Shown here one piece after another: positions 1 through 48,753 of a DNA stretch of 48,753 nt. Source of the DNA: Methanobacteriota archaeon. GTDB taxonomy: Archaea; Thermoplasmatota; Poseidoniia; Poseidoniales; Poseidoniaceae. Location: positions 5,233 to 53,985 of the forward strand of contig PBHR01000034.1 of assembly GCA_002720275.1 (NCBI GenBank). The letters run 5' to 3'. The position numbers were made by a program, and so were the translations under genes. Numbering within the stretch: the first letter of the stretch is position 1; each line of letters starts with the position of its first letter. The notes under the pieces were generated by a model, which saw only the letters and a list, made by a program, of their open reading frames with translations, had not been told where the DNA came from and searched no databases.

Positions 1-125
1 TGCATAAATTCTGGCAAATATCTAATAATTCCGTGACATCTTATTTCAGCAATTTCAGAAGGTGTTTCAAATACATCAAACTGCACCCCCAAAGTAGAAA
101 ATAACTCATCTACTTTTGTTTCCAT
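1..125 (-). CDS. 5' end of an unidentified CDS running off the window (METKVDELFSTLGVQFDVFETPSEIAEIRCHGIIRYLPEFM...)
   Basis: ATG at 123-125 (minus) opens a frame that stays open to position 1. It lies directly downstream of rpl30e, where archaeal RNAP operons usually carry nusA, but I do not recognise NusA motifs in the 41 visible residues. Confidence 0.3.
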   Translation of the reverse strand, partial: METKVDELFSTLGVQFDVFETPSEIAEIRCHGIIRYLPEFM

Positions 126-166
126 TGTTATGGCTGAGTTCAAACAAGAACTTAGTGATAACTAGT

Positions 167-463
167 TCAAAGATTAGATTTAAGTGAAAACAATTTACTT
201 CTACCAGCATCTAAAACCGCTATTGCACTAACTGGGAATGGTTTTCCACAAACAGCACCAAGTTCCCTATTTACTACATTCACTCTATACATTGTAATTC
301 CAGAAAATTCAGCACCCAATTCAGTAACATAATCTTCTGGACAGTTCATAGATACTACAATCAGTTTTGCTTTCCCATCTGAGCAACTAGCTTTTGCCTG
401 TTTTTGCCCAAATATCATTGTTCCTGTTGAACATGCGTCTTTTAATTCTCTAAGTACATCCAT
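167..463 (-). CDS. rpl30e: 50S ribosomal protein L30e
   Basis: 98 aa with the L30e-like pattern GKAKLIVVSMNCPED ... ELGAVCGKPFPVSAIAVLDAGRS. It follows rpoA2, as in the conserved archaeal rpoH-rpoB-rpoA1-rpoA2-rpl30e order. Confidence 0.85.
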   Translation of the reverse strand: MDVLRELKDACSTGTMIFGQKQAKASCSDGKAKLIVVSMNCPEDYVTELGAEFSGITMYRVNVVNRELGAVCGKPFPVSAIAVLDAGRSKLFSLKSNL

Positions 464-476
464 TTCATCACCTCAT

Positions 477-2033
477 TTATTCCTCTGGAATATAATATAA
501 ATCAACACTTCCAGTCCCTAATGAAATAGGTTGACCAACAATAATATTTTCAGCAACACCAGTTAAATTATCAGTTTCACCAATAACTCCTGCTTTTAAC
601 AAGTGGTTAACTGTAACTTCGAAAGCAGCACGTGCAAGTATACTATGCTTAGTACCACTAACACCATGTCTTCCAATTGCTCTTACGGCACCTTCACTAG
701 TCATTACATCAGCAACCATCAGCAAATGCCTTAAATCTACATCAAGCCTTGCAGCATCTAAAGTTGCCTTTAATTCATTCATTATTGATTGTCTAGCCGC
801 CTCAATACCAAGATATTCATAAATTTCAATAATATTGTTTGTATATGTTTTACTTCTATCAATTCCTTCAACTTCACTCACACGAGCCAAATTTGAACCT
901 ATTGTTGAAATATAAAACTCTTCAGTTTGATCGTTTCTTTGAACATTTGCCCTTTCAATATTTGGAATCCCTTTTAACCTCAAATCGCGAACTTTATCCT
1001 CAAGTTGTAATAATTCCGTATATGATGGCGGTTCAGTATCCAATGTTTCCATATCTTCTTTTTTATGGACACCAGGAATAATCGTTATATTTCTCGGTTT
1101 TGATTCATTATCTACATCAATATACAATCTTAATGCCTTACCCAATTTATCTACTACTTCTCCTCCAGACATTCCTTTTTGCTTTAATACCGAAGGAAGT
1201 AATTTCAATGTCAATCTTCTTTGAGTAACGTCGGTTTGAATATCTGCAATATTCTTTGTTGTTGTTACTTCAAGACTTGCTGCTAATTTTTTAACTTTAT
1301 TTTCATTTACCTTGTAGTCGCCATCTAAATGAACAATCATAGTAGGTGTGTTAGGTTTTTTCCTAGCATCAACGATTTCAATAATTCTAGGTAGACCTTG
1401 GGTAACGTTTACTGTTGCTACACCAGCATAGTGGAAAGTACGCATAGTCATCTGTGTACCTGGTTCACCAAGTGATTGAGCTGTGATAATTCCAGCTGCT
1501 TCGAAAGGATCTACTTGTGCTGAAACAAATGCTTCTTTAGCCATTTTAACCATGTCTTTTGCCTGTTTTGCAGTAATCTTTGTTTGTCCCCTTTTAACTA
1601 AAGCTTCTGATAAATCCGCCACCACTCTTGCTGTCAATTGTACGCCTGCGACACTTTCATTTGCTTTTTGTAACACATCATAAAATTCGCCCTTTTCAAA
1701 AGAAGTTATATCATCCATTTTTTCTTCGGACTTATAAAAATCTAAATCTCTCTTAATGACTTTCTTTCTTGAAGTTCTAGTTACTTTTCTTCGAACAACA
1801 GTTGTTTCTCCACCATCAATACTAGAATCTCCTCTCCTCCCAGTAGCATAACTAACAATCATTTCATGGATTTTTTCTGCTATTTCGGAACTTGTTTCAC
1901 ATATTTTTGCAATTTGTGCTGAATCCAAAATCTTAACATCATCCCACTTACGATCATCGGCTAAATTATGAGCATAATCTTCTTCAATGCCCATATCCAT
2001 TAATTTTTTCTTTGTTGCACTCTTAACTACCAT
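477..2033 (-). CDS. rpoA2: DNA-directed RNA polymerase subunit A'' (Rpo1C) carrying a ~100-aa N-terminal extension
   Basis: Carries [22 protein letters not shown] and the C-terminal [17 protein letters not shown] motif. Its start overlaps the rpoA1 stop (ATGA at 2033). At 518 aa it is longer than the ~390 aa usual for archaeal A''. Confidence 0.95.
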
Positions 2034-5000
2034 CAGAAATCACCTTCCCCAGGGGTTTCTAAATCAAAACCATCATCTAATAATGACTCGAAATCCTTAT
2101 CTCCATGATCTTTGTAAGAATCAATATTTGTCAATTCACCAAAGGTTCCTAAAACGGTATCAACGATTACATCAATATTGACCGGTGAACCATGTGCAGA
2201 ACGGCATGGATCAACACCATCTTCTCCGTAACTAAACTGAATAATTCTATCAGCAGTATTTCTCACTGAACGTTTATTATCTGGAACAACCTTCAAATCA
2301 TCCATAGCATTAATCAATCTTCTTTGCATATAACCTGATTTTGAGGTCCTTACAGCAGTATCTACAAGACTTTCCCTTCCAGAAACTGAAAGCATAAAGA
2401 ATTCTGTTGGTTCTAATCCATGTTTAAAGGACGATGAAACAAAACCTTTCGCCTTAGCTCCCCTGGATCCTCTAGGGAAATGAGCAAGTACCCTATCTTT
2501 GTAACCTCTTTCTAATCTTTTCCCACGAACTTTTGCTTGACCTATAGACGCAGCCATCATAGTAAGGTTATCCATACTACCTCTAGCACCGGAAATTGCC
2601 ATGTTAACAGCAGAATTAAATCTTCCAGCCTTCAACAATTCTTCTTTAGCAATGTCTCCCGCTCTTTGTTTTCCTTGATCTAATGAAATCATAATATCTT
2701 CTTCAAGAGTTTCTATAGGTGTCCTTCCTGGTCGTACCTCATATCCTTTACCTGATTTTCCAAATTTTTGTAAATATGATTGTACTTCTTCACTTGCTTT
2801 GGTATTCTCTGCAATAATTCTCTCCATTGCATCATCAGATAAATCTTCATCATCAATTCCTGTTGTAAATCCTAATGAAGTACAAGCAGCAATTGAAAGT
2901 CTAGTGAAATCATCAAGGAATTGTGCACCTCTTTCAGAACCGTTTGTCTGAACAATCGCATCCAACAACCTACCATCTTCAGCACCTATTGAACGTTTAT
3001 CTAATGTTCCTGAAACAGTACCATCATGAACGTCAACTAAATCATTTGATCTACTTGTAAATTGAATTTTTATATTTTCAGGCAACAATAATGCCACTAA
3101 ATCATGTCCTCTAAATCCTTTAACAAGTTCTCCTTTGAACCCTTTCTTTGCTGCACTATCGATAATTGCACCCGTCTTTGAACACATGTCGATTTCTTTA
3201 GGCAAATCTCCAACCCATTTTACTGAGCTTAGAATTTGTAATGCATTTGATCTACGTACACCAACATCTTCTCTTGAAAGCATAAATGCACCAGAAATAT
3301 GGTCGTGAATTCCACCAATCACAGCACCTCCATATCTAGGAGAAAGTATATGCTCTTGCACTCTCATCAAAATTTTAGCCTCTGCACGAGCTTCTTCACC
3401 TTGAATAACGTGTAAATTCATTTCATCACCATCATAATCAGCATTATATGGTGTACAAACAGCCAAATTAAATCTAAATGTATGGCCTTTCATAACTCTT
3501 ACTTCATGAACCATCATAGACATTCTATGCAGAGAGGGTTGTCTGTTGAAAATTGAAACATCTCCATCAATCAAGTGTCTTTCCACAATTTGCCCTTCCT
3601 TTGGATTTCCATCTGCATCTATTGTTTCTAATCTATCAAATGAACGTGTTCTCTCATCATATTCATTCATAGGTGAACCACAGTGAGGACATTCTATTTC
3701 TAAATGTTCAGGATATGGTTGACCCATATTTTCTCTTTCCCAAATCCATCTTTGTTGCAATATCCCATCGGGATTATCTTCTTTCAATGGTTTTCCATTC
3801 TTATCAATACCTTCTAAATTCAACAAAGTTTTCTCCAAATCAACTACATATTTTTCATCAACAGTATTATCTAAATTTTTCGTTGTTTGTTTTCTCACAA
3901 CTAAACCTGGTAAAAAGTTAGGAGCAGACATAGCATCATCTAAGTCCGGACGCATACTAGATTCTGAAGTACAATCTTGATTTAAACACCTAAATCCTGC
4001 ATTAATGAATTTTGATCTATCTGTAATTCTAACTCTACGGCCGTCAGATCTTACAACATAGTTAACACCAGGATGTCGGTTTGGACCCCTAAGGATCATT
4101 TGTCTCATTTGTTCACGGTTTCTACTATTCACCCTAATTGGAACTGATAACTCCATTGCTACTTTTTCTGGAACTCCAACTTCATTAATACCTAAATAAG
4201 GGTCTGGTGAAATTACAGACCTAGCACAGAAATTAACACGTTTTCCTGAAAGATTACTTCTAAACCTACCTTCTTTACCTTTCAAACGTTGAGTTAATGT
4301 CTTTAGAGGTCTACCAGAACGATGTCTTGCTGGAGGAATCCCACTAGTTTGGTTGTCAAAATAAGTTGTAATGTGGTATTGTAACAATTCCCATAAATCT
4401 TCAACAATTAATTGTGGTGCTCCAGAATCACGATTCTCCCTCAATCTCTGATTAATCCTTAATACATCAACTAATTTATGAGTTAAATCATCCTCACTTC
4501 TATCTCCACTATCCAAAGTGATTGAAGGCCTTACAGTAATAGGAGGAACAGGCAATACTTTCAAAACGGTCCATTCTGGACGATTATTCTTATCCATCCC
4601 AATAAAAATTAAATCATCATTAATTATTCTTGTCAACCATTCTCTGATGTCTCTAGGATTTAATTTTCTTTCTGATTTAGCGCCTGTTTTTGTTTCGAAA
4701 CGTTCTTTAAATGTTGAGGGTTTGTCAATCATTATTTTTCCTTGCTCTGCTTGACAATGCATACAAATACTTGCTTTTTTACCAGAACATACTTTCTCTA
4801 TCTGTTTAATAACTTTTGTAAACTCTGATGAACCCACACCATGTTTTAACATAGTATCTGAAACTCTATTTCTCCAATAGTCTTGTTCTGACAATTCAGG
4901 ATTAGATGGGTGGGTTTCTTTCTTCTCATGAAGTAATATACGCCCACAAGTATTACATGTTGATTTTAATGCAGTTTTAATATTGTTAATAAAACCAATG

Positions 5001-5269
5001 TGAATTACTGGTAGCTCCAAAGCAATATGTCCAAAGTGACCTGGTGACTTATCATACTTACAATTATCAGTTGGACAAATCATGTTAGGTTCAATTACTC
5101 CCATCCTAGGATCCATTAGACCTTGTTTGAAAGCCCTTCCATCGTCTCTGTATGTATCTGCAGTTTTTACTTCAACTGCACTCATTTTTCTCATCTCTTG
5201 CGGATCCATTAATGTAAATCCGATACTTCCAATCCTTTTAGGAATCATTGATTGTGGGTTTCTGCTCAT
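2033..5269 (-). CDS. rpoA1: DNA-directed RNA polymerase subunit A' (Rpo1N)
   Basis: Has the catalytic [12 protein letters not shown] motif, [12 protein letters not shown], and N-terminal zinc motifs (CPTDNC...PGHFGHI, CNTC). Its start overlaps the rpoB stop. Confidence 0.97.
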
Positions 5270-8200
5270 TTTCGGTCCTCCAGTTTTAATCTCATAGCCA
5301 CCCCTAGTGACTTCATTTCATCTAACAATAATTTGAATGCATATGAGGTTTGAACTTTGTAAACTTCAGCACCCTCTCCATGAAGTGGACTAACATAAGT
5401 TTGTTTCTTAGGATCATACCAAGCAATATGTCCGCTCTGACCACAAACAAACATTTCAATACCATCACTTTCATCTAATAATCTATCTTTAATAACCATA
5501 GAAGCACCATGGGCAATCAAACAATCACGCTCCATTTCTCCAAATCTAAGTCCTCCTTGTCGGGCACGTCCTTCAGTAGGTTGACGAGTAAGAATTTGTA
5601 CTCTTCCTCTGCTTCTTGCATGAATTTTACCACTAACCATGTGATGTAATTTTTGATAATAAATCACACCTACAAATATGTCAACAGGATATATTTCTCC
5701 TGTTTCTCCATTATACATTGTTTCTCTACCAGAATGATGGAATCCATTATGAACTAAACCGTCTCTTAGAGATGATTCTTTTTCTCCAACAAATGCAGTT
5801 CCGTCAATAAAACGTCCTTCCATTGATCCTACTTTACCACCAATCATCTCCATTACATGTGCAACGGTCATTCTACTTGGAATAGCATGTGGATTTATAA
5901 TTAAATCCGGAACTACACCATCTCTTGTAAAAGGCATATCCTCTGGAGGAACTAATCTTCCAATTACACCTTTTTGACCGTGCCTACTAGCAAACTTATC
6001 ACCTACTTCTGGAATTTTGTTAGTCCTTACAACTGAACGAATCAATCTTCCGCTTTCAAGTGATTCTGTAACAAAAACATTTGAAACATGACCTTTTTCT
6101 CCATGCCTAATCAACATTGATGATTCTCTTCTCTCATGTGCTTGTAAAAATCCACCAGTTCCCGTTTCCTCAAGGAATCTTGGCGGACTTGTTTTTCCAA
6201 CAATTACTTCACCACCGGAAAGTTCAACTTCTGGAATAGACAAACCATCATCTTCCAAATGAGCATATGCTTCAGGTGTACGTAAACCTTTAACTTCTAC
6301 AAGACCAGTTCCAGGAACTTCAATCTCCTCAAATTGACCTCCTGGGTATCTTCTTCTTTCTGAATTATAGGTTCTTAAAAATGTAGATCTTCCAAGACCT
6401 CTTTCCACACTTGCTTTGTTCATAATTACTGCATCTTGCATATTATATCCATGATGAGACATTACTGCAACAACATAATTTTGACCACCTGGCCTTCTAA
6501 GGAATCCTGTAGTTTTCATAGCCCTTGTTCCTACAAGTGAATTTTGAGGGTAGTGTAAAACATGTAACCTTGTATCTGGCCTTAACATATAGTTTGAAGA
6601 GGGTAAACCAAGACTTTGCTTAACCATGGCAGTTCCACCAGTAACTCTTGGGGTAGAATTATGCTCAGGATAAGGAATCAAACTTGCACAAACACCCAAT
6701 ATTAATTGTGGATCAATCTCAAGATGAGTGTATTCGGAATTTAATTCAAGTTCTCCAGCATCATTTTCTTTTGTCCAAGTAAGTGGGAAGTCATGTTCCT
6801 CTTGAACAACATCTCCTGAAGGCAATCTTATCTCAACTGAAATTTTAGCAGTAGTGGCTCTATCTTCACCAATATTTAACCACGTCATTTTTGCTTGAGA
6901 TATAGGCAAACCAGATTTTGGCGAAAGTTGTGGTAAAATAAATGGCCTAGATGCAATATATTGATCTTCTTCTTCATCCGCATCTATCCATTCAACAAAA
7001 CCTCTACTAACTAAATCTTTGAATTCAATTTCCCTTGATGATAACTTTTGAAGTATCTCATTATTAACTTTCAAAGTTCCACCATCAATTACAAGTAAAG
7101 GCCTTAATATCCTACCTTTGTCAGTATTGATGAAAATATCTTTATTCTCAACATCATGCCTAATCGAAACTTCTGGGCGTATTCTACCTCTCCTTCTAGC
7201 ATTTTTAAACTGATTAACTAAAGATTTAGGCCTTTTATGTAAACCAAAAATATCTCCATCAACATGTATTCTTGAACCGTCAGACCAATCTTCTGGCATA
7301 AAGACATCCATTTCTTTTAACTGTAATTTTACATCTTCTACAGGAACGTCTTCAGAAACATCAATCATTTGTGCTGCATTTTTCACCAATCCGCAATTTT
7401 GACCTTCTGGAGTCTCATTTGGGCATAATCTACCCCATTGCGTTGGATGCAAATCTCTTGCTTCAAAATGTGGTTGACTTCTAACTAGAGGACTTGTTAC
7501 TCTTCTCATATGTGACAATGCTGAAAGGAATGTTGTCCGGTCCAATAATTGACTAACACCACTTCTTCCACCTACCCAATTTCCAGTTGCAAGAGCATGC
7601 ATTATCTTTGATGTTAATACATCAGGCCTCAAACAACTAGAAATTTTTAAATCTCTTTTTCGATTATGATGTCTTTCAAGTTGATATTTTAAATCTCTAG
7701 CTAATTGATTCATAGAGACTCTGAATAAATCCTCCATTAAATCTCCAGCCAACCTAACTCTTTTGTTCGCATAATGGTCCTTATCATTTGGTTTACGATC
7801 ATCAAGTGCCATTTCCAATACTTGACGAACAATACGTCCTAAGTATATCGCTTTTTTCATCCTAGCATCTTCATTATCTCCTAAATGAGGCAGTAATTCT
7901 CTATCTAACAATTGTTGAACTCTTGCTTCTCTAAATTCACGTTGTTGCCCTGCAGCAAATTTCTTCTGTAACCATTCCATTGCTGACTCTTGATCTTTTG
8001 ATTGTCCGTATTCTTCTTGATCATTTACTTCATTAATATTAGCTACAATATATTTGAATGTCTCATGTGGACCAGCAATTGCTCTAAAGATTTCTTGATC
8101 TTGAGAAATTCCTAACGCCCTCATCAATAAAACAACAGGTATTGCAGTAGTGCCAACTGTTGAAATTTTTGCCAATAGCATACCATCTCTACGTTTTTCA

Positions 8201-8934
8201 ACCGTTAATGGTTTCCTTACACCATCTTTTTGTGAGAAAATCTTAGCAACTTCAGTATTTTTAGTATAACGAGTATTTAATTCAACTGTAACCCTATTGG
8301 GTGCTAAATCTTCAACAGAAATTAAAGCCCTTTCAGTACCATTAATTATGAAATAACCTCCAGGATCCAAAGGATCTTCACCAGCTTTTTTCAGTAATTT
8401 ATTATATTTTTCTTTTTCTTCTTTTCCTTTATGTGGTTCAATAATCACATTTTCTTTAGAACCAATGTTGGCAGACCTAAATACGTGTCTTGGATGTACA
8501 TTGCATCTTTCAGAACGTACCATTATTGGCATATTACCAATTGTAATTGCTTTTTCAGCAGGTAAAGCAACACCGTCTTTGTAAATAGTACAATCCATTA
8601 AAATTGGGCTTTGATAAGTTAATTTTCTAAGTCTACATTCTACAGGAGTTGCTGAATGTTTAGCACCGTTTGCTTCTTTAACCACAGGCGTGTCTAATTT
8701 TATATTCTTAATTCGAACGTAAATTTCTTGATCAATAACATCAAGTTTTATGATTCCACCATTACCATCGTCTGGTTTCTCATCAGTACCAATTCTAATA
8801 TTTCGAACAATTCTTTCCATTCGACTTAATCTACCATCTCTAGGTGTAATACAATCATCAAAAGATGCTATCTGATGATTTACTAAACTACGATTTCTAA
8901 AATAAGATTCTACTATTTCCTTCATTTTTCTCAA
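5266..8934 (-). CDS. rpoB: DNA-directed RNA polymerase subunit B (unsplit)
   Basis: Carries GDKFASRHGQKGV, PSRMTVAHVMEM and RQPTEGRARQGGLRFGEMERDCL. It is a single 1222-aa ORF, not split into B'/B''. Confidence 0.97.
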   Translation of the reverse strand: MRKMKEIVESYFRNRSLVNHQIASFDDCITPRDGRLSRMERIVRNIRIGTDEKPDDGNGGIIKLDVIDQEIYVRIKNIKLDTPVVKEANGAKHSATPVECRLRKLTYQSPILMDCTIYKDGVALPAEKAITIGNMPIMVRSERCNVHPRHVFRSANIGSKENVIIEPHKGKEEKEKYNKLLKKAGEDPLDPGGYFIINGTERALISVEDLAPNRVTVELNTRYTKNTEVAKIFSQKDGVRKPLTVEKRRDGMLLAKISTVGTTAIPVVLLMRALGISQDQEIFRAIAGPHETFKYIVANINEVNDQEEYGQSKDQESAMEWLQKKFAAGQQREFREARVQQLLDRELLPHLGDNEDARMKKAIYLGRIVRQVLEMALDDRKPNDKDHYANKRVRLAGDLMEDLFRVSMNQLARDLKYQLERHHNRKRDLKISSCLRPDVLTSKIMHALATGNWVGGRSGVSQLLDRTTFLSALSHMRRVTSPLVRSQPHFEARDLHPTQWGRLCPNETPEGQNCGLVKNAAQMIDVSEDVPVEDVKLQLKEMDVFMPEDWSDGSRIHVDGDIFGLHKRPKSLVNQFKNARRRGRIRPEVSIRHDVENKDIFINTDKGRILRPLLVIDGGTLKVNNEILQKLSSREIEFKDLVSRGFVEWIDADEEEDQYIASRPFILPQLSPKSGLPISQAKMTWLNIGEDRATTAKISVEIRLPSGDVVQEEHDFPLTWTKENDAGELELNSEYTHLEIDPQLILGVCASLIPYPEHNSTPRVTGGTAMVKQSLGLPSSNYMLRPDTRLHVLHYPQNSLVGTRAMKTTGFLRRPGGQNYVVAVMSHHGYNMQDAVIMNKASVERGLGRSTFLRTYNSERRRYPGGQFEEIEVPGTGLVEVKGLRTPEAYAHLEDDGLSIPEVELSGGEVIVGKTSPPRFLEETGTGGFLQAHERRESSMLIRHGEKGHVSNVFVTESLESGRLIRSVVRTNKIPEVGDKFASRHGQKGVIGRLVPPEDMPFTRDGVVPDLIINPHAIPSRMTVAHVMEMIGGKVGSMEGRFIDGTAFVGEKESSLRDGLVHNGFHHSGRETMYNGETGEIYPVDIFVGVIYYQKLHHMVSGKIHARSRGRVQILTRQPTEGRARQGGLRFGEMERDCLIAHGASMVIKDRLLDESDGIEMFVCGQSGHIAWYDPKKQTYVSPLHGEGAEVYKVQTSYAFKLLLDEMKSLGVAMRLKLEDRK

Positions 8935-8942
8935 CTCCTTAA

Positions 8943-9563
8943 TTAACTTCCTTCGACTATCAATCTGTAAGCAACTGAAAGGCCTGCTGTCGGACTTGGC
9001 CTAGTCACTTTAACTACTCTATCTGCTAACCATCCAGCGGGAAGACCAGGATGATCTCTATCATCTTCTGCTGCACGTAACAATTCTTCTCTTTCTTCTG
9101 CTTCTTTCAATGCTTGAATCGCAGGATCTGTAATTAGAATTTTTGGCAATAACTCTTTTGCCAATCTTTCAGTTCCATCGAAATCGACTCTGATTAAATC
9201 CCAAGGGCTTAATTCTTCCAATTCCATTTCAATTGGGACCAATTCATGATGAGGAACCAATACATGATTCAACGGATTAAATTTAATTTCATGCTCTGGC
9301 ATATCAATTAAATCAATTTCCTTCATACTAATTGTTATTTTTCGACTTTTATTCCTTCGCCTGTTTGAACCAACTTCTTGTAGAACATTTAACACAGTTT
9401 GAAGCTCTTCATCATCACGAGACAAACCACATGCTTTAGCAATGTCATCACTTGACATTTGTTTAATGGCTGCCATGTTTCTATCAGTGGCTAATTTGTG
9501 TGCTAGTTCTTCGCGAACTCCTAGTTCAGTCAAGCGCTTCTTTGTAGCACTTTTTACAACCAT
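8943..9563 (-). CDS. rpoH: DNA-directed RNA polymerase subunit H (Rpo5) with ~94-aa N-terminal extension
   Basis: The C-terminal ~110 aa match the RpoH pattern (FNPLNHVLVPHHELV ... LPKILITDPA ... VVKVTRPSPTAGLSVAYRLIV). It is the first gene of the RNAP operon. Confidence 0.85.
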   Translation of the reverse strand: MVVKSATKKRLTELGVREELAHKLATDRNMAAIKQMSSDDIAKACGLSRDDEELQTVLNVLQEVGSNRRRNKSRKITISMKEIDLIDMPEHEIKFNPLNHVLVPHHELVPIEMELEELSPWDLIRVDFDGTERLAKELLPKILITDPAIQALKEAEEREELLRAAEDDRDHPGLPAGWLADRVVKVTRPSPTAGLSVAYRLIVEGS

Positions 9564-9613
9564 AATACCTCACCCCGCACCATATTTCTCTCAAGGCCAG
9601 AAGCGCAGGTGAG

Positions 9614-9687
9614 CGGGCCTGACGGGATTCGAACCCGCGGCCGACGGGTTAAAAGCCCGTCGCTCTACCTGACTAAGCTACAGGCCC
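9614..9687 (-). tRNA. tRNA-Lys (anticodon UUU)
   Basis: The minus strand reads GGGCCTG-TA-GCTT..GAGC-G-ACGGG-CTTTTAA-CCCGT-CGGCC-GCGGG-TTCGAAT-CCCGT-CAGGCCC-G and folds by hand into a 74-nt cloverleaf. No CCA is encoded. Confidence 0.9.
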
Positions 9688-9797
9688 AATTGAGATACAT
9701 GGGCAAGGGTCCGACCTAAGGGGGGATTAAAAGGCTAACTATTGGTAGCAACTTTTGTCGGCAACGAAATTAACCAAAAAAAGGGTGCTGTGTAACT

Positions 9798-11279
9798 ATG
9801 AAATATGTTGAAAATGAAATAAAAAGAACTCTTTTTTCGCCTAAAAAACATACATGGTCATCACCATTAGGTGAAAAATATTCTCTTACCATACCAAGTA
9901 CCGTTTATCCACCAAGAGAAGATACTAATCTATTAGCAAATACGATATTGAATTTTGGATCAGGAGGTGGAAGAAAATTATTAGAAATCGGTTGTGGAAC
10001 GGGATTAATCTCTATCTTTGCTAAATCATTAGGTTGGGACGTTCTTGGATGTGACATTAATCCTCTTGCAATTGCAACTAGTAGAGGGCTTGCAAAAAAA
10101 TATAATTTTACAGATTTAAAATTTATAGAAGGAGGTATAGAGCCAAATTCTGAAACTACATCAAAAATATTTAAAAATGGTCCTTTTGACATGATTTTGT
10201 GGAATTTACCCTACCTTGAAAAACCAAATGAAAATGAATTGTTAGGGCCTTTGGAAGATGCCTCACTATCAAATATTGGAAACCAAAAATTACATGAAAT
10301 TTTATTAAAAAAAATAGATTATGAAAACGCTCTATCTAAAGAAGGGGTTGTTATTTTAATTCACAGCGATAAAGGACCGGGAAGAATATTATCATCAGAA
10401 TGTAGAAATCTTGGTTGGGCTTGTAAAAGCATTAATCAAAAAATCCTTGAAGATGGTGAAAAATTGCATGCAACATTAATTTGGAAACCGTGGTTTTTTA
10501 TTGAAAATATAGATTTAAATGAAGTTAAGTCGACAAATACTTACTTGCTAGAATCCAACTTACCCATCGGAACTCTAGCAACAACAAAGAATCAAACCAA
10601 GGGCAGAGGCCAAAGAAAAAATAATTGGATACATTTCAAAGGAGGTTGGTGCGGAAGCTGGTTAATTGATCTTGAAGATTCTACACCACAAATAATTCAA
10701 GCAAAAGCAGCTTTAGCTCTAATTGAATCTATCGCTGCAATAAATGGTGACGAATTGCCAACATTTGATTATGCATCAATGGCAAAATTTTTAGAAAATA
10801 ACATTTCAATTAAATGGCCAAATGATATAATGCTAGAGGATAAAAAAATAGCTGGGATATTATGTGAGGCAAAAACTACGGGCTCTAAAACTAAATGCGT
10901 AATTGGAATTGGATGTAATTTAAGAGATGAATCTCTAATGATAAAATCAAAATTACCCAATACAACCTCATTAGATGAGTTTAAGTTGATAAATAATGAA
11001 AAATGGACAAGAGTAATGCATGCATCAATTGCATCGAAATTTGAAAAACACGAAGGCGTAAATAAAGATGAAGATTCAAAGATAATTAACAACTGGTGGT
11101 TATCGATGGAAAAATTCAATAAAACCCATTTCATCATAATAGATTCAAAAAAATATCAAATCAATGGACTTTTGGCAGATGGCGGAATAAATTTGATTTC
11201 AACAAATAATAATTTGAATTCGGAAAAGAAATGTGACGAGAGTTATAATTTAAAATGGGAAAAAATATCATTTAATTAA
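9798..11279 (+). CDS. Fusion protein: HemK/Mtq2-like SAM-dependent methyltransferase (aa 1-~225) + biotin--protein ligase BirA catalytic domain (aa ~235-493)
   Basis: N-terminal part has VYPPREDTNLL, LEIGCGTGLISI (SAM motif I) and WNLPYLE (an NPPY-type motif with P->L). C-terminal part has KGRGQRKNNW (GRGRxGRxW-like) and KWPNDIMLEDKKIAGILCE (BPL signature). Confidence 0.75.
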   Translation: MKYVENEIKRTLFSPKKHTWSSPLGEKYSLTIPSTVYPPREDTNLLANTILNFGSGGGRKLLEIGCGTGLISIFAKSLGWDVLGCDINPLAIATSRGLAKKYNFTDLKFIEGGIEPNSETTSKIFKNGPFDMILWNLPYLEKPNENELLGPLEDASLSNIGNQKLHEILLKKIDYENALSKEGVVILIHSDKGPGRILSSECRNLGWACKSINQKILEDGEKLHATLIWKPWFFIENIDLNEVKSTNTYLLESNLPIGTLATTKNQTKGRGQRKNNWIHFKGGWCGSWLIDLEDSTPQIIQAKAALALIESIAAINGDELPTFDYASMAKFLENNISIKWPNDIMLEDKKIAGILCEAKTTGSKTKCVIGIGCNLRDESLMIKSKLPNTTSLDEFKLINNEKWTRVMHASIASKFEKHEGVNKDEDSKIINNWWLSMEKFNKTHFIIIDSKKYQINGLLADGGINLISTNNNLNSEKKCDESYNLKWEKISFN

Positions 11280-11510
11280 TTCAGCATCTAAAATTTCTTG
11301 CTCTTGACTATTTTCAAGCAAGATTCCGTAATATATCCCATATACAGTTAACCCAACGCCTAATGATATCATAAAGATATTTGAAATTAAATTTTCTGAA
11401 AAATTTGAACCGGACTTAATTGTCATCAAAATATAACCAATAAGTAAACTTATACCGAATACCAAACCAACATCGGGTAATTTAACTTCTGGTGCAGATC
11501 CTCCTCCCAT
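11268..11510 (-). CDS. small hydrophobic protein (about 2 TM), unknown function
   Basis: 80-aa ORF directly downstream of the Pop5-like gene on the same strand, with two hydrophobic stretches. Its end overlaps the end of the convergent birA-fusion gene by 12 nt. Confidence 0.4.
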   Translation of the reverse strand: MGGGSAPEVKLPDVGLVFGISLLIGYILMTIKSGSNFSENLISNIFMISLGVGLTVYGIYYGILLENSQEQEILDAELIK

Positions 11511-11528
11511 ATTTGCTCGTATCTGAAT

Positions 11529-11846
11529 TCAATCATCAATCTGCCGCTGAAAATAATCAGTAATTCTCAATCTCACAAGCCTTATTTTCCCGGAAGAGGT
11601 AATAGAGACAATTTCTCCAGAATGTTCATTGAACTTTTTTCTTACAAAATCATAATCCTCTAATTTAATTTTAATTATACATGAACCCTTAAAACCATCA
11701 ATAGTAAAATCATATAATTTGAAAGATTTATTTTCTATGAGGACATCAATTTCATCTTTCAACCTTTCAATTTCTAAAAAATTTTCAGAAAAAACTAAAC
11801 CAAGCCAACGATGTTTGCCTCGTGCTGCTTTACTAATTTTCGGCAT
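11529..11846 (-). CDS. rnp2: RNase P protein component 2 (Pop5-like)
   Basis: 105 aa. The N-terminal RGKHRWLGLVF resembles the Pop5 RxKxRYIxF motif, and the C-terminal SITSSGKIRLV resembles the Pop5 SGTIK motif. Confidence 0.55.
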   Translation of the reverse strand: MPKISKAARGKHRWLGLVFSENFLEIERLKDEIDVLIENKSFKLYDFTIDGFKGSCIIKIKLEDYDFVRKKFNEHSGEIVSITSSGKIRLVRLRITDYFQRQIDD

Positions 11847-11901
11847 TATATATGTCGTTAAAGGGCGAGTATCTTAACTTGCCGACTTCCACGGAGGTTT
11901 A

Positions 11902-13056
11902 ATGGGAGAAATCTCTTCGATGAAAAGTGCTGAAATAGAAAAAGTCACACTCAAGAGTATTTTAAAAGATTTATTTGCTAAAGAAAGAAGAGGGCATATT
12001 TTTTCTATCATTATTTTCGCACCAACACTCTACATTTTGAGTCAAAAAAGTATTTTGTCACCAGATATTAGCGCAATAGCATTTCTTTCACTTATGTCTG
12101 GTTATGTAATTACTGCATTAATGGGCTTAAATGAAAAAACAAGGCCATACCTTGAAAAGAGCACAGTATTTTCTGAAAATAAAAAAATCAATTCACCAAT
12201 TTTTAAAATTCTAAATTATATTTTTTCAAATATGAAAATGACAGCAATTCCAATGTTCCTTTCTACATTTATTTTTATCAGCCTATCGCTATTAATGGGT
12301 GAAAACAAACCACTTTCTAATGTAGGTGAATTTTTACCAATATTACTAGCAGCTTTATTTGTTTTCTGGAGTGCATCGCAAGCATTATCATACAAAAACT
12401 CACTAAATTTATGGATTAATAACAACATCGCAATCGACAACCAAGAAACAGAATTTGATTCAAAGAAAAATACAATTACACAATTAATTATTGTTGCAAT
12501 AATTGTAACCATTGTATCTTCAATAATGTTAAGTTATTTTGGAACTGGAGAAGATTTAAACAGTACAAAAGGGGTGCCGATCATCATAATCCTTGTTTCA
12601 ATCACGCAGGGCTTTATCCTATGGTATTCTAAAGATTCTAGAGAAAAATTAATGAAAAGAAAAGACGGCAAAAAAATTGAATTTGTTTGGGGTTTGGCAT
12701 TGCATTTATTTGCATCATGGCACTTACTTAGCGTCTATAGAAGGCTTGTATCAACAGATATTGATGTGTTTAATGTTTTTGAAGAAATTATCTTGATGAT
12801 TTTTACAGTCATCATGTCTATTTGGGCTATTTCTTCTAAAGGCATGACTAAAAATTATAATTTATTTGTTTCGGAAAATGTCCTTTTTTGGGGTATTGCT
12901 TTTGCATTCGGATATGCGGGAAGTGTAACGATGTTAGCAGTTGGTTTAGAAGGCAATATTTCAAGTATTTTTGCAATAGGACATTTTGTAACCTGGATTA
13001 CCTTGATGGCTATGCACAAACAATCATGTAAAGATTTCCTTACTTCAAGACTATAA
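11902..13056 (+). CDS. polytopic membrane protein, unknown function
   Basis: 384-aa ORF with about 9-10 hydrophobic segments. No motif recognised. Confidence 0.6.
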   Translation: MGEISSMKSAEIEKVTLKSILKDLFAKERRGHIFSIIIFAPTLYILSQKSILSPDISAIAFLSLMSGYVITALMGLNEKTRPYLEKSTVFSENKKINSPIFKILNYIFSNMKMTAIPMFLSTFIFISLSLLMGENKPLSNVGEFLPILLAALFVFWSASQALSYKNSLNLWINNNIAIDNQETEFDSKKNTITQLIIVAIIVTIVSSIMLSYFGTGEDLNSTKGVPIIIILVSITQGFILWYSKDSREKLMKRKDGKKIEFVWGLALHLFASWHLLSVYRRLVSTDIDVFNVFEEIILMIFTVIMSIWAISSKGMTKNYNLFVSENVLFWGIAFAFGYAGSVTMLAVGLEGNISSIFAIGHFVTWITLMAMHKQSCKDFLTSRL

Positions 13057-13971
13057 CTCATTTAAGGGCAACCCACTTAATACAGCAACTACTCTTACCA
13101 AACCCTCTAATTCCTCACTTACTCTAGCACCAAAAATAACTTGCGCATCCTCATCTAAACCCTTAGTAAATTCTTCAGCAACCACATCAACCTGACCAAG
13201 GGTTAAATCTGAGCCACCTTCGATTTGAATTAAACAACCTTTTGCTCCAGACATACTAACTCCTTCTAGTGGAGACCTCATAGTTTTTGAAAATAATTCT
13301 TGAGGGTTGTTTGGATCCCCTTGTGCTACAAACATAGTGGAACCACCCGTTCTTGAAACAATTGATCTTAAATCCATTAAATCTAGATTAATTAAACCTA
13401 CTTTTGCTAATGTTTGTATCACACCTGTTGCCAAATCTTCAATCCACCCACTTTCTTTCTGCCAATCTAAACCCCTTTCCCTAGATCTTATTGCCAACCT
13501 TTCTAATGAAACCTGAACACAAACATCAGTAGATTTTCTTAATTCATCAAGAGCTTTTTTCGCAATTTTTCTCCTTAATGGTTGGCATTCGAAAGGCAAA
13601 CCTGCAATTGCAATTGTTAAACATCCCGAAAGTCTAGCCTGACGGGCAAATTCAGTTGCCGCACCAGAACCACTACCTCCTCCAAGCCCCACTAACAACA
13701 CAACTAATTCAGCATCAGAAAGTACTTTAGCCGTTAATGGAGCATTTGCCAACATTCTTTGTGATGCGAGTGGAGTTAAAGCAGCACAACCCTCTATAGA
13801 ATTTGAGTCGCCTAACGACAACAAATGTCCTTCTGCGGATTCGTCAAGAGATCTCGAGTCGCCATCAATAAGTAATAAGTCTGACAAGTTTTTACATTTT
13901 TTATGTGAATTTTTGGCCCAGTTACAACCCACGCCTCCAATTCCGCAAATAAGTAAAGAATGACTGTCCAT
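13051..13971 (-). CDS. short, divergent FtsZ/tubulin-superfamily GTPase
   Basis: Carries ICGIGGVGCN (FtsZ N-terminal G-box), VGLGGGSGSGAA (tubulin signature GGGTGSG variant), INLDLMDLRSIV (T7-loop NxDFAD-like) and AKGCLIQIEGGSDLTLGQV. At 306 aa it lacks the long FtsZ C-terminal tail. Confidence 0.7.
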   Translation of the reverse strand: MDSHSLLICGIGGVGCNWAKNSHKKCKNLSDLLLIDGDSRSLDESAEGHLLSLGDSNSIEGCAALTPLASQRMLANAPLTAKVLSDAELVVLLVGLGGGSGSGAATEFARQARLSGCLTIAIAGLPFECQPLRRKIAKKALDELRKSTDVCVQVSLERLAIRSRERGLDWQKESGWIEDLATGVIQTLAKVGLINLDLMDLRSIVSRTGGSTMFVAQGDPNNPQELFSKTMRSPLEGVSMSGAKGCLIQIEGGSDLTLGQVDVVAEEFTKGLDEDAQVIFGARVSEELEGLVRVVAVLSGLPLNEL

Positions 13972-13985
13972 TGTTTCACCAGAGA

Positions 13986-14294
13986 TTAATAGTTAAGATA
14001 TCTTTCATATCTACGTCTTTCATTCCTTGCCCATTCATTGCTTGGTTCTAAGTCTAAAACTTCGTTATAATAAGAAATTGCCTTTTCATATTCAAGAAAA
14101 TATTTTCCGTAAAGAACTCCTAAATTATTCAATACAGGTATGCATTTAGGTGATTTTTCTAACATGTCTAATAACAATTTTTCCGCACTATTCAAATGTT
14201 GAGATTCAAGCATCTCTTCGGCCTTATCTAAATTTTCTAATTGCTCGTCGCTAAGGTTGTAAATATTGTGAAAAGCGCGGTCACTCATCATCAC
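13986..14294 (-). CDS. small TPR-repeat protein
   Basis: 102 aa with a TPR-like consensus (LNNLGVLYGKYFLEYEKAISYYNEVLDLEPSNEWA). It lies 14 nt upstream of the FtsZ-like gene on the same strand. Confidence 0.6.
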   Translation of the reverse strand: MMMSDRAFHNIYNLSDEQLENLDKAEEMLESQHLNSAEKLLLDMLEKSPKCIPVLNNLGVLYGKYFLEYEKAISYYNEVLDLEPSNEWARNERRRYERYLNY

Positions 14295-14430
14295 CTCGTA
14301 ACATTGATGGGCATTAGACCTTTGTGCGTTTTTGAGTTTTATTTTTGACTCTAATTCTAGGTCTAAAATTCATTGTTAACTAATAACGTTTATTGGGTCA
14401 AATAAAGTGGCCGCACCATAAGGTGAAGGG

Positions 14431-15261
14431 ATGTTCTCTGTAAACCAAAAAATATCCTCTTTTTTAGTTGTTTTTACGCTATTATTGTTGGCAGCCCCAG
14501 TATCCTCTTTACCCGGAGGTGTTGGGCTTGACCAAACATCAGGAGGAGGGCCTGAAGATGTGGCAAAAGATGGTTGTACATGCCATGGGACTGCCCCTAG
14601 CAACTCTGTGACTGCACTTATTGATGATGTGCCATTTGCCTACGTCCCTGGAGAAACATATACCATGCGCCTAGAAGTAATTGGTGGGCCAGAAATGGGA
14701 TCTGGGAATACCGGAGGTTTTTCAATGCTAGCTGATGCAGGTATTTTAGGTGCAGCAGAAGGTTTTGAAACACTTGTGCAAAATTACGAAGATAACTCAC
14801 TAACACTTACGCACACAGAAGAAGGTGCAAAAGTTGGAGATAGAGCCTGGTTAATCACTTGGACTGCACCAGAAGAAAATACGGGAAAAGTTACTTTTTG
14901 GATTTCACTGAATAGTGTGAATGGTGCTGATGCAAATTTAGGAGATATGTGGAACAGATTAACATTCCACATACCTGAAAGTTCTGAAGGAACTCCTGAA
15001 AAAGTATTGAACTCAATTCGGACTATTTTTTCCGGTGACGGTAATGTTGAACCTCCTGCTGCACACGAAGGTCATGTTGAATTGCATGACATGGGTGCCT
15101 CTTTTAGAGCGCATTGGCTTGGATTACTTGGATTTGGGGCGGTAATTGTCGTAATCATTTTTTCAGGTTTTATGCTCAGGTATGGATTCAGTCACTCATA
15201 CACCGGTAGAACAAATTTACTACGGTTAAGATATAAACACATGAGACGGGGGGACCAATAG
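14431..15261 (+). CDS. secreted, C-terminally membrane-anchored protein with a reeler-like domain
   Basis: Has a signal peptide (LVVFTLLLLAAPVSS) and a C-terminal TM (WLGLLGFGAVIVVIIFSGF). The pattern C-T-C-H-G ... YVPGETYTMRLEV ... GGFSMLA resembles the reeler-domain pattern CxxMxPxHG ... YxPGxxVxVxL ... FxGFxLQA. The domain call rests on my recollection of that pattern. Confidence 0.55.
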   Translation: MFSVNQKISSFLVVFTLLLLAAPVSSLPGGVGLDQTSGGGPEDVAKDGCTCHGTAPSNSVTALIDDVPFAYVPGETYTMRLEVIGGPEMGSGNTGGFSMLADAGILGAAEGFETLVQNYEDNSLTLTHTEEGAKVGDRAWLITWTAPEENTGKVTFWISLNSVNGADANLGDMWNRLTFHIPESSEGTPEKVLNSIRTIFSGDGNVEPPAAHEGHVELHDMGASFRAHWLGLLGFGAVIVVIIFSGFMLRYGFSHSYTGRTNLLRLRYKHMRRGDQ

Positions 15262-15722
15262 TGGCCAATGATTTGCTAGAAAAATTACTCCATGATGTAT
15301 CCCTTGGAAAAATTAATGTCAAGGATGCCAAAAAAGCTCTAGAAGGTGTCAATTTAGAAAAAGAGGATTTTCAAAAAGCCGTTGACTTTGGAGTCTTTAC
15401 AGAAGCCGAACCTGGCACAGTAATTAAAGCATCAATTTCTCCCTCTGGTGGCAGTGCCTTAGTTTCATTGATTTTTATTTGGGGGATTTTCTGGGTTACC
15501 TATTGGTCAGGAACAATGATGTATGGCCTGATGAATGGATGGGATCCTCAACAATTATCATACCACATGTTCATCACAATAACTACAATCATAATAATGG
15601 GTATTGTATATCAAAAATGGGTTTTACCAGATTTAATTGTAGTAAAACATGAAAGAAACAAATTTATTCCAGAACACTCTAGAAGAAAACATGAAAAAGA
15701 CTGGCATGAATACAAGGTATAG
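15261..15722 (+). CDS. membrane protein (soluble N-terminal segment + 2 TM), unknown function
   Basis: 153-aa ORF with a GTG start overlapping the upstream stop (TAGTG). It sits inside the Rieske/cyt b cluster. Confidence 0.5.
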   Translation: MANDLLEKLLHDVSLGKINVKDAKKALEGVNLEKEDFQKAVDFGVFTEAEPGTVIKASISPSGGSALVSLIFIWGIFWVTYWSGTMMYGLMNGWDPQQLSYHMFITITTIIIMGIVYQKWVLPDLIVVKHERNKFIPEHSRRKHEKDWHEYKV

Positions 15723-15730
15723 GTGATTTA

Positions 15731-16573
15731 ATGGGTAAAAATTTCGAATTCAAAATTCCTGGAAAAAATGAATCTAGCAAAGAAATCCTTGGTTCTGTAA
15801 TAGACCGAAGACAATTTATCAGATATGGGTTCAATACAGCCGCTGGTGTACTTGCGGCAACTTTTGGAGTTATTGGTTTTGCAGCTATTTTAATGCCTGG
15901 TGGAGGTGGTGGTGGCGGTGATTTAGCCGTGAAATACTGGGCAAAGGGAAGAGAAGACGATGCATGGTATGGTTCAAAACATTTGCAAGAAATGAAATTA
16001 GATGAATTCACAGCTGAAGCTGCAAAAAGTGTTTCTGGCATGGCTGGTGCTTCAGGGATCTGGAATGGTGTTCCAGTAAATGTGGTTTATACCCCCCATC
16101 AAGAAAACAAATCAAAGGCTTTGGAAATAAATGTTCCAAGATACCAATTTGGTGAAGGTTATGATGCCACAGGTAAATACGTAGGACACTTTGAAGATTT
16201 ATCTGAACAAGACCCAATACTAAATCCCGAATCGGGGGTGTTAATTTCATTTGGAAGATGCCCACATCTTTGTTGTATCCCCGGTTGGCAATTAGTGAGT
16301 AATAATTTTACAGAAGATAGTTGGGCACCGGGAGGTACTGAAGAAGGAGGGAACAAATTGTTTTGTATTTGCCATAGCAGTAGATTTGACCCCACTGCTT
16401 TAGAATTGAACGAAAATAGAAATCGTGCAAATGGACAAACATTTACTTATGCTGGAATTAAAAAAGTAGGAGGTCCTGCACCAGTAGGAATACCAATGAT
16501 TCCGGCATACATTAATGGGGGAGTCATTGAAGGGATGATTGACTACATCGACTGGTTAACATATTGTGATTGA
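15731..16573 (+). CDS. Rieske [2Fe-2S] protein with twin-arginine signal
   Basis: Tat motif DRRQFIRYG followed by a TM. The Rieske boxes CPHLCC (CxH) and CICHSSRF (CxxH) are present. Confidence 0.9.
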   Translation: MGKNFEFKIPGKNESSKEILGSVIDRRQFIRYGFNTAAGVLAATFGVIGFAAILMPGGGGGGGDLAVKYWAKGREDDAWYGSKHLQEMKLDEFTAEAAKSVSGMAGASGIWNGVPVNVVYTPHQENKSKALEINVPRYQFGEGYDATGKYVGHFEDLSEQDPILNPESGVLISFGRCPHLCCIPGWQLVSNNFTEDSWAPGGTEEGGNKLFCICHSSRFDPTALELNENRNRANGQTFTYAGIKKVGGPAPVGIPMIPAYINGGVIEGMIDYIDWLTYCD

Positions 16574-16579
16574 GGTGAA

Positions 16580-17455
16580 ATGATGAATACGATGTTTTGG
16601 GTTCTTTGGATATTTATAGCAATTGTTTGTGTATTAGTTGCACTGACGTTGCGTAAAGAAAATGATCAAACCCCTAGAAGAGAAATCCTTAGAGCTGTTG
16701 AATCATCAGGAAAAATGGGGGTTGCTGAAAGATCTTTCTTATGGGTGTTTTCATGGTTAGATACTCGTTTCAGACTACAAGATTATTGGGCAATGAGTAG
16801 AGATACATTCTACACAATGCACAGACAATTACCACTTACACATGCTGAAAAATATAAATTGAAAATTATTTGGTATTGGTATCCTCTTTATTGTTTAGGA
16901 GGTATTTCATTTTTAGCATTCATAATACTAGTAATTACTGGCACAGTTTTGGGAATATACTATGTCCCTGGCGGAGACCTTGAACTAGACCCAACTCCTG
17001 CCTATGCTTCAATGCAATTCATCATGCTGGAATTGCCGTTTGGCTACATCATAAGATCAATTCACCATTGGGCAACACACTTCATGGTTGCATCTGTATT
17101 CTTACATATGTGCAGAGTATATTTTACAGGCGCTTATAGAAATCCTCGAGAATTAAATTGGCTTATAGGTGTTGGTTTAATGTTTTTCACAATCTTTTTT
17201 GGTTATTCTGGATATTTACTTCCATGGGATGCTTTGGCTTTTGGTGCAGCAACAATTGGAATTAACATGGCTGCTGCAACACCACTTGTTGGACCACAAG
17301 TTGCAACATTAATGTTTGGAGGTACTTCTCTTTCTGGAGCAACTGTTACTAGGATGTATTTCATACACGTATTTATTTTACCTGTAATAGTAACTACATT
17401 GATTATTGTACATTTATTCATCGTTTGGGTACAGGGGATTGCGGAACCGCATTGA
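16580..17455 (+). CDS. cytochrome b6-type di-heme cytochrome b (N-terminal half of cyt b)
   Basis: Contains RSIHHWATHFMVASVFLHMCRVYFTGAYRNPRELNWLIGV. The helix B histidines are 14 positions apart and the helix D histidines (FIH...IVH) 15 apart, which is the b6/Firmicute-type spacing. Confidence 0.9.
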   Translation: MMNTMFWVLWIFIAIVCVLVALTLRKENDQTPRREILRAVESSGKMGVAERSFLWVFSWLDTRFRLQDYWAMSRDTFYTMHRQLPLTHAEKYKLKIIWYWYPLYCLGGISFLAFIILVITGTVLGIYYVPGGDLELDPTPAYASMQFIMLELPFGYIIRSIHHWATHFMVASVFLHMCRVYFTGAYRNPRELNWLIGVGLMFFTIFFGYSGYLLPWDALAFGAATIGINMAAATPLVGPQVATLMFGGTSLSGATVTRMYFIHVFILPVIVTTLIIVHLFIVWVQGIAEPH

Positions 17456-17467
17456 GGTGGAAATAGT

Positions 17468-20218
17468 ATGGGATTATTAGGTAATTTGGGTAGAGTTGCT
17501 GAAACCTACATGAATGAAAAAGAAAGATTACTAGAATCCGAAGATTCCGAAATCAGAAAAAGAACTTTTATGGGTCATTTATTATGGCCTCATGAAGTAT
17601 TAAGAGATACTATTATATTTTTATCAATAATTGCCACCCTCTCTTTCTATTCATACCTCATACCTCCTCCATTACACTCTGCTGCCGACCCTATTGCTCA
17701 AGCAGGTTTTGTTTTCCCTGATTGGTACGTTCTTTTCAGTTACGGTTACCTTAGATGGGGAGAATATCTCCCACAATTTGACGTGCCTTTAGGACCTATT
17801 GGAGATTTCTTCAACCAACCTATTTACCCAATGAATGCTGGAGCATGGGGGATTATGCTGACGGGATTACCTGTTGGGATTCTTGCATTGCCTCCGATTC
17901 TTGGAGGAACTGCAAAAAGAGGTGTTGAAGATCCTTGGTTTGCAACTGCAGGTGTAATCTATTTGGCACATGTATGGTTTATCAGCGTATTCTCAATAAA
18001 CATCTTCTTAGATTTATATGGTAAGAATAGAACTGATTCTTGCGGAGTGGACCACGGAGAATTAATATGTGGAGTAAGAGAACCATGGCTTGCGGAAGTT
18101 TTCAATGCAATACCTTGGATATTAACGGGTATTTTAATTTGGATTTTGATTTATTTTGCTGCAAGAATGTTCTTGGTCAATAGTATCGGCGCTAGGACAA
18201 CACCAACAATTAGTAAAAATTTGATTATTGGTGGATTTGTAATTGCACTTCTAGTTAGTGTTTCTACTTATGATTACTATGAAAGAGGTTTTTGGGAAGT
18301 TAAAGGCCTTGGTGCAATGGATGATATCGAAACATTAGAAAAAATGTATGATCAACCACTTGATTATGTCATAGAATATGATAATGAATGGGCTGTAGAA
18401 GGTGATATAATCACAGCAAAAATGAGTTCGAGTTATAAAAATGCATTATATCAACCAACTAATGAATATTTCATAGACTTTTTAGATTCGAATCACCATC
18501 AAAATGAAGATTTGAAAATTAACACATTTTCAACCGAAGGTTCAATCCTAGAAAGTTTTAGTAATTCTGAAAATGAAACCTCAGGAAGTTTTACAATCAC
18601 AAATATGGGCCTTGATAGTGTACCAATAAAAATGAGTTGTAGCGCAAAAACAAGCATTCGTAATGCTGGAACAGTAACTTCATCTTTTGTGCTTTACAAA
18701 AATTCAGAAGAAGTTCTTTCATCTGATTGTTCATTAGATATTGAAAAATTTGTAACACCTGGAGAATATACATGGGAATTAATTATAGATCCTGAAGACA
18801 TCGAATCTGGCTCAGAAATTTACACAAATTACACTGCAAGCATTTCGGCCTTCCAACCATTATTGATTTACAATGAGGGGCACACAATGGAAGGTCAATC
18901 TGTAAACCTAACTACTGAAGAGGATGAATCTTCTTACAGCATGCTTCTAAATCCTGGTTACAAAAAGAATCCAAAAAGTCTTGATGCTAAATTAATTTAC
19001 TCACTATTCATACCATCGGTTACTTTTGGAGCTCTTGCATATGTTGTGCTTAGAGGGATGGCAAGAGGGTATGAATATGAAATGAATAAATGCTACGGTT
19101 GTGATCTTTGTGATGATGCATGCCCAGTACGTCTTTTCAATGCTGGAGATAAATTAAACATAATTTACAACACGTGGAATAATGAAGATGATGGAGTTCC
19201 AATGTATACATGTCTTACATGTTCAGCATGTACAAATGTTTGTCCTCAATTAGTAGATTATGATTCATATGTAGACATAAGAAGATCATTAACGGTTGGT
19301 GTTGCACCAGAAGCTGAAATACCACACACAATTTTAAGAGCTGTTCTAAATGCTGAAATTGATGAAGGTGCAGATGAAAAATTCATCTCTGTTGAGGAAT
19401 ACCCCATTGATTCAAATATCGGCTATTACCCTGGATGTGTGGATTTTATTGATCAAGAAATGGTATTTAGTCATGTAAATGAGGGGACTATGAATCTAGG
19501 AGCCAGTACGACATCTGCATTTACATTATTTGAAGAAATGGGCGAAGAAGTAACTTATCTAGGTAGAGATTTCTTAAAATGCTGTGGTCATGATCAAAAA
19601 TGGCAAGGAATGACAGAAGTATTTGAAAAATTAAAATCATACAACGAAAAGAAATTAAAAGAAAGTGGAATCGATACTTTGGTAAGTAGTTGTGCTGAAT
19701 GTTTCAGAACTTTTGCTAAAGATTATGAATTAGAAGACATAAAAATTATGCACACTACTGAATTTTTAATTGAAAATGGATTTAATATGAATTTGAAAAC
19801 TGAAGAAGAAACCACAGTTACCTACCATGACCCTTGTAGATTAGGCAGACAAATAGGATTATATGAAGAGCCAAGAAATCTGATTAAAGATGTAGACGGT
19901 GTTGAATTAGTGGAGATGGAGCATCATGGCGAAGATGGATTATGTTGTGGGGTTTCAAGCATGATGGCATGTAATGAAAATAGTAGAACAATTCGTTTAG
20001 AACGGTTTGAAGAAGTTAAAGCCACTGGTGCAGATGTAATGTTAACTTCTTGTCCAAAATGTGTTAGCCACTTTGAATGTCTTAAATTTGAAGGTGATCC
20101 AACCCATAACTTTGAAATCTTAGATGTTGTTACATTTTTAGCAAATCAGGTGAATGAAAAGAAAAATAAAGAACTCTTAGATGTAAACACGAAAGAAACC
20201 ACCGCAATTAGTGCTTAA
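17468..20218 (+). CDS. Fusion: cytochrome b C-terminal/subunit-IV-like membrane domain + ~240-aa extracytoplasmic insert + HdrD/GlpC/DsrK-like 2x[4Fe-4S] and 2xCCG domain
   Basis: aa 1-270 carry PDWYVLFSYGYLRW (PEWY-type motif) and about 5 TM. aa 271-507 are hydrophilic and rich in N-x-S/T. A TM spans aa 508-530. The rest carries CYGCDLCDDACP, CLTCSACTNVCP, YYPGC, KCCGHD, HDPCRLGR, LCCGVSS and SCPKC. Confidence 0.8.
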   Translation: MGLLGNLGRVAETYMNEKERLLESEDSEIRKRTFMGHLLWPHEVLRDTIIFLSIIATLSFYSYLIPPPLHSAADPIAQAGFVFPDWYVLFSYGYLRWGEYLPQFDVPLGPIGDFFNQPIYPMNAGAWGIMLTGLPVGILALPPILGGTAKRGVEDPWFATAGVIYLAHVWFISVFSINIFLDLYGKNRTDSCGVDHGELICGVREPWLAEVFNAIPWILTGILIWILIYFAARMFLVNSIGARTTPTISKNLIIGGFVIALLVSVSTYDYYERGFWEVKGLGAMDDIETLEKMYDQPLDYVIEYDNEWAVEGDIITAKMSSSYKNALYQPTNEYFIDFLDSNHHQNEDLKINTFSTEGSILESFSNSENETSGSFTITNMGLDSVPIKMSCSAKTSIRNAGTVTSSFVLYKNSEEVLSSDCSLDIEKFVTPGEYTWELIIDPEDIESGSEIYTNYTASISAFQPLLIYNEGHTMEGQSVNLTTEEDESSYSMLLNPGYKKNPKSLDAKLIYSLFIPSVTFGALAYVVLRGMARGYEYEMNKCYGCDLCDDACPVRLFNAGDKLNIIYNTWNNEDDGVPMYTCLTCSACTNVCPQLVDYDSYVDIRRSLTVGVAPEAEIPHTILRAVLNAEIDEGADEKFISVEEYPIDSNIGYYPGCVDFIDQEMVFSHVNEGTMNLGASTTSAFTLFEEMGEEVTYLGRDFLKCCGHDQKWQGMTEVFEKLKSYNEKKLKESGIDTLVSSCAECFRTFAKDYELEDIKIMHTTEFLIENGFNMNLKTEEETTVTYHDPCRLGRQIGLYEEPRNLIKDVDGVELVEMEHHGEDGLCCGVSSMMACNENSRTIRLERFEEVKATGADVMLTSCPKCVSHFECLKFEGDPTHNFEILDVVTFLANQVNEKKNKELLDVNTKETTAISA

Positions 20219-20576
20219 ATCAATAATGCTTAAAGTGATTAAAATGACAACTAGTGAAGAGTTGAAAACACGACTTAAGTTAGAACAAATTCGTATTGAA
20301 AGAGTTATGAATCAAGCTAAAGATGAAAAATTGGGGAAAATAAAAGGAGGGGAAGAAATGGTTGCTTTTGTTAATGAAGATGCCTGCATTGGATGCGACC
20401 AATGCCCTACAGTCTGTGATGATGATGCAATTGATATGTACTCAAAACCTCTAAAGAATCCACTAATTGAAGTATCATCCAATCGAAAGGCGAAAATCAT
20501 CAGAGAAGATTGCACAGGTTGTAGATTATGTGTACTAATTTGTCCAACTGACGCTATTACAATGATTGAAAGGTGA
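20211..20576 (+). CDS. 2x[4Fe-4S] ferredoxin
   Basis: Carries CIGCDQCPTVCDDDAI and CTGCRLCVLICPTDAI. The start is uncertain because there are several in-frame Met codons, and the ORF overlaps the upstream stop. Confidence 0.8.
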   Translation: MLKSIMLKVIKMTTSEELKTRLKLEQIRIERVMNQAKDEKLGKIKGGEEMVAFVNEDACIGCDQCPTVCDDDAIDMYSKPLKNPLIEVSSNRKAKIIREDCTGCRLCVLICPTDAITMIER

Positions 20577-20860
20577 TTACATTGGTAAAGAAAACAGACG
20601 CTCAAAGATTTGGTGGAGAGTTTGGCCCTGTGCGAAATAAAGAAACAAAAGGAGTAAGCCTCTCTACTTTCAAAAGTTTAGTTTGGACTTCAAATATCGG
20701 GGGGCTTTTATTAGTCGCAATTTCCCTAGAATTATTTACTAAAGCTAATTGGTTATGGGCCACAATATGTTTGATTTCTGGCATTGTAATAGCATTATTT
20801 CCATCAAATTATGAAATTGTAGGAATGGAAAGTTTTGACAATGCAAATGAACAAGAGTAA
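20573..20860 (+). CDS. small membrane protein (2 TM)
   Basis: 95-aa ORF whose start overlaps the ferredoxin stop. It is the last gene of the co-directional cluster. Confidence 0.4.
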   Translation: MITLVKKTDAQRFGGEFGPVRNKETKGVSLSTFKSLVWTSNIGGLLLVAISLELFTKANWLWATICLISGIVIALFPSNYEIVGMESFDNANEQE

Positions 20861-20869
20861 TAATTATAC

Positions 20870-22054
20870 TTAATTTAATTCTTTACCCATAGCAATAAAG
20901 GATAATTTAGACACTAAATCATACCAATCAAGTTTTCTCTTTTCTAATATTTCTTTATTTACCTCATCAGGTAATAAAAATTTAGAAGAGGGAGTATTTA
21001 GATTTTCAAACTCATTTTTTTTGCTGTTAGATCTAAAAAACCAAACAAGTTCTCTACCCCCAATTGAATAACCAACGGGTTCTAGAATAGATGAATTACT
21101 ACTTAGAGCAGTTGGAACGCCCTCTTGGATTAAGAAATTCTCTGCAGATGTGCCTCCTTTCCCATAAGTTAATCTTTTAATTTTCCTTTTTGATAAATTC
21201 TTAATTTCTTCACCCGACTTAATTGAAATAATTCCCAAACCATATGTGCCTTTATCATTCTTAATAAAAATTTGAGGTTCTGAATCAATACCATATTTTT
21301 CATATTTATTTCTGATCTTTTCAATCAGTTCATCTATTTCTATGGCTAACTTATTAGTACATTCTTCATATTCTAAACATTTATTCTCACTTACAAACCA
21401 CATTGGCATCAATAACCAAGGATCGAGGTCTAAAATCTTAGAAACCTCTTCGACCAATAATTTAAGTTGGAAATAATGTTCTGACTTTTTTCTTTTATGC
21501 CAACCCATTTCAACTGAAGGTTCAACTAAACCTGAAAGACCAGGGACCACTCCTGCTGTTAAATCATTATTCAAAATAATTAAATCTGGTGTTTTTCCTT
21601 CAATCTCTAATTCATCATTACTATTTATTGATACCTTATCAATTCTTAAATCGTCATTAATTCCTTCTAAAAGAGCATATCGATTCAATTCAAGAGAACC
21701 TATTGTAACCTTGTAACCTGCATTTTCAATAATTTCTTTTAATCTTAAAAGATTCTCAACATAACCAAGATTTCGATTATGCGATTCTGGAAAAAGATGT
21801 AAATGTTTAATTTCACCAAACTTATCCAATAAAAATTTTTTGAGAGATTCTGATAAATCCGGGATGGAGCCTGCTGACAAATTATTAAATCCTGCAGGAA
21901 AATAATTTGCATCTACTACAGAGACTTTCCAATTAGAAAAACGTACATCTACACTCCCATAAAACGGCATTTCCACTTCTGCATAATTTTTCAAAAACCA
22001 TTCATTTAATTCATCACGGTTTTTTTGTAAATTTTCATAAAAAGAATCCAACAT
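20870..22054 (-). CDS. gshA: glutamate--cysteine ligase-like protein (GshA, Acidithiobacillus-type family)
   Basis: The N-terminal FYGSVDVRFSNWKVSVVDANYFPAGFNNL and PESHNRN resemble my recollection of the PF08886/TIGR02049 family. This has not been verified by search. Confidence 0.5.
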   Translation of the reverse strand: MLDSFYENLQKNRDELNEWFLKNYAEVEMPFYGSVDVRFSNWKVSVVDANYFPAGFNNLSAGSIPDLSESLKKFLLDKFGEIKHLHLFPESHNRNLGYVENLLRLKEIIENAGYKVTIGSLELNRYALLEGINDDLRIDKVSINSNDELEIEGKTPDLIILNNDLTAGVVPGLSGLVEPSVEMGWHKRKKSEHYFQLKLLVEEVSKILDLDPWLLMPMWFVSENKCLEYEECTNKLAIEIDELIEKIRNKYEKYGIDSEPQIFIKNDKGTYGLGIISIKSGEEIKNLSKRKIKRLTYGKGGTSAENFLIQEGVPTALSSNSSILEPVGYSIGGRELVWFFRSNSKKNEFENLNTPSSKFLLPDEVNKEILEKRKLDWYDLVSKLSFIAMGKELN

Positions 22055-22062
22055 GAGAACAC

Positions 22063-23904
22063 CTACACTAATCTGCTTAGAATCTGATCCACAGTTTTAT
22101 TACTAATATTTGTTTGATAATTTTCCACAAATAAAACCTCAAATAAACCTAAACCTAATGCTAATTCTGGTTGATATGATAACAATTTACTTTGATTTTG
22201 GTATCTTTTGATTAAAATTTCAAGATATGAATTATGCGAAGAAATAAAATCCTCAAACAAAGAGGGGGTTGTTGCTTTTCCAGCAGGCAACTTTGGTCTA
22301 TCCGTAATCGATTTTGGTAGCCCTGTTAATCTTGCTGCATGCCTTAAAGCCAATTTTTCTTCTCCATGAGATGCATTTTTTGAGAGTCGCCAATTAAGAG
22401 GTATCTGTTTTGACTCACCCCAATGCGATTTCCCCAAAAAAGGAACCCTAACTTCTAATGCATGAGCCATAGAATGCCTATCTACAAGCCTTAATTGAAA
22501 ATTTGTAAGTTGGCCTCTTTCCATCTCAAAATCTAAAGTGGATTCTAGTGATGAAAAATCTTCTTCTGGTAATAATCTTTTAGAATTCCAAGGCGCATGT
22601 AATCCTAAATCGTCCTGGTCAATATTATAATCAATTAATTCCAATCTACTTTTTATTAAATTTGAATGTTTCTTTAAATCCTTATACCTTGGATATCCTG
22701 CATGTAATTCATCTGCTCCTTGTCCACATAACCCCACTTTAACATGTTTTGACATTTTTTCAAACAAGGGCTGGAAAAAAAGAACAGTCACATCTAAATC
22801 TTCTCCATGCCAAACTAATTTTGATAATGTCTTTTCAAATGATTTCTCTTCTAATATATGTTGATGATGCTTCAAATCAAATTTTTTAGCAACTAATTCT
22901 GCAGCAACCCAATCTGAATTGTCTTCTGAATCTGCAACTGTCCAACATTCTGGGACTGGTTTATTAGCTTCTTTTGCCGCATCACGAGCTAAAGCTGCTA
23001 CCAAACTAGAGTCCAAACCCCCAGAAAGAACGATTCCTAATGGTACATCAGACATTAAACGGTCAACTAAACTCGATTTGAAACTATTAAGCAAATCTGG
23101 AATTTTATTATTAGGAGTCCAACTATGGCTCAATTCATTAGTATTATTCGAATATTTGGAGATTCCTGTTAAAACCGGACGCCCTAATTTGTCAAGACTC
23201 CAAGTTTCTATAACTCCAGCACCAACCTGATTTACACCTTCAAGTAGAGTTGTACGATCAAGCGGGTATTCATACGCTAATCTTAAATTTAAAGCATTAT
23301 AATCAAATTTTGGAATATAATCTGGATGTGCTGTAAATGCCTTTAATTCACTAGCCACTAACAATGAGTCACCAACCATTGTTCTAAGCAAAGGTTTTAC
23401 TCCCATAGGATCTCTACAGAGGATTAATTCATTACATTTTGAATCCCAAATTGCAAATCCCCAAATCCCATCTAATTTACTAACCCATTCATTATGCCTA
23501 GTTGCTGGATTGTTCTCTGAATTGAAACCTCTAGATACAAGAATTCCTGAACTTGTATTTATTTCTTTAATTTGTTCAAAACTTTTCTTCTTTGAATATT
23601 TACTATAAAGTGCTAATATTGACTCACTATCGCCCTTAGTTTTCCAATTATAAATCCCAGTTTCCTTCTTAATGTGATTTTGATTGTAAATCTCTCCATT
23701 ATGAACTAAAACTGCTCCGTCATCTGAAATAATTGGTTGAAAAGACCCTTTGACATCAACTATTGCTAATCTATTGTGAGCGAGTCCGCATTTTTCGTCA
23801 TACCAAATATTTGAACCATCAGGGCCTCTATGAAATTGTAATTCATTAATTTTCTTTAAAATATCCCCCTCAGGAGAGCCGAGCATAATACCTATACTGC
23901 ACAT
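22063..23904 (-). CDS. asnB: asparagine synthetase-like glutamine amidotransferase (class II Ntn domain + PP-loop synthetase domain)
   Basis: I start it at MCSIGIMLG (Cys2 nucleophile) rather than the ORF-track Met 21 codons upstream. It carries HRGPDG, LAHNRLAIVD and the PP-loop LSGGLDSS. Confidence 0.8.
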   Translation of the reverse strand: MCSIGIMLGSPEGDILKKINELQFHRGPDGSNIWYDEKCGLAHNRLAIVDVKGSFQPIISDDGAVLVHNGEIYNQNHIKKETGIYNWKTKGDSESILALYSKYSKKKSFEQIKEINTSSGILVSRGFNSENNPATRHNEWVSKLDGIWGFAIWDSKCNELILCRDPMGVKPLLRTMVGDSLLVASELKAFTAHPDYIPKFDYNALNLRLAYEYPLDRTTLLEGVNQVGAGVIETWSLDKLGRPVLTGISKYSNNTNELSHSWTPNNKIPDLLNSFKSSLVDRLMSDVPLGIVLSGGLDSSLVAALARDAAKEANKPVPECWTVADSEDNSDWVAAELVAKKFDLKHHQHILEEKSFEKTLSKLVWHGEDLDVTVLFFQPLFEKMSKHVKVGLCGQGADELHAGYPRYKDLKKHSNLIKSRLELIDYNIDQDDLGLHAPWNSKRLLPEEDFSSLESTLDFEMERGQLTNFQLRLVDRHSMAHALEVRVPFLGKSHWGESKQIPLNWRLSKNASHGEEKLALRHAARLTGLPKSITDRPKLPAGKATTPSLFEDFISSHNSYLEILIKRYQNQSKLLSYQPELALGLGLFEVLFVENYQTNISNKTVDQILSRLV

Positions 23905-23927
23905 AAAATCACTCACAATGAGCGTAG

Positions 23928-24053
23928 TCAAACTAAGAAGTTTCCTTTTGTAACAATAATGTAACACATTGCCGCAAAAGAAAATATAAACGCAAATAAG
24001 TATAACCCTTGAGTGGGTTCACGAGGATTATCTTCTGTATTGTTGTCTGACAT
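23928..24053 (-). CDS. candidate 41-aa micro membrane protein (MSDNNTEDNPREPTQGLYLFAFIFSFAAMCYIIVTKGNFLV)
   Basis: An ATG-to-TGA frame read by hand with one hydrophobic helix, ending 23 nt upstream of the proposed asnB start. It is below the ORF-track size cut-off and has no other support. Confidence 0.2.
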   Translation of the reverse strand: MSDNNTEDNPREPTQGLYLFAFIFSFAAMCYIIVTKGNFLV

Positions 24054-24112
24054 ATTACTAACGTAAAGAATACGTTATGTAAATATAACTCAACAATACT
24101 AAGTTTTTAACC

Positions 24113-24748
24113 CTAGATTAATACTAAAGAAGCAATTAGTGGAACAAGAATCATAGTAGCATTATCGTCAATGTATTTCAAAGAAGGCCATTCTGCCATT
24201 ATTGCTAATGGAGGCATTATTAAGGAACACCACAGAGGTGTTTCAAGAAAAATTGAGCTTAAAAACCAAATTAAAAAGGACACTACTAATGCAATTGAAA
24301 TAATTAATTTATCTGAATCTAAAATTTTGCGGGATTCTCCTAATAAGGGATCTACGATTGAAATTGTAAAAATTATTGGTAAACCAATATATGCTTCCTT
24401 ATAACCTCCAAGAGGCGCAAATAAAAAACAAATACAAACCGATACTCCACCCCACGCAAGAGCCGAAATTTGTTTTTTCTCATATTCTCTTTGACCGAAA
24501 ATTGTAATTCCGAAAAATAGCCTTCCTAATTCAACAATCACAATAAATATCAAAAGAGAAGTCACGACAAATTCTCTAGAAATATCTCTTTCCAAAACAG
24601 TTGTTAAATATTCAGCGATGTGATCCCCATACCAATAATAAACAAAAGGGAACACTAACATTGAAACATGGATTAACCTTCTAAAAACATGACCGTTTTT
24701 ACCACCAATTGTATTTTCAAGATGTGCACGACCTGCTGAATTAATCAT
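24113..24748 (-). CDS. polytopic membrane protein; possibly polyprenol/dolichol-kinase-like (CTP-transferase superfamily)
   Basis: 211 aa with about 6 TM. There is only a weak resemblance (VDPLLGESRK, C-terminal DDN) to dolichol/phytol kinase motifs. Confidence 0.4.
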   Translation of the reverse strand: MINSAGRAHLENTIGGKNGHVFRRLIHVSMLVFPFVYYWYGDHIAEYLTTVLERDISREFVVTSLLIFIVIVELGRLFFGITIFGQREYEKKQISALAWGGVSVCICFLFAPLGGYKEAYIGLPIIFTISIVDPLLGESRKILDSDKLIISIALVVSFLIWFLSSIFLETPLWCSLIMPPLAIMAEWPSLKYIDDNATMILVPLIASLVLI

Positions 24749-24749
24749 T

Positions 24750-25625
24750 TTACAACTCCTCTTTCAAATGATTTATTGCTTCATCAAGAGTAATTTGTTC
24801 TGATTCTAATTTTTCAAGAACCTTACTCACATCTTTATGATTCCAAAGTAAATTTTCCCAAGCAAAAGATAATGAGATTCTACTTTTAATTTTATGATTT
24901 TTACCACTTTTTGAAAGTTTTTCCATTTCTAAAAACAATTCTTCAAAGCCTGAATTTTGTTTGGCAGACACCATTAAAATTGGAGGTGAATGATTACTTG
25001 ACAATTGGAATGCTAAACTCAATTGTTCTGCTTTTTCATTTGCTCTTTCAAGATCTGATTTATTTACCAACAAAATATCTGCTAGTTCCATTAACCCTGC
25101 TTTTTCTGCTTGAAGCATGTCTCCTGAATCAGGGGCTTCCACCAATAACAAATATTGAGATACCGCAGCAACCCTGACTTCAGCCTGGCCTGCTCCTACT
25201 GTTTCAATCAATATCTTTTCAAAATTTAAAGCAGACAGCAGATCCAATATGTCACTAATATTACTCGGAATTGCTCCTGACTGTCCTCTTGTAGCCAAAG
25301 ACCTAAAGAAAATATTATCTGAATTGTCTGAATTATTTATTCTAATTCTATCACCTAACAATGCACCTCCACTCAAAGGAGAAGAAGGGTCTACAGCTAA
25401 AACTGCTATTTTTTGATTGTTTTTCAACCAGTCACCAATAATATATTCACAAATACAACTTTTCCCAACTCCTGGTGAACCAGTTATAGCCCAAATTTCA
25501 GCAGTTTTTATGTTAGGAAACTTTTCTTTAATTATAGCACTATTAATTTCTCCACTTTCGATCATACTAATTGTTTTGGATAATGCTCTACGATCACCAG
25601 ATTTTAATTTAATTAAATCCATCAT
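24750..25625 (-). CDS. meaB: methylmalonyl-CoA mutase-associated GTPase MeaB/ArgK
   Basis: Carries GSPGVGKS (P-loop), AVDPSSPLSGGALLGDRIR, ETVGAGQAE and VNKSD (NKxD). Confidence 0.9.
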   Translation of the reverse strand: MMDLIKLKSGDRRALSKTISMIESGEINSAIIKEKFPNIKTAEIWAITGSPGVGKSCICEYIIGDWLKNNQKIAVLAVDPSSPLSGGALLGDRIRINNSDNSDNIFFRSLATRGQSGAIPSNISDILDLLSALNFEKILIETVGAGQAEVRVAAVSQYLLLVEAPDSGDMLQAEKAGLMELADILLVNKSDLERANEKAEQLSLAFQLSSNHSPPILMVSAKQNSGFEELFLEMEKLSKSGKNHKIKSRISLSFAWENLLWNHKDVSKVLEKLESEQITLDEAINHLKEEL

Positions 25626-25634
25626 AACACTTCG

Positions 25635-26084
25635 CTAATCCCAATGCCAATCTGAATCTTCACCACAACCCACTGGCAATGATTCATCTCTTCTTTTTAC
25701 GGCTGAACCAATAAAGTCTGACATCTGAGTGCTAGAAGTCCCTGGTCCAAAAATCGCTCTAACGCCTTTAGAAAACAGATTCCCCCTATCTTTTTCTGGA
25801 ATAATACCTCCGGCAAATACAATCACATCATTACAATCTGAAGCTACAAGCAATTCAACTATTTTTGGAATTAAAAAATTATGAGCACCAGATAATGAAG
25901 AAAGCCCAAGAAAATCTGCATCTTCATCGATTACAGTTCTAACAATCTCTTCTGGAGTTCTTCTAAGGCCTGTGTAAATAACTTCGTGACCTGCATCTCT
26001 TAATGCACGTGCTACAACCTTTGCACCCCTATCGTGTCCATCAAGGCCCGGCTTGGCAATTATTATGCGTAACCGCTCATCCAT
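25635..26084 (-). CDS. methylmalonyl-CoA mutase small subunit (B12-binding domain)
   Basis: Contains KPGLDGHDRGAKVVARALRDAGHEVIYTG, the DxHxxG cobalamin-binding signature. Length is 149 aa. Confidence 0.9.
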   Translation of the reverse strand: MDERLRIIIAKPGLDGHDRGAKVVARALRDAGHEVIYTGLRRTPEEIVRTVIDEDADFLGLSSLSGAHNFLIPKIVELLVASDCNDVIVFAGGIIPEKDRGNLFSKGVRAIFGPGTSSTQMSDFIGSAVKRRDESLPVGCGEDSDWHWD

Positions 26085-26201
26085 GATATACCATAGATGG
26101 TCTCTTTCAAATAGTTTATTTGATTCTCATCTAATATTGTTAATTTATAACTATCATACAAAATCAATATGAGGCTTATGCTCTCTGTTAGGTCTGATAG
26201 A

Positions 26202-27755
26202 ATGGCACCTAATGACAACAAACTTTCTGATTTGCGTGCTAGAAAGGCCAAAGCAGAGGCAGGGGGAGGCGCTGCAAGAATTGAAGCACAACATAAAAGA
26301 GGGAAATTGACTGCAAGGGAAAGACTCGAATTATTAGTAGATGAAGGGACATTTCATGAAATTGATTCATTGGTAGAACACCGATGTAGAGATTTCGACA
26401 TGGATAAAAACGTAATTCCAGGTGATGGAGTAGTAACTGGGCATGGAAAAATAGGAGGGAAACCGATTTATTGTTTTGCCCAAGATTTTACTGTATATGG
26501 TGGTTCTCTAGGAGAAATGCATGGATTAAAGATTTGTAAGGTTCTAGACATGGCATTGAAAACTGGAGTTCCCGTAATTGGATTAAACGACAGTGGTGGT
26601 GCTAGAATTCAAGAAGGTGTAGCAAGCCTTGGAAGTTATGCTGAAATTTTCTTTAGAAATGTAAGAGCTAGTGGAGTAATCCCCCAAATTAGTTTGATAA
26701 TGGGTCCTTGTGCCGGGGGTGCGGTTTACTCTCCAGCAATTACAGATTTTGTTGTAATGGTTGATAAATCAGCACACATGTTCATCACAGGCCCTGAAGT
26801 CATCAAAACAGTCACAAATGAAATCGTTAGTTTCGAAGATTTGGGGGGTGCCACCACCCATAACAGTAAATCCGGTGTTTCACATTTCATAGCAGAAAAT
26901 GACGAAGATGCAATTGAAATTGCCAGAGAATTAATCTCTATTTTACCTGCTAATAATCTTCAAAAAGCGCCATCAAAAAAGAATAATGATGATCCAAACC
27001 GCCTTTGCGAAGATTTAATTGATTTAGTTCCAGAAGATCCAAGTCAACCATATGATGTAAAGAATGTCATTTCATCAATTGTAGATGATGGAGCATTTTT
27101 AGAAATTCAATCAGAATGGGCGAAAAATATTGTTATTGGCTATTCACACTTAAATGGAAATTTAATTGGTGTTATTGCCAATCAACCATTACATTTAGCA
27201 GGCTGCTTAGATATTGATGCTTCAAATAAAGCAGCTAGATTTGTTAGATTTTGTGATGCATTTAATATTCCTTTACTCACACTAGAAGATGTTCCTGGAT
27301 TCTTACCTGGAGCATCACAAGAGTGGGGTGGAATTATTAGACACGGTGCAAAATTATTATTCGCTTTTTCAGAAGCCACTGTTCCTAAATTGACTGTAAT
27401 TATGAGGAAAGCATATGGTGGAGCATATGATGTAATGTGTTCTAAACACATCAGAGGAGACTATAACATCGCATGGCCAAGTGCAGAATTAGCAGTAATG
27501 GGTGCAGATGGGGCTGTACAAATAATTCACAAAAAAAGAATTAATTCTGCTAGAAATTCTGAAGAAGAAAGGGCAAGGCTAATTGATGAATACAAAGAAA
27601 CGTTTGCAAATCCATACAGGGCCGCCGCATTAGGATATATTGATGACGTCATTAATCCAAATGAAACAAGAAAAAAACTATGTTTAGCACTAAATATGCT
27701 CATGGATAAGCAAGAAAATAGGCCTGAAAGAAAACATGGAAATATCCCGTTGTGA
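26202..27755 (+). CDS. pccB: propionyl-CoA carboxylase beta subunit / methylmalonyl-CoA carboxyltransferase
   Basis: Matches the carboxyltransferase family throughout ([58 protein letters not shown]). I prefer the start at MAPNDNK (26202) over the ORF-track Met at 26169. Confidence 0.9.
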
Positions 27756-27764
27756 GTTGTTAAT

Positions 27765-27950
27765 ATGGCTGAAATAGAAAGAGAAAAAATTGCTGCAATA
27801 ACAGCACTTTTATTACATATCAATAAAGGGAATGATAATTTTAATCAAGGAAGAAAAAATCAAAAAGTTTGGGCTTTTGAGCATAGAAGGAAAATAATGG
27901 GACTAAGGGGAGTAAGAGAAATGAATAGTTCCCGCACCACTTGGAGGTGA
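27765..27950 (+). CDS. small protein, possibly an acyl-CoA carboxylase epsilon-like subunit
   Basis: 61 aa between pccB and the biotin carrier. The N-terminal EREKIAAITALLL resembles the EELAALxAxL motif of AccE/PccE proteins. This is a weak, memory-based call. Confidence 0.35.
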   Translation: MAEIEREKIAAITALLLHINKGNDNFNQGRKNQKVWAFEHRRKIMGLRGVREMNSSRTTWR

Positions 27951-27990
27951 ATTTATTTCAGAAGAATATGAAATTGAAGTTGATGGTGAA

Positions 27991-28356
27991 TTGTTTAATG
28001 TAACAATTGATTCGGAAGAGGATTATTACAATGTCATAGTTAATGAGAAATCATTCAAAATAAAACTACCAGAAGGGCAAGCCAGTAATGCACCAAGAAA
28101 AAGATCTCCAAGAGGTGGTAAAAAAAGTGGTGTGATTTCTTCATCAATTCCTGGTAAAGTAGTTACAATAGAAGTTGAAATAGGCTCAAAAGTTGAAGAA
28201 GGGCAAGTTTGTATGATTCTTGAAGCAATGAAAATGCAAAATGAAATTAACGCCCCAATCAATGGCACTGTAAGTGAAATAAATTGTTCCCCAGGTTCTT
28301 CTGTAGAAGCAAATATACCCTTAATTGTGATAAAGCCTGATGAAGACGAGGAATAA
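27991..28356 (+). CDS. biotin carboxyl carrier protein (biotinyl domain)
   Basis: Carries the EAMKMQNEI biotinylation motif. The TTG start comes from the ORF track, but the in-frame upstream residues EEYEIEVDGE also look protein-like, so the true start may be upstream (see finding). Confidence 0.85.
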   Translation: MFNVTIDSEEDYYNVIVNEKSFKIKLPEGQASNAPRKRSPRGGKKSGVISSSIPGKVVTIEVEIGSKVEEGQVCMILEAMKMQNEINAPINGTVSEINCSPGSSVEANIPLIVIKPDEDEE

Positions 28357-28633
28357 TACAAGGTTTCTTATCTTACCCTGTTATCCTGTATCTGTGTCCG
28401 GAGAACCCTGTTGTGATGTTACTGGATGCGACGATAATGGAGACGTAGTTAGTAGACTTTCTCCAGAAGGATATTTAGTTGCCACAGGGAAAAAAGCATA
28501 TTCATTTAGAGAAGCATACAGACAATTTAGGTACTGCAAAAAATGCCATGATTATCTCATGAGTAGTGTATGGAATCGAATTAATTCTTCCGATGATAAA
28601 TCTGGAGATCATGTTGCTCCTACAGCAATCTAA
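28340..28633 (+). CDS. Cys-rich hypothetical protein
   Basis: 97-aa ORF with the CC..GC and CKKCH cysteine clusters. No homology recognised and the start is uncertain. Confidence 0.25.
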   Translation: MKTRNNTRFLILPCYPVSVSGEPCCDVTGCDDNGDVVSRLSPEGYLVATGKKAYSFREAYRQFRYCKKCHDYLMSSVWNRINSSDDKSGDHVAPTAI

Positions 28634-28698
28634 GTTAAGCAGAGTTGTTTTTCTTGGAAATTAAAAATTATAAAAAAAGACATAGTGTTTCATATTCA

Positions 28699-29166
28699 AT
28701 GGATTATGAAATAAGTATTGAAAAAATGTGGGAATTGATTAGTACTCCTGGACATCTTAATTATTGCCATCCTTTTTGTAAGTCAAATGAAATCATTAAT
28801 TGGAAACAAAGTAATTACCGAGATGAATTAATCTACCTAAATGGTCTTAAATACATTAGAAATTTTATTAATTGGGATCCAAATAAAGGATATGATTTGT
28901 TAATTGGTAAAAATGGTGGCCCTCAATCATATGTTGTTTGGGAACTTACAAAACATTCAGAACTAAAATGCAGTTTAAAGATTACAGTTTTCCCATACCT
29001 TTTTACAAAAGGAGGCCGTATTCTGTCCTATATACCCTTCTTTGTATATGTTAAACCTAGGCTTAAAAAATATCTATATACAGTATTATCTGGATTTAAT
29101 TATTATATTAAACATGAAAAAGACGTTCCACGGAATCACTTTGGCAAACACCCATGGTTCTCATGA
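28699..29166 (+). CDS. hypothetical protein, possibly SRPBCC/START-like
   Basis: I prefer the ATG at 28699 (MDYEISIEKMWELISTPGHL) to the TTG at 28645. The fold assignment is only an impression. Confidence 0.4.
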   Translation: MDYEISIEKMWELISTPGHLNYCHPFCKSNEIINWKQSNYRDELIYLNGLKYIRNFINWDPNKGYDLLIGKNGGPQSYVVWELTKHSELKCSLKITVFPYLFTKGGRILSYIPFFVYVKPRLKKYLYTVLSGFNYYIKHEKDVPRNHFGKHPWFS

Positions 29167-29207
29167 ATCTCTTAAATTCATCAATTAATTGGCAAAAAGA
29201 ACGCTAA

Positions 29208-30626
<1,419 letters not shown>

Positions 30627-31082
30627 TTAAAGTCCCCTAGATAAAAAGCGATCTAATCTATTCATTAAATTCTCATTTTCATCTAAATCCGAAATCCTTG
30701 AACGGATAGACTGTTCTATCATTGAATGCTGATTAGGTTGTATAGCCATTAGTTCTCTTAATATGTCAAGTAAGGCCCATTCATCTTCAGTAATCACTTC
30801 ATCGTCTAATGCACCAATTAATGCTGATTGATATGCACTTGCTTCACCAACTCCTGGTGTTTCAACAACATCAAAATCAAATGAATAATTATCATTTCCT
30901 TCCTTCAATGAATTTATTATCTCATTTTGTATATTTTCATCAAGATCTAATGATTTTCCAAGTATTGACAAGATTTGTGATTCGTCACCAGTTATTATTT
31001 CATCATCTAATGCAGTTTCTACAGTCATATAATACAGATATTTCGAACGTTCGAGATTAAACACCATATCCTTTCGTCGCAT
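30627..31082 (-). CDS. acidic protein with two tandem TerB-like repeats
   Basis: Contains an internal duplication: ALDDEIITGDESQILSILGKSLDL and ALDDEVITEDEWALLDILRELMAI. Confidence 0.5.
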   Translation of the reverse strand: MRRKDMVFNLERSKYLYYMTVETALDDEIITGDESQILSILGKSLDLDENIQNEIINSLKEGNDNYSFDFDVVETPGVGEASAYQSALIGALDDEVITEDEWALLDILRELMAIQPNQHSMIEQSIRSRISDLDENENLMNRLDRFLSRGL

Positions 31083-31278
31083 ACTAAACTTATTATTCAG
31101 TCGATTAAAACGCCAAAAAAAATGTGATTGTGGAAGAAATTAAGCATTACCAAAATAAGCCAATAAGTTTATTTGTATTACAAATAGTCAATTAATTATG
31201 CGAAGAAGAATGAAAATGCTAAAAATCAGGGTTTTTTTTGTTTTTGTATTTCAAATGTAATACTATACGTAATACATC

Positions 31279-31304
31279 TATATATACTGCCTCTGACGTC
31301 AGAG
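31279..31304 (+). promoter_or_regulatory. TATA-like box (TATATATA, 31279-31286) followed by a perfect 14-nt palindrome CTCTGACGTCAGAG (31291-31304)
   Basis: Read directly from the sequence. The palindrome lies between the TATA-like element and the ATG at 31322 of the RHH gene, which is the position expected for an autoregulatory operator. Confidence 0.35.
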
Positions 31305-31321
31305 TGTTAGAGGACAGGGTT

Positions 31322-31696
31322 ATGAGCGGGAATAGTAACGTAATTACACTGAGATTATCCGATGACGAATTAGCAGCAATAGACCAAAGAATTGGTCTAG
31401 ATGGTGTAAAAAACAGAAGTGATCTACTCCGTAGAGCTTTAGGAACCTACTTAGCAGATTCCCCAGAATTACCCGGTCAATCAAAAGTAAGTATCGTATT
31501 AGGTGCCGAAGTTAGAAAACAATTAAAATTACTTTATCAAATTACCGGAAATGAAGCAGATTCAATAATTAAAATTGCACTCCACGATTATCTAAACAGA
31601 TCTGTCGAGCAAATAGATAATCTTACGGCAAAATTGGAAGAGAGAGCACAGAATGCTGTCGATGAAGTCAGTAAACACCGTTCATACAAAAGTTGA
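31322..31696 (+). CDS. ribbon-helix-helix (CopG/Arc/MetJ-type) DNA-binding protein
   Basis: I start it at MSGNSNVITLRLSDDELAAIDQRIG, a beta-strand followed by a helix as in RHH N-termini. The ORF-track start at 31238 would run through the promoter-like AT-rich region. Confidence 0.6.
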   Translation: MSGNSNVITLRLSDDELAAIDQRIGLDGVKNRSDLLRRALGTYLADSPELPGQSKVSIVLGAEVRKQLKLLYQITGNEADSIIKIALHDYLNRSVEQIDNLTAKLEERAQNAVDEVSKHRSYKS

Positions 31697-31711
31697 ATAG
31701 GAGGAAGCCAA

Positions 31712-31903
31712 ATGGGAGATGGGATGCACAAAAGAGGGTTGGGGGAGAATGATTCTCCCCCTTCTCCTCAAGGGCGGAACTTCTCATGGCTTCTAAATCG
31801 TTCAATCGTAGCTAGGAAAAATTCAGATTCAAACCCCCCACCACCCCCCGCTCCCCCCAGCGGGGGTGGTGGCTCTAGAGGAGGACCTCCTGCAGCCAGT
31901 TGA
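31712..31903 (+). CDS. questionable 63-aa Pro/Gly-rich ORF (may instead be structured non-coding DNA/RNA)
   Basis: A good SD (AGGAGGA) lies 7 nt upstream of the ATG. However, the PPPPPAPPSGGGG stretch is simply the translation of a GC-rich palindrome. Confidence 0.25.
   Translation: MGDGMHKRGLGENDSPPSPQGRNFSWLLNRSIVARKNSDSNPPPPPAPPSGGGGSRGGPPAAS
31741..31761. repeat. perfect palindrome GGGGGAGAAT-G-ATTCTCCCCC
   Basis: Read directly from the sequence. Confidence 0.85.
31838..31872. repeat. GC-rich inverted repeat CCACCACCCCCCGCT / AGCGGGGGTGGTGG (14 bp, one bulged C) around a C6 loop
   Basis: Read directly from the sequence. Confidence 0.85.
31879..31891. repeat. palindrome AGGAGG-A-CCTCCT
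   Basis: Read directly from the sequence. Confidence 0.8.
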
Positions 31904-31964
31904 ACAATGAATTACACTCATTTTACCAAGAAACCTTTTGGTCAATCGACAATGACAACCGCTT

Positions 31965-33908
31965 GTGCCAGAGCAGAATAATATTGAGCAAACTCCATTT
32001 TTTGCGCATGAAACCCTTAGAGAGGGTCAAAAAGAAATGCTTGAAGATTCTATCAAGGCTCTAAGAAATAAGGGGCATCACCTTGCAGCAGCACCCACAG
32101 GAATTGGGAAAACAGCAGCAGCATTAGCAGCTGCATTAGAAGTTCTATCTAATTCAATAAATAAAAAAATATTTTTCCTAACGGGTAGACAATCACAACA
32201 TAAAATTGTTGTTGAGACAATTAAAGACATAAATAATACACTTGATTTTCAAAATATAAAATGCGTTGATATAATAGGGAGACAATCAATGTGTGTTGAA
32301 TTAGATTTATTTTCAGGAAAGTGCAACTGTGAACAAGGATTACCAGGAGGAATTAAACAAATTGCCTACGAAGACCTCAAAGAAATGATTCTTGATACAC
32401 CTTTACATGTTGATCAGGTAATTAAAAAATCTAGAGACCGATTTCTTTGTCCATGGAAGGTATTAAGAAATTCGGCAAAAGATGCAGATATAATTGTTTG
32501 TGATTACAATCATTTATTCATAGACATCATAAGAGAGAATTCACTTCCGGGTTTAGGTGTTGCTTTAGAAGACATAATAATCATAGTTGATGAAGCACAC
32601 AACTTACCAAATCGAATAAGAAAGGGACTTGAACGTAGATTAACAAAAAGAATTTTGAGAGGTGGTCGTTATGAAATTGAAGAGTTTATGGGAGACATTC
32701 AAACAAAACGTGAAGAGGAAAACTGGAAATGGTTAATGAGCTCTTATAAAAAATTTGAAAAAAACATAAGTGATTATTTTAACAAATGGAGTATGAAAAT
32801 AGATAATAACAAAAATGAAACTAGGGTCTTTTCTACTGAATTGTTAAATGTGTTTTTAGAAAGTATGATTCCAAATGAATTTAATAATTCTGCAGAATCT
32901 GCACTTTCAAGATTTTCAGCAATGCTAAAAGAAGTTACTGTTGAACCGGGTGATTCTGCAAATGATAAGGAACTTGATTGTTGGAGAATTTCTGCATTAG
33001 TAGATATACTCCTGAGATTTGGAAATAAAAAAGAATTAGTTCTAGTTTTCAATAATGAACGAGATGGTAGGCTATCGTGCCATTTACTTGACCCCAGTAT
33101 AATTTCTAAACCGATTTTCTCTGAATCTTCTGGATCAATCCTGATGTCTGGAACATTGTATCCTCCAAAAATGTATTCGGATATCTTGGGGCTAACAAAT
33201 CTCAAAAATGTGACATATGAAGAATATATTTCACCCTTCGAAAACCACAACAAACCAATCTCAATTGCAACAAATGTTACAACAAGGTATAAACAAAGAG
33301 GAACAGAAAACACACGAAAAATATGTGAACATATCTATTCTGTTGCAAAAGAAGCACCAGGACATATAGCCATTTTTGCTCCAAGTTACAAACTACTAGA
33401 CGAATTTATAGACAACGAGGGATGGCCCAACAGGTTAGTGATTAAAGAAAAAAGTGAATGGGGAAAATCTGAGATTGATCAAATAATACCAGACTTAGAA
33501 AAATATCGTAAAAATAAACAAAAAATATTGCTTGCAGGTGTGTTTGGTGGAAAACTTTCAGAAGGCATTGATTATAACAACAATATTCTTGATGCTGTAG
33601 TATGTATTGGCATCCCAGTTGCACCACCAAGCGTATTTTCTGATGCACTTAAAGACTTTTTAGAGGCAAAGTTTGGAAGAAATAAGGGTTGGCTATATGG
33701 TTCGTTGCAACCAGCAATTAATTCTGTCATTCAAGCAATGGGGAGGCCTATCAGATCAAGTACTGATAGAGCATTTATTGCATTATTAGATAGTAGACAC
33801 TTAGATCATAATTATAGGAAATGTCACCCCGAGAATTTTAGTCCATTAATTTGTAATGATAGTGAAACCACCAGAAGATATATTGCAAGGTTTTTTTCAA
33901 AAAAATAG
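31965..33908 (+). CDS. xpd: XPD/Rad3-family (DinG-like) Fe-S DNA helicase
   Basis: Carries AAPTGIGKTAAAL (motif I), VDEAHNL (DEAH box), four Cys between motifs I and II (CVELDLFSGKCNC ... CPW) and QAMGRPIRSSTDRAFIALLDSR (motif VI). It has a GTG start. Confidence 0.85.
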   Translation: MPEQNNIEQTPFFAHETLREGQKEMLEDSIKALRNKGHHLAAAPTGIGKTAAALAAALEVLSNSINKKIFFLTGRQSQHKIVVETIKDINNTLDFQNIKCVDIIGRQSMCVELDLFSGKCNCEQGLPGGIKQIAYEDLKEMILDTPLHVDQVIKKSRDRFLCPWKVLRNSAKDADIIVCDYNHLFIDIIRENSLPGLGVALEDIIIIVDEAHNLPNRIRKGLERRLTKRILRGGRYEIEEFMGDIQTKREEENWKWLMSSYKKFEKNISDYFNKWSMKIDNNKNETRVFSTELLNVFLESMIPNEFNNSAESALSRFSAMLKEVTVEPGDSANDKELDCWRISALVDILLRFGNKKELVLVFNNERDGRLSCHLLDPSIISKPIFSESSGSILMSGTLYPPKMYSDILGLTNLKNVTYEEYISPFENHNKPISIATNVTTRYKQRGTENTRKICEHIYSVAKEAPGHIAIFAPSYKLLDEFIDNEGWPNRLVIKEKSEWGKSEIDQIIPDLEKYRKNKQKILLAGVFGGKLSEGIDYNNNILDAVVCIGIPVAPPSVFSDALKDFLEAKFGRNKGWLYGSLQPAINSVIQAMGRPIRSSTDRAFIALLDSRHLDHNYRKCHPENFSPLICNDSETTRRYIARFFSKK

Positions 33909-33918
33909 AGAAGTTGAA

Positions 33919-34416
33919 ATGAGGCCATCGAGAGGGGTAAGCATGGGGATAGAATGGGAGCCACTAATTGCTGAATCAGAAGACAGTAGTGAAAATGACA
34001 TCTTAACACCCAATCTGCATAGTTTATCTGTATCTCCAGAAGAACTACACAGTGCATTTTTTGATCAAGCACAACATTTGACAGATGCAATTGTAAATCA
34101 AAACATAGTTATAGATATTTCAGGAGAAATTCCTGAAAAAGCAAATGAAAATCAAAGAATGATATCTATTGAATCAATTGCAAATGAATTCAACGGCGCT
34201 CTTAACGAAACTACATTACAAATACCATTCAAAGGTATTTCAGAAGAAAACATCAATATCGAATATTCAAATATTGATTCAAATTGGGCAATAAAACTTT
34301 CAATAAGTTCTTCTGATTTAAATCAAAATGAGATTGTGCGTACTTTTTTACTGCCGAAAACGGCTGATGAGCCGACTGCAAATTGGTCATCCAATAACTT
34401 AAGTATTAAATTCTAA
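33919..34416 (+). CDS. acidic protein with an Hsp20/alpha-crystallin-like C-terminal half
   Basis: I prefer the ATG at 33919. LQIPFKGISEENINIEY and RTFLLPKTADEPTANWSSNNLSIKF resemble the ACD patterns xDlPGxxxedIxV and RxfxLPxxvdxxxixAxxxnGvLxI. Confidence 0.4.
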   Translation: MRPSRGVSMGIEWEPLIAESEDSSENDILTPNLHSLSVSPEELHSAFFDQAQHLTDAIVNQNIVIDISGEIPEKANENQRMISIESIANEFNGALNETTLQIPFKGISEENINIEYSNIDSNWAIKLSISSSDLNQNEIVRTFLLPKTADEPTANWSSNNLSIKF

Positions 34417-37400
34417 GCTTCCACTTCTGGAACTGGATCTTCTCTACCACCCTTTCCAACATTCATTCTCACTAATTCACTTTGAACTCCCTCTAAAGCA
34501 GATTGCGCTCTTAATGAATCTTGAGTATTCAATTCATGTCTTGAATATCTTGCTTCTTCAAACACATTGTCTAACTCTATCAGTGAATCTTCTCTTATTG
34601 GAAGTGCACTCCTTAATGCCATTTCGAATTCTCTTACAGTTTCAAAATCTCTTCTCAAATATCCGTGCTTTGTTAACACTCTACAAAGATCTTCGTAGCA
34701 ATGGAAAATTGATTCTCTGATTTCATCTCCATGTGCCAACAATTCTGCCGTATAACTAAATATACTCGCAATTTCATCTAATACATCTTGTCTTCTCTTT
34801 CTATACCAGAATATTCCAACTCCTGCTAATACAATCAAAGCCAATAAAGATGCCCACACAAAGGTAGATGATTCCCCTTCAGTGTCAATTGACTGGTATA
34901 CTAAGGCTTCTGGAACTTTAGCCTGCAATGTAACTAATGATTTATTAGAAATTCTAGCGTCATCAGAAGATATCTCGATATTTACAGAACCAAAAGAGGT
35001 TGAATCAGAATAAGGAGGAGTGTTTTCCAATGTGATTTCAGCAACTCCAAATTCATCAGTGATTAACGTCCTAGTAATTAGCTGCCCTGATTCGTTAGAT
35101 AGTGTCAAAATCACACTTATTCCTTCTAGTGGTTGCCCAGTATCATCGGCAATTACAGAAATATTACCATAAACATCATCCCTTTCACCCAAAATAATTG
35201 GTTCTAAAGTAGGTGTGAATGTAGCATCAACCTTTAACATCATAGAGTAATTCGTAGATTTAGACAATAAATATTCATCATCAGATCCAGGGAACTCAAC
35301 TACAAGAATAATATTTCCAGGAGTTAAAGTCGTAGGTGCTTTTGCGCTAATGTAAAACAATTGCGTTCCGATAACTGTCCAATTTAATTGGCTTGAAATT
35401 AATGTTCCATCAGAAGTCAAAAGTGAAATTGATAAATTTGAAAATTTCAAATTGTTTCCACCAATCTCAGAGATTTCTCCATAAATCTCAATTGGGAATT
35501 CATCAGAATCTCTAACACTAAATTCAGATGATAAATCAGTAAATATCACCTCTACTTCTGACCAAGCATCTACATCTGATTCTTGAGAACTACCTACATG
35601 AGTAATTGTTCCATCAAATTCAATTAAAATTGTATGTTCTCCTCTTTCTAAAGACATCTCCACAGGTAATGAATAAGTCCAAGTTCCATCTGAACTTGTT
35701 AATATTATAGTGTCTTGTAAAATACCATTCAAATAAACATGTAGTGTTTCATTAGCCAATCCGATATTTGACAAATCATCAGCATCATATAATATGCCCG
35801 AAATATTCCAAGAATCACCTCTTACAACAGAAGTTTCTTCTAAACTAAACTCTAAAGCACTTCTATGAGCAACGAATAATGGTGTTTCCGCATAACTCTC
35901 TCGATAATAACCCTGATCAGGCGCCCTAACACCAACTGTATGCTCTCCCCAATTTGTACCTATTGGAATTGTCCAAACAAAAGACCAGGTGCCCTCAATA
36001 CTACTATTGAGAATTCCTATTTCAACACCATCAACAATTATTCTTAATTGATGTGCATCTAGTGGACTACCAAGATTATCTGATATTGTACCAGAGATTG
36101 TCACATCATCTCCCAAAGTTTGAGGTGATAATTCATTAATAGTTACTGAAGTTATACTATATACATACCATTTTGATACGGTTTCTGAACTTAAATTATA
36201 GTCATCACCATCAAATCTTAACGTAATATCTAATTCTCCTAATGCTTGATTTTCAGGAACTCTTAATGAGATTGTAAATAACCCATATTCATTAGTTGTA
36301 ACGAAATAATCCGCTGAGCCATCATTTTCTCCAACAAAGACTTGAATTGTACGTCCAGGTAAAACCCTATTTTGGATATCGACCAATGAACCATTAATGA
36401 TTAAGTCTGAATCCCTATCAACTTGACTTCCTTGTGGTGTAATTACTACCACTTCAGTTGGAACATAAACCTCAAATTCTTGATCTGGAACTGGATGTGT
36501 TGAATTCCAATAAAATTCGGGATTTTCAGAATCTCCACTAGCATAAGGAGCAACCCATAGGAATCCACCACTAAATTCAACCCTCATATTATGAATTCCT
36601 GCACTCATCCATTCGGGTAATTCATATTCAATAGAATAAAAACCAGTATTTCCATCACTTATTGCTGTAGCCATAGGTAAATCATCAACATATAATCTTA
36701 CCAAACCACCAGAAGGAAGGCCATCATCACCTAAAAGTGGATTTCCAGCATCATCAAGCAAAGTACCATTTACCCAAATATAATCGCCAACAACCATACT
36801 ACCTTCTACTGAATCTAAACTCAAATCCGTATGGGCTAATACTACGAAATCAACAGAGGTATTTCCTCCAATAATCCCCACACTTCCAAAGGTAGCAACA
36901 TTTCCAATCCATGTAGCATGTAATGTAAATATTCCTGGATCTACATCTTGAGGTATATTGATTGTAACTTCACCTAAACCTGAAGCATTGGTGATTAAAG
37001 TACCAGTTTCTAATGTAGTCAATAATTCTACATCAACCATTGCATTAGGTATTGGTTGTCCTGCATTATCAAAGACTCTCACAACAACATCAATACTACC
37101 ACCCCTATCTTGAGAATCACTGTTTTTCAAATTTCCAGGTTCAAGGAAATCAAGTACAGAATACCCTTGAATATCTATCGTATCAAATACAGAACTGTTA
37201 ATGTAAAATGGCACTTGAGGATTATATGCTGCTCTAATCTCATGTGTGCCTGCTGAAGTTGTTGGTTCAACATAAACTGTAGCATACCAAGTGCCATTAG
37301 GATTTATTTGGCCATCCAAATATTGAACTGATTGACCATCCATAGTAATCTGTATTTGTGCGATTAAAGGCACTCCATTCCTATTCATCAAGGTTGTACC

Positions 37401-40400
37401 ATTGTCTGATTCTATTGTACCAGAAAGATTGAAACTACCACCAGCAATCGGATTTTCAACTATTGGATCCATCACCAATACAGTTAAAGAACGAACAATA
37501 GTAGATGGAAGGTTCTTAGATGTTGGATGAACATCATTTGAACCATTGTAAACTAATGAAATTACAATTGTGCCTAATGGTTGATCATAAGGAATTGTAT
37601 ATGTAAAACCAACACCACCTGATGCATTTGTAACCTGTCCTGGTAACCAAGTCTCATCAAATAACATAAGTACAGGTTTATTCTTCTGACGAACATCAAT
37701 AGGAGTATCAAATGCACAAGCAGAACACGTAGCAGATGTCTCTACTAATTTTGCAAATACTTCTAATGTATCACCTCTATTAATTATAATTGGAGCTGTG
37801 TGGTTTAATTCAACAAATGCACTAACTCCCGTAACATGAATTGGAGCTTGTGATGAACTCGGCAAATAATAGATATTTGAGCCATCAATAACTTCAACGA
37901 CTACAGTTCTATCACCACTTGCTACCCCATCAAGAGATGGGTCAGTTTGAGATGAAATGTTAAACCAACCTGTCGCATTTGTTGTATATGTTGCAACTAA
38001 AGCTTCATCTTCATCAATTAAAAAGTAAACTTTTAGCGATATTGGGCCATTAAAAATTCTAGTATTATCTTCTCCATCCTCAACATAACCTGCAACATTA
38101 AATGATGCTCCAGCGGTCACTTCAGGTTGAATCCAATCAATAACAACTGCTGAAGGAACTTGTATCGTTACATCTACAAACGTTTGATTTCCTAACCACC
38201 TAGCGCCACCTATATCTGTAACTAAATCTGTCAAATCATCATCAATATAGATTCTCAATACATAAGTTCCTGGTGCTGTACCTCCAGGCACTGTCCATGT
38301 GAAATTAGCAGAACCTCCCTCAACACTAGTTCCTCCTCTACCGTCTGAAATAGTCCATTCTTGAGTAACTTCATCTGGTATTACTTGTTGACTTCCATTC
38401 CAATCAAAAATTGCATGAATTGTCCTATCAGAGATTCTAGTATTATTTCCAATATCTATTGCAAATACTCCAAATTCCAAATCACCACTTAGTGGTGCAT
38501 TCAAGACATTAGCACCCGATACTAAATCACCCTCTGAATCTACAACCTCCAAAGAAAACTCTGACTCCAAACCTATAGAGAGGTTTAATGGTCTTGGCAG
38601 CAAATAATATGCAGGTTCAATCATTCCTTCCGCTGTTAAAGAAATCTGATAAATTCCTGCAGCTAATCCTGAAGGCATTACAAAAGAAATGTTAAATTCA
38701 CCAGTATTTGTATCTAGGGACCCATTTCCAATTATGTTATCCTTTAATTGATTTTGTCCCCAAATCTGAAGAACAAATTCTGTCCCATTACCGGTAATAG
38801 GGCCTGGTGGATTTTTTTGTTGATCTATCAATTGTCCTGTGAGATATCCAGTAGTTCCAATATGTACCCAATTTGAACTTAATGTGACATCTAATTCTGC
38901 ATTACCTTGTATTCTGATAAATTCTTGGCCGCTAGATGGTTCATATAATTCAGAACCTGCAAACGAGGTTTCAAATAAATAATCTCCCGGAAGCAATGAA
39001 TCTAACGTAGACCAACTAACAGATATTGGATTTGAAGGGTCTACACTTGTATTAATTGATGCTCCATCAAAGAAATGTTCAAATGTGCCTGTTAAATCTA
39101 AATCAGTACTGATTCCTCGATGATCTTTTGCAGTTACAGCAACACTAGCATCAGAGCCCCTCATCTGTGGATTTGCAAAAATTTCAAAAATTAAATAACT
39201 TCTTAGAAGATAATCATCGGGTAAATCAGCGTCATCAGTAGTATCTAAAGTAGTGGGATAAAATCTACCCCTAATATCTACATTCCCAGCTGGAATATTT
39301 ATGTCTGAAGCATTAAGTTGATGAATAATAGAAAAACTACCGTTTACTGATTGATTAAATACGACTAAGTAATCTAAACCAGAACCATTAGTTCTAATTC
39401 CTAATTCAAGTAACCCATCCATTGGAGAGGGGGTTGCACCTGCACTATTTGCTGTACCATTCACATATACTACATTTCCAACCAATAATCTAGAACTATT
39501 TGTAGGGTCATTTCCCTCAACAGTAGCTTCAACATCAGGAGCTAATGAAACTGTAGTATTAACTAAAAGTGATGTTGGACGGAAATGAATTGGAGATCCC
39601 GGATACGCTTCATCAGGGTCTTCCCATCCTGAAAACGTGACTGTAAATTGTAACGGGCCAAGTGGTTCAGAAGGGTCTAAAGAAAGTTGGAATGACCAAG
39701 CCCCTCCTTTACCAACATCAGTTGTCAATGATTCTACACCAGTTACTTGTGAAACATAATCTAATTGCACTGTAAGATTGGCCATTTCTGAAACATCCAA
39801 AAATGGACTGTTTTCATAAGACAAAGTTCCACTAAAGTCAGTAGTTGCTCCTTGGCCTATCGTAGTAGAAGATGTATGAACAAGAACACTGTCATCTGTA
39901 ACATTGATATGGCCAGGGTATTCATGAATTCGCGGCGGTATATAAGTATCCGCTGAATTAACTACAACTATTTTTTGAAAACCCGGTAAAATTGCATCAG
40001 AAGGAATTCCTGTAATTATAAAATGTCCCGTTTCATTAGTAATCGCTGCAGTTCCAATCAACATTGATGAATCTGTAACTGGTGATGATTCAGGATCTGC
40101 AGGTGATGGTGCAAGATAACCTCTTACAGTATTACCTTCAATTCCTGTTCCATTACTAGAATAAATCAAATCACCTTCAACTGTTAAATTAACGGAACCA
40201 TCTCTATCCCATTCATTTGGAATAAAGGTCATATTTACTAATTCAATTTCCAATGGTTGAGGGCATGGATTAATTGGAATCCAACCCATATCTGCATTTG
40301 TAGAACTACTACGAAGATGTACTTCAGCCCACACAGCACCATCAGAACTAGATACCTCATAACCATCTAATGTTTGAACACCATTCAGATACCCTGAAAC

Positions 40401-43385
40401 CTTACGTGCGGGAATTCCCGCAAGTCTTGCCATTGTAACAAATACAGTAACAAAGTCTGAACATGTCCCTTCACGTGAATTTTCAAGAATATGCCAAACA
40501 ATATCCTCACTGGGGTCTACACCGGAACCATTGAAATTAATTTGATAAAATAATGAACCGTTTCCTTGTCTCAAATGTTCAGCTAATGCATCTGCTATAC
40601 CATAACCACTAGATTCGCCAGAATCTGCAATTACATCTTGAGTAATTGTGTTTACAACTGATTCATTAGAAACTCCATCTGAGAAATACGAAGGTAAACT
40701 TAATTCTAATGGGCTTGGAACATAAGGTTCAGAGTCATCAAGTTCAGCCTCTTCATACCACAAATGTTTTGCTTGAGTAGTTAATTCAAACAAAGGCGAA
40801 CCATCAGAAGCTACTTTTGAAGTCCAATCAGAACGTTCAAGTTTCGCAGTAGGATCATTCCAAATGTCTAATGCTTCCCAATTATGAGGCATCGGAACAG
40901 GTAATCCTCCAGAATATGGTGTATTATATGCCATATTCCAAGTCACAGTACCATTAGAATACGTATTATCTGCAATCCAGGTTGTGTTTAGATAATTTGG
41001 ACTCATTAATTGAATTGGATGTGATGCTGCATCAACACCATAACCTCCACCTGTATAATTGTCGTAAGTATTAACCCTCCAATACAAAAGATCATCTCTA
41101 TCAAATGGATTACTAGTCGTATTTGCCCAAAAAATTACATCTTCATTTGTAACATCATCAGTAGGGTCAAATGGATCATAATTAGAACCAACACATAGAG
41201 TTCCCCAAAATTGGGGTGGACATTCTGCATAATCTGACATCCCTCCCCCATCGGTGTCAGGATTTCTCCAATCTGTACCTGTTAAGTTTTCAATTGAATC
41301 TGGAATTCCGTCTCCGTCAGTATCTTGTGGGTTAATATCATCTGAAGGGACATTTTCTGGATTTGTACCATCAAAATATTCTTGATAATCACTTACACCC
41401 CCATTATCTGTATCAAACAATAAAGGATCAGTAATATAATTGTCATTTCCTCCACTTAAAACTCCAATATAAACTAAATTACATCCAGTAGTTGTTTCAA
41501 AATAATCATTTACTCCATCTCCATCTTCATCTAATGAATTTTCACAAGCAATCATTGGATCTGTAGCACCCATTACTTCATCGTAATCATTTTGGCCATC
41601 TCCATCTGAATCTACATTAGTATAATTTGAAAAGAATCCAAAAAATGCAGTTCTTTCTTGCCAATCTGCAAGTCCATCTCCATCCGTATCATAATAATCA
41701 TCATCACAATATTGACGTGTAGTAAATAATGTTCCATCTGCTTCGGCTTCCATCCTACACCAAGAACCATCTTTAGCCAATACAATATCACCTGCTGAAG
41801 GTGCAACATTTACATTTGTTAACTGATTTCCAACTCTTGAAGCATAAGAAAACTCTGTCAAAAGTCCTGATGTACTTTCATACCAACCTTTTCCGCCTTC
41901 TGGATTAAATGCACTCGAATCACTAAGAGTTAAAGTGGCAGCACCCCACAAAACAATATTTGCTTGAGAATCTACTAATGAATCACAAGGATTAGTTCCA
42001 TGTAATGGATTTACTTCATCACCGTCTAAAACCCCACCATAATCCGTATCTGCATTATCCCATTCTGTACATGTCAAGTTTTCTTCCCAATTATCAATCC
42101 CATCTTCATCGAAGTCTCCAGTATCTTCTCTTCTTGTAGGATCACTTTCATTGCCATCTATTTGACCGTTGAAGTTTATATCTTCTTCACCATCATCCCA
42201 TGCGTCACCATCAGTATTGTTATTTCTTGGATCTGTAGCTTGTGCAGGATTTCCATATCCACTGTTAATTTCTATCCCATCGTTTATTCCATCCCCGTCT
42301 GTATCTGCTTCGGTTGGATCGGTTAACCAAATATTAACTTCATCACCGTCACTAATTGAGTCTCCGTCAGAATCTGGATTATTTGGATTAGTTTGAGTAT
42401 TTCCATCTACTTCAGCAACAAGAGTTGCGCAGCCCGCAGGTCCATCTCCTGTCACTGGATTACAAGGTGTTTCAGTCCCTGTCATCTCATCAGAAGGAGA
42501 ATAATATGATGGTGCAGGTCTAAAACAGTCTGCTCCATTACACTGAGTATTCCAACTAGGGTTGATAAATTCGTAAATATTTGCCATTCCGTCTCCATCA
42601 GGGTCACCTAATGCCCCATTATTTCCTGTTGGATCTGTGGGATCTAAACTATTTGCAACCTCCCAACCATCACTTAATCCATCACCATCAGAATCCCAAC
42701 CATAAGGATCTTCATCAATTAATCCGTCACCATCATCATCATTACTTCCACAAAGTACATCTCCATCATTGTCTGAATCTTGAGAATCTATTTGTCCATC
42801 ATGGTCATTGTCAAATCCATCTGTACAAATATCTCCTACTGGGTCTTCATCACAAAGAATTATTCCTCCAACTCCGTCTGCTCCAGAATCACCACACCCA
42901 GGTTGATTGTATTGAAGAGCATCTTCTTCATTCCAATTATTTACTGGAACTGTACCATTCCACCAAACTCCATTATCCAAGATATCGGGAGTATTTGCAT
43001 CATCCCAATTTGGTGGCAATCCATAAGAGTATTCTTGGAGATTTGTTAATTGATCTCCATCGGGGTCTCCTGTTTGACCATCATCACCTACAGCAGCACT
43101 CAATGGGTTTAATCCATATTTCCACTCCCAACCATCTGGAAGTGAATCTCCATCAGAATCCCAGTTTTGGATTTGTGTATTTAATAAATATTCAATTGAA
43201 GTGATTAAACCATCTCCATCCTGATCACTTGAGGCCATTGCTTGCCAAGATGCAAATTGAATTGAAGCAAATGTAACTGCTAAAAGCATTAAAATCATGA
43301 AAAATGAAGTTCTTTGCTTATTTATTAGCAAATTTAAATCATTTTTTATTGCGCGTTCTGACTGGGTTTGTGTGTGTGAAATCAT
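34413..43385 (-). CDS. giant (2990 aa) type-I membrane-anchored surface protein: signal/TM, TSP3-like Ca-binding repeats, transglutaminase-like core, long Ig-like/CarboxypepD_reg-like array, TM, DUF4129-like cytoplasmic tail
   Basis: One uninterrupted ORF. It has an N-terminal hydrophobic segment MILMLLAVTFASIQFASWQAMA and a C-terminal TM FVWASLLALIVLAGVGIFWY followed by RKRRQ. Domain motifs are listed in the findings. Confidence 0.9.
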   Translation of the reverse strand: MISHTQTQSERAIKNDLNLLINKQRTSFFMILMLLAVTFASIQFASWQAMASSDQDGDGLITSIEYLLNTQIQNWDSDGDSLPDGWEWKYGLNPLSAAVGDDGQTGDPDGDQLTNLQEYSYGLPPNWDDANTPDILDNGVWWNGTVPVNNWNEEDALQYNQPGCGDSGADGVGGIILCDEDPVGDICTDGFDNDHDGQIDSQDSDNDGDVLCGSNDDDGDGLIDEDPYGWDSDGDGLSDGWEVANSLDPTDPTGNNGALGDPDGDGMANIYEFINPSWNTQCNGADCFRPAPSYYSPSDEMTGTETPCNPVTGDGPAGCATLVAEVDGNTQTNPNNPDSDGDSISDGDEVNIWLTDPTEADTDGDGINDGIEINSGYGNPAQATDPRNNNTDGDAWDDGEEDINFNGQIDGNESDPTRREDTGDFDEDGIDNWEENLTCTEWDNADTDYGGVLDGDEVNPLHGTNPCDSLVDSQANIVLWGAATLTLSDSSAFNPEGGKGWYESTSGLLTEFSYASRVGNQLTNVNVAPSAGDIVLAKDGSWCRMEAEADGTLFTTRQYCDDDYYDTDGDGLADWQERTAFFGFFSNYTNVDSDGDGQNDYDEVMGATDPMIACENSLDEDGDGVNDYFETTTGCNLVYIGVLSGGNDNYITDPLLFDTDNGGVSDYQEYFDGTNPENVPSDDINPQDTDGDGIPDSIENLTGTDWRNPDTDGGGMSDYAECPPQFWGTLCVGSNYDPFDPTDDVTNEDVIFWANTTSNPFDRDDLLYWRVNTYDNYTGGGYGVDAASHPIQLMSPNYLNTTWIADNTYSNGTVTWNMAYNTPYSGGLPVPMPHNWEALDIWNDPTAKLERSDWTSKVASDGSPLFELTTQAKHLWYEEAELDDSEPYVPSPLELSLPSYFSDGVSNESVVNTITQDVIADSGESSGYGIADALAEHLRQGNGSLFYQINFNGSGVDPSEDIVWHILENSREGTCSDFVTVFVTMARLAGIPARKVSGYLNGVQTLDGYEVSSSDGAVWAEVHLRSSSTNADMGWIPINPCPQPLEIELVNMTFIPNEWDRDGSVNLTVEGDLIYSSNGTGIEGNTVRGYLAPSPADPESSPVTDSSMLIGTAAITNETGHFIITGIPSDAILPGFQKIVVVNSADTYIPPRIHEYPGHINVTDDSVLVHTSSTTIGQGATTDFSGTLSYENSPFLDVSEMANLTVQLDYVSQVTGVESLTTDVGKGGAWSFQLSLDPSEPLGPLQFTVTFSGWEDPDEAYPGSPIHFRPTSLLVNTTVSLAPDVEATVEGNDPTNSSRLLVGNVVYVNGTANSAGATPSPMDGLLELGIRTNGSGLDYLVVFNQSVNGSFSIIHQLNASDINIPAGNVDIRGRFYPTTLDTTDDADLPDDYLLRSYLIFEIFANPQMRGSDASVAVTAKDHRGISTDLDLTGTFEHFFDGASINTSVDPSNPISVSWSTLDSLLPGDYLFETSFAGSELYEPSSGQEFIRIQGNAELDVTLSSNWVHIGTTGYLTGQLIDQQKNPPGPITGNGTEFVLQIWGQNQLKDNIIGNGSLDTNTGEFNISFVMPSGLAAGIYQISLTAEGMIEPAYYLLPRPLNLSIGLESEFSLEVVDSEGDLVSGANVLNAPLSGDLEFGVFAIDIGNNTRISDRTIHAIFDWNGSQQVIPDEVTQEWTISDGRGGTSVEGGSANFTWTVPGGTAPGTYVLRIYIDDDLTDLVTDIGGARWLGNQTFVDVTIQVPSAVVIDWIQPEVTAGASFNVAGYVEDGEDNTRIFNGPISLKVYFLIDEDEALVATYTTNATGWFNISSQTDPSLDGVASGDRTVVVEVIDGSNIYYLPSSSQAPIHVTGVSAFVELNHTAPIIINRGDTLEVFAKLVETSATCSACAFDTPIDVRQKNKPVLMLFDETWLPGQVTNASGGVGFTYTIPYDQPLGTIVISLVYNGSNDVHPTSKNLPSTIVRSLTVLVMDPIVENPIAGGSFNLSGTIESDNGTTLMNRNGVPLIAQIQITMDGQSVQYLDGQINPNGTWYATVYVEPTTSAGTHEIRAAYNPQVPFYINSSVFDTIDIQGYSVLDFLEPGNLKNSDSQDRGGSIDVVVRVFDNAGQPIPNAMVDVELLTTLETGTLITNASGLGEVTINIPQDVDPGIFTLHATWIGNVATFGSVGIIGGNTSVDFVVLAHTDLSLDSVEGSMVVGDYIWVNGTLLDDAGNPLLGDDGLPSGGLVRLYVDDLPMATAISDGNTGFYSIEYELPEWMSAGIHNMRVEFSGGFLWVAPYASGDSENPEFYWNSTHPVPDQEFEVYVPTEVVVITPQGSQVDRDSDLIINGSLVDIQNRVLPGRTIQVFVGENDGSADYFVTTNEYGLFTISLRVPENQALGELDITLRFDGDDYNLSSETVSKWYVYSITSVTINELSPQTLGDDVTISGTISDNLGSPLDAHQLRIIVDGVEIGILNSSIEGTWSFVWTIPIGTNWGEHTVGVRAPDQGYYRESYAETPLFVAHRSALEFSLEETSVVRGDSWNISGILYDADDLSNIGLANETLHVYLNGILQDTIILTSSDGTWTYSLPVEMSLERGEHTILIEFDGTITHVGSSQESDVDAWSEVEVIFTDLSSEFSVRDSDEFPIEIYGEISEIGGNNLKFSNLSISLLTSDGTLISSQLNWTVIGTQLFYISAKAPTTLTPGNIILVVEFPGSDDEYLLSKSTNYSMMLKVDATFTPTLEPIILGERDDVYGNISVIADDTGQPLEGISVILTLSNESGQLITRTLITDEFGVAEITLENTPPYSDSTSFGSVNIEISSDDARISNKSLVTLQAKVPEALVYQSIDTEGESSTFVWASLLALIVLAGVGIFWYRKRRQDVLDEIASIFSYTAELLAHGDEIRESIFHCYEDLCRVLTKHGYLRRDFETVREFEMALRSALPIREDSLIELDNVFEEARYSRHELNTQDSLRAQSALEGVQSELVRMNVGKGGREDPVPEVEA
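40263..40613 (-). other. transglutaminase-like core domain within the giant protein (aa ~925-1041)
   Basis: GTCSDFVTVFVTMARLAGIPARKVSGY ... DGAVWAEVHL ... GWIPINP matches the pattern GxCxxFAxxFxxLxRxxGIPARxVxGY ... HAWxEV ... GWxxxDP. Confidence 0.6.
41223..43226 (-). repeat. array of about 18 thrombospondin-type-3-like Asp-rich calcium-binding repeats (coding)
   Basis: Recurrent Dx(D/N)xDGxxDxxE units, e.g. DSDGDSLPDGWE, DPDGDQLTNLQE, DSDGDGLSDGWE, DPDGDGMANIYE, DTDGDGINDGIE, DSDGDGQNDYDE, DTDGDGIPDSIE and DTDGGGMSDYAE (aa 54-721). Confidence 0.7.
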
Positions 43386-43447
43386 CTCACCTCAACACTA
43401 CCCGGGCAAAGAAGGACTTAAGGGGAATGGTGCGTTGTTCATACAAA

Positions 43448-43467
43448 TCACCCCCTATAGGGGGTGA
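43448..43467 (-). terminator. perfect 20-nt palindrome TCACCCCCTATAGGGGGTGA between the two surface-protein genes (hairpin; possible attenuator/terminator or processing site)
   Basis: Read directly. It begins 5 nt downstream of the 987-aa gene stop on the minus strand. No clear oligo-T tract follows it. Confidence 0.3.
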
Positions 43468-43471
43468 AAAA

Positions 43472-46435
43472 TTAGTCTTCTTCAACCAATTCTACTTCTT
43501 CATATACTACTGGTTCAGGAAGTTCTTCTTCCACCTCAGAATCAAGTTCTAAAATGTCTAAATCCCCCTCATCGCCAACATCTATCAATTCTTCAGGAAC
43601 ATACTCTATTTCTGTAACTGCTCCCCTGCGTGAAAACCAAAACACAAACATCAATACAACTGAACCAAGTACTCCAAGAGTTACTGGATCAGGTTCACTA
43701 AACAATTCTGATTGAATTCTACAAGAAATACTTTCTACATTTGTTTGAATTCTCACGGAATGTGTGGTTGTATATTCATCACCATAGGCTTCGTTCATAT
43801 CCAAAGGTTTAGCAGTAATTTCAAAATCATAAACTTCATTATGCCTCATGCAAGTAGGTGAATCTATTCTAATTGTGAAATTCTTTTCACTAAATGGTCC
43901 AACAGTTAACAATTCTCCACCGTCTTCAGATTCTAAATTTACTTTCCAATTTTCTCCAATTGATGATTCTAATTTTAGTAATACCAATGTTTCTACATTT
44001 GCAACATTATATACTCTCATTTCGATTTCTTCAAAAGAATTAATTCCGATTAACTCGTTCGCTGAAATTTGAGTGATCTCAATTTGGGGTTCATCTTCCC
44101 CCACAAATATCGTTAAAGGCATGTCAAAATATTTTGGATCAACACCAGAGCCTGCTTCGACTTCTTCAACTATCCTCAGATAAATCGTATGATTGCCAGA
44201 AAGCATACCCATGCTTGGAGTAACTAATATTTTTATTTCTGCAGAGCCTCCAGAAGATAATTTTACATTAGAGGTTAAAGAACTATTACTATCATAAATT
44301 TCAAAATCCCAAGCTGCATAGTAATCTTTCTGAGAAACTAATTTACCATCAGGAGTTAAAATATCTTTATCCAATAAACTTGGATTTTTAATTTGAAAAG
44401 TAGTTAATTGTGTATCTGATTCCGTAACAGAACTTGTGACTTTTAATCTAAATGTTTCATCATTAAATTCAGGGTTTTTACATGTAGAAATTTCTACATT
44501 AACATAACCCAATGGTGCTGCGTCACAATCATAAATAACTGTAGAATGAACACCGAATGTACGTTGCACTGTAAATGAAATTGTAGCCCTCAATGTCAAA
44601 TCACTAGCACTAGTTACTTCCATAGTTATTTTTCCAATATCAGGCGCTTCTCTATCAATCGGAGGGTATACTTCAATCAAGATTGTTTCAACTGCATTAG
44701 AATTTACATCTCCTGAAGGAAATGATCCTTGTTCTTTCACAATCGCTTCACCTGTATTATTATCCACAAATGCAGCGTCCCATTGGTCTGGAATTTCTAA
44801 AAACTTCATTCTAAAATTATCTACATCAAAACCAGTATTTCTCACATCAAGATAAAATTCCCCAATTCCGTCAAAATTTACAAAATTAGAAAAATCTTCA
44901 TCAAAATCACCAGATAAATCAACAGAATCTCCAATCTGAATTTGATGTTCTGCATCTTCAAAAAGAGAAAGTCTTGGGTCAGAATATACATCTATTTCTT
45001 CAACACCTAGTAAAAGTTGTGAAACATCTGTAACTTGTGAATTATTTACCTTGGGTACTGCTATAACATTAATATTTGAAGGTGTAGATGACATGTCTTC
45101 ATCTGGTGCTTTAATCAATAATGTTGGTTTAACTTGAGTTCCTCCATAATCAAGTTGATAACCACCAACGGGTTGATCAAATTCTACTTGCCAATCTGAA
45201 GACAAAGGTGGTTGAAGTGATAATTCAACTGACATCTCATTACTAGAATAACCAATGTGTGTTAAAGAAAACTCTAACCTACTTGTTTGCCCTGGTGCCA
45301 CAAGTAATGTCTCTCCCTGATCATCTCCTAATTCAAAATCAATTCCATAAGTATGGGAAATTATTGGTTCATGAGTAAATGTCACAGGTTGGTCATGCTG
45401 AAGATCTTTTACTCTTAACTCAAGTGGATATGTCCCAGCTTTTAGCCCTCCCTTCTCATAATCATAAACTACATTACCAACTAATCCACCATTATCTAAA
45501 ATTAAATCATTATTAGAGAACGTGTATGAAAATTCCTCAACACCTTCAATTCCGTCAACATCATCAATAAACAATTCAATTTCAGAAATATCTGCTCTTC
45601 CAAAAGCACTTCTAACATCTACAGAAATTTGAATTCTCCGATCTTCATCAGAATCATGAGGATACCAATCTAATGTTTCTACATCATTCCAACCGGCACC
45701 CTCTTTGTGAACTTTGAACGAACTACCTGCTAGAGTATTCGTTCTAACGCTAAGATATGTTTCCTGATTATCATTAGAAATGTCTCCGAAAAAGATTTTT
45801 ACATCGCATCCAGAATCACCGAATCCGCCTGAATCGCAACTATTTGTAGACACTATTTCCAATTCTACCTTTAAGTAACTTTGAGACTCTACTAAAAAAG
45901 TATTTACATTTTCAAAAACAATTTTTTCATCATCGGGGTTAGATTCATCGCATGAATCTGTTCCGAAAAAGCCATTGCACGGATTATCTAACTCTTCGGT
46001 CTGTGTAGAAATAATGGTATTACCACTCATTAATCTTACATCCATTTCGGCCGATGCTCCATCTGGTCCAGAAAATTCATAAAATACATTGAAATCAATT
46101 TCATTAGAAACACCACTTATATTAATATCAGATAGTAAAAGTGGTGTTATAAATACCCCCGTAGAATCAATAATGCTTATTTGTGATTGTGAACCACTAG
46201 TTGGTTCACGAGTGGTGATTTTGCCATCGGCATCCATCCCCGAGGATATATCATCTTGTGTTAACTCTTCAAAATAAAATCTGTAATCTTGATCAGCGGA
46301 ATTTGAAAATTTAATTGGAACGATTTCTACTAAATTGTTATCATTAGTTTCTGGTTGAATAAGTGTAGAAAAAATTGAACAAGCAAACATTAAACATAGC
46401 ACTAATGCCTTTGATTGGTAAGATATACGTGACAC
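43472..46435 (-). CDS. 987-aa surface protein: signal peptide, repeated CARDB/NEW3-like beta-sandwich modules, C-terminal TM and acidic tail
   Basis: Signal ALVLCLMFACSIFSTLIQP, and a C-terminal TM LGVLGSVVLMFVFWF followed by SRRG and an E/D-rich tail. Recurrent xxW(Q/D/K)VxF modules include SSDWQVEFDQP, IPDQWDAAFVD and IGENWKVNLES. Confidence 0.85.
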   Translation of the reverse strand: MSRISYQSKALVLCLMFACSIFSTLIQPETNDNNLVEIVPIKFSNSADQDYRFYFEELTQDDISSGMDADGKITTREPTSGSQSQISIIDSTGVFITPLLLSDINISGVSNEIDFNVFYEFSGPDGASAEMDVRLMSGNTIISTQTEELDNPCNGFFGTDSCDESNPDDEKIVFENVNTFLVESQSYLKVELEIVSTNSCDSGGFGDSGCDVKIFFGDISNDNQETYLSVRTNTLAGSSFKVHKEGAGWNDVETLDWYPHDSDEDRRIQISVDVRSAFGRADISEIELFIDDVDGIEGVEEFSYTFSNNDLILDNGGLVGNVVYDYEKGGLKAGTYPLELRVKDLQHDQPVTFTHEPIISHTYGIDFELGDDQGETLLVAPGQTSRLEFSLTHIGYSSNEMSVELSLQPPLSSDWQVEFDQPVGGYQLDYGGTQVKPTLLIKAPDEDMSSTPSNINVIAVPKVNNSQVTDVSQLLLGVEEIDVYSDPRLSLFEDAEHQIQIGDSVDLSGDFDEDFSNFVNFDGIGEFYLDVRNTGFDVDNFRMKFLEIPDQWDAAFVDNNTGEAIVKEQGSFPSGDVNSNAVETILIEVYPPIDREAPDIGKITMEVTSASDLTLRATISFTVQRTFGVHSTVIYDCDAAPLGYVNVEISTCKNPEFNDETFRLKVTSSVTESDTQLTTFQIKNPSLLDKDILTPDGKLVSQKDYYAAWDFEIYDSNSSLTSNVKLSSGGSAEIKILVTPSMGMLSGNHTIYLRIVEEVEAGSGVDPKYFDMPLTIFVGEDEPQIEITQISANELIGINSFEEIEMRVYNVANVETLVLLKLESSIGENWKVNLESEDGGELLTVGPFSEKNFTIRIDSPTCMRHNEVYDFEITAKPLDMNEAYGDEYTTTHSVRIQTNVESISCRIQSELFSEPDPVTLGVLGSVVLMFVFWFSRRGAVTEIEYVPEELIDVGDEGDLDILELDSEVEEELPEPVVYEEVELVEED

Positions 46436-46563
46436 AATTACCCCCCGTTAACAAGTAACCGTAAGAGTAGAGCATTAAACGGTTTGCCGTGTTATGTACG
46501 TAACAATGTAAATTTTGAGATATTATCCTACTCGTTGAAGAACTAGTTCGTTTTCGGAGGACT

Positions 46564-46645
46564 GCTGGGGTACCCGAGTGGTCAAAGGGGCCGGACTTAA
46601 GATCCGGTGGCGAAGCCTTCGTGGGTTCAAATCCCACCCCCAGCA
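46564..46645 (+). tRNA. tRNA-Leu (anticodon UAA), class II with long variable arm
   Basis: GCTGGGG-TA-...-CCGGA-CTTAAGA-TCCGG-TGGCGAAGCCTTC-GTGGG-TTCAAAT-CCCAC-CCCCAGC-A folds by hand. No CCA is encoded. Confidence 0.9.
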
Positions 46646-46768
46646 TGAAACATAAAAAAGTCCTAATTTGTTCTAAATTCCAACAATCTCACTTATCATG
46701 CGGGTGCTCCCATTACACTGCCTATTGGATGGTTTCAAGCCCTGGATCGAGCACCTTTCCAAAAAACC

Positions 46769-47572
46769 CTAACTATATTTTATTCTATTTTGATAAATAA
46801 CCTCTTGTGTTTGAATATTATATGCGGCTAATGATTTAGTCAAATCAAAATCATGGTACACACAAGTATCAATTCCTATAGCCATTGACCTTCCATCAAC
46901 TAATTTAACATCTGATTCCCATATTTTTCCTGCTTTTAAGTCCTCTTTATGCAAATACTTGAACGTAGGAGTATGCCCAAATAATATTGTTCTTTTAGGA
47001 TCAATTGGAAATTTAGATGAATAAAATATTTTTCTCACATACATGTGAAACACTTCATCTTGACCTTCAACATCATGATTAGGATTATATCCTGCATGAA
47101 CAAATCTCCAATCGTCTAAAACAATTTCAGTAGGTAAAGATTTCATCCATTCAACATCATTCTTTGCTTGTTCACAAGATTCAGTATCATTGCCATACTG
47201 GACTAAATATGAAAATTCAGTGTAAGCACCTCCATTGTGATACCAAATTCTTGAATCTTCATTCCTTTCTTTAAAGAACAATGCATCATCAAATCCTTCA
47301 ATCATCATTTGTTCATGATTTCCACGAATTGAATAAAAGTTTCTTGTTGTTCTAACAAAATGTACAATTTGTGCTGATTCAGGACCTCGATCTATTAAAT
47401 CTCCAAGCATTACTACAACGTCATTTTCATTTAATTCTAATTTTTTAACTAATACTTGAAATGTTTTAAAATGCCCATGAACATCTCCAATAACCCAAAT
47501 ATTTACACCACTCTCAAGTGCTAATTGTAACTTTTTTTCTAAATCTATATTTCTCAATTTAATCATCACCAT
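46769..47572 (-). CDS. PPP-family metallophosphoesterase (Ser/Thr phosphatase / ApaH-PrpE-like)
   Basis: Carries the GDVHGH, GDLIDRGP and RGNHE signature triad. Confidence 0.85.
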   Translation of the reverse strand: MVMIKLRNIDLEKKLQLALESGVNIWVIGDVHGHFKTFQVLVKKLELNENDVVVMLGDLIDRGPESAQIVHFVRTTRNFYSIRGNHEQMMIEGFDDALFFKERNEDSRIWYHNGGAYTEFSYLVQYGNDTESCEQAKNDVEWMKSLPTEIVLDDWRFVHAGYNPNHDVEGQDEVFHMYVRKIFYSSKFPIDPKRTILFGHTPTFKYLHKEDLKAGKIWESDVKLVDGRSMAIGIDTCVYHDFDLTKSLAAYNIQTQEVIYQNRIKYS

Positions 47573-47597
47573 TTCCCAAAAAACAAAACTTTCTCGC

Positions 47598-47609
47598 AGC
47601 TTTAAAAAC
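47598..47609 (-). promoter_or_regulatory. TATA-like box (GCTTTAAAAACC) about 26-37 nt upstream of the phosphatase ATG
   Basis: The position fits an archaeal promoter for a nearly leaderless minus-strand mRNA. An identical 12-mer recurs at 47642-47653. Confidence 0.35.
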
Positions 47610-47641
47610 CGCTTTAGTAGGCATTTCTATTTCTATATTGG

Positions 47642-47905
47642 TGCTTTAAAAACCCACTGATTTAAACCCTCAACTGATCAACTCGGATAGGTTGAAAGGG
47701 GTTGTCCGTAAACCCATCCTAAAGAATATACTGGTTTGATGGGCTTTACGTAGACCAGTTGCATCGCTAGCGAGTGATTCGACCCACTGCAAGCCCATTG
47801 ATTTGTCAATACCTGAGCAAAGGGTATTCGGATAAACCCTCTGATGCTTCAGAAAAATGTGCGCGCAGGGATTCTTTTTAATTCAAGAATAATACCTCGA
47901 GGTAT
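47642..47905 (+). ncRNA. candidate structured RNA / cis-regulatory leader upstream of the 169-aa membrane protein gene (class unknown)
   Basis: Starts at the second GCTTTAAAAACC box, followed by a visibly GC-richer ~230-nt stretch with several hand-foldable stems. A T5 run lies at 47875-47879, and the 14-nt palindrome ATACCTCGAGGTAT (47892-47905) covers the GAGGT SD and abuts the ATG. Confidence 0.3.
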
Positions 47906-48415
47906 ATGGGAAGTCAGCGTTCGATAGTTACAGCGTTGGTAAGAAATTATCCTGAAATTGCTTTAATTTGCTGCGCCACAATTGCTACCTTACTGGTTTC
48001 AATCGAAAAATCAAATGGTGATAATGCTGATATTCATCTCTTTTTTGCTGGGTTTTTGTGTATCTTTTACGTAATACTTGCAAGTATTAAGTTGCTAAAA
48101 CACCACGAAAAAAATCTCAATTCTGGATTCAATATGCCAATCGTCTTGAATTATTTCATTGGATTGGTATCTCCAATTTTTTGGAGGGCACGTTGTGGTG
48201 AATGTGGTTTCTTTAGTATGATGGAATCTGATTTTATTTTGTTGATTTCTCAGCCTTTCTACGGTCCAGTAATTCTTTTGTTGCTCAATATCCCTTGGAC
48301 TGGAGATCAGCAAAGAAAACGATTCTTTTTTGGGGTTTTATTATCAATTCCTTTCTGCTTACTTTCGTTTGTACTCTCAGGATTTATTACTAATTCTTGG
48401 GGATATTGGGAATAA
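47906..48415 (+). CDS. small polytopic membrane protein, unknown function
   Basis: 169-aa ORF with about 5 hydrophobic segments. Confidence 0.6.
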   Translation: MGSQRSIVTALVRNYPEIALICCATIATLLVSIEKSNGDNADIHLFFAGFLCIFYVILASIKLLKHHEKNLNSGFNMPIVLNYFIGLVSPIFWRARCGECGFFSMMESDFILLISQPFYGPVILLLLNIPWTGDQQRKRFFFGVLLSIPFCLLSFVLSGFITNSWGYWE

Positions 48416-48547
48416 AAGTGGATTTATTGGCAATGGGGGCCCTTTGCTTAGCCGTCTGAGCAGAGGGTAGCCCATGCTTCGTACTGTAAAAAGTAAAAGC
48501 GATTCGGCTACCACAACTATTAGTGCTTTCATCAATTACCAATCTCC

Positions 48548-48753
48548 ATGCGAAAGAGTGCTTTGATACTAGTTTTAGTGATGGTCAGCGCAAGTCTGGC
48601 TGGATGTATTGGTAGCGACGAACCAGATCATCACGACGATGAGCCAGGTCTTCACCATCACGGGGATGAAGATTATCATCATGATCATGATGGTGACGAT
48701 GGGTTGACACATGATGATTCTGATAGACACCATAACCATGAGGATGACTCATA
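48548..48753 (+). CDS. 5' part of a lipoprotein with a His/Asp-rich N-terminal region (runs off the window)
   Basis: Hand translation gives MRKSALILVLVMVSASLAGCIGSDEPDHHDDEPGLHHHGDEDYHHDHDGDDGLTHDDSDRHHNHEDDS. It has the lipobox-like LAGC, and the frame stays open to the window end. Confidence 0.5.
   Translation, partial: MRKSALILVLVMVSASLAGCIGSDEPDHHDDEPGLHHHGDEDYHHDHDGDDGLTHDDSDRHHNHEDDS

Follow-up and report, generated by a model that had tools for sequence, protein, structure and literature searches.

The rpoA'' and rpoH genes and their N-terminal extensions

The window (the whole stretch of 48,753 nucleotides that was analysed) carries a Poseidoniales (Marine Group II) operon, rpoH-rpoB-rpoA'-rpoA'', in which two RNA polymerase subunits are extended at the N-terminus. 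The relevant features, with the evidence for each, are:

477..2033, minus strand: rpoA'' (RNA polymerase subunit A''/Rpo1C), 518 aa (ORF; Pfam RNA_pol_Rpb1_5, E = 1.4e–49; NCBIfam TIGR02389)
1638..1733, minus strand: A'' codons 101–132, helical stretch peculiar to the lineage, preceding canonical A'' (AlphaFold model; TIGR02389)
1734..1841, minus strand: A'' linker, codons 65–100, predicted disordered and basic (pLDDT; K+R)
1842..2033, minus strand: A'' N-terminal module, codons 1–64, predicted five-helix (HhH)2-type domain (AlphaFold; Foldseek; dN/dS)
2031..2035, minus strand: TGATG, one-base overlap of the rpoA' stop codon and the rpoA'' ATG (ORF coordinates 2033–5269 and 477–2033; sequence)
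8943..9563, minus strand: rpoH (RNA polymerase subunit H/Rpo5), 206 aa (ORF; Pfam RNA_pol_Rpb5_C, E = 1.3e–10, residues 95–202)
8946..9287, minus strand: RpoH canonical Rpb5_C/subunit-H domain, codons 93–206, with an acidic helical insertion of ~30 aa (PRK09570; Pfam; model)
9288..9371, minus strand: RpoH linker, codons 65–92, predicted disordered and basic (GSNRRRNKSRKITIS...) (pLDDT; K+R)
9372..9563, minus strand: RpoH N-terminal module, codons 1–64, paralog of the A'' module (BLASTP, E = 1e–12; AlphaFold; dN/dS)

The rpoA'' product is an archaeal subunit A'' by two models, scoring 425.6 bits against TIGR02389 (above the curated cutoff of 420.65) and matching PF04998 at E = 1.4e–49. Its residues 133–513 align with positions 2–365 of the 367 in TIGR02389, leaving residues 1–132 outside the model; the usual length of A'' is ~370–390 aa. 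An earlier note on this DNA had described an extra N-terminal part of A'' of, by implication, ~105 aa; the extension stands, but its length needs revising to ~130 aa, the segment 101–132 before the canonical start containing helices at 102–114 and 118–127 in the AlphaFold model.

That note centred on A'', and its partner is unusual too: the subunit-H domain of RpoH occupies residues 93–204 and is interrupted by the ~30-aa insertion, such that the 80 positions of the NCBIfam PRK09570 model are spread over residues 93–204 and the 73 of the Pfam model over 95–202, with helix 147–166 lying within this domain in the AlphaFold model. RpoH scored 41.3 bits against PF01191 (cutoff 23.5; residues 95–202), and Foldseek matched it to the archaeal subunit H chains 8cro_H, 9bct_H and 4qiw_H with probability 1.00. 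Its score against the PRK09570 equivalog model (45.1 bits) is below the cutoff of 83, a shortfall for which we hold the insertion and the extension responsible. In the literature, archaeal subunit H has no N-terminal extension of any kind (PMC3906176). A weak Crp-family Pfam match at RpoH residues 36–49 was under threshold and was disregarded.

In the models each module is tethered to its subunit body by a basic linker of ~30–35 aa that is predicted to be disordered. For A'', where the earlier note had already remarked on a basic linker, the K+R fraction is 0.31 over residues 65–100 and pLDDT is below 50 at residues 67–89; both the length and the sequence of this linker differ among orthologs. 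The corresponding values for RpoH are a K+R fraction of 0.26 over residues 65–95 and pLDDT below 50 at residues 68–103.

Paralogy and age of the two modules

Residues 1–48 of A'' align with residues 1–48 of RpoH over their whole length without a gap, 25 of the 48 being identical (52%; BLASTP, E = 1e–12), which bears out the residue-by-residue correspondence of the two N-termini that the earlier note had drawn by eye. The window has no third copy: with either module as the tblastn query against all six frames, the reciprocal match had E ~1e–11 and the next best E = 0.23. The ~50 aa originally given for the module fits the extent of BLAST-detectable similarity (48 aa), but not that of the predicted folded domain, which is ~64 aa.

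Over codons 1–48 the DNA identity of the two genes is 58%, and at third codon positions it falls to 42%, so the modules are not an assembly repeat. Moreover, identity between the RpoH and A'' modules is the same within a genome (0.511) as across genomes (0.512). Sharing a genome thus brings no extra similarity, which marks the duplication as old and rules out recent duplication or gene conversion. Judged by sequence, then, the A'' and RpoH modules are paralogs from an old duplication, as had been proposed for them; it predates the divergence of the sampled lineages.

Conservation, selection and the A'' start

Of the rpoA'' orthologs, 77 could be followed to their start, and every one had the module, as did each of the 46 rpoH orthologs reached; the two copies are kept in 80 genome loci, and also in L095, a divergent lineage in which the synteny is unchanged. 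The dN/dS ratio was 0.14 for the A'' module (codons 1–64) and 0.07 for the RpoH module, indicating that both copies are under purifying selection, again in line with the earlier note. An abundant uncultured order of ocean archaea has added the same tethered domain to both H and A'' and kept it under strong selection, which changes the architecture to be expected of its transcription machine.

Placement of the A'' start at the module is backed by the TGATG overlap, by conservation of the protein and by metatranscriptome contigs that cross the rpoA'/rpoA'' junction (1942–2037, 2008–2087 and 1960–2124). The suggestion that the extension is not a real protein segment (but reflects an internal Met start near residue 106, an assembly or annotation artefact, or recent gene conversion) can point to a methionine at about residue 106 of the window protein, but is effectively refuted, with a probability we consider vanishing: that methionine varies among orthologs (K-M, K-L, K-I, K-S), which together with the module dN/dS rules out an internal start codon; all 77 orthologs are in frame with an ATG overlapping the rpoA' stop; third positions over codons 1–64 are near saturation; RNA contigs cover the module as well as the junction; and paralogs are no more alike within genomes than across them.

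Predicted fold

AlphaFold models place helices at residues 3–13, 18–24, 30–34, 38–45 and 49–63 of the A'' module (pLDDT ~88–90) and at 5–13, 18–24, 30–34, 38–45 and 52–66 of the RpoH module (pLDDT 82–87); these models were built on 30–32 closely related sequences. The five-helix layout expected of (HhH)2 domains thus appears in both models at matching positions, as a prediction only, which agrees with the HhH-like character previously assigned to the module. The best Foldseek matches of the A'' module were the (HhH)2 domains of FANCM/FAAP24, the RAD51 N-terminal domain, NusA and XPF (probability up to 0.99, E above 0.6). Among (HhH)2 neighbours, 4bxo_A had probability 0.99, 9q2a_B 0.97 and 4mtn 0.95; 8xbw_L had a TM score of 0.68 and rmsd of 2.1. 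The best-supported match of the RpoH module outside the RpoH body was the UvrC (HhH)2 domain (2nrv_A; probability 0.80, rmsd 2.6). All of these matches had E of at least 0.67, because the domain is short.

Searches by sequence were negative: scanning the two subunits with Pfam, with matches down to E = 1 considered, returned no HhH family and no domain on the module, and a profile search of PDB sequences gave no meaningful match to it, the hits to a designed repeat protein and a mitochondrial protein being rejected as short low-information stretches. The fold assignment rests on the AlphaFold models, since the Foldseek E values are not significant and neither Pfam nor PDB profiles matched; we regard the module as having a predicted five-helix (HhH)2-type fold. 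Hairpin 1 reads G-I/V-x, and hairpin 2 reads G-h-S in RpoH and C-E-T-D-S, with no glycine, in A'', departures from the G-h-G consensus.

The module thus shares with the (HhH)2 domains of XPF/ERCC1, FANCM/FAAP24, RAD51/RadA-N, UvrC-C and NusA AR1/AR2 (RuvA domain-2-like / SAM-like) the same predicted five helices, namely two HhH units and a connector helix. The NusA repeats AR1/AR2 are also acidic, like the module, and XPF-ERCC1 and FANCM-FAAP24 consist of two related copies, so that the two module copies could likewise pair. Unlike these domains, the module has no sequence-profile match to an HhH Pfam family or PDB chain, is best conserved in its extreme N-terminal helix rather than in the hairpins, and is fused to RNA polymerase subunits and viral proteins.

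Carriers outside the polymerase

A profile search of 1.84 billion (1.84e9) representative proteins found only 207 carriers of the module. Beyond the two polymerase subunits, these comprised more than 20 unrelated families with the same MVVKSATKK... N-terminus, with at least 12 multi-member families outside the polymerase alongside singletons. They have a conserved stretch of ~45 aa in common at the N-terminus and differ in what follows, the C-terminal parts being many and unrelated; one carrier, with an RpoH-type copy, is a defence-type ATPase (OLD/AriA/GajA-like, P0287). In the host, over the window and the 80 flanking loci together (~1.2 Mb in total), rpoH and rpoA'' were the only genes with the module.

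The carrier contigs all consist mostly of orphan genes in one direction. Those of 60–160 kb encode PCNA, ribonucleotide reductase, ERCC4, endonuclease VII, FEN, Mom, methyltransferases and ParA, and one of 30 kb encodes a PriS-like primase, a TFB homolog and a Holliday-junction endonuclease. Judged from gene content alone, the contigs with non-polymerase carriers appear virus- or mobile-element-like. Magroviruses, the viruses of Marine Group II, combine a caudovirus-type capsid, portal and terminase with an archaeal-type replisome in ~100 kb (PMC5434244), and the clamp, ribonucleotide reductase and nucleases on the 60–160 kb contigs agree with that description. No magrovirus structural genes occurred in the carrier-contig stretches fetched, and no capsid or terminase genes were seen in ±10 kb stretches around carriers.

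The module alignment and a viral carrier, run against a copy of IMG/VR (viral contigs), gave pattern matches of which none was confirmed; the module and the carrier-contig PCNA had no match among INPHARED phage records, where the carrier-contig ribonucleotide reductase found generic phage reductases only; ten large orphan proteins from carrier contigs fell in no PHROGs family; and a homology search with the carrier-contig PCNA returned 44 relatives, none of them named. We found no published description of the extension, and a 2026 review of archaeal small subunits contains no mention of Poseidoniales or of an extended Rpo5. A preprint on a 'Charybdis element' was set aside, as it concerns different elements of 4.6 kb. 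The MVVKSATKK... motif may serve as a compact sequence marker linking orphan viral contigs to Poseidoniales hosts.

Module composition and proposed role

Near-invariant positions across all carriers are 2–9, 11, 21, 22, 24, 25 and 27, several of them charged or polar; they lie in the first helix-hairpin-helix (VVKSATKK-L...AH-LA-D). Over the first 11 codons of host and viral genes amino acids are 88% identical and third positions 46%, so the constraint is on the protein level, and this third-position divergence, with that between the two paralogs, rules out conservation of the DNA itself in the form of a regulatory element or recombination cassette. Both the first helix (KSATKKKL) and the linker have a basic character, while net charge is about –4 for the A'' module, whose second hairpin is acidic, and about –1 for the RpoH module; this composition argues against a generally basic module surface.

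We are highly confident of the descriptive part of our account, namely that H and A'' bear two paralogous tethered modules, old and under selection, built on a domain common to viral-like families and an ATPase. As to what the module does, its acidity, its conserved charged residues and its occurrence in more than 20 unrelated carrier families point to a specific ligand. Accounting for these, we lean, at slightly below even confidence, toward a specific docking or dimerisation handle copied by viruses, in preference to non-specific DNA binding. In this reading the module would be a tethered handle for a single ligand, specific and conserved, with a protein surface as the likeliest kind: candidates are the partner module, through (HhH)2 pairing, or a site on the polymerase or a transcription factor, with the basic linker and basic first helix perhaps adding weak non-specific contact with nucleic acid. 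Viruses or mobile elements may have copied the handle, and their own effector domains would thereby be brought to the same ligand and hence to the transcription machinery. (HhH)2 domains often pair, as in XPF-ERCC1, FANCM-FAAP24 and NusA AR2 with the alpha-CTD, and the best-supported Foldseek matches include such protein-pairing domains (FANCM/FAAP24, XPF and the NusA C-terminal repeats). Taken as a whole, description and docking handle together, we put this best explanation at even chances.

The strongest competitor builds on the earlier note's view that each of the two subunits, near the downstream DNA/jaw side, carries a putative module for non-specific DNA binding: as (HhH)2 domains on their basic tethers, the modules would grip the DNA on the downstream or the upstream side, like Rpo13, the jaw domain of Rpb5 or the alpha-CTD of bacteria, and the viral proteins would use the domain simply for binding DNA. 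The (HhH)2 neighbours do include DNA binders (UvrC, RAD51-N, XPF, and FANCM-FAAP24 on dsDNA), the first helix and linker are basic, and subunit H is near the downstream DNA, where the missing Rpb5 jaw leaves a positive groove that Rpo13 fills in Sulfolobus (PMC2675907; PMC2847245). Against it, the module is more acidic than basic (for A'', K+R 0.14 and D+E 0.20), hairpin 2 of A'' lacks the glycine, and no HhH Pfam family was detected even at E up to 1; furthermore, eight consecutive residues (VVKSATKK) are near-invariant in both paralogs and in dozens of viral families, a degree of conservation unusual for non-specific DNA binders. The putative non-specific DNA-binding role does not hold up well against these data and we consider it unlikely, at roughly one chance in a few.

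Less probable still is that the module is a localisation or packaging tag with no action on transcription, directing proteins to a place in the cell or into virions like the capsid-targeting sequence of phage T4. A conserved N-terminus of ~45 aa, best kept at its extreme end and joined to many unrelated C-terminal parts on virus-like contigs, is what a tag would look like. In the host, however, the module occurs, over the window and the 80 flanking loci, only on two subunits of one enzyme; it is a predicted folded domain rather than a short peptide; and neither a prohead protease nor a capsid gene turned up next to the viral carriers. We therefore think this explanation improbable.

A fuller version of the docking-handle reading is offered tentatively, as possible but doubtful: a plug-and-socket arrangement on the archaeal RNA polymerase in which the H and A'' modules would pair or bind at a common site of the polymerase, the plug would be carried by dozens of families from viruses and mobile elements for inserting effectors, and at least one host defence ATPase (P0287) would act as an integrated decoy that senses intruders. 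If true, the module would be the centre of a virus–host arms race in one of the most abundant groups of ocean archaea. The shared domain itself provides a testable entry into the interplay of Marine Group II viruses with host transcription, in a setting where host and virus are both uncultured.

Comparison with known polymerase appendages and viral binders

The bacterial alpha-CTD offers a parallel in outline, being likewise a small HhH-type helical domain present in two copies per enzyme on flexible linkers. It is a contact point for DNA and regulators, and its binding by NusA AR2 is an (HhH)2–(HhH)2 contact. It differs in position and origin: the alpha-CTD is the C-terminus of alpha (the Rpo3/11 homolog), on identical chains, whereas the modules are paralogs at the N-termini of H and A''. 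No alpha-CTD chain was among the Foldseek matches listed for the modules, and we have no evidence for common descent of the two.

Rpo13 of Sulfolobales and the eukaryotic Rpb5 jaw are, like the module, lineage-specific additions beside H/Rpb5 at the DNA entry side; for the Rpo13-type addition a basic disordered tail has been proposed to touch downstream DNA (PMC2675907). Rpo13, however, is a separate helix-turn-helix subunit, whereas the module is fused to subunits and has no gene of its own, and no Rpo13 chain was among the Foldseek matches listed, though the Sulfolobus polymerases 2waq, 4ayb and 7ok0 matched via chain H. The Rpb5 N-terminal jaw has an unrelated fold: Pfam RNA_pol_Rpb5_N had no match on RpoH, giving no sign of jaw homology, and the Foldseek matches to eukaryotic Rpb5 (chain E) at probability of at least 0.9 span ~105–130 alignment columns, a length that the C-terminal domain by itself would account for. 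Rpo13 and the jaw have no second copy on the largest subunit, and neither is known to occur in viral proteins as well.

If our reading is right, the viral carriers would reach the host polymerase as ATV RIP/ORF145, T7 Gp2 and T4 AsiA do, so as to inhibit or redirect it. Known viral polymerase binders are, as far as we are aware, single dedicated proteins without homology to polymerase subunits; the carriers, as putative binders, differ from these three in using a homolog of the module that the polymerase itself bears and in placing it on many effector domains. Separately, one carrier element encodes its own TFB.

RNA-polymerase operon and the N-terminal extensions of A'' and RpoH

An operon for archaeal RNA polymerase lies at the left end of the window, on the minus strand.

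Features of the operon (window positions, strand)
8943-9563 (-), rpoH, 206 aa
9024-9125 (-), acidic insertion of RpoH, codons about 147-180 (helix 147-166, then EDDRDHPGLPAGW)
5266-8934 (-), rpoB
2033-5269 (-), rpoA'
477-2033 (-), rpoA'', 518 aa
1638-1733 (-), extra helical segment of A'', codons 101-132, located after the linker and before the canonical A'' start (predicted helices 102-114 and 118-127)
167-463 (-), ribosomal L30e/L7Ae-family gene

Identities of the two subunits considered here were confirmed by family matches, A'' to Pfam RNA_pol_Rpb1_5 (E = 1.4e-49) and to the NCBIfam equivalog TIGR02389 (425.6 bits, cutoff 420.65), RpoH to Pfam RNA_pol_Rpb5_C (41.3 bits, cutoff 23.5). The TIGR02389 match begins only at A'' residue 133, and the 80-position NCBIfam subunit-H model covers RpoH residues 93-204; thus both subunits have long N-terminal extensions. 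The published literature (PMC3906176) presents archaeal subunit H as having no such extension. The acidic insertion within RpoH (~30 aa) is missing from family models of 73 to 80 positions, and in many Poseidoniaceae orthologs another 10-aa insertion brings the length to 216 aa. Both helices of the extra A'' segment are kept among orthologs and lie outside the TIGR02389 model.

The earlier note proposed that the two N-termini are paralogous, and a gapless alignment of residues 1-48 of each (25 of 48 identical, E = 1e-12) bears this out. When the whole window was searched in six frames, each module found only the other (E about 1e-11; next E = 0.23), and neither the window nor the ~1.2 Mb that flanks these loci in 80 genomes contained a further copy. 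Over codons 1-48 the DNA of the two is 58% identical overall and 42% at third positions, so their similarity is not a repeat made by assembly, as the note had also held.

Conservation, age and expression of the module

Scanning one genome per species for relatives of A'' yielded 174, and the best 80 loci were used; among these 80 the nearest relative had 99% identity, and the labels were nearly all Poseidoniales, Poseidoniaceae, Poseidonia or generic Marine Group II names. The module was in frame in every gene readable from its start, 77 of 77 rpoA'' and 46 of 46 rpoH. A divergent lineage (L095, RpoH type '...LADDANMDAIK') shares the operon, the upstream neighbour and both modules. Module orthologs are 78-79% identical to each other, and H and A'' modules are as similar within a genome (51.1%) as between genomes (51.2%), so there has been no concerted evolution and the duplication is older than the radiation of the sampled lineages. 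Together with pairwise Nei-Gojobori dN/dS values over codons 1-64 of 0.14 (A'') and 0.07 (RpoH), this upholds the view of an old duplication kept under selection.

The ATG of rpoA'' shares a base with the stop codon of rpoA' (TGATG), as in a typical coupled start. A protein start near residue 105, raised in the earlier note, is rejected: the methionine near A'' residue 106 is not conserved, and RNA contigs cover the module and the junction. Metatranscriptome contigs without a mismatch to the window cover 1838-2000 and cross the rpoA'/rpoA'' junction at 1942-2037 and 2008-2087, and a third (1960-2124) spans it with 11 mismatches, showing that the module region is present in RNA libraries, of a kind that can contain DNA. 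Several other metatranscriptome contigs (runs X3 and X1) match window 1929-1961 over ~33 nt only, diverging on both sides, and are probably other strains' rpoA'' or other module-bearing genes expressed in the same samples.

Predicted fold and composition

AlphaFold models built from ortholog alignments gave both modules the same five helices at pLDDT 82-90 (A'', about 3-13, 18-24, 30-34, 38-45 and 49-63; RpoH, 5-13, 18-24, 30-34, 38-45 and 52-66), followed by a stretch at pLDDT <50 (A'' 67-89, RpoH 68-103) and then the subunit body. The top-probability Foldseek matches of A'' were (HhH)2 domains: FANCM/FAAP24 (0.99), RAD51 paralogs, the RAD51 N-terminal lobe (TM 0.68, rmsd 2.1 over 56 columns), NusA and XPF. 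For RpoH the expected subunit-H and Rpb5 chains came first, and the best-supported matches of the module were UvrC C-terminal (HhH)2 and SAM domains. Module E-values were 0.67 or higher, not significant, as commonly happens with domains of 60 residues, and the module profile matched no Pfam family and no PDB sequence. We therefore accept the earlier description of the module as HhH-like at the level of predicted fold, and not as family membership.

Acidic residues exceed basic ones in both modules (A'', K+R 0.14, D+E 0.20; RpoH, 0.16 and 0.17). The linkers that follow are basic, as had been noted for A'', with K+R of 0.26-0.31 across the two subunits.

Module-bearing proteins other than polymerase subunits

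Alignment A4, with 23 sequences of the 64-aa module from both paralogs, was turned into a profile and scored against 1.84 billion representative proteins; just 207 matched at E up to 0.001. Many of these were A'', RpoH or their fragments, and a large share were other proteins, which open with MVVKSATKK(K/R)LMDLG..AH.LA.DRKW..VK and continue into unrelated sequence. Clustering the parts after residue 48 gave at least 12 multi-member families unlike A'' and RpoH and about ten singletons, for more than 20 unrelated families in all (116-1292 aa), nearly all with no Pfam domain and mostly with modules nearer the A'' type.

Genes for non-polymerase carriers (locus, positions)
L081 1884-5762
L082 4519-5532
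L084 283-960
L086 2244-3098
L089 10001-10564
L091 10001-10483 and 10534-11007 (two genes)
L093 10001-10648
L097 10001-11242
L098 3681-4694

When A'', RpoH and 49 non-polymerase carriers are compared, positions 2-9, 11, 21, 22, 24, 25 and 27 (VVKSATKK-L...AH-LA-D) are near-invariant; these are helices 1 and 2 of the first helix-hairpin-helix. The domain's second half is variable, above all in the viral proteins. Over the first 11 codons, 13 host and viral genes share 88% amino-acid identity and 46% third-position identity, so the constraint is on protein rather than DNA, and the sharing does not reflect recent transfer.

Orphan genes predominate on the carrier contigs (L082, L089, L091-L094 and L098). 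L091/L092, from contigs of 61 and 160 kb, carry two neighboring module genes and encode Mom, an ERCC4 nuclease, PCNA, ribonucleotide reductase and ParA. L093/L094, from contigs of 90 and 69 kb, encode a class II ribonucleotide reductase, PCNA, endonuclease VII, ERCC4, a FEN-type exonuclease and UvdE. Three N6/N4 methyltransferases are encoded by L089 (contig of 155 kb), and L082/L098 (contigs of 8 and 30 kb) encode a helicase and a Holliday-junction endonuclease together with a PriS-like primase and a full-length TFB homolog. Positions for the TFB homolog, primase (GSKGFHVW motif) and endonuclease are L098 7074-8027, 58-963 and 8177-8752, and L082 900-1805. The L098 TFB/TFIIB homolog scored 363 bits to the TFIIB model, just below the 384-bit subfamily cutoff; the 30-kb element thus brings its own transcription initiation factor.

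On gene content, these contigs look virus- or mobile-element-like. Their genes agree with what has been published on magroviruses, which infect Marine Group II (sliding clamp, nucleases, and ribonucleotide reductase in group B; PMC5434244). No viral structural genes were found in the stretches examined, and searches of an IMG/VR copy, INPHARED and PHROGs found nothing.

One carrier, P0287 (851 aa; L085 1012-3567), has N-terminal zinc fingers, an RpoH-type module at residues 92-147 and an AAA_15/AAA_21 ATPase that matched the PADLOC defence families NsnB (E = 2e-38), AriA, AbiLi, GajA and Old. Its neighbor genes have no known domains. This defence-type ATPase with an integrated module may be a decoy or sensor.

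Possible function of the module

We conclude that the module is a Poseidoniales-specific (HhH)2-like domain on a disordered basic tether, present as two old paralogous copies on H and A'' and common to many virus- or element-encoded proteins. The reading we favor, tentatively, is that it is a docking handle recognizing one specific partner. This fits better given that the module is acidic overall, that the second hairpin of A'' is acidic and glycine-free, that an eight-residue N-terminal run is near-invariant across paralogs and viral families, and that the domain has been reused at the start of many unrelated effector-like proteins. (HhH)2 domains are often pairing modules: XPF-ERCC1 and FANCM-FAAP24 use theirs to heterodimerize, and NusA AR2 has the bacterial alpha-CTD as its partner. 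XPF and FANCM-FAAP24 are among the closest structural neighbors of our module. The H and A'' arms would either join as a pair or share a binding site on the polymerase or on a factor. Viruses would use copies of the handle to carry domains of their own there, and the linker might add weak nucleic-acid contact. In Pol II the shelf module includes both Rpb5 and the N-terminal region of A'', and a linker some 30-35 residues long could reach across tens of angstroms. The nearest functional analogy to such a handle is the bacterial alpha-CTD, where two tethered HhH-type domains per enzyme are a regulatory contact point, although the Poseidoniales modules differ in subunits, termini and descent.

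Plain non-specific DNA binding, as proposed in the earlier note, is consistent with the class of fold, with a first helix and linker that are basic, and with subunit H being known to lie near downstream DNA; set against the acidic composition and the near-invariant run, we consider it rather unlikely. The groove that the missing Rpb5 jaw leaves is occupied in Sulfolobus by Rpo13, which has a lysine-rich tail (PMC2675907). A localization or packaging tag seems improbable, and we assign the remaining weight to some explanation not yet conceived.

Full-text literature searches found no description of the extension, its duplication or its occurrence in viral proteins. Polymerase subunits with lineage-specific appendages are already known as a kind, and so is the fold; new are the paralogous pair on two subunits and its sharing with viral proteins. 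A more novel reading is that the module may be a virus-host contact hub.

Other loci in the window

Divergently upstream of rpoH (9798-11279, +) is a 493-aa fusion of class I methyltransferase and biotin/lipoate protein ligase (BPL_LplA_LipB) domains, and rpoH of the divergent lineage (L095/L096) has this same upstream neighbor. A 2990-aa ORF (34413-43385, -) with a transglutaminase core, macroglobulin MG2/MG4, Big_1 and DUF4129 adjoins a 987-aa ORF with no Pfam match (43472-46435, -), and the two look like a large surface-protein locus.

What the first reader, a model, noticed from the sequence alone, without database searches (positions are those of the whole stretch)
17468..20218. Cytochrome b subunit-IV-like domain fused to an HdrD/GlpC/DsrK-type Fe-S + CCG module inside a Rieske/cyt b operon
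Seen in the sequence: one 916-aa ORF holds three parts.
- aa 1-270 is a membrane domain with the PEWY-type quinol-site motif (PDWYVLFSYGYLRW).
- aa 271-507 is a hydrophilic, sequon-rich insert.
- One further TM is followed by two CxxCxxCxxxCP ferredoxin motifs and two CCG-type cysteine clusters (YYPGC/KCCGHD and HDPCRLGR/LCCGVSS/SCPKC).

Established knowledge: CCG domains (HdrB/HdrD, SdhE, GlpC, DsrK, HmeD) normally partner with NarI-type di-heme b subunits, not with Rieske/cyt b6-type complexes.

Inference: the low-potential heme-b branch of a Q-cycle enzyme may be wired on the cytoplasmic side to Fe-S/thiol-disulfide chemistry and to the ferredoxin encoded next (20211-20576). That would be an undescribed variant of the Rieske/cyt b complex. 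I do not know of a described enzyme with this architecture.
Basis: partly seen in the sequence, partly recalled or inferred. Interest (0 to 1): 0.8.

Follow-up and report, generated by a model that had tools for sequence, protein, structure and literature searches.

The report
Cytochrome b6 complex with Hdr-like wire
In abundant marine archaea (Marine Group II), one subunit of the respiratory Rieske/cytochrome b complex is permanently fused to a cytoplasmic four-cluster iron-sulfur module, which probably lets the complex exchange electrons directly with a ferredoxin encoded next door; the layout has been mentioned only in passing and never studied.

Summary
ORF 17468-20218 (916 aa) is a real, conserved fusion of three parts:
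- a cytochrome b C-terminal/subunit IV domain with an invariant PDWY motif;
- an extra two-helix hairpin and a variable extracellular beta-sandwich;
- a cytoplasmic 2x[4Fe-4S] + 2xCCG module whose closest solved relative is mycobacterial EtfD.

It sits in a conserved seven-gene cluster: outer-face protein, DUF7318-like protein, Rieske, b6-type cytochrome b with the haem-ci cysteine, the fusion, a ferredoxin, and a small membrane protein.

All 58 full-length Poseidoniales-type genes found among the 87 fetched loci are fused, so it is not an assembly artefact. Short fused forms and a split form (subunit IV + dicluster, separate CCG protein) occur in other archaea, and the split form is widespread in Thermoplasmata. 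Methanoperedens and Methanosarcinales carry the module unfused, in HdrABC clusters.

Best reading: an EtfD-like electron wire on the cytoplasmic side of a b6-type complex, most likely feeding ferredoxin electrons to the quinone-reduction site. The direction and the partner are inferred, not shown.

"Sequon-rich" is not supported. One 2022 paper noted hdrD-like and rnfB-like genes beside complex III in a related order, so I rate this a new variant of a known kind.

The parts
14431..15261 (+). First gene of the cluster: 276-aa protein with a hydrophobic N-terminus, a 'choice-of-anchor V' domain and a C-terminal TM anchor. It occupies the position held by c-type cytochromes in related operons, so it is a candidate outer-face electron acceptor of the complex.
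   Evidence: NCBIfam NF041895 E 8e-27. No Pfam or PDB relative. Only two Cys, in the motif CTCH, and no CxxCH. Found upstream in 46 of 58 MGII-type loci. The same position holds cytochrome c in L090, a multihaem cytochrome in L003 and a Reeler-like protein in the L006-type contig.
15261..15722 (+). 153-aa small membrane protein, DUF7318-like; a conserved accessory subunit of these archaeal Rieske/cytochrome b clusters.
   Evidence: PF24002 at 21.7 bits, below the cut-off of 27. Proteins at the same operon position in the P0145-type contig, L090 and L091 are listed under PF24002.
15731..16573 (+). Rieske [2Fe-2S] protein with a Tat-like signal.
   Evidence: CPHLCC...CICH boxes including the disulfide cysteines, and DRRQFIRYG. 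Weak TIGR01416 hit. Found upstream in 50 of 58 loci.
16580..17455 (+). Cytochrome b6-type subunit (four-helix haem bundle) with an N-terminal extension of about 100 aa. It carries the cysteine equivalent to b6 Cys35, the haem cn/ci ligand.
   Evidence: PF00033 E 5.5e-42. Best PDB matches are cytochromes b6, E 1e-45, and LYC105LGG aligns to FYC35LGG with all four haem His aligned. The Cys is kept in all 61 orthologs checked: 58 match the C[LIVM]GG pattern, and the three L003-type genes (L003 read directly; L004 and L005 match its protein) have YCFGG.
17468..18022 (+). Fusion protein aa 1-185: cytochrome b C-terminal/subunit IV core, with helices E, F and G and an invariant PDWY Qo-site motif at aa 84-87.
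   Evidence: The family profile hits only b6f subunit IV and cytochrome b in the PDB, in register. The same profile reaches canonical PEWY cytochromes b at E 1e-7 to 1e-3 in 1.84e9 proteins. Fused relatives P0172, P0196 and P0153 pass the PF00032 cut-off.
18023..18277 (+). Fusion protein aa 186-270: short outer loop with two conserved Cys, plus an extra two-TM hairpin specific to the Poseidoniales form.
   Evidence: Absent from the short relatives in alignment A2. Hydropathy. Helices predicted with pLDDT 80-92.
18278..18988 (+). Fusion protein aa 271-507: acidic extracellular insert containing a beta-sandwich (PPC/GOLD-like). It is poorly conserved and specific to Poseidoniales.
   Evidence: 33% mean identity against 70-89% in the flanking domains. 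AF2 strands at aa 353-468 with pLDDT about 90. Foldseek 5sv5 TMt 0.65. 42 D+E against 14 K+R, and sequons not enriched.
18989..19072 (+). Fusion protein aa 508-535: the last TM helix, which returns the chain to the cytoplasm. It aligns with the single fourth TM of the short fused forms.
   Evidence: The first cluster cysteine, C542, lies about 10 residues after the helix.
19073..19327 (+). Fusion protein aa 536-620: HdrC-like domain binding two cubane [4Fe-4S] clusters.
   Evidence: Fer4_8/9/10 hits. All eight Cys are invariant across the family.
19415..20077 (+). Fusion protein aa 650-870: two CCG domains (HdrB-like), each with a complete five-cysteine motif.
   Evidence: PF02754 E 9e-23 with two stretches. 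Motifs read. Sequence match to EtfD 9ojn E 1.2e-23. Foldseek: EtfD E 2.7e-14, LutA TMt 0.75, HdrB TMt 0.62. KCCGHD and HDPC present in 58 of 58 MGII-type genes.
20211..20576 (+). 2x[4Fe-4S] ferredoxin with a charged N-terminal extension. This is the 'RnfB' of MGII papers. The likely true start is ATG 20244, giving 110 aa.
   Evidence: Fer4_21 E 1.2e-14. TIGR01944 rnfB at 49 bits, below the cut-off of 68.7. Adjacent in 48 of 58 loci, 24 on the same strand and 24 inverted.
20573..20860 (+). 95-aa small membrane protein, conserved partner of the ferredoxin gene.
   Evidence: No Pfam hit. Present within 2.5 kb in 52 of 58 loci and it moves together with the ferredoxin gene when that pair is inverted.

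Best explanation
The cluster 14431-20860 encodes a b6-type Rieske/cytochrome b complex. Its subunit IV carries, after an even number of extra TM helices, a cytoplasmic four-cluster chain of two cubane [4Fe-4S] clusters and two CCG-bound non-cubane clusters. This is the same module that forms the electron wire of EtfD, EMO and HdrD.

Shown:
- domain identities and the conserved cluster ligands;
- n-side topology of the Fe-S module;
- the b6-type cytochrome b with the haem-ci cysteine;
- conserved linkage to a 2x[4Fe-4S] ferredoxin gene;
- conservation of the fusion across Poseidoniales, with split and short forms in other archaea.

Inferred:
- The first cubane cluster, whose cysteines begin about 10 residues after the last TM helix, sits at the membrane surface near haem bH/ci. 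The chain would then connect the quinone-reduction (Qi) side of the complex to a cytoplasmic one-electron carrier.
- The most likely partner and direction: the co-encoded ferredoxin, reduced by catabolic oxidoreductases, delivers electrons through the chain to haem bH/ci and quinone at Qi. The quinol is re-oxidised at Qo through Rieske to the outer-face protein and on to the terminal oxidase.
- The complex would then work as a ferredoxin-oxidising, proton-motive Q-cycle enzyme with no net quinol consumption. That would be a hard-wired counterpart of the proposed ferredoxin-to-haem-cn route in b6f.
- The extracellular beta-sandwich is a lineage-specific decoration, not part of the redox path.
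For: Domains and motifs.

Subunit IV homology.

Topology: 4 TMs in the short forms and 6 in the window protein, both even, with positive-inside charges.

Cytochrome b is b6-type with a Cys35 equivalent, kept in 61 of 61 orthologs.

The closest solved relative by sequence and by fold is EtfD. In EtfD the same four clusters wire a cytoplasmic donor to haem b and menaquinone, and the cluster nearest the membrane is about 7 A from the haem. In EMO the non-cubane clusters are electron-transfer centres, not catalytic, and the distal cluster varies. In this family the second Cys of CCG-1 is likewise replaced in P0153 (CVG) and P0178 (CTG).

The ferredoxin gene stays adjacent in 48 of 58 loci even where it is inverted.

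Related operons attach other cytoplasmic donor-type modules at the same place:
- FrhB/FdhB-like fusion;
- HdrC-HdrB-HdrA-MvhD;
- flavoprotein + Fer4 + FlpD;
- polyferredoxin;
- the split form, with GlcD/GlcE-like flavoproteins next door.

MGII is described as an obligately aerobic heterotroph. From general knowledge of archaeal 2-oxoacid:ferredoxin oxidoreductases, such an organism has to oxidise ferredoxin rather than make it.

Diamond et al. proposed the same idea independently for Angelarchaeales.
Against: - There is no biochemical, expression or structural data for any member.
- No multimer model could be run, so the distance from the first cluster to haem bH/ci is unknown.
- The window protein keeps all ten CCG cysteines, as catalytic HdrB/HdrD do and unlike M. 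smegmatis EtfD with its CTG and His583. Thiol-disulfide catalysis is therefore not excluded.
- The direction of electron flow is purely inferred.
- Feeding ferredoxin straight into Qi would waste much of its driving force.
- The module's closest sequence relatives are soluble HdrD-like proteins of ANME HdrA clusters, whose function is unknown.
- The ferredoxin is on the opposite strand in half of the loci, so co-transcription is not general.
Confidence: 0.45

Rival explanations
1. Output or bifurcation model. Quinol oxidised at Qo sends one electron to Rieske and the other through bL/bH into the Fe-S chain. There it reduces ferredoxin or another low-potential acceptor instead of, or besides, quinone at Qi. 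The result would be quinone-based electron bifurcation producing low-potential reductant.
For: - The architecture permits either direction.
- In related loci the fused module is followed by HdrA-like flavoproteins and MvhD/FlpD, which are hallmarks of bifurcating systems.
- From my own knowledge, not re-read here: similar proposals exist for anammox Rieske/cytochrome b complexes with NAD(P)-linked subunits.
Against: - MGII is described as an obligate aerobic heterotroph. From general knowledge, such organisms need to dispose of reduced ferredoxin, not generate it.
- The conserved haem-ci cysteine suggests an intact Qi site.
- The solved homologs EtfD and EMO run towards quinone.
Confidence: 0.2
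2. Flavoprotein-docking model. The CCG end of the chain is the docking site for ETF or for FAD-dependent dehydrogenases, as in EtfD/EMO, GlcF, GlpC and LutA. The complex would then be the ETF (or 2-hydroxyacid):quinone oxidoreductase of these archaea, and the neighbouring ferredoxin would be a minor or structural partner.
For: - The closest solved structure is EtfD.
- MGII genomes carry acyl-CoA dehydrogenases and degrade fatty acids and proteins.
- GlcD/GlcE-like FAD_binding_4 pairs lie next to the split form in both L091 and L092.
- NCBIfam similarity to LdhH, GlpC and GlcF.
Against: - No etfAB or FAD_binding_4 genes were found among the window genes scanned, nor in the conserved MGII cluster.
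- The gene that is conserved next to the fusion is the ferredoxin.
- The long disordered C-terminal tail proposed to bind ETF in EtfD is absent here: the protein ends about 45 aa after the last cluster cysteine.
Confidence: 0.17
3. Catalytic Hdr-like model. The two complete non-cubane clusters reduce or oxidise a low-molecular-weight disulfide/thiol, for example a gamma-glutamylcysteine-type thiol. Cytochrome b6 plus subunit IV would replace HdrE/NarI as the dihaem membrane anchor.
For: - All ten CCG cysteines are present, as in HdrB/HdrD, including the last Cys of each CxxC, which is the bridging ligand in HdrB.
- The best NCBIfam hit is TfrB, a thiol-using enzyme.
- A GshA gene lies convergently downstream in the window and in L001.
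Against: - The second Cys of CCG-1 is not conserved across the wider family: CVG and CTG in P0153 and P0178.
- Full cysteine sets also occur in the non-catalytic EMO.
- All NCBIfam scores are far below the family cut-offs.
- GshA synteny was seen only within one order.
- A Rieske subunit is unnecessary for a simple HdrDE-like redox loop.
Confidence: 0.12
4. Artefact: two genes joined by a sequencing or assembly error, or a chance ORF.
For: None found.
Against: - Full-length homologs of 876-967 aa in 58 independent species-level genomes, and 120 or more protein clusters.
- Strong conservation on both sides of the insert.
- Shorter fused forms in other lineages.
Confidence: 0.01

Closest known systems
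Cytochrome b6f / Firmicute-type b6c complexes (split cytochrome b6 + subunit IV, haem ci/cn)
   Same: - Rieske protein with canonical boxes.
- Cytochrome b best matched by b6 (E 1e-45), with four haem His and the Cys35 equivalent.
- A separate subunit IV gene directly downstream with a PEWY-type motif (PDWY).
   Different: - Subunit IV continues into 1 TM (short forms) or 3 more TMs (window).
- It ends in a cytoplasmic 2x[4Fe-4S] + 2xCCG module.
- No cytochrome f/c1; instead a 'choice-of-anchor V' protein without CxxCH.
- Extra DUF7318-like and small TM subunits.
- A ferredoxin gene attached to the cluster.
EtfD (M. smegmatis, PDB 9ojn) and EMO (S. aciditrophicus): ETF:(methyl)menaquinone oxidoreductases
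   Same: The soluble part is homologous (E 1.2e-23; Foldseek E 2.7e-14), with the same order after the last TM helix: TM, two cubane clusters, two CCG clusters. That module is a wire from a cytoplasmic donor to haem b and quinone.
   Different: - The membrane part is not NarI/HdrE-like and has no family-wide invariant His. It is subunit IV of a Rieske/cytochrome b complex, so the haems lie in another subunit.
- CCG-1 is CC as in Hdr, not CTG.
- Glu, not His, at the EtfD His583 position.
- No long C-terminal tail.
HdrDE / HdrBC heterodisulfide reductases
   Same: Dicluster plus two complete CX(n)CCX(n)CXXC motifs. The fold matches HdrB (TMt 0.62).
   Different: - The host is described as a non-methanogenic aerobe.
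- No HdrE.
- Low sequence similarity to HdrB (E 0.24).
- The first CCG spacer is longer (X47).
- Activity unknown.
Soluble HdrD-like proteins at the head of HdrC-HdrB-HdrA-MvhD clusters in Methanoperedens and Methanosarcinales MAGs (the 'occasional HdrD-like proteins' of Chadwick et al. 2022)
   Same: These are the closest sequence relatives of the short fused module P0172 (44-49% identity; 38% for L022). P0172 is itself 37% identical overall to the window protein, and its module is 39-44% identical to the MGII genes. In MAGs GCA_964347835.1 and GCA_012974965.1 the same cluster follows a fused subunit IV-HdrD gene behind Rieske and cytochrome b.
   Different: Unfused, 323-384 aa, with no TM helices and no adjacent Rieske/cytochrome b.
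Complex III-like locus of Ca. Angelarchaeales (Diamond et al. 2022, PMC9038741) and the split Thermoplasmata form (L091, L092)
   Same: hdrD-like and rnfB-like genes beside the cytochrome b complex, with a ferredoxin entry point proposed. The split form has the same gene order as the window.
   Different: - In the split form only the dicluster domain is fused to subunit IV and the CCG protein is a separate gene.
- No extracellular insert.
- The published note is one sentence, with no domain or fusion analysis.

Membership tests
Rieske/cytochrome b complexes (bc1/b6f superfamily) | Rieske [2Fe-2S] protein with CxH...CxxH boxes | tested here: met
   CPHLCC...CICH plus a Tat-like RR motif in ORF 15731-16573. 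Weak TIGR01416 hit.
Rieske/cytochrome b complexes (bc1/b6f superfamily) | Cytochrome b four-helix bundle with four His haem ligands | tested here: met
   PF00033 E 5.5e-42. The alignment to b6 shows all four His aligned.
Rieske/cytochrome b complexes (bc1/b6f superfamily) | Cytochrome b C-terminal/subunit IV domain with a PEWY-type Qo motif | tested here: met
   PDWY is invariant. The profile hits only subunit IV and cytochrome b in the PDB and canonical cytochromes b in the 1.84e9-protein library. Fused relatives pass the PF00032 cut-off. The window protein alone is sub-threshold.
Rieske/cytochrome b complexes (bc1/b6f superfamily) | High-potential c-type cytochrome subunit (c1, f, or fused c) | tested here: not met
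   No CxxCH anywhere in the first gene of the cluster. No cytochrome c family hit for any of the seven gene products. Relatives do have c-type cytochromes at that position.
b6-type subgroup (haem ci/cn) | Cysteine equivalent to b6 Cys35 | tested here: met
   Cys105 in LYCLGG aligns with FYC35LGG. Kept in 61 of 61 orthologs. Actual haem attachment is not testable here.
HdrD-type module (dicluster + CCG, PF02754) | Two CxxCxxCxxxCP motifs and two CX(n)CCX(n)CXXC motifs | tested here: met
   The first CCG spacer is X47, longer than the usual value (about X31-39, from my own knowledge).
HdrD-type module (dicluster + CCG, PF02754) | HdrB/EtfD-like fold | tested here: met
   Foldseek: 9ojn E 2.7e-14, LutA TMt 0.75, HdrB TMt 0.62, on a model with pLDDT 60-90 in this part.
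HdrDE heterodisulfide reductase | NarI/HdrE-type dihaem membrane partner and CoM-S-S-CoB turnover | tested here: not met
   No such gene in the cluster; the membrane partner is cytochrome b6/subunit IV. The activity itself is not testable with these tools.
EtfD/EMO | Own haem b-binding TM domain fused to the Fe-S module | tested here: not met
   The TM part is homologous to subunit IV, and no His is invariant in it across the family.
EtfD/EMO | ETF as electron donor | not tested
   No etfAB among the window ORFs scanned. Whole genomes were not surveyed.
RnfB (for the downstream ferredoxin) | Passes the TIGR01944 cut-off | tested here: not met
   49 bits against a cut-off of 68.7, and only the 2x[4Fe-4S] part matches. 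Published MGII surveys find no other Rnf subunits.

The most novel reading that the evidence does not exclude
A natural b6-type Rieske/cytochrome b complex in which ferredoxin, or another cytoplasmic carrier, is hard-wired through an Hdr/EtfD-type four-cluster chain to haem bH/ci and the Qi site. Complex III itself would then be a ferredoxin-oxidising, proton-motive enzyme; run in reverse, it would be a quinone-based bifurcating source of low-potential electrons. The family is modular and archaea-wide: the same attachment point carries HdrD-like, HdrC-like or FrhB-like modules, and in some lineages whole HdrABC-MvhD sets follow.
Probability: 0.4. Interest if true: 0.85.

Novelty: new variant of a known kind. 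Interest (0 to 1): 0.68.

Why it matters
Marine Group II archaea are among the most abundant microbes of the surface ocean, and their 'complex III' has been called lineage-specific without explanation, with an orphan 'RnfB'. This analysis puts both genes into one conserved machine.

If the Fe-S chain reaches the n-side haems, three things follow:
1. It would answer how these aerobic archaea, and many Thermoplasmata, return ferredoxin electrons to the respiratory chain.
2. It would provide a genetically fixed model for the long-debated ferredoxin-to-haem-cn/Qi route of cyclic electron flow in b6f complexes.
3. It would add a Rieske/cytochrome b-linked class to the non-cubane-cluster (CCG) oxidoreductases. 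The 2026 EtfD and EMO papers read here do not list such a class.

The fused, split and unfused forms, and their link to HdrABC clusters in relatives of methane-oxidising archaea, also bear on how Hdr modules were recruited into quinone-based respiration.

Tried and rejected
- AF2 of the N-terminal 275 aa alone with 13 sequences gave pLDDT 51 and was not used for fold search.
- Pfam on the isolated N-terminal and insert domains: only a sub-threshold PF00032 hit, and nothing for the insert.
- PDB sequence search with the first gene of the cluster found nothing meaningful.
- Homology search with P0145 found a single relative and no organism names. Cluster look-up gave no taxonomy for the short fused forms, so their lineages remain unnamed apart from assembly accessions.
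- ANME and Methanoperedens papers (Arshad 2015, Chadwick 2022, Ferry-type reviews and the 2026 CO paper) were read for a Rieske-HdrD fusion. They describe other Rieske/cytochrome b clusters or soluble HdrD-like genes only.
- The Borrel 2014 Methanomassiliicoccales paper mentions MGII and HdrD, but not together.
- Two literature searches failed on term format, and one in-paper term search failed because a term was too short.
- Rejected readings: assembly artefact; extracellular Fe-S module (even TM count, no Tat signal on the fusion, charge distribution); a glycosylation-rich insert; true RnfB identity for the ferredoxin.

Full report
**1. What is in the sequence**

ORF 17468-20218 (+) encodes 916 aa and starts 12 nt after the stop of a cytochrome b gene. 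Pfam finds two CCG stretches (PF02754, E 9e-23) and a 4Fe-4S dicluster domain at aa 538-594.

Read directly from the sequence:
- Two CxxCxxCxxxCP motifs, at C542 and C582.
- CCG-1: C657-X47-C705C706-X35-C742xxC745.
- CCG-2: C790-X35-C826C827-X34-C862xxC865.
- PDWYVLFSYGYLRW at aa 84-97.

Hydropathy gives six TM segments. Basic residues lie on the predicted cytoplasmic loops, and the 236-aa insert between TM5 and TM6 is acidic, with 42 D+E against 14 K+R. The insert is not sequon-rich: 3 N-x-S/T against 3.1 +/- 1.5 in shuffles.

**2. The fusion is real**

A search of 5.8 billion proteins returned 453 hits. The top 120 are all 901-940 aa, span at least 98% of the query at 60-90% identity, and come from many independent contigs. 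Where named, they are from Poseidoniaceae, Thalassarchaeaceae or 'Euryarchaeota' MAGs.

Conservation by region:
- 70% in the membrane domain;
- 89% in the dicluster domain;
- 75% in the CCG part;
- 33% in the insert.

In the GTDB species genomes at least 595 loci encode a relative. All 58 full-length Poseidoniales-type genes among the fetched loci are fused, at 876-967 aa, and all keep KCCGHD and HDPC. An assembly join or frameshift is excluded.

**3. The N-terminal domain is subunit IV**

On the window protein alone PF00032 scores only 13.8 bits against a cut-off of 20.7. Three further results establish the homology:
- A 13-sequence profile of aa 1-275 hits nothing in the whole PDB at E<1 except b6f subunit IV (E 0.014) and cytochromes b, aligned in register over helix E and the PEWY loop.
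- The same profile, run against 1.84 billion representatives, reaches canonical full-length PEWY cytochromes b, such as P0202 at E 1e-7.
- It also reaches shorter relatives of 543-789 aa that carry Fer4 + 2xCCG. Five of the six pass Pfam's Cytochrom_B_C cut-off: P0172 48.7 bits, P0196 44.4, P0153 32.6, P0178 29.5, P0145 22.5.

Alignment of these with the window protein shows the common core: helices E, F and G, one return TM helix, then the dicluster and two CCG domains. The Poseidoniales form adds a two-TM hairpin and the extracellular insert.

The TM count is 4 or 6, always even. With the N-terminus on the n side, as in subunit IV, the Fe-S module is cytoplasmic. The fusion has no Tat signal, whereas the Rieske protein has one.

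**4. The surrounding cluster**

Upstream genes:
- 14431-15261: a 'choice-of-anchor V' protein with a C-terminal anchor, only two Cys (CTCH) and no CxxCH.
- 15261-15722: a DUF7318-like small membrane protein.
- 15731-16573: a Rieske protein with CPHLCC...CICH.
- 16580-17455: cytochrome b.

The cytochrome b matches cytochromes b6 best (E 1e-45). All four haem histidines align, and Cys105 (LYCLGG) aligns with b6 Cys35. By established b6f structural knowledge, Cys35 is the covalent ligand of haem cn/ci at the Qi site. This Cys is kept in all 61 orthologs examined.

Downstream genes:
- A 2x[4Fe-4S] ferredoxin. It is below the RnfB cut-off, at 49 against 68.7 bits, and probably starts at ATG 20244.
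- A 95-aa membrane protein.

Among the 58 MGII-type loci:
- cytochrome b is immediately upstream in 54;
- Rieske is upstream in 50;
- the ferredoxin is adjacent in 48, with 24 on the same strand and 24 inverted;
- the small protein is present in 52.

The missing cases were not checked individually; many of these loci are short contigs.

This ferredoxin is evidently the orphan 'RnfB' of MGII surveys, and the cluster is their 'MGII specific complex III'.

**5. The C-terminal module**

By sequence the best solved relative is M. smegmatis EtfD (9ojn, E 1.2e-23 over aa 578-897).

A full-length AF2 model (mean pLDDT 74.6) finds:
- EtfD first (Foldseek E 2.7e-14, 586 aligned columns);
- then LutA (TMt 0.75) and HdrB (TMt 0.62);
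- for the insert, a confident beta-sandwich resembling PPC/GOLD domains.

In EtfD the four clusters form a wire from ETF to a b haem and menaquinone, and the cluster nearest the membrane is about 7 A from the haem. In EMO the non-cubane clusters are electron-transfer centres and the distal one varies between enzymes.

The window protein has all ten CCG cysteines, as Hdr does. M. smegmatis EtfD instead has CTG and His583. In the wider family the second Cys of CCG-1 is replaced in P0153 (CVG) and P0178 (CTG), which mirrors the variability of the distal cluster.

All NCBIfam hits are far below their cut-offs: TfrB 109 bits, then LdhH, GlpC, DsrK, TmcB and GlcF. The module is therefore not an equivalog of any named enzyme.

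**6. Relatives and what they suggest**

- *Fused, with Hdr genes.* In MAGs GCA_964347835.1 and GCA_012974965.1 the order is multihaem c, 77-aa protein, Rieske, cytochrome b, fused subunit IV-HdrD (P0172), HdrC-like, HdrB-like, a 1010-aa HdrA-like protein, MvhD/FlpD, multihaem c.
- *Unfused.* In Methanoperedens and Methanosarcinales MAGs the closest module (44-49% identical to P0172; 38% for one locus) is an unfused 323-384-aa protein heading HdrC-HdrB-HdrA-MvhD clusters. These are the 'occasional HdrD-like proteins' of Chadwick et al..
- *Other fused forms.* They are followed by a polyferredoxin (P0145), by a FAD oxidoreductase + Fer4 protein + FlpD (P0178), or by a 180-aa protein (P0186).
- *Split form.* This is widespread, with 190 or more 90%-identity clusters; where named, they are from Thermoplasmata, Thermoplasmatota or Methanobacteriota archaeon MAGs. 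Only the dicluster domain is fused to subunit IV and the CCG protein is a separate gene. The gene order is otherwise the same, and a GlcD/GlcE-like flavoprotein pair lies next door in both loci examined.
- *FrhB fusion.* In L090 subunit IV is fused to an FrhB/FdhB-like F420-type module, behind cytochrome c, DUF7318, Rieske and cytochrome b.

The cytoplasmic end of subunit IV is therefore a general attachment point for redox modules in archaeal Rieske/cytochrome b complexes.

**7. Mechanism**

*Shown:* domain identities, conserved ligands, n-side topology, a b6-type partner with the haem-ci cysteine, and conserved linkage to a ferredoxin gene.

*Inferred:* the first cubane cluster, whose ligands begin about 10 residues after the last TM helix as in EtfD, lies at the membrane surface near haem bH/ci. 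The chain would then couple the Qi side to a cytoplasmic carrier.

I consider input most likely (0.45): ferredoxin, to the clusters, to haem bH/ci, to quinone at Qi. Four points favour it:
- MGII is described as an obligately aerobic heterotroph. From general knowledge of archaeal metabolism, such organisms must re-oxidise ferredoxin.
- The solved homologs run towards quinone.
- The modules found at this position in relatives are donor-type.
- The same idea was raised independently for Angelarchaeales.

With one electron from Qo via bL/bH and one from ferredoxin, quinone is reduced at Qi and re-oxidised at Qo. The result is 2 H+ per ferredoxin electron with no net quinol use. This is the scheme long proposed for ferredoxin-dependent cyclic flow through b6f.

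Rivals:
- quinol-driven output or bifurcation to ferredoxin or a disulfide (0.2);
- ETF or flavoprotein docking as in EtfD and GlcF (0.17);
- catalytic thiol-disulfide chemistry with b6/subunit IV replacing HdrE (0.12), hinted at by the complete cysteine sets and a convergent GshA gene;
- artefact (0.01).

**8. Novelty**

Rieske/cytochrome b complexes and HdrD/EtfD modules are each well known. Their covalent union is not described in any paper I could find.
- Tully 2019 lists the parts separately.
- The 2026 EtfD and EMO papers survey CCG-module enzymes without a Rieske/cytochrome b-linked class.
- Diamond et al. 2022 give one sentence on hdrD-like and rnfB-like genes near complex III, with a ferredoxin-entry suggestion.

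I therefore rate it a new variant of a known kind: noticed in passing before, never analysed, and untested experimentally.

**Limits**
- No multimer model, no coordinates for distance measurements and no expression data.
- No whole-genome survey for ETF or ferredoxin enzymes.
- The lineages of the rare short fused forms remain unnamed.

Noticed in passing
window 14431-15261 (+): The first gene of the cluster encodes a 'choice-of-anchor V' domain protein with a C-terminal TM anchor and a single CTCH motif, but no CxxCH. It sits where related operons have cytochrome c (L090), a multihaem cytochrome (L003) or a Reeler-like protein (the P0145-type contig). It may be a non-haem-c replacement for cytochrome c1/f. 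It has no solved relative.
   Followed up: partly
window 15261-15722 (+); L090 5356-5670; L091 5083-5355: A DUF7318-type small membrane protein is consistently placed between the outer-face redox protein and Rieske in these archaeal clusters. It is probably an unrecognised conserved subunit of archaeal Rieske/cytochrome b complexes.
   Followed up: partly
L090 7001-8596: Subunit IV is fused to an FrhB/FdhB-like (F420-type) module behind cytochrome c, DUF7318, Rieske and cytochrome b, with Fae/Hps nearby. This is a second kind of cytoplasmic redox fusion at the same attachment point.
   Followed up: partly
L003 4729-14876; L004: One apparent operon runs multihaem c, Rieske, cytochrome b, fused subunit IV-HdrD, HdrC, HdrB, a 1010-aa HdrA-like protein, MvhD, multihaem c. 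This looks like a possible membrane-tethered Hdr/Rieske supercomplex in an unnamed archaeal MAG (GCA_964347835.1 and GCA_012974965.1).
   Followed up: partly
L091 11715-14720; L092 11222-14236: Pairs of GlcD/GlcE-like FAD_binding_4 genes lie convergently next to the split form of the system in both loci examined. This hints that flavoprotein dehydrogenases may dock on the CCG protein.
   Followed up: no
L006 898-3174; L088 5426-7924; protein P0157: Extracellular Ig-like or lectin-like domains are repeatedly inserted into or fused to subunits of these complexes: Big_5 on cytochrome b (758 and 832 aa), Laminin_G_3 on subunit IV, and the PPC/GOLD-like insert in the window protein.
   Followed up: no
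window 20870-22054 (-) and 22063-23967 (-): A GshA-type glutamate-cysteine ligase and an asparagine synthase-like gene lie convergently just downstream. The same arrangement occurs in L001, where the fusion is 64% identical. This could be a thiol link or merely conserved synteny.
   Followed up: no
window 20211-20576 (+): The ferredoxin ORF as listed starts at a GTG that overlaps the end of the fusion gene. Relatives are mostly 110 aa, which suggests the real start is ATG 20244.
   Followed up: partly
window 34413-43385 (-) and 43472-46435 (-): A giant 2990-aa ORF is followed by a 986-aa ORF that has no Pfam hit at E<=1e-5. The giant ORF was not examined.
   Followed up: no
window 24750-27755: A methylmalonyl-CoA pathway cluster: MeaB-like GTPase, a B12-binding mutase small subunit, and a carboxyltransferase (PF01039, E 2e-199). 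Glutamate dehydrogenase lies at 29208-30560. This fits an amino-acid and fatty-acid catabolising host.
   Followed up: no
window 16580-16880 (+): The cytochrome b has an N-terminal extension of about 100 aa, with an extra hydrophobic segment, before the b6-homologous region begins at aa 103.
   Followed up: no
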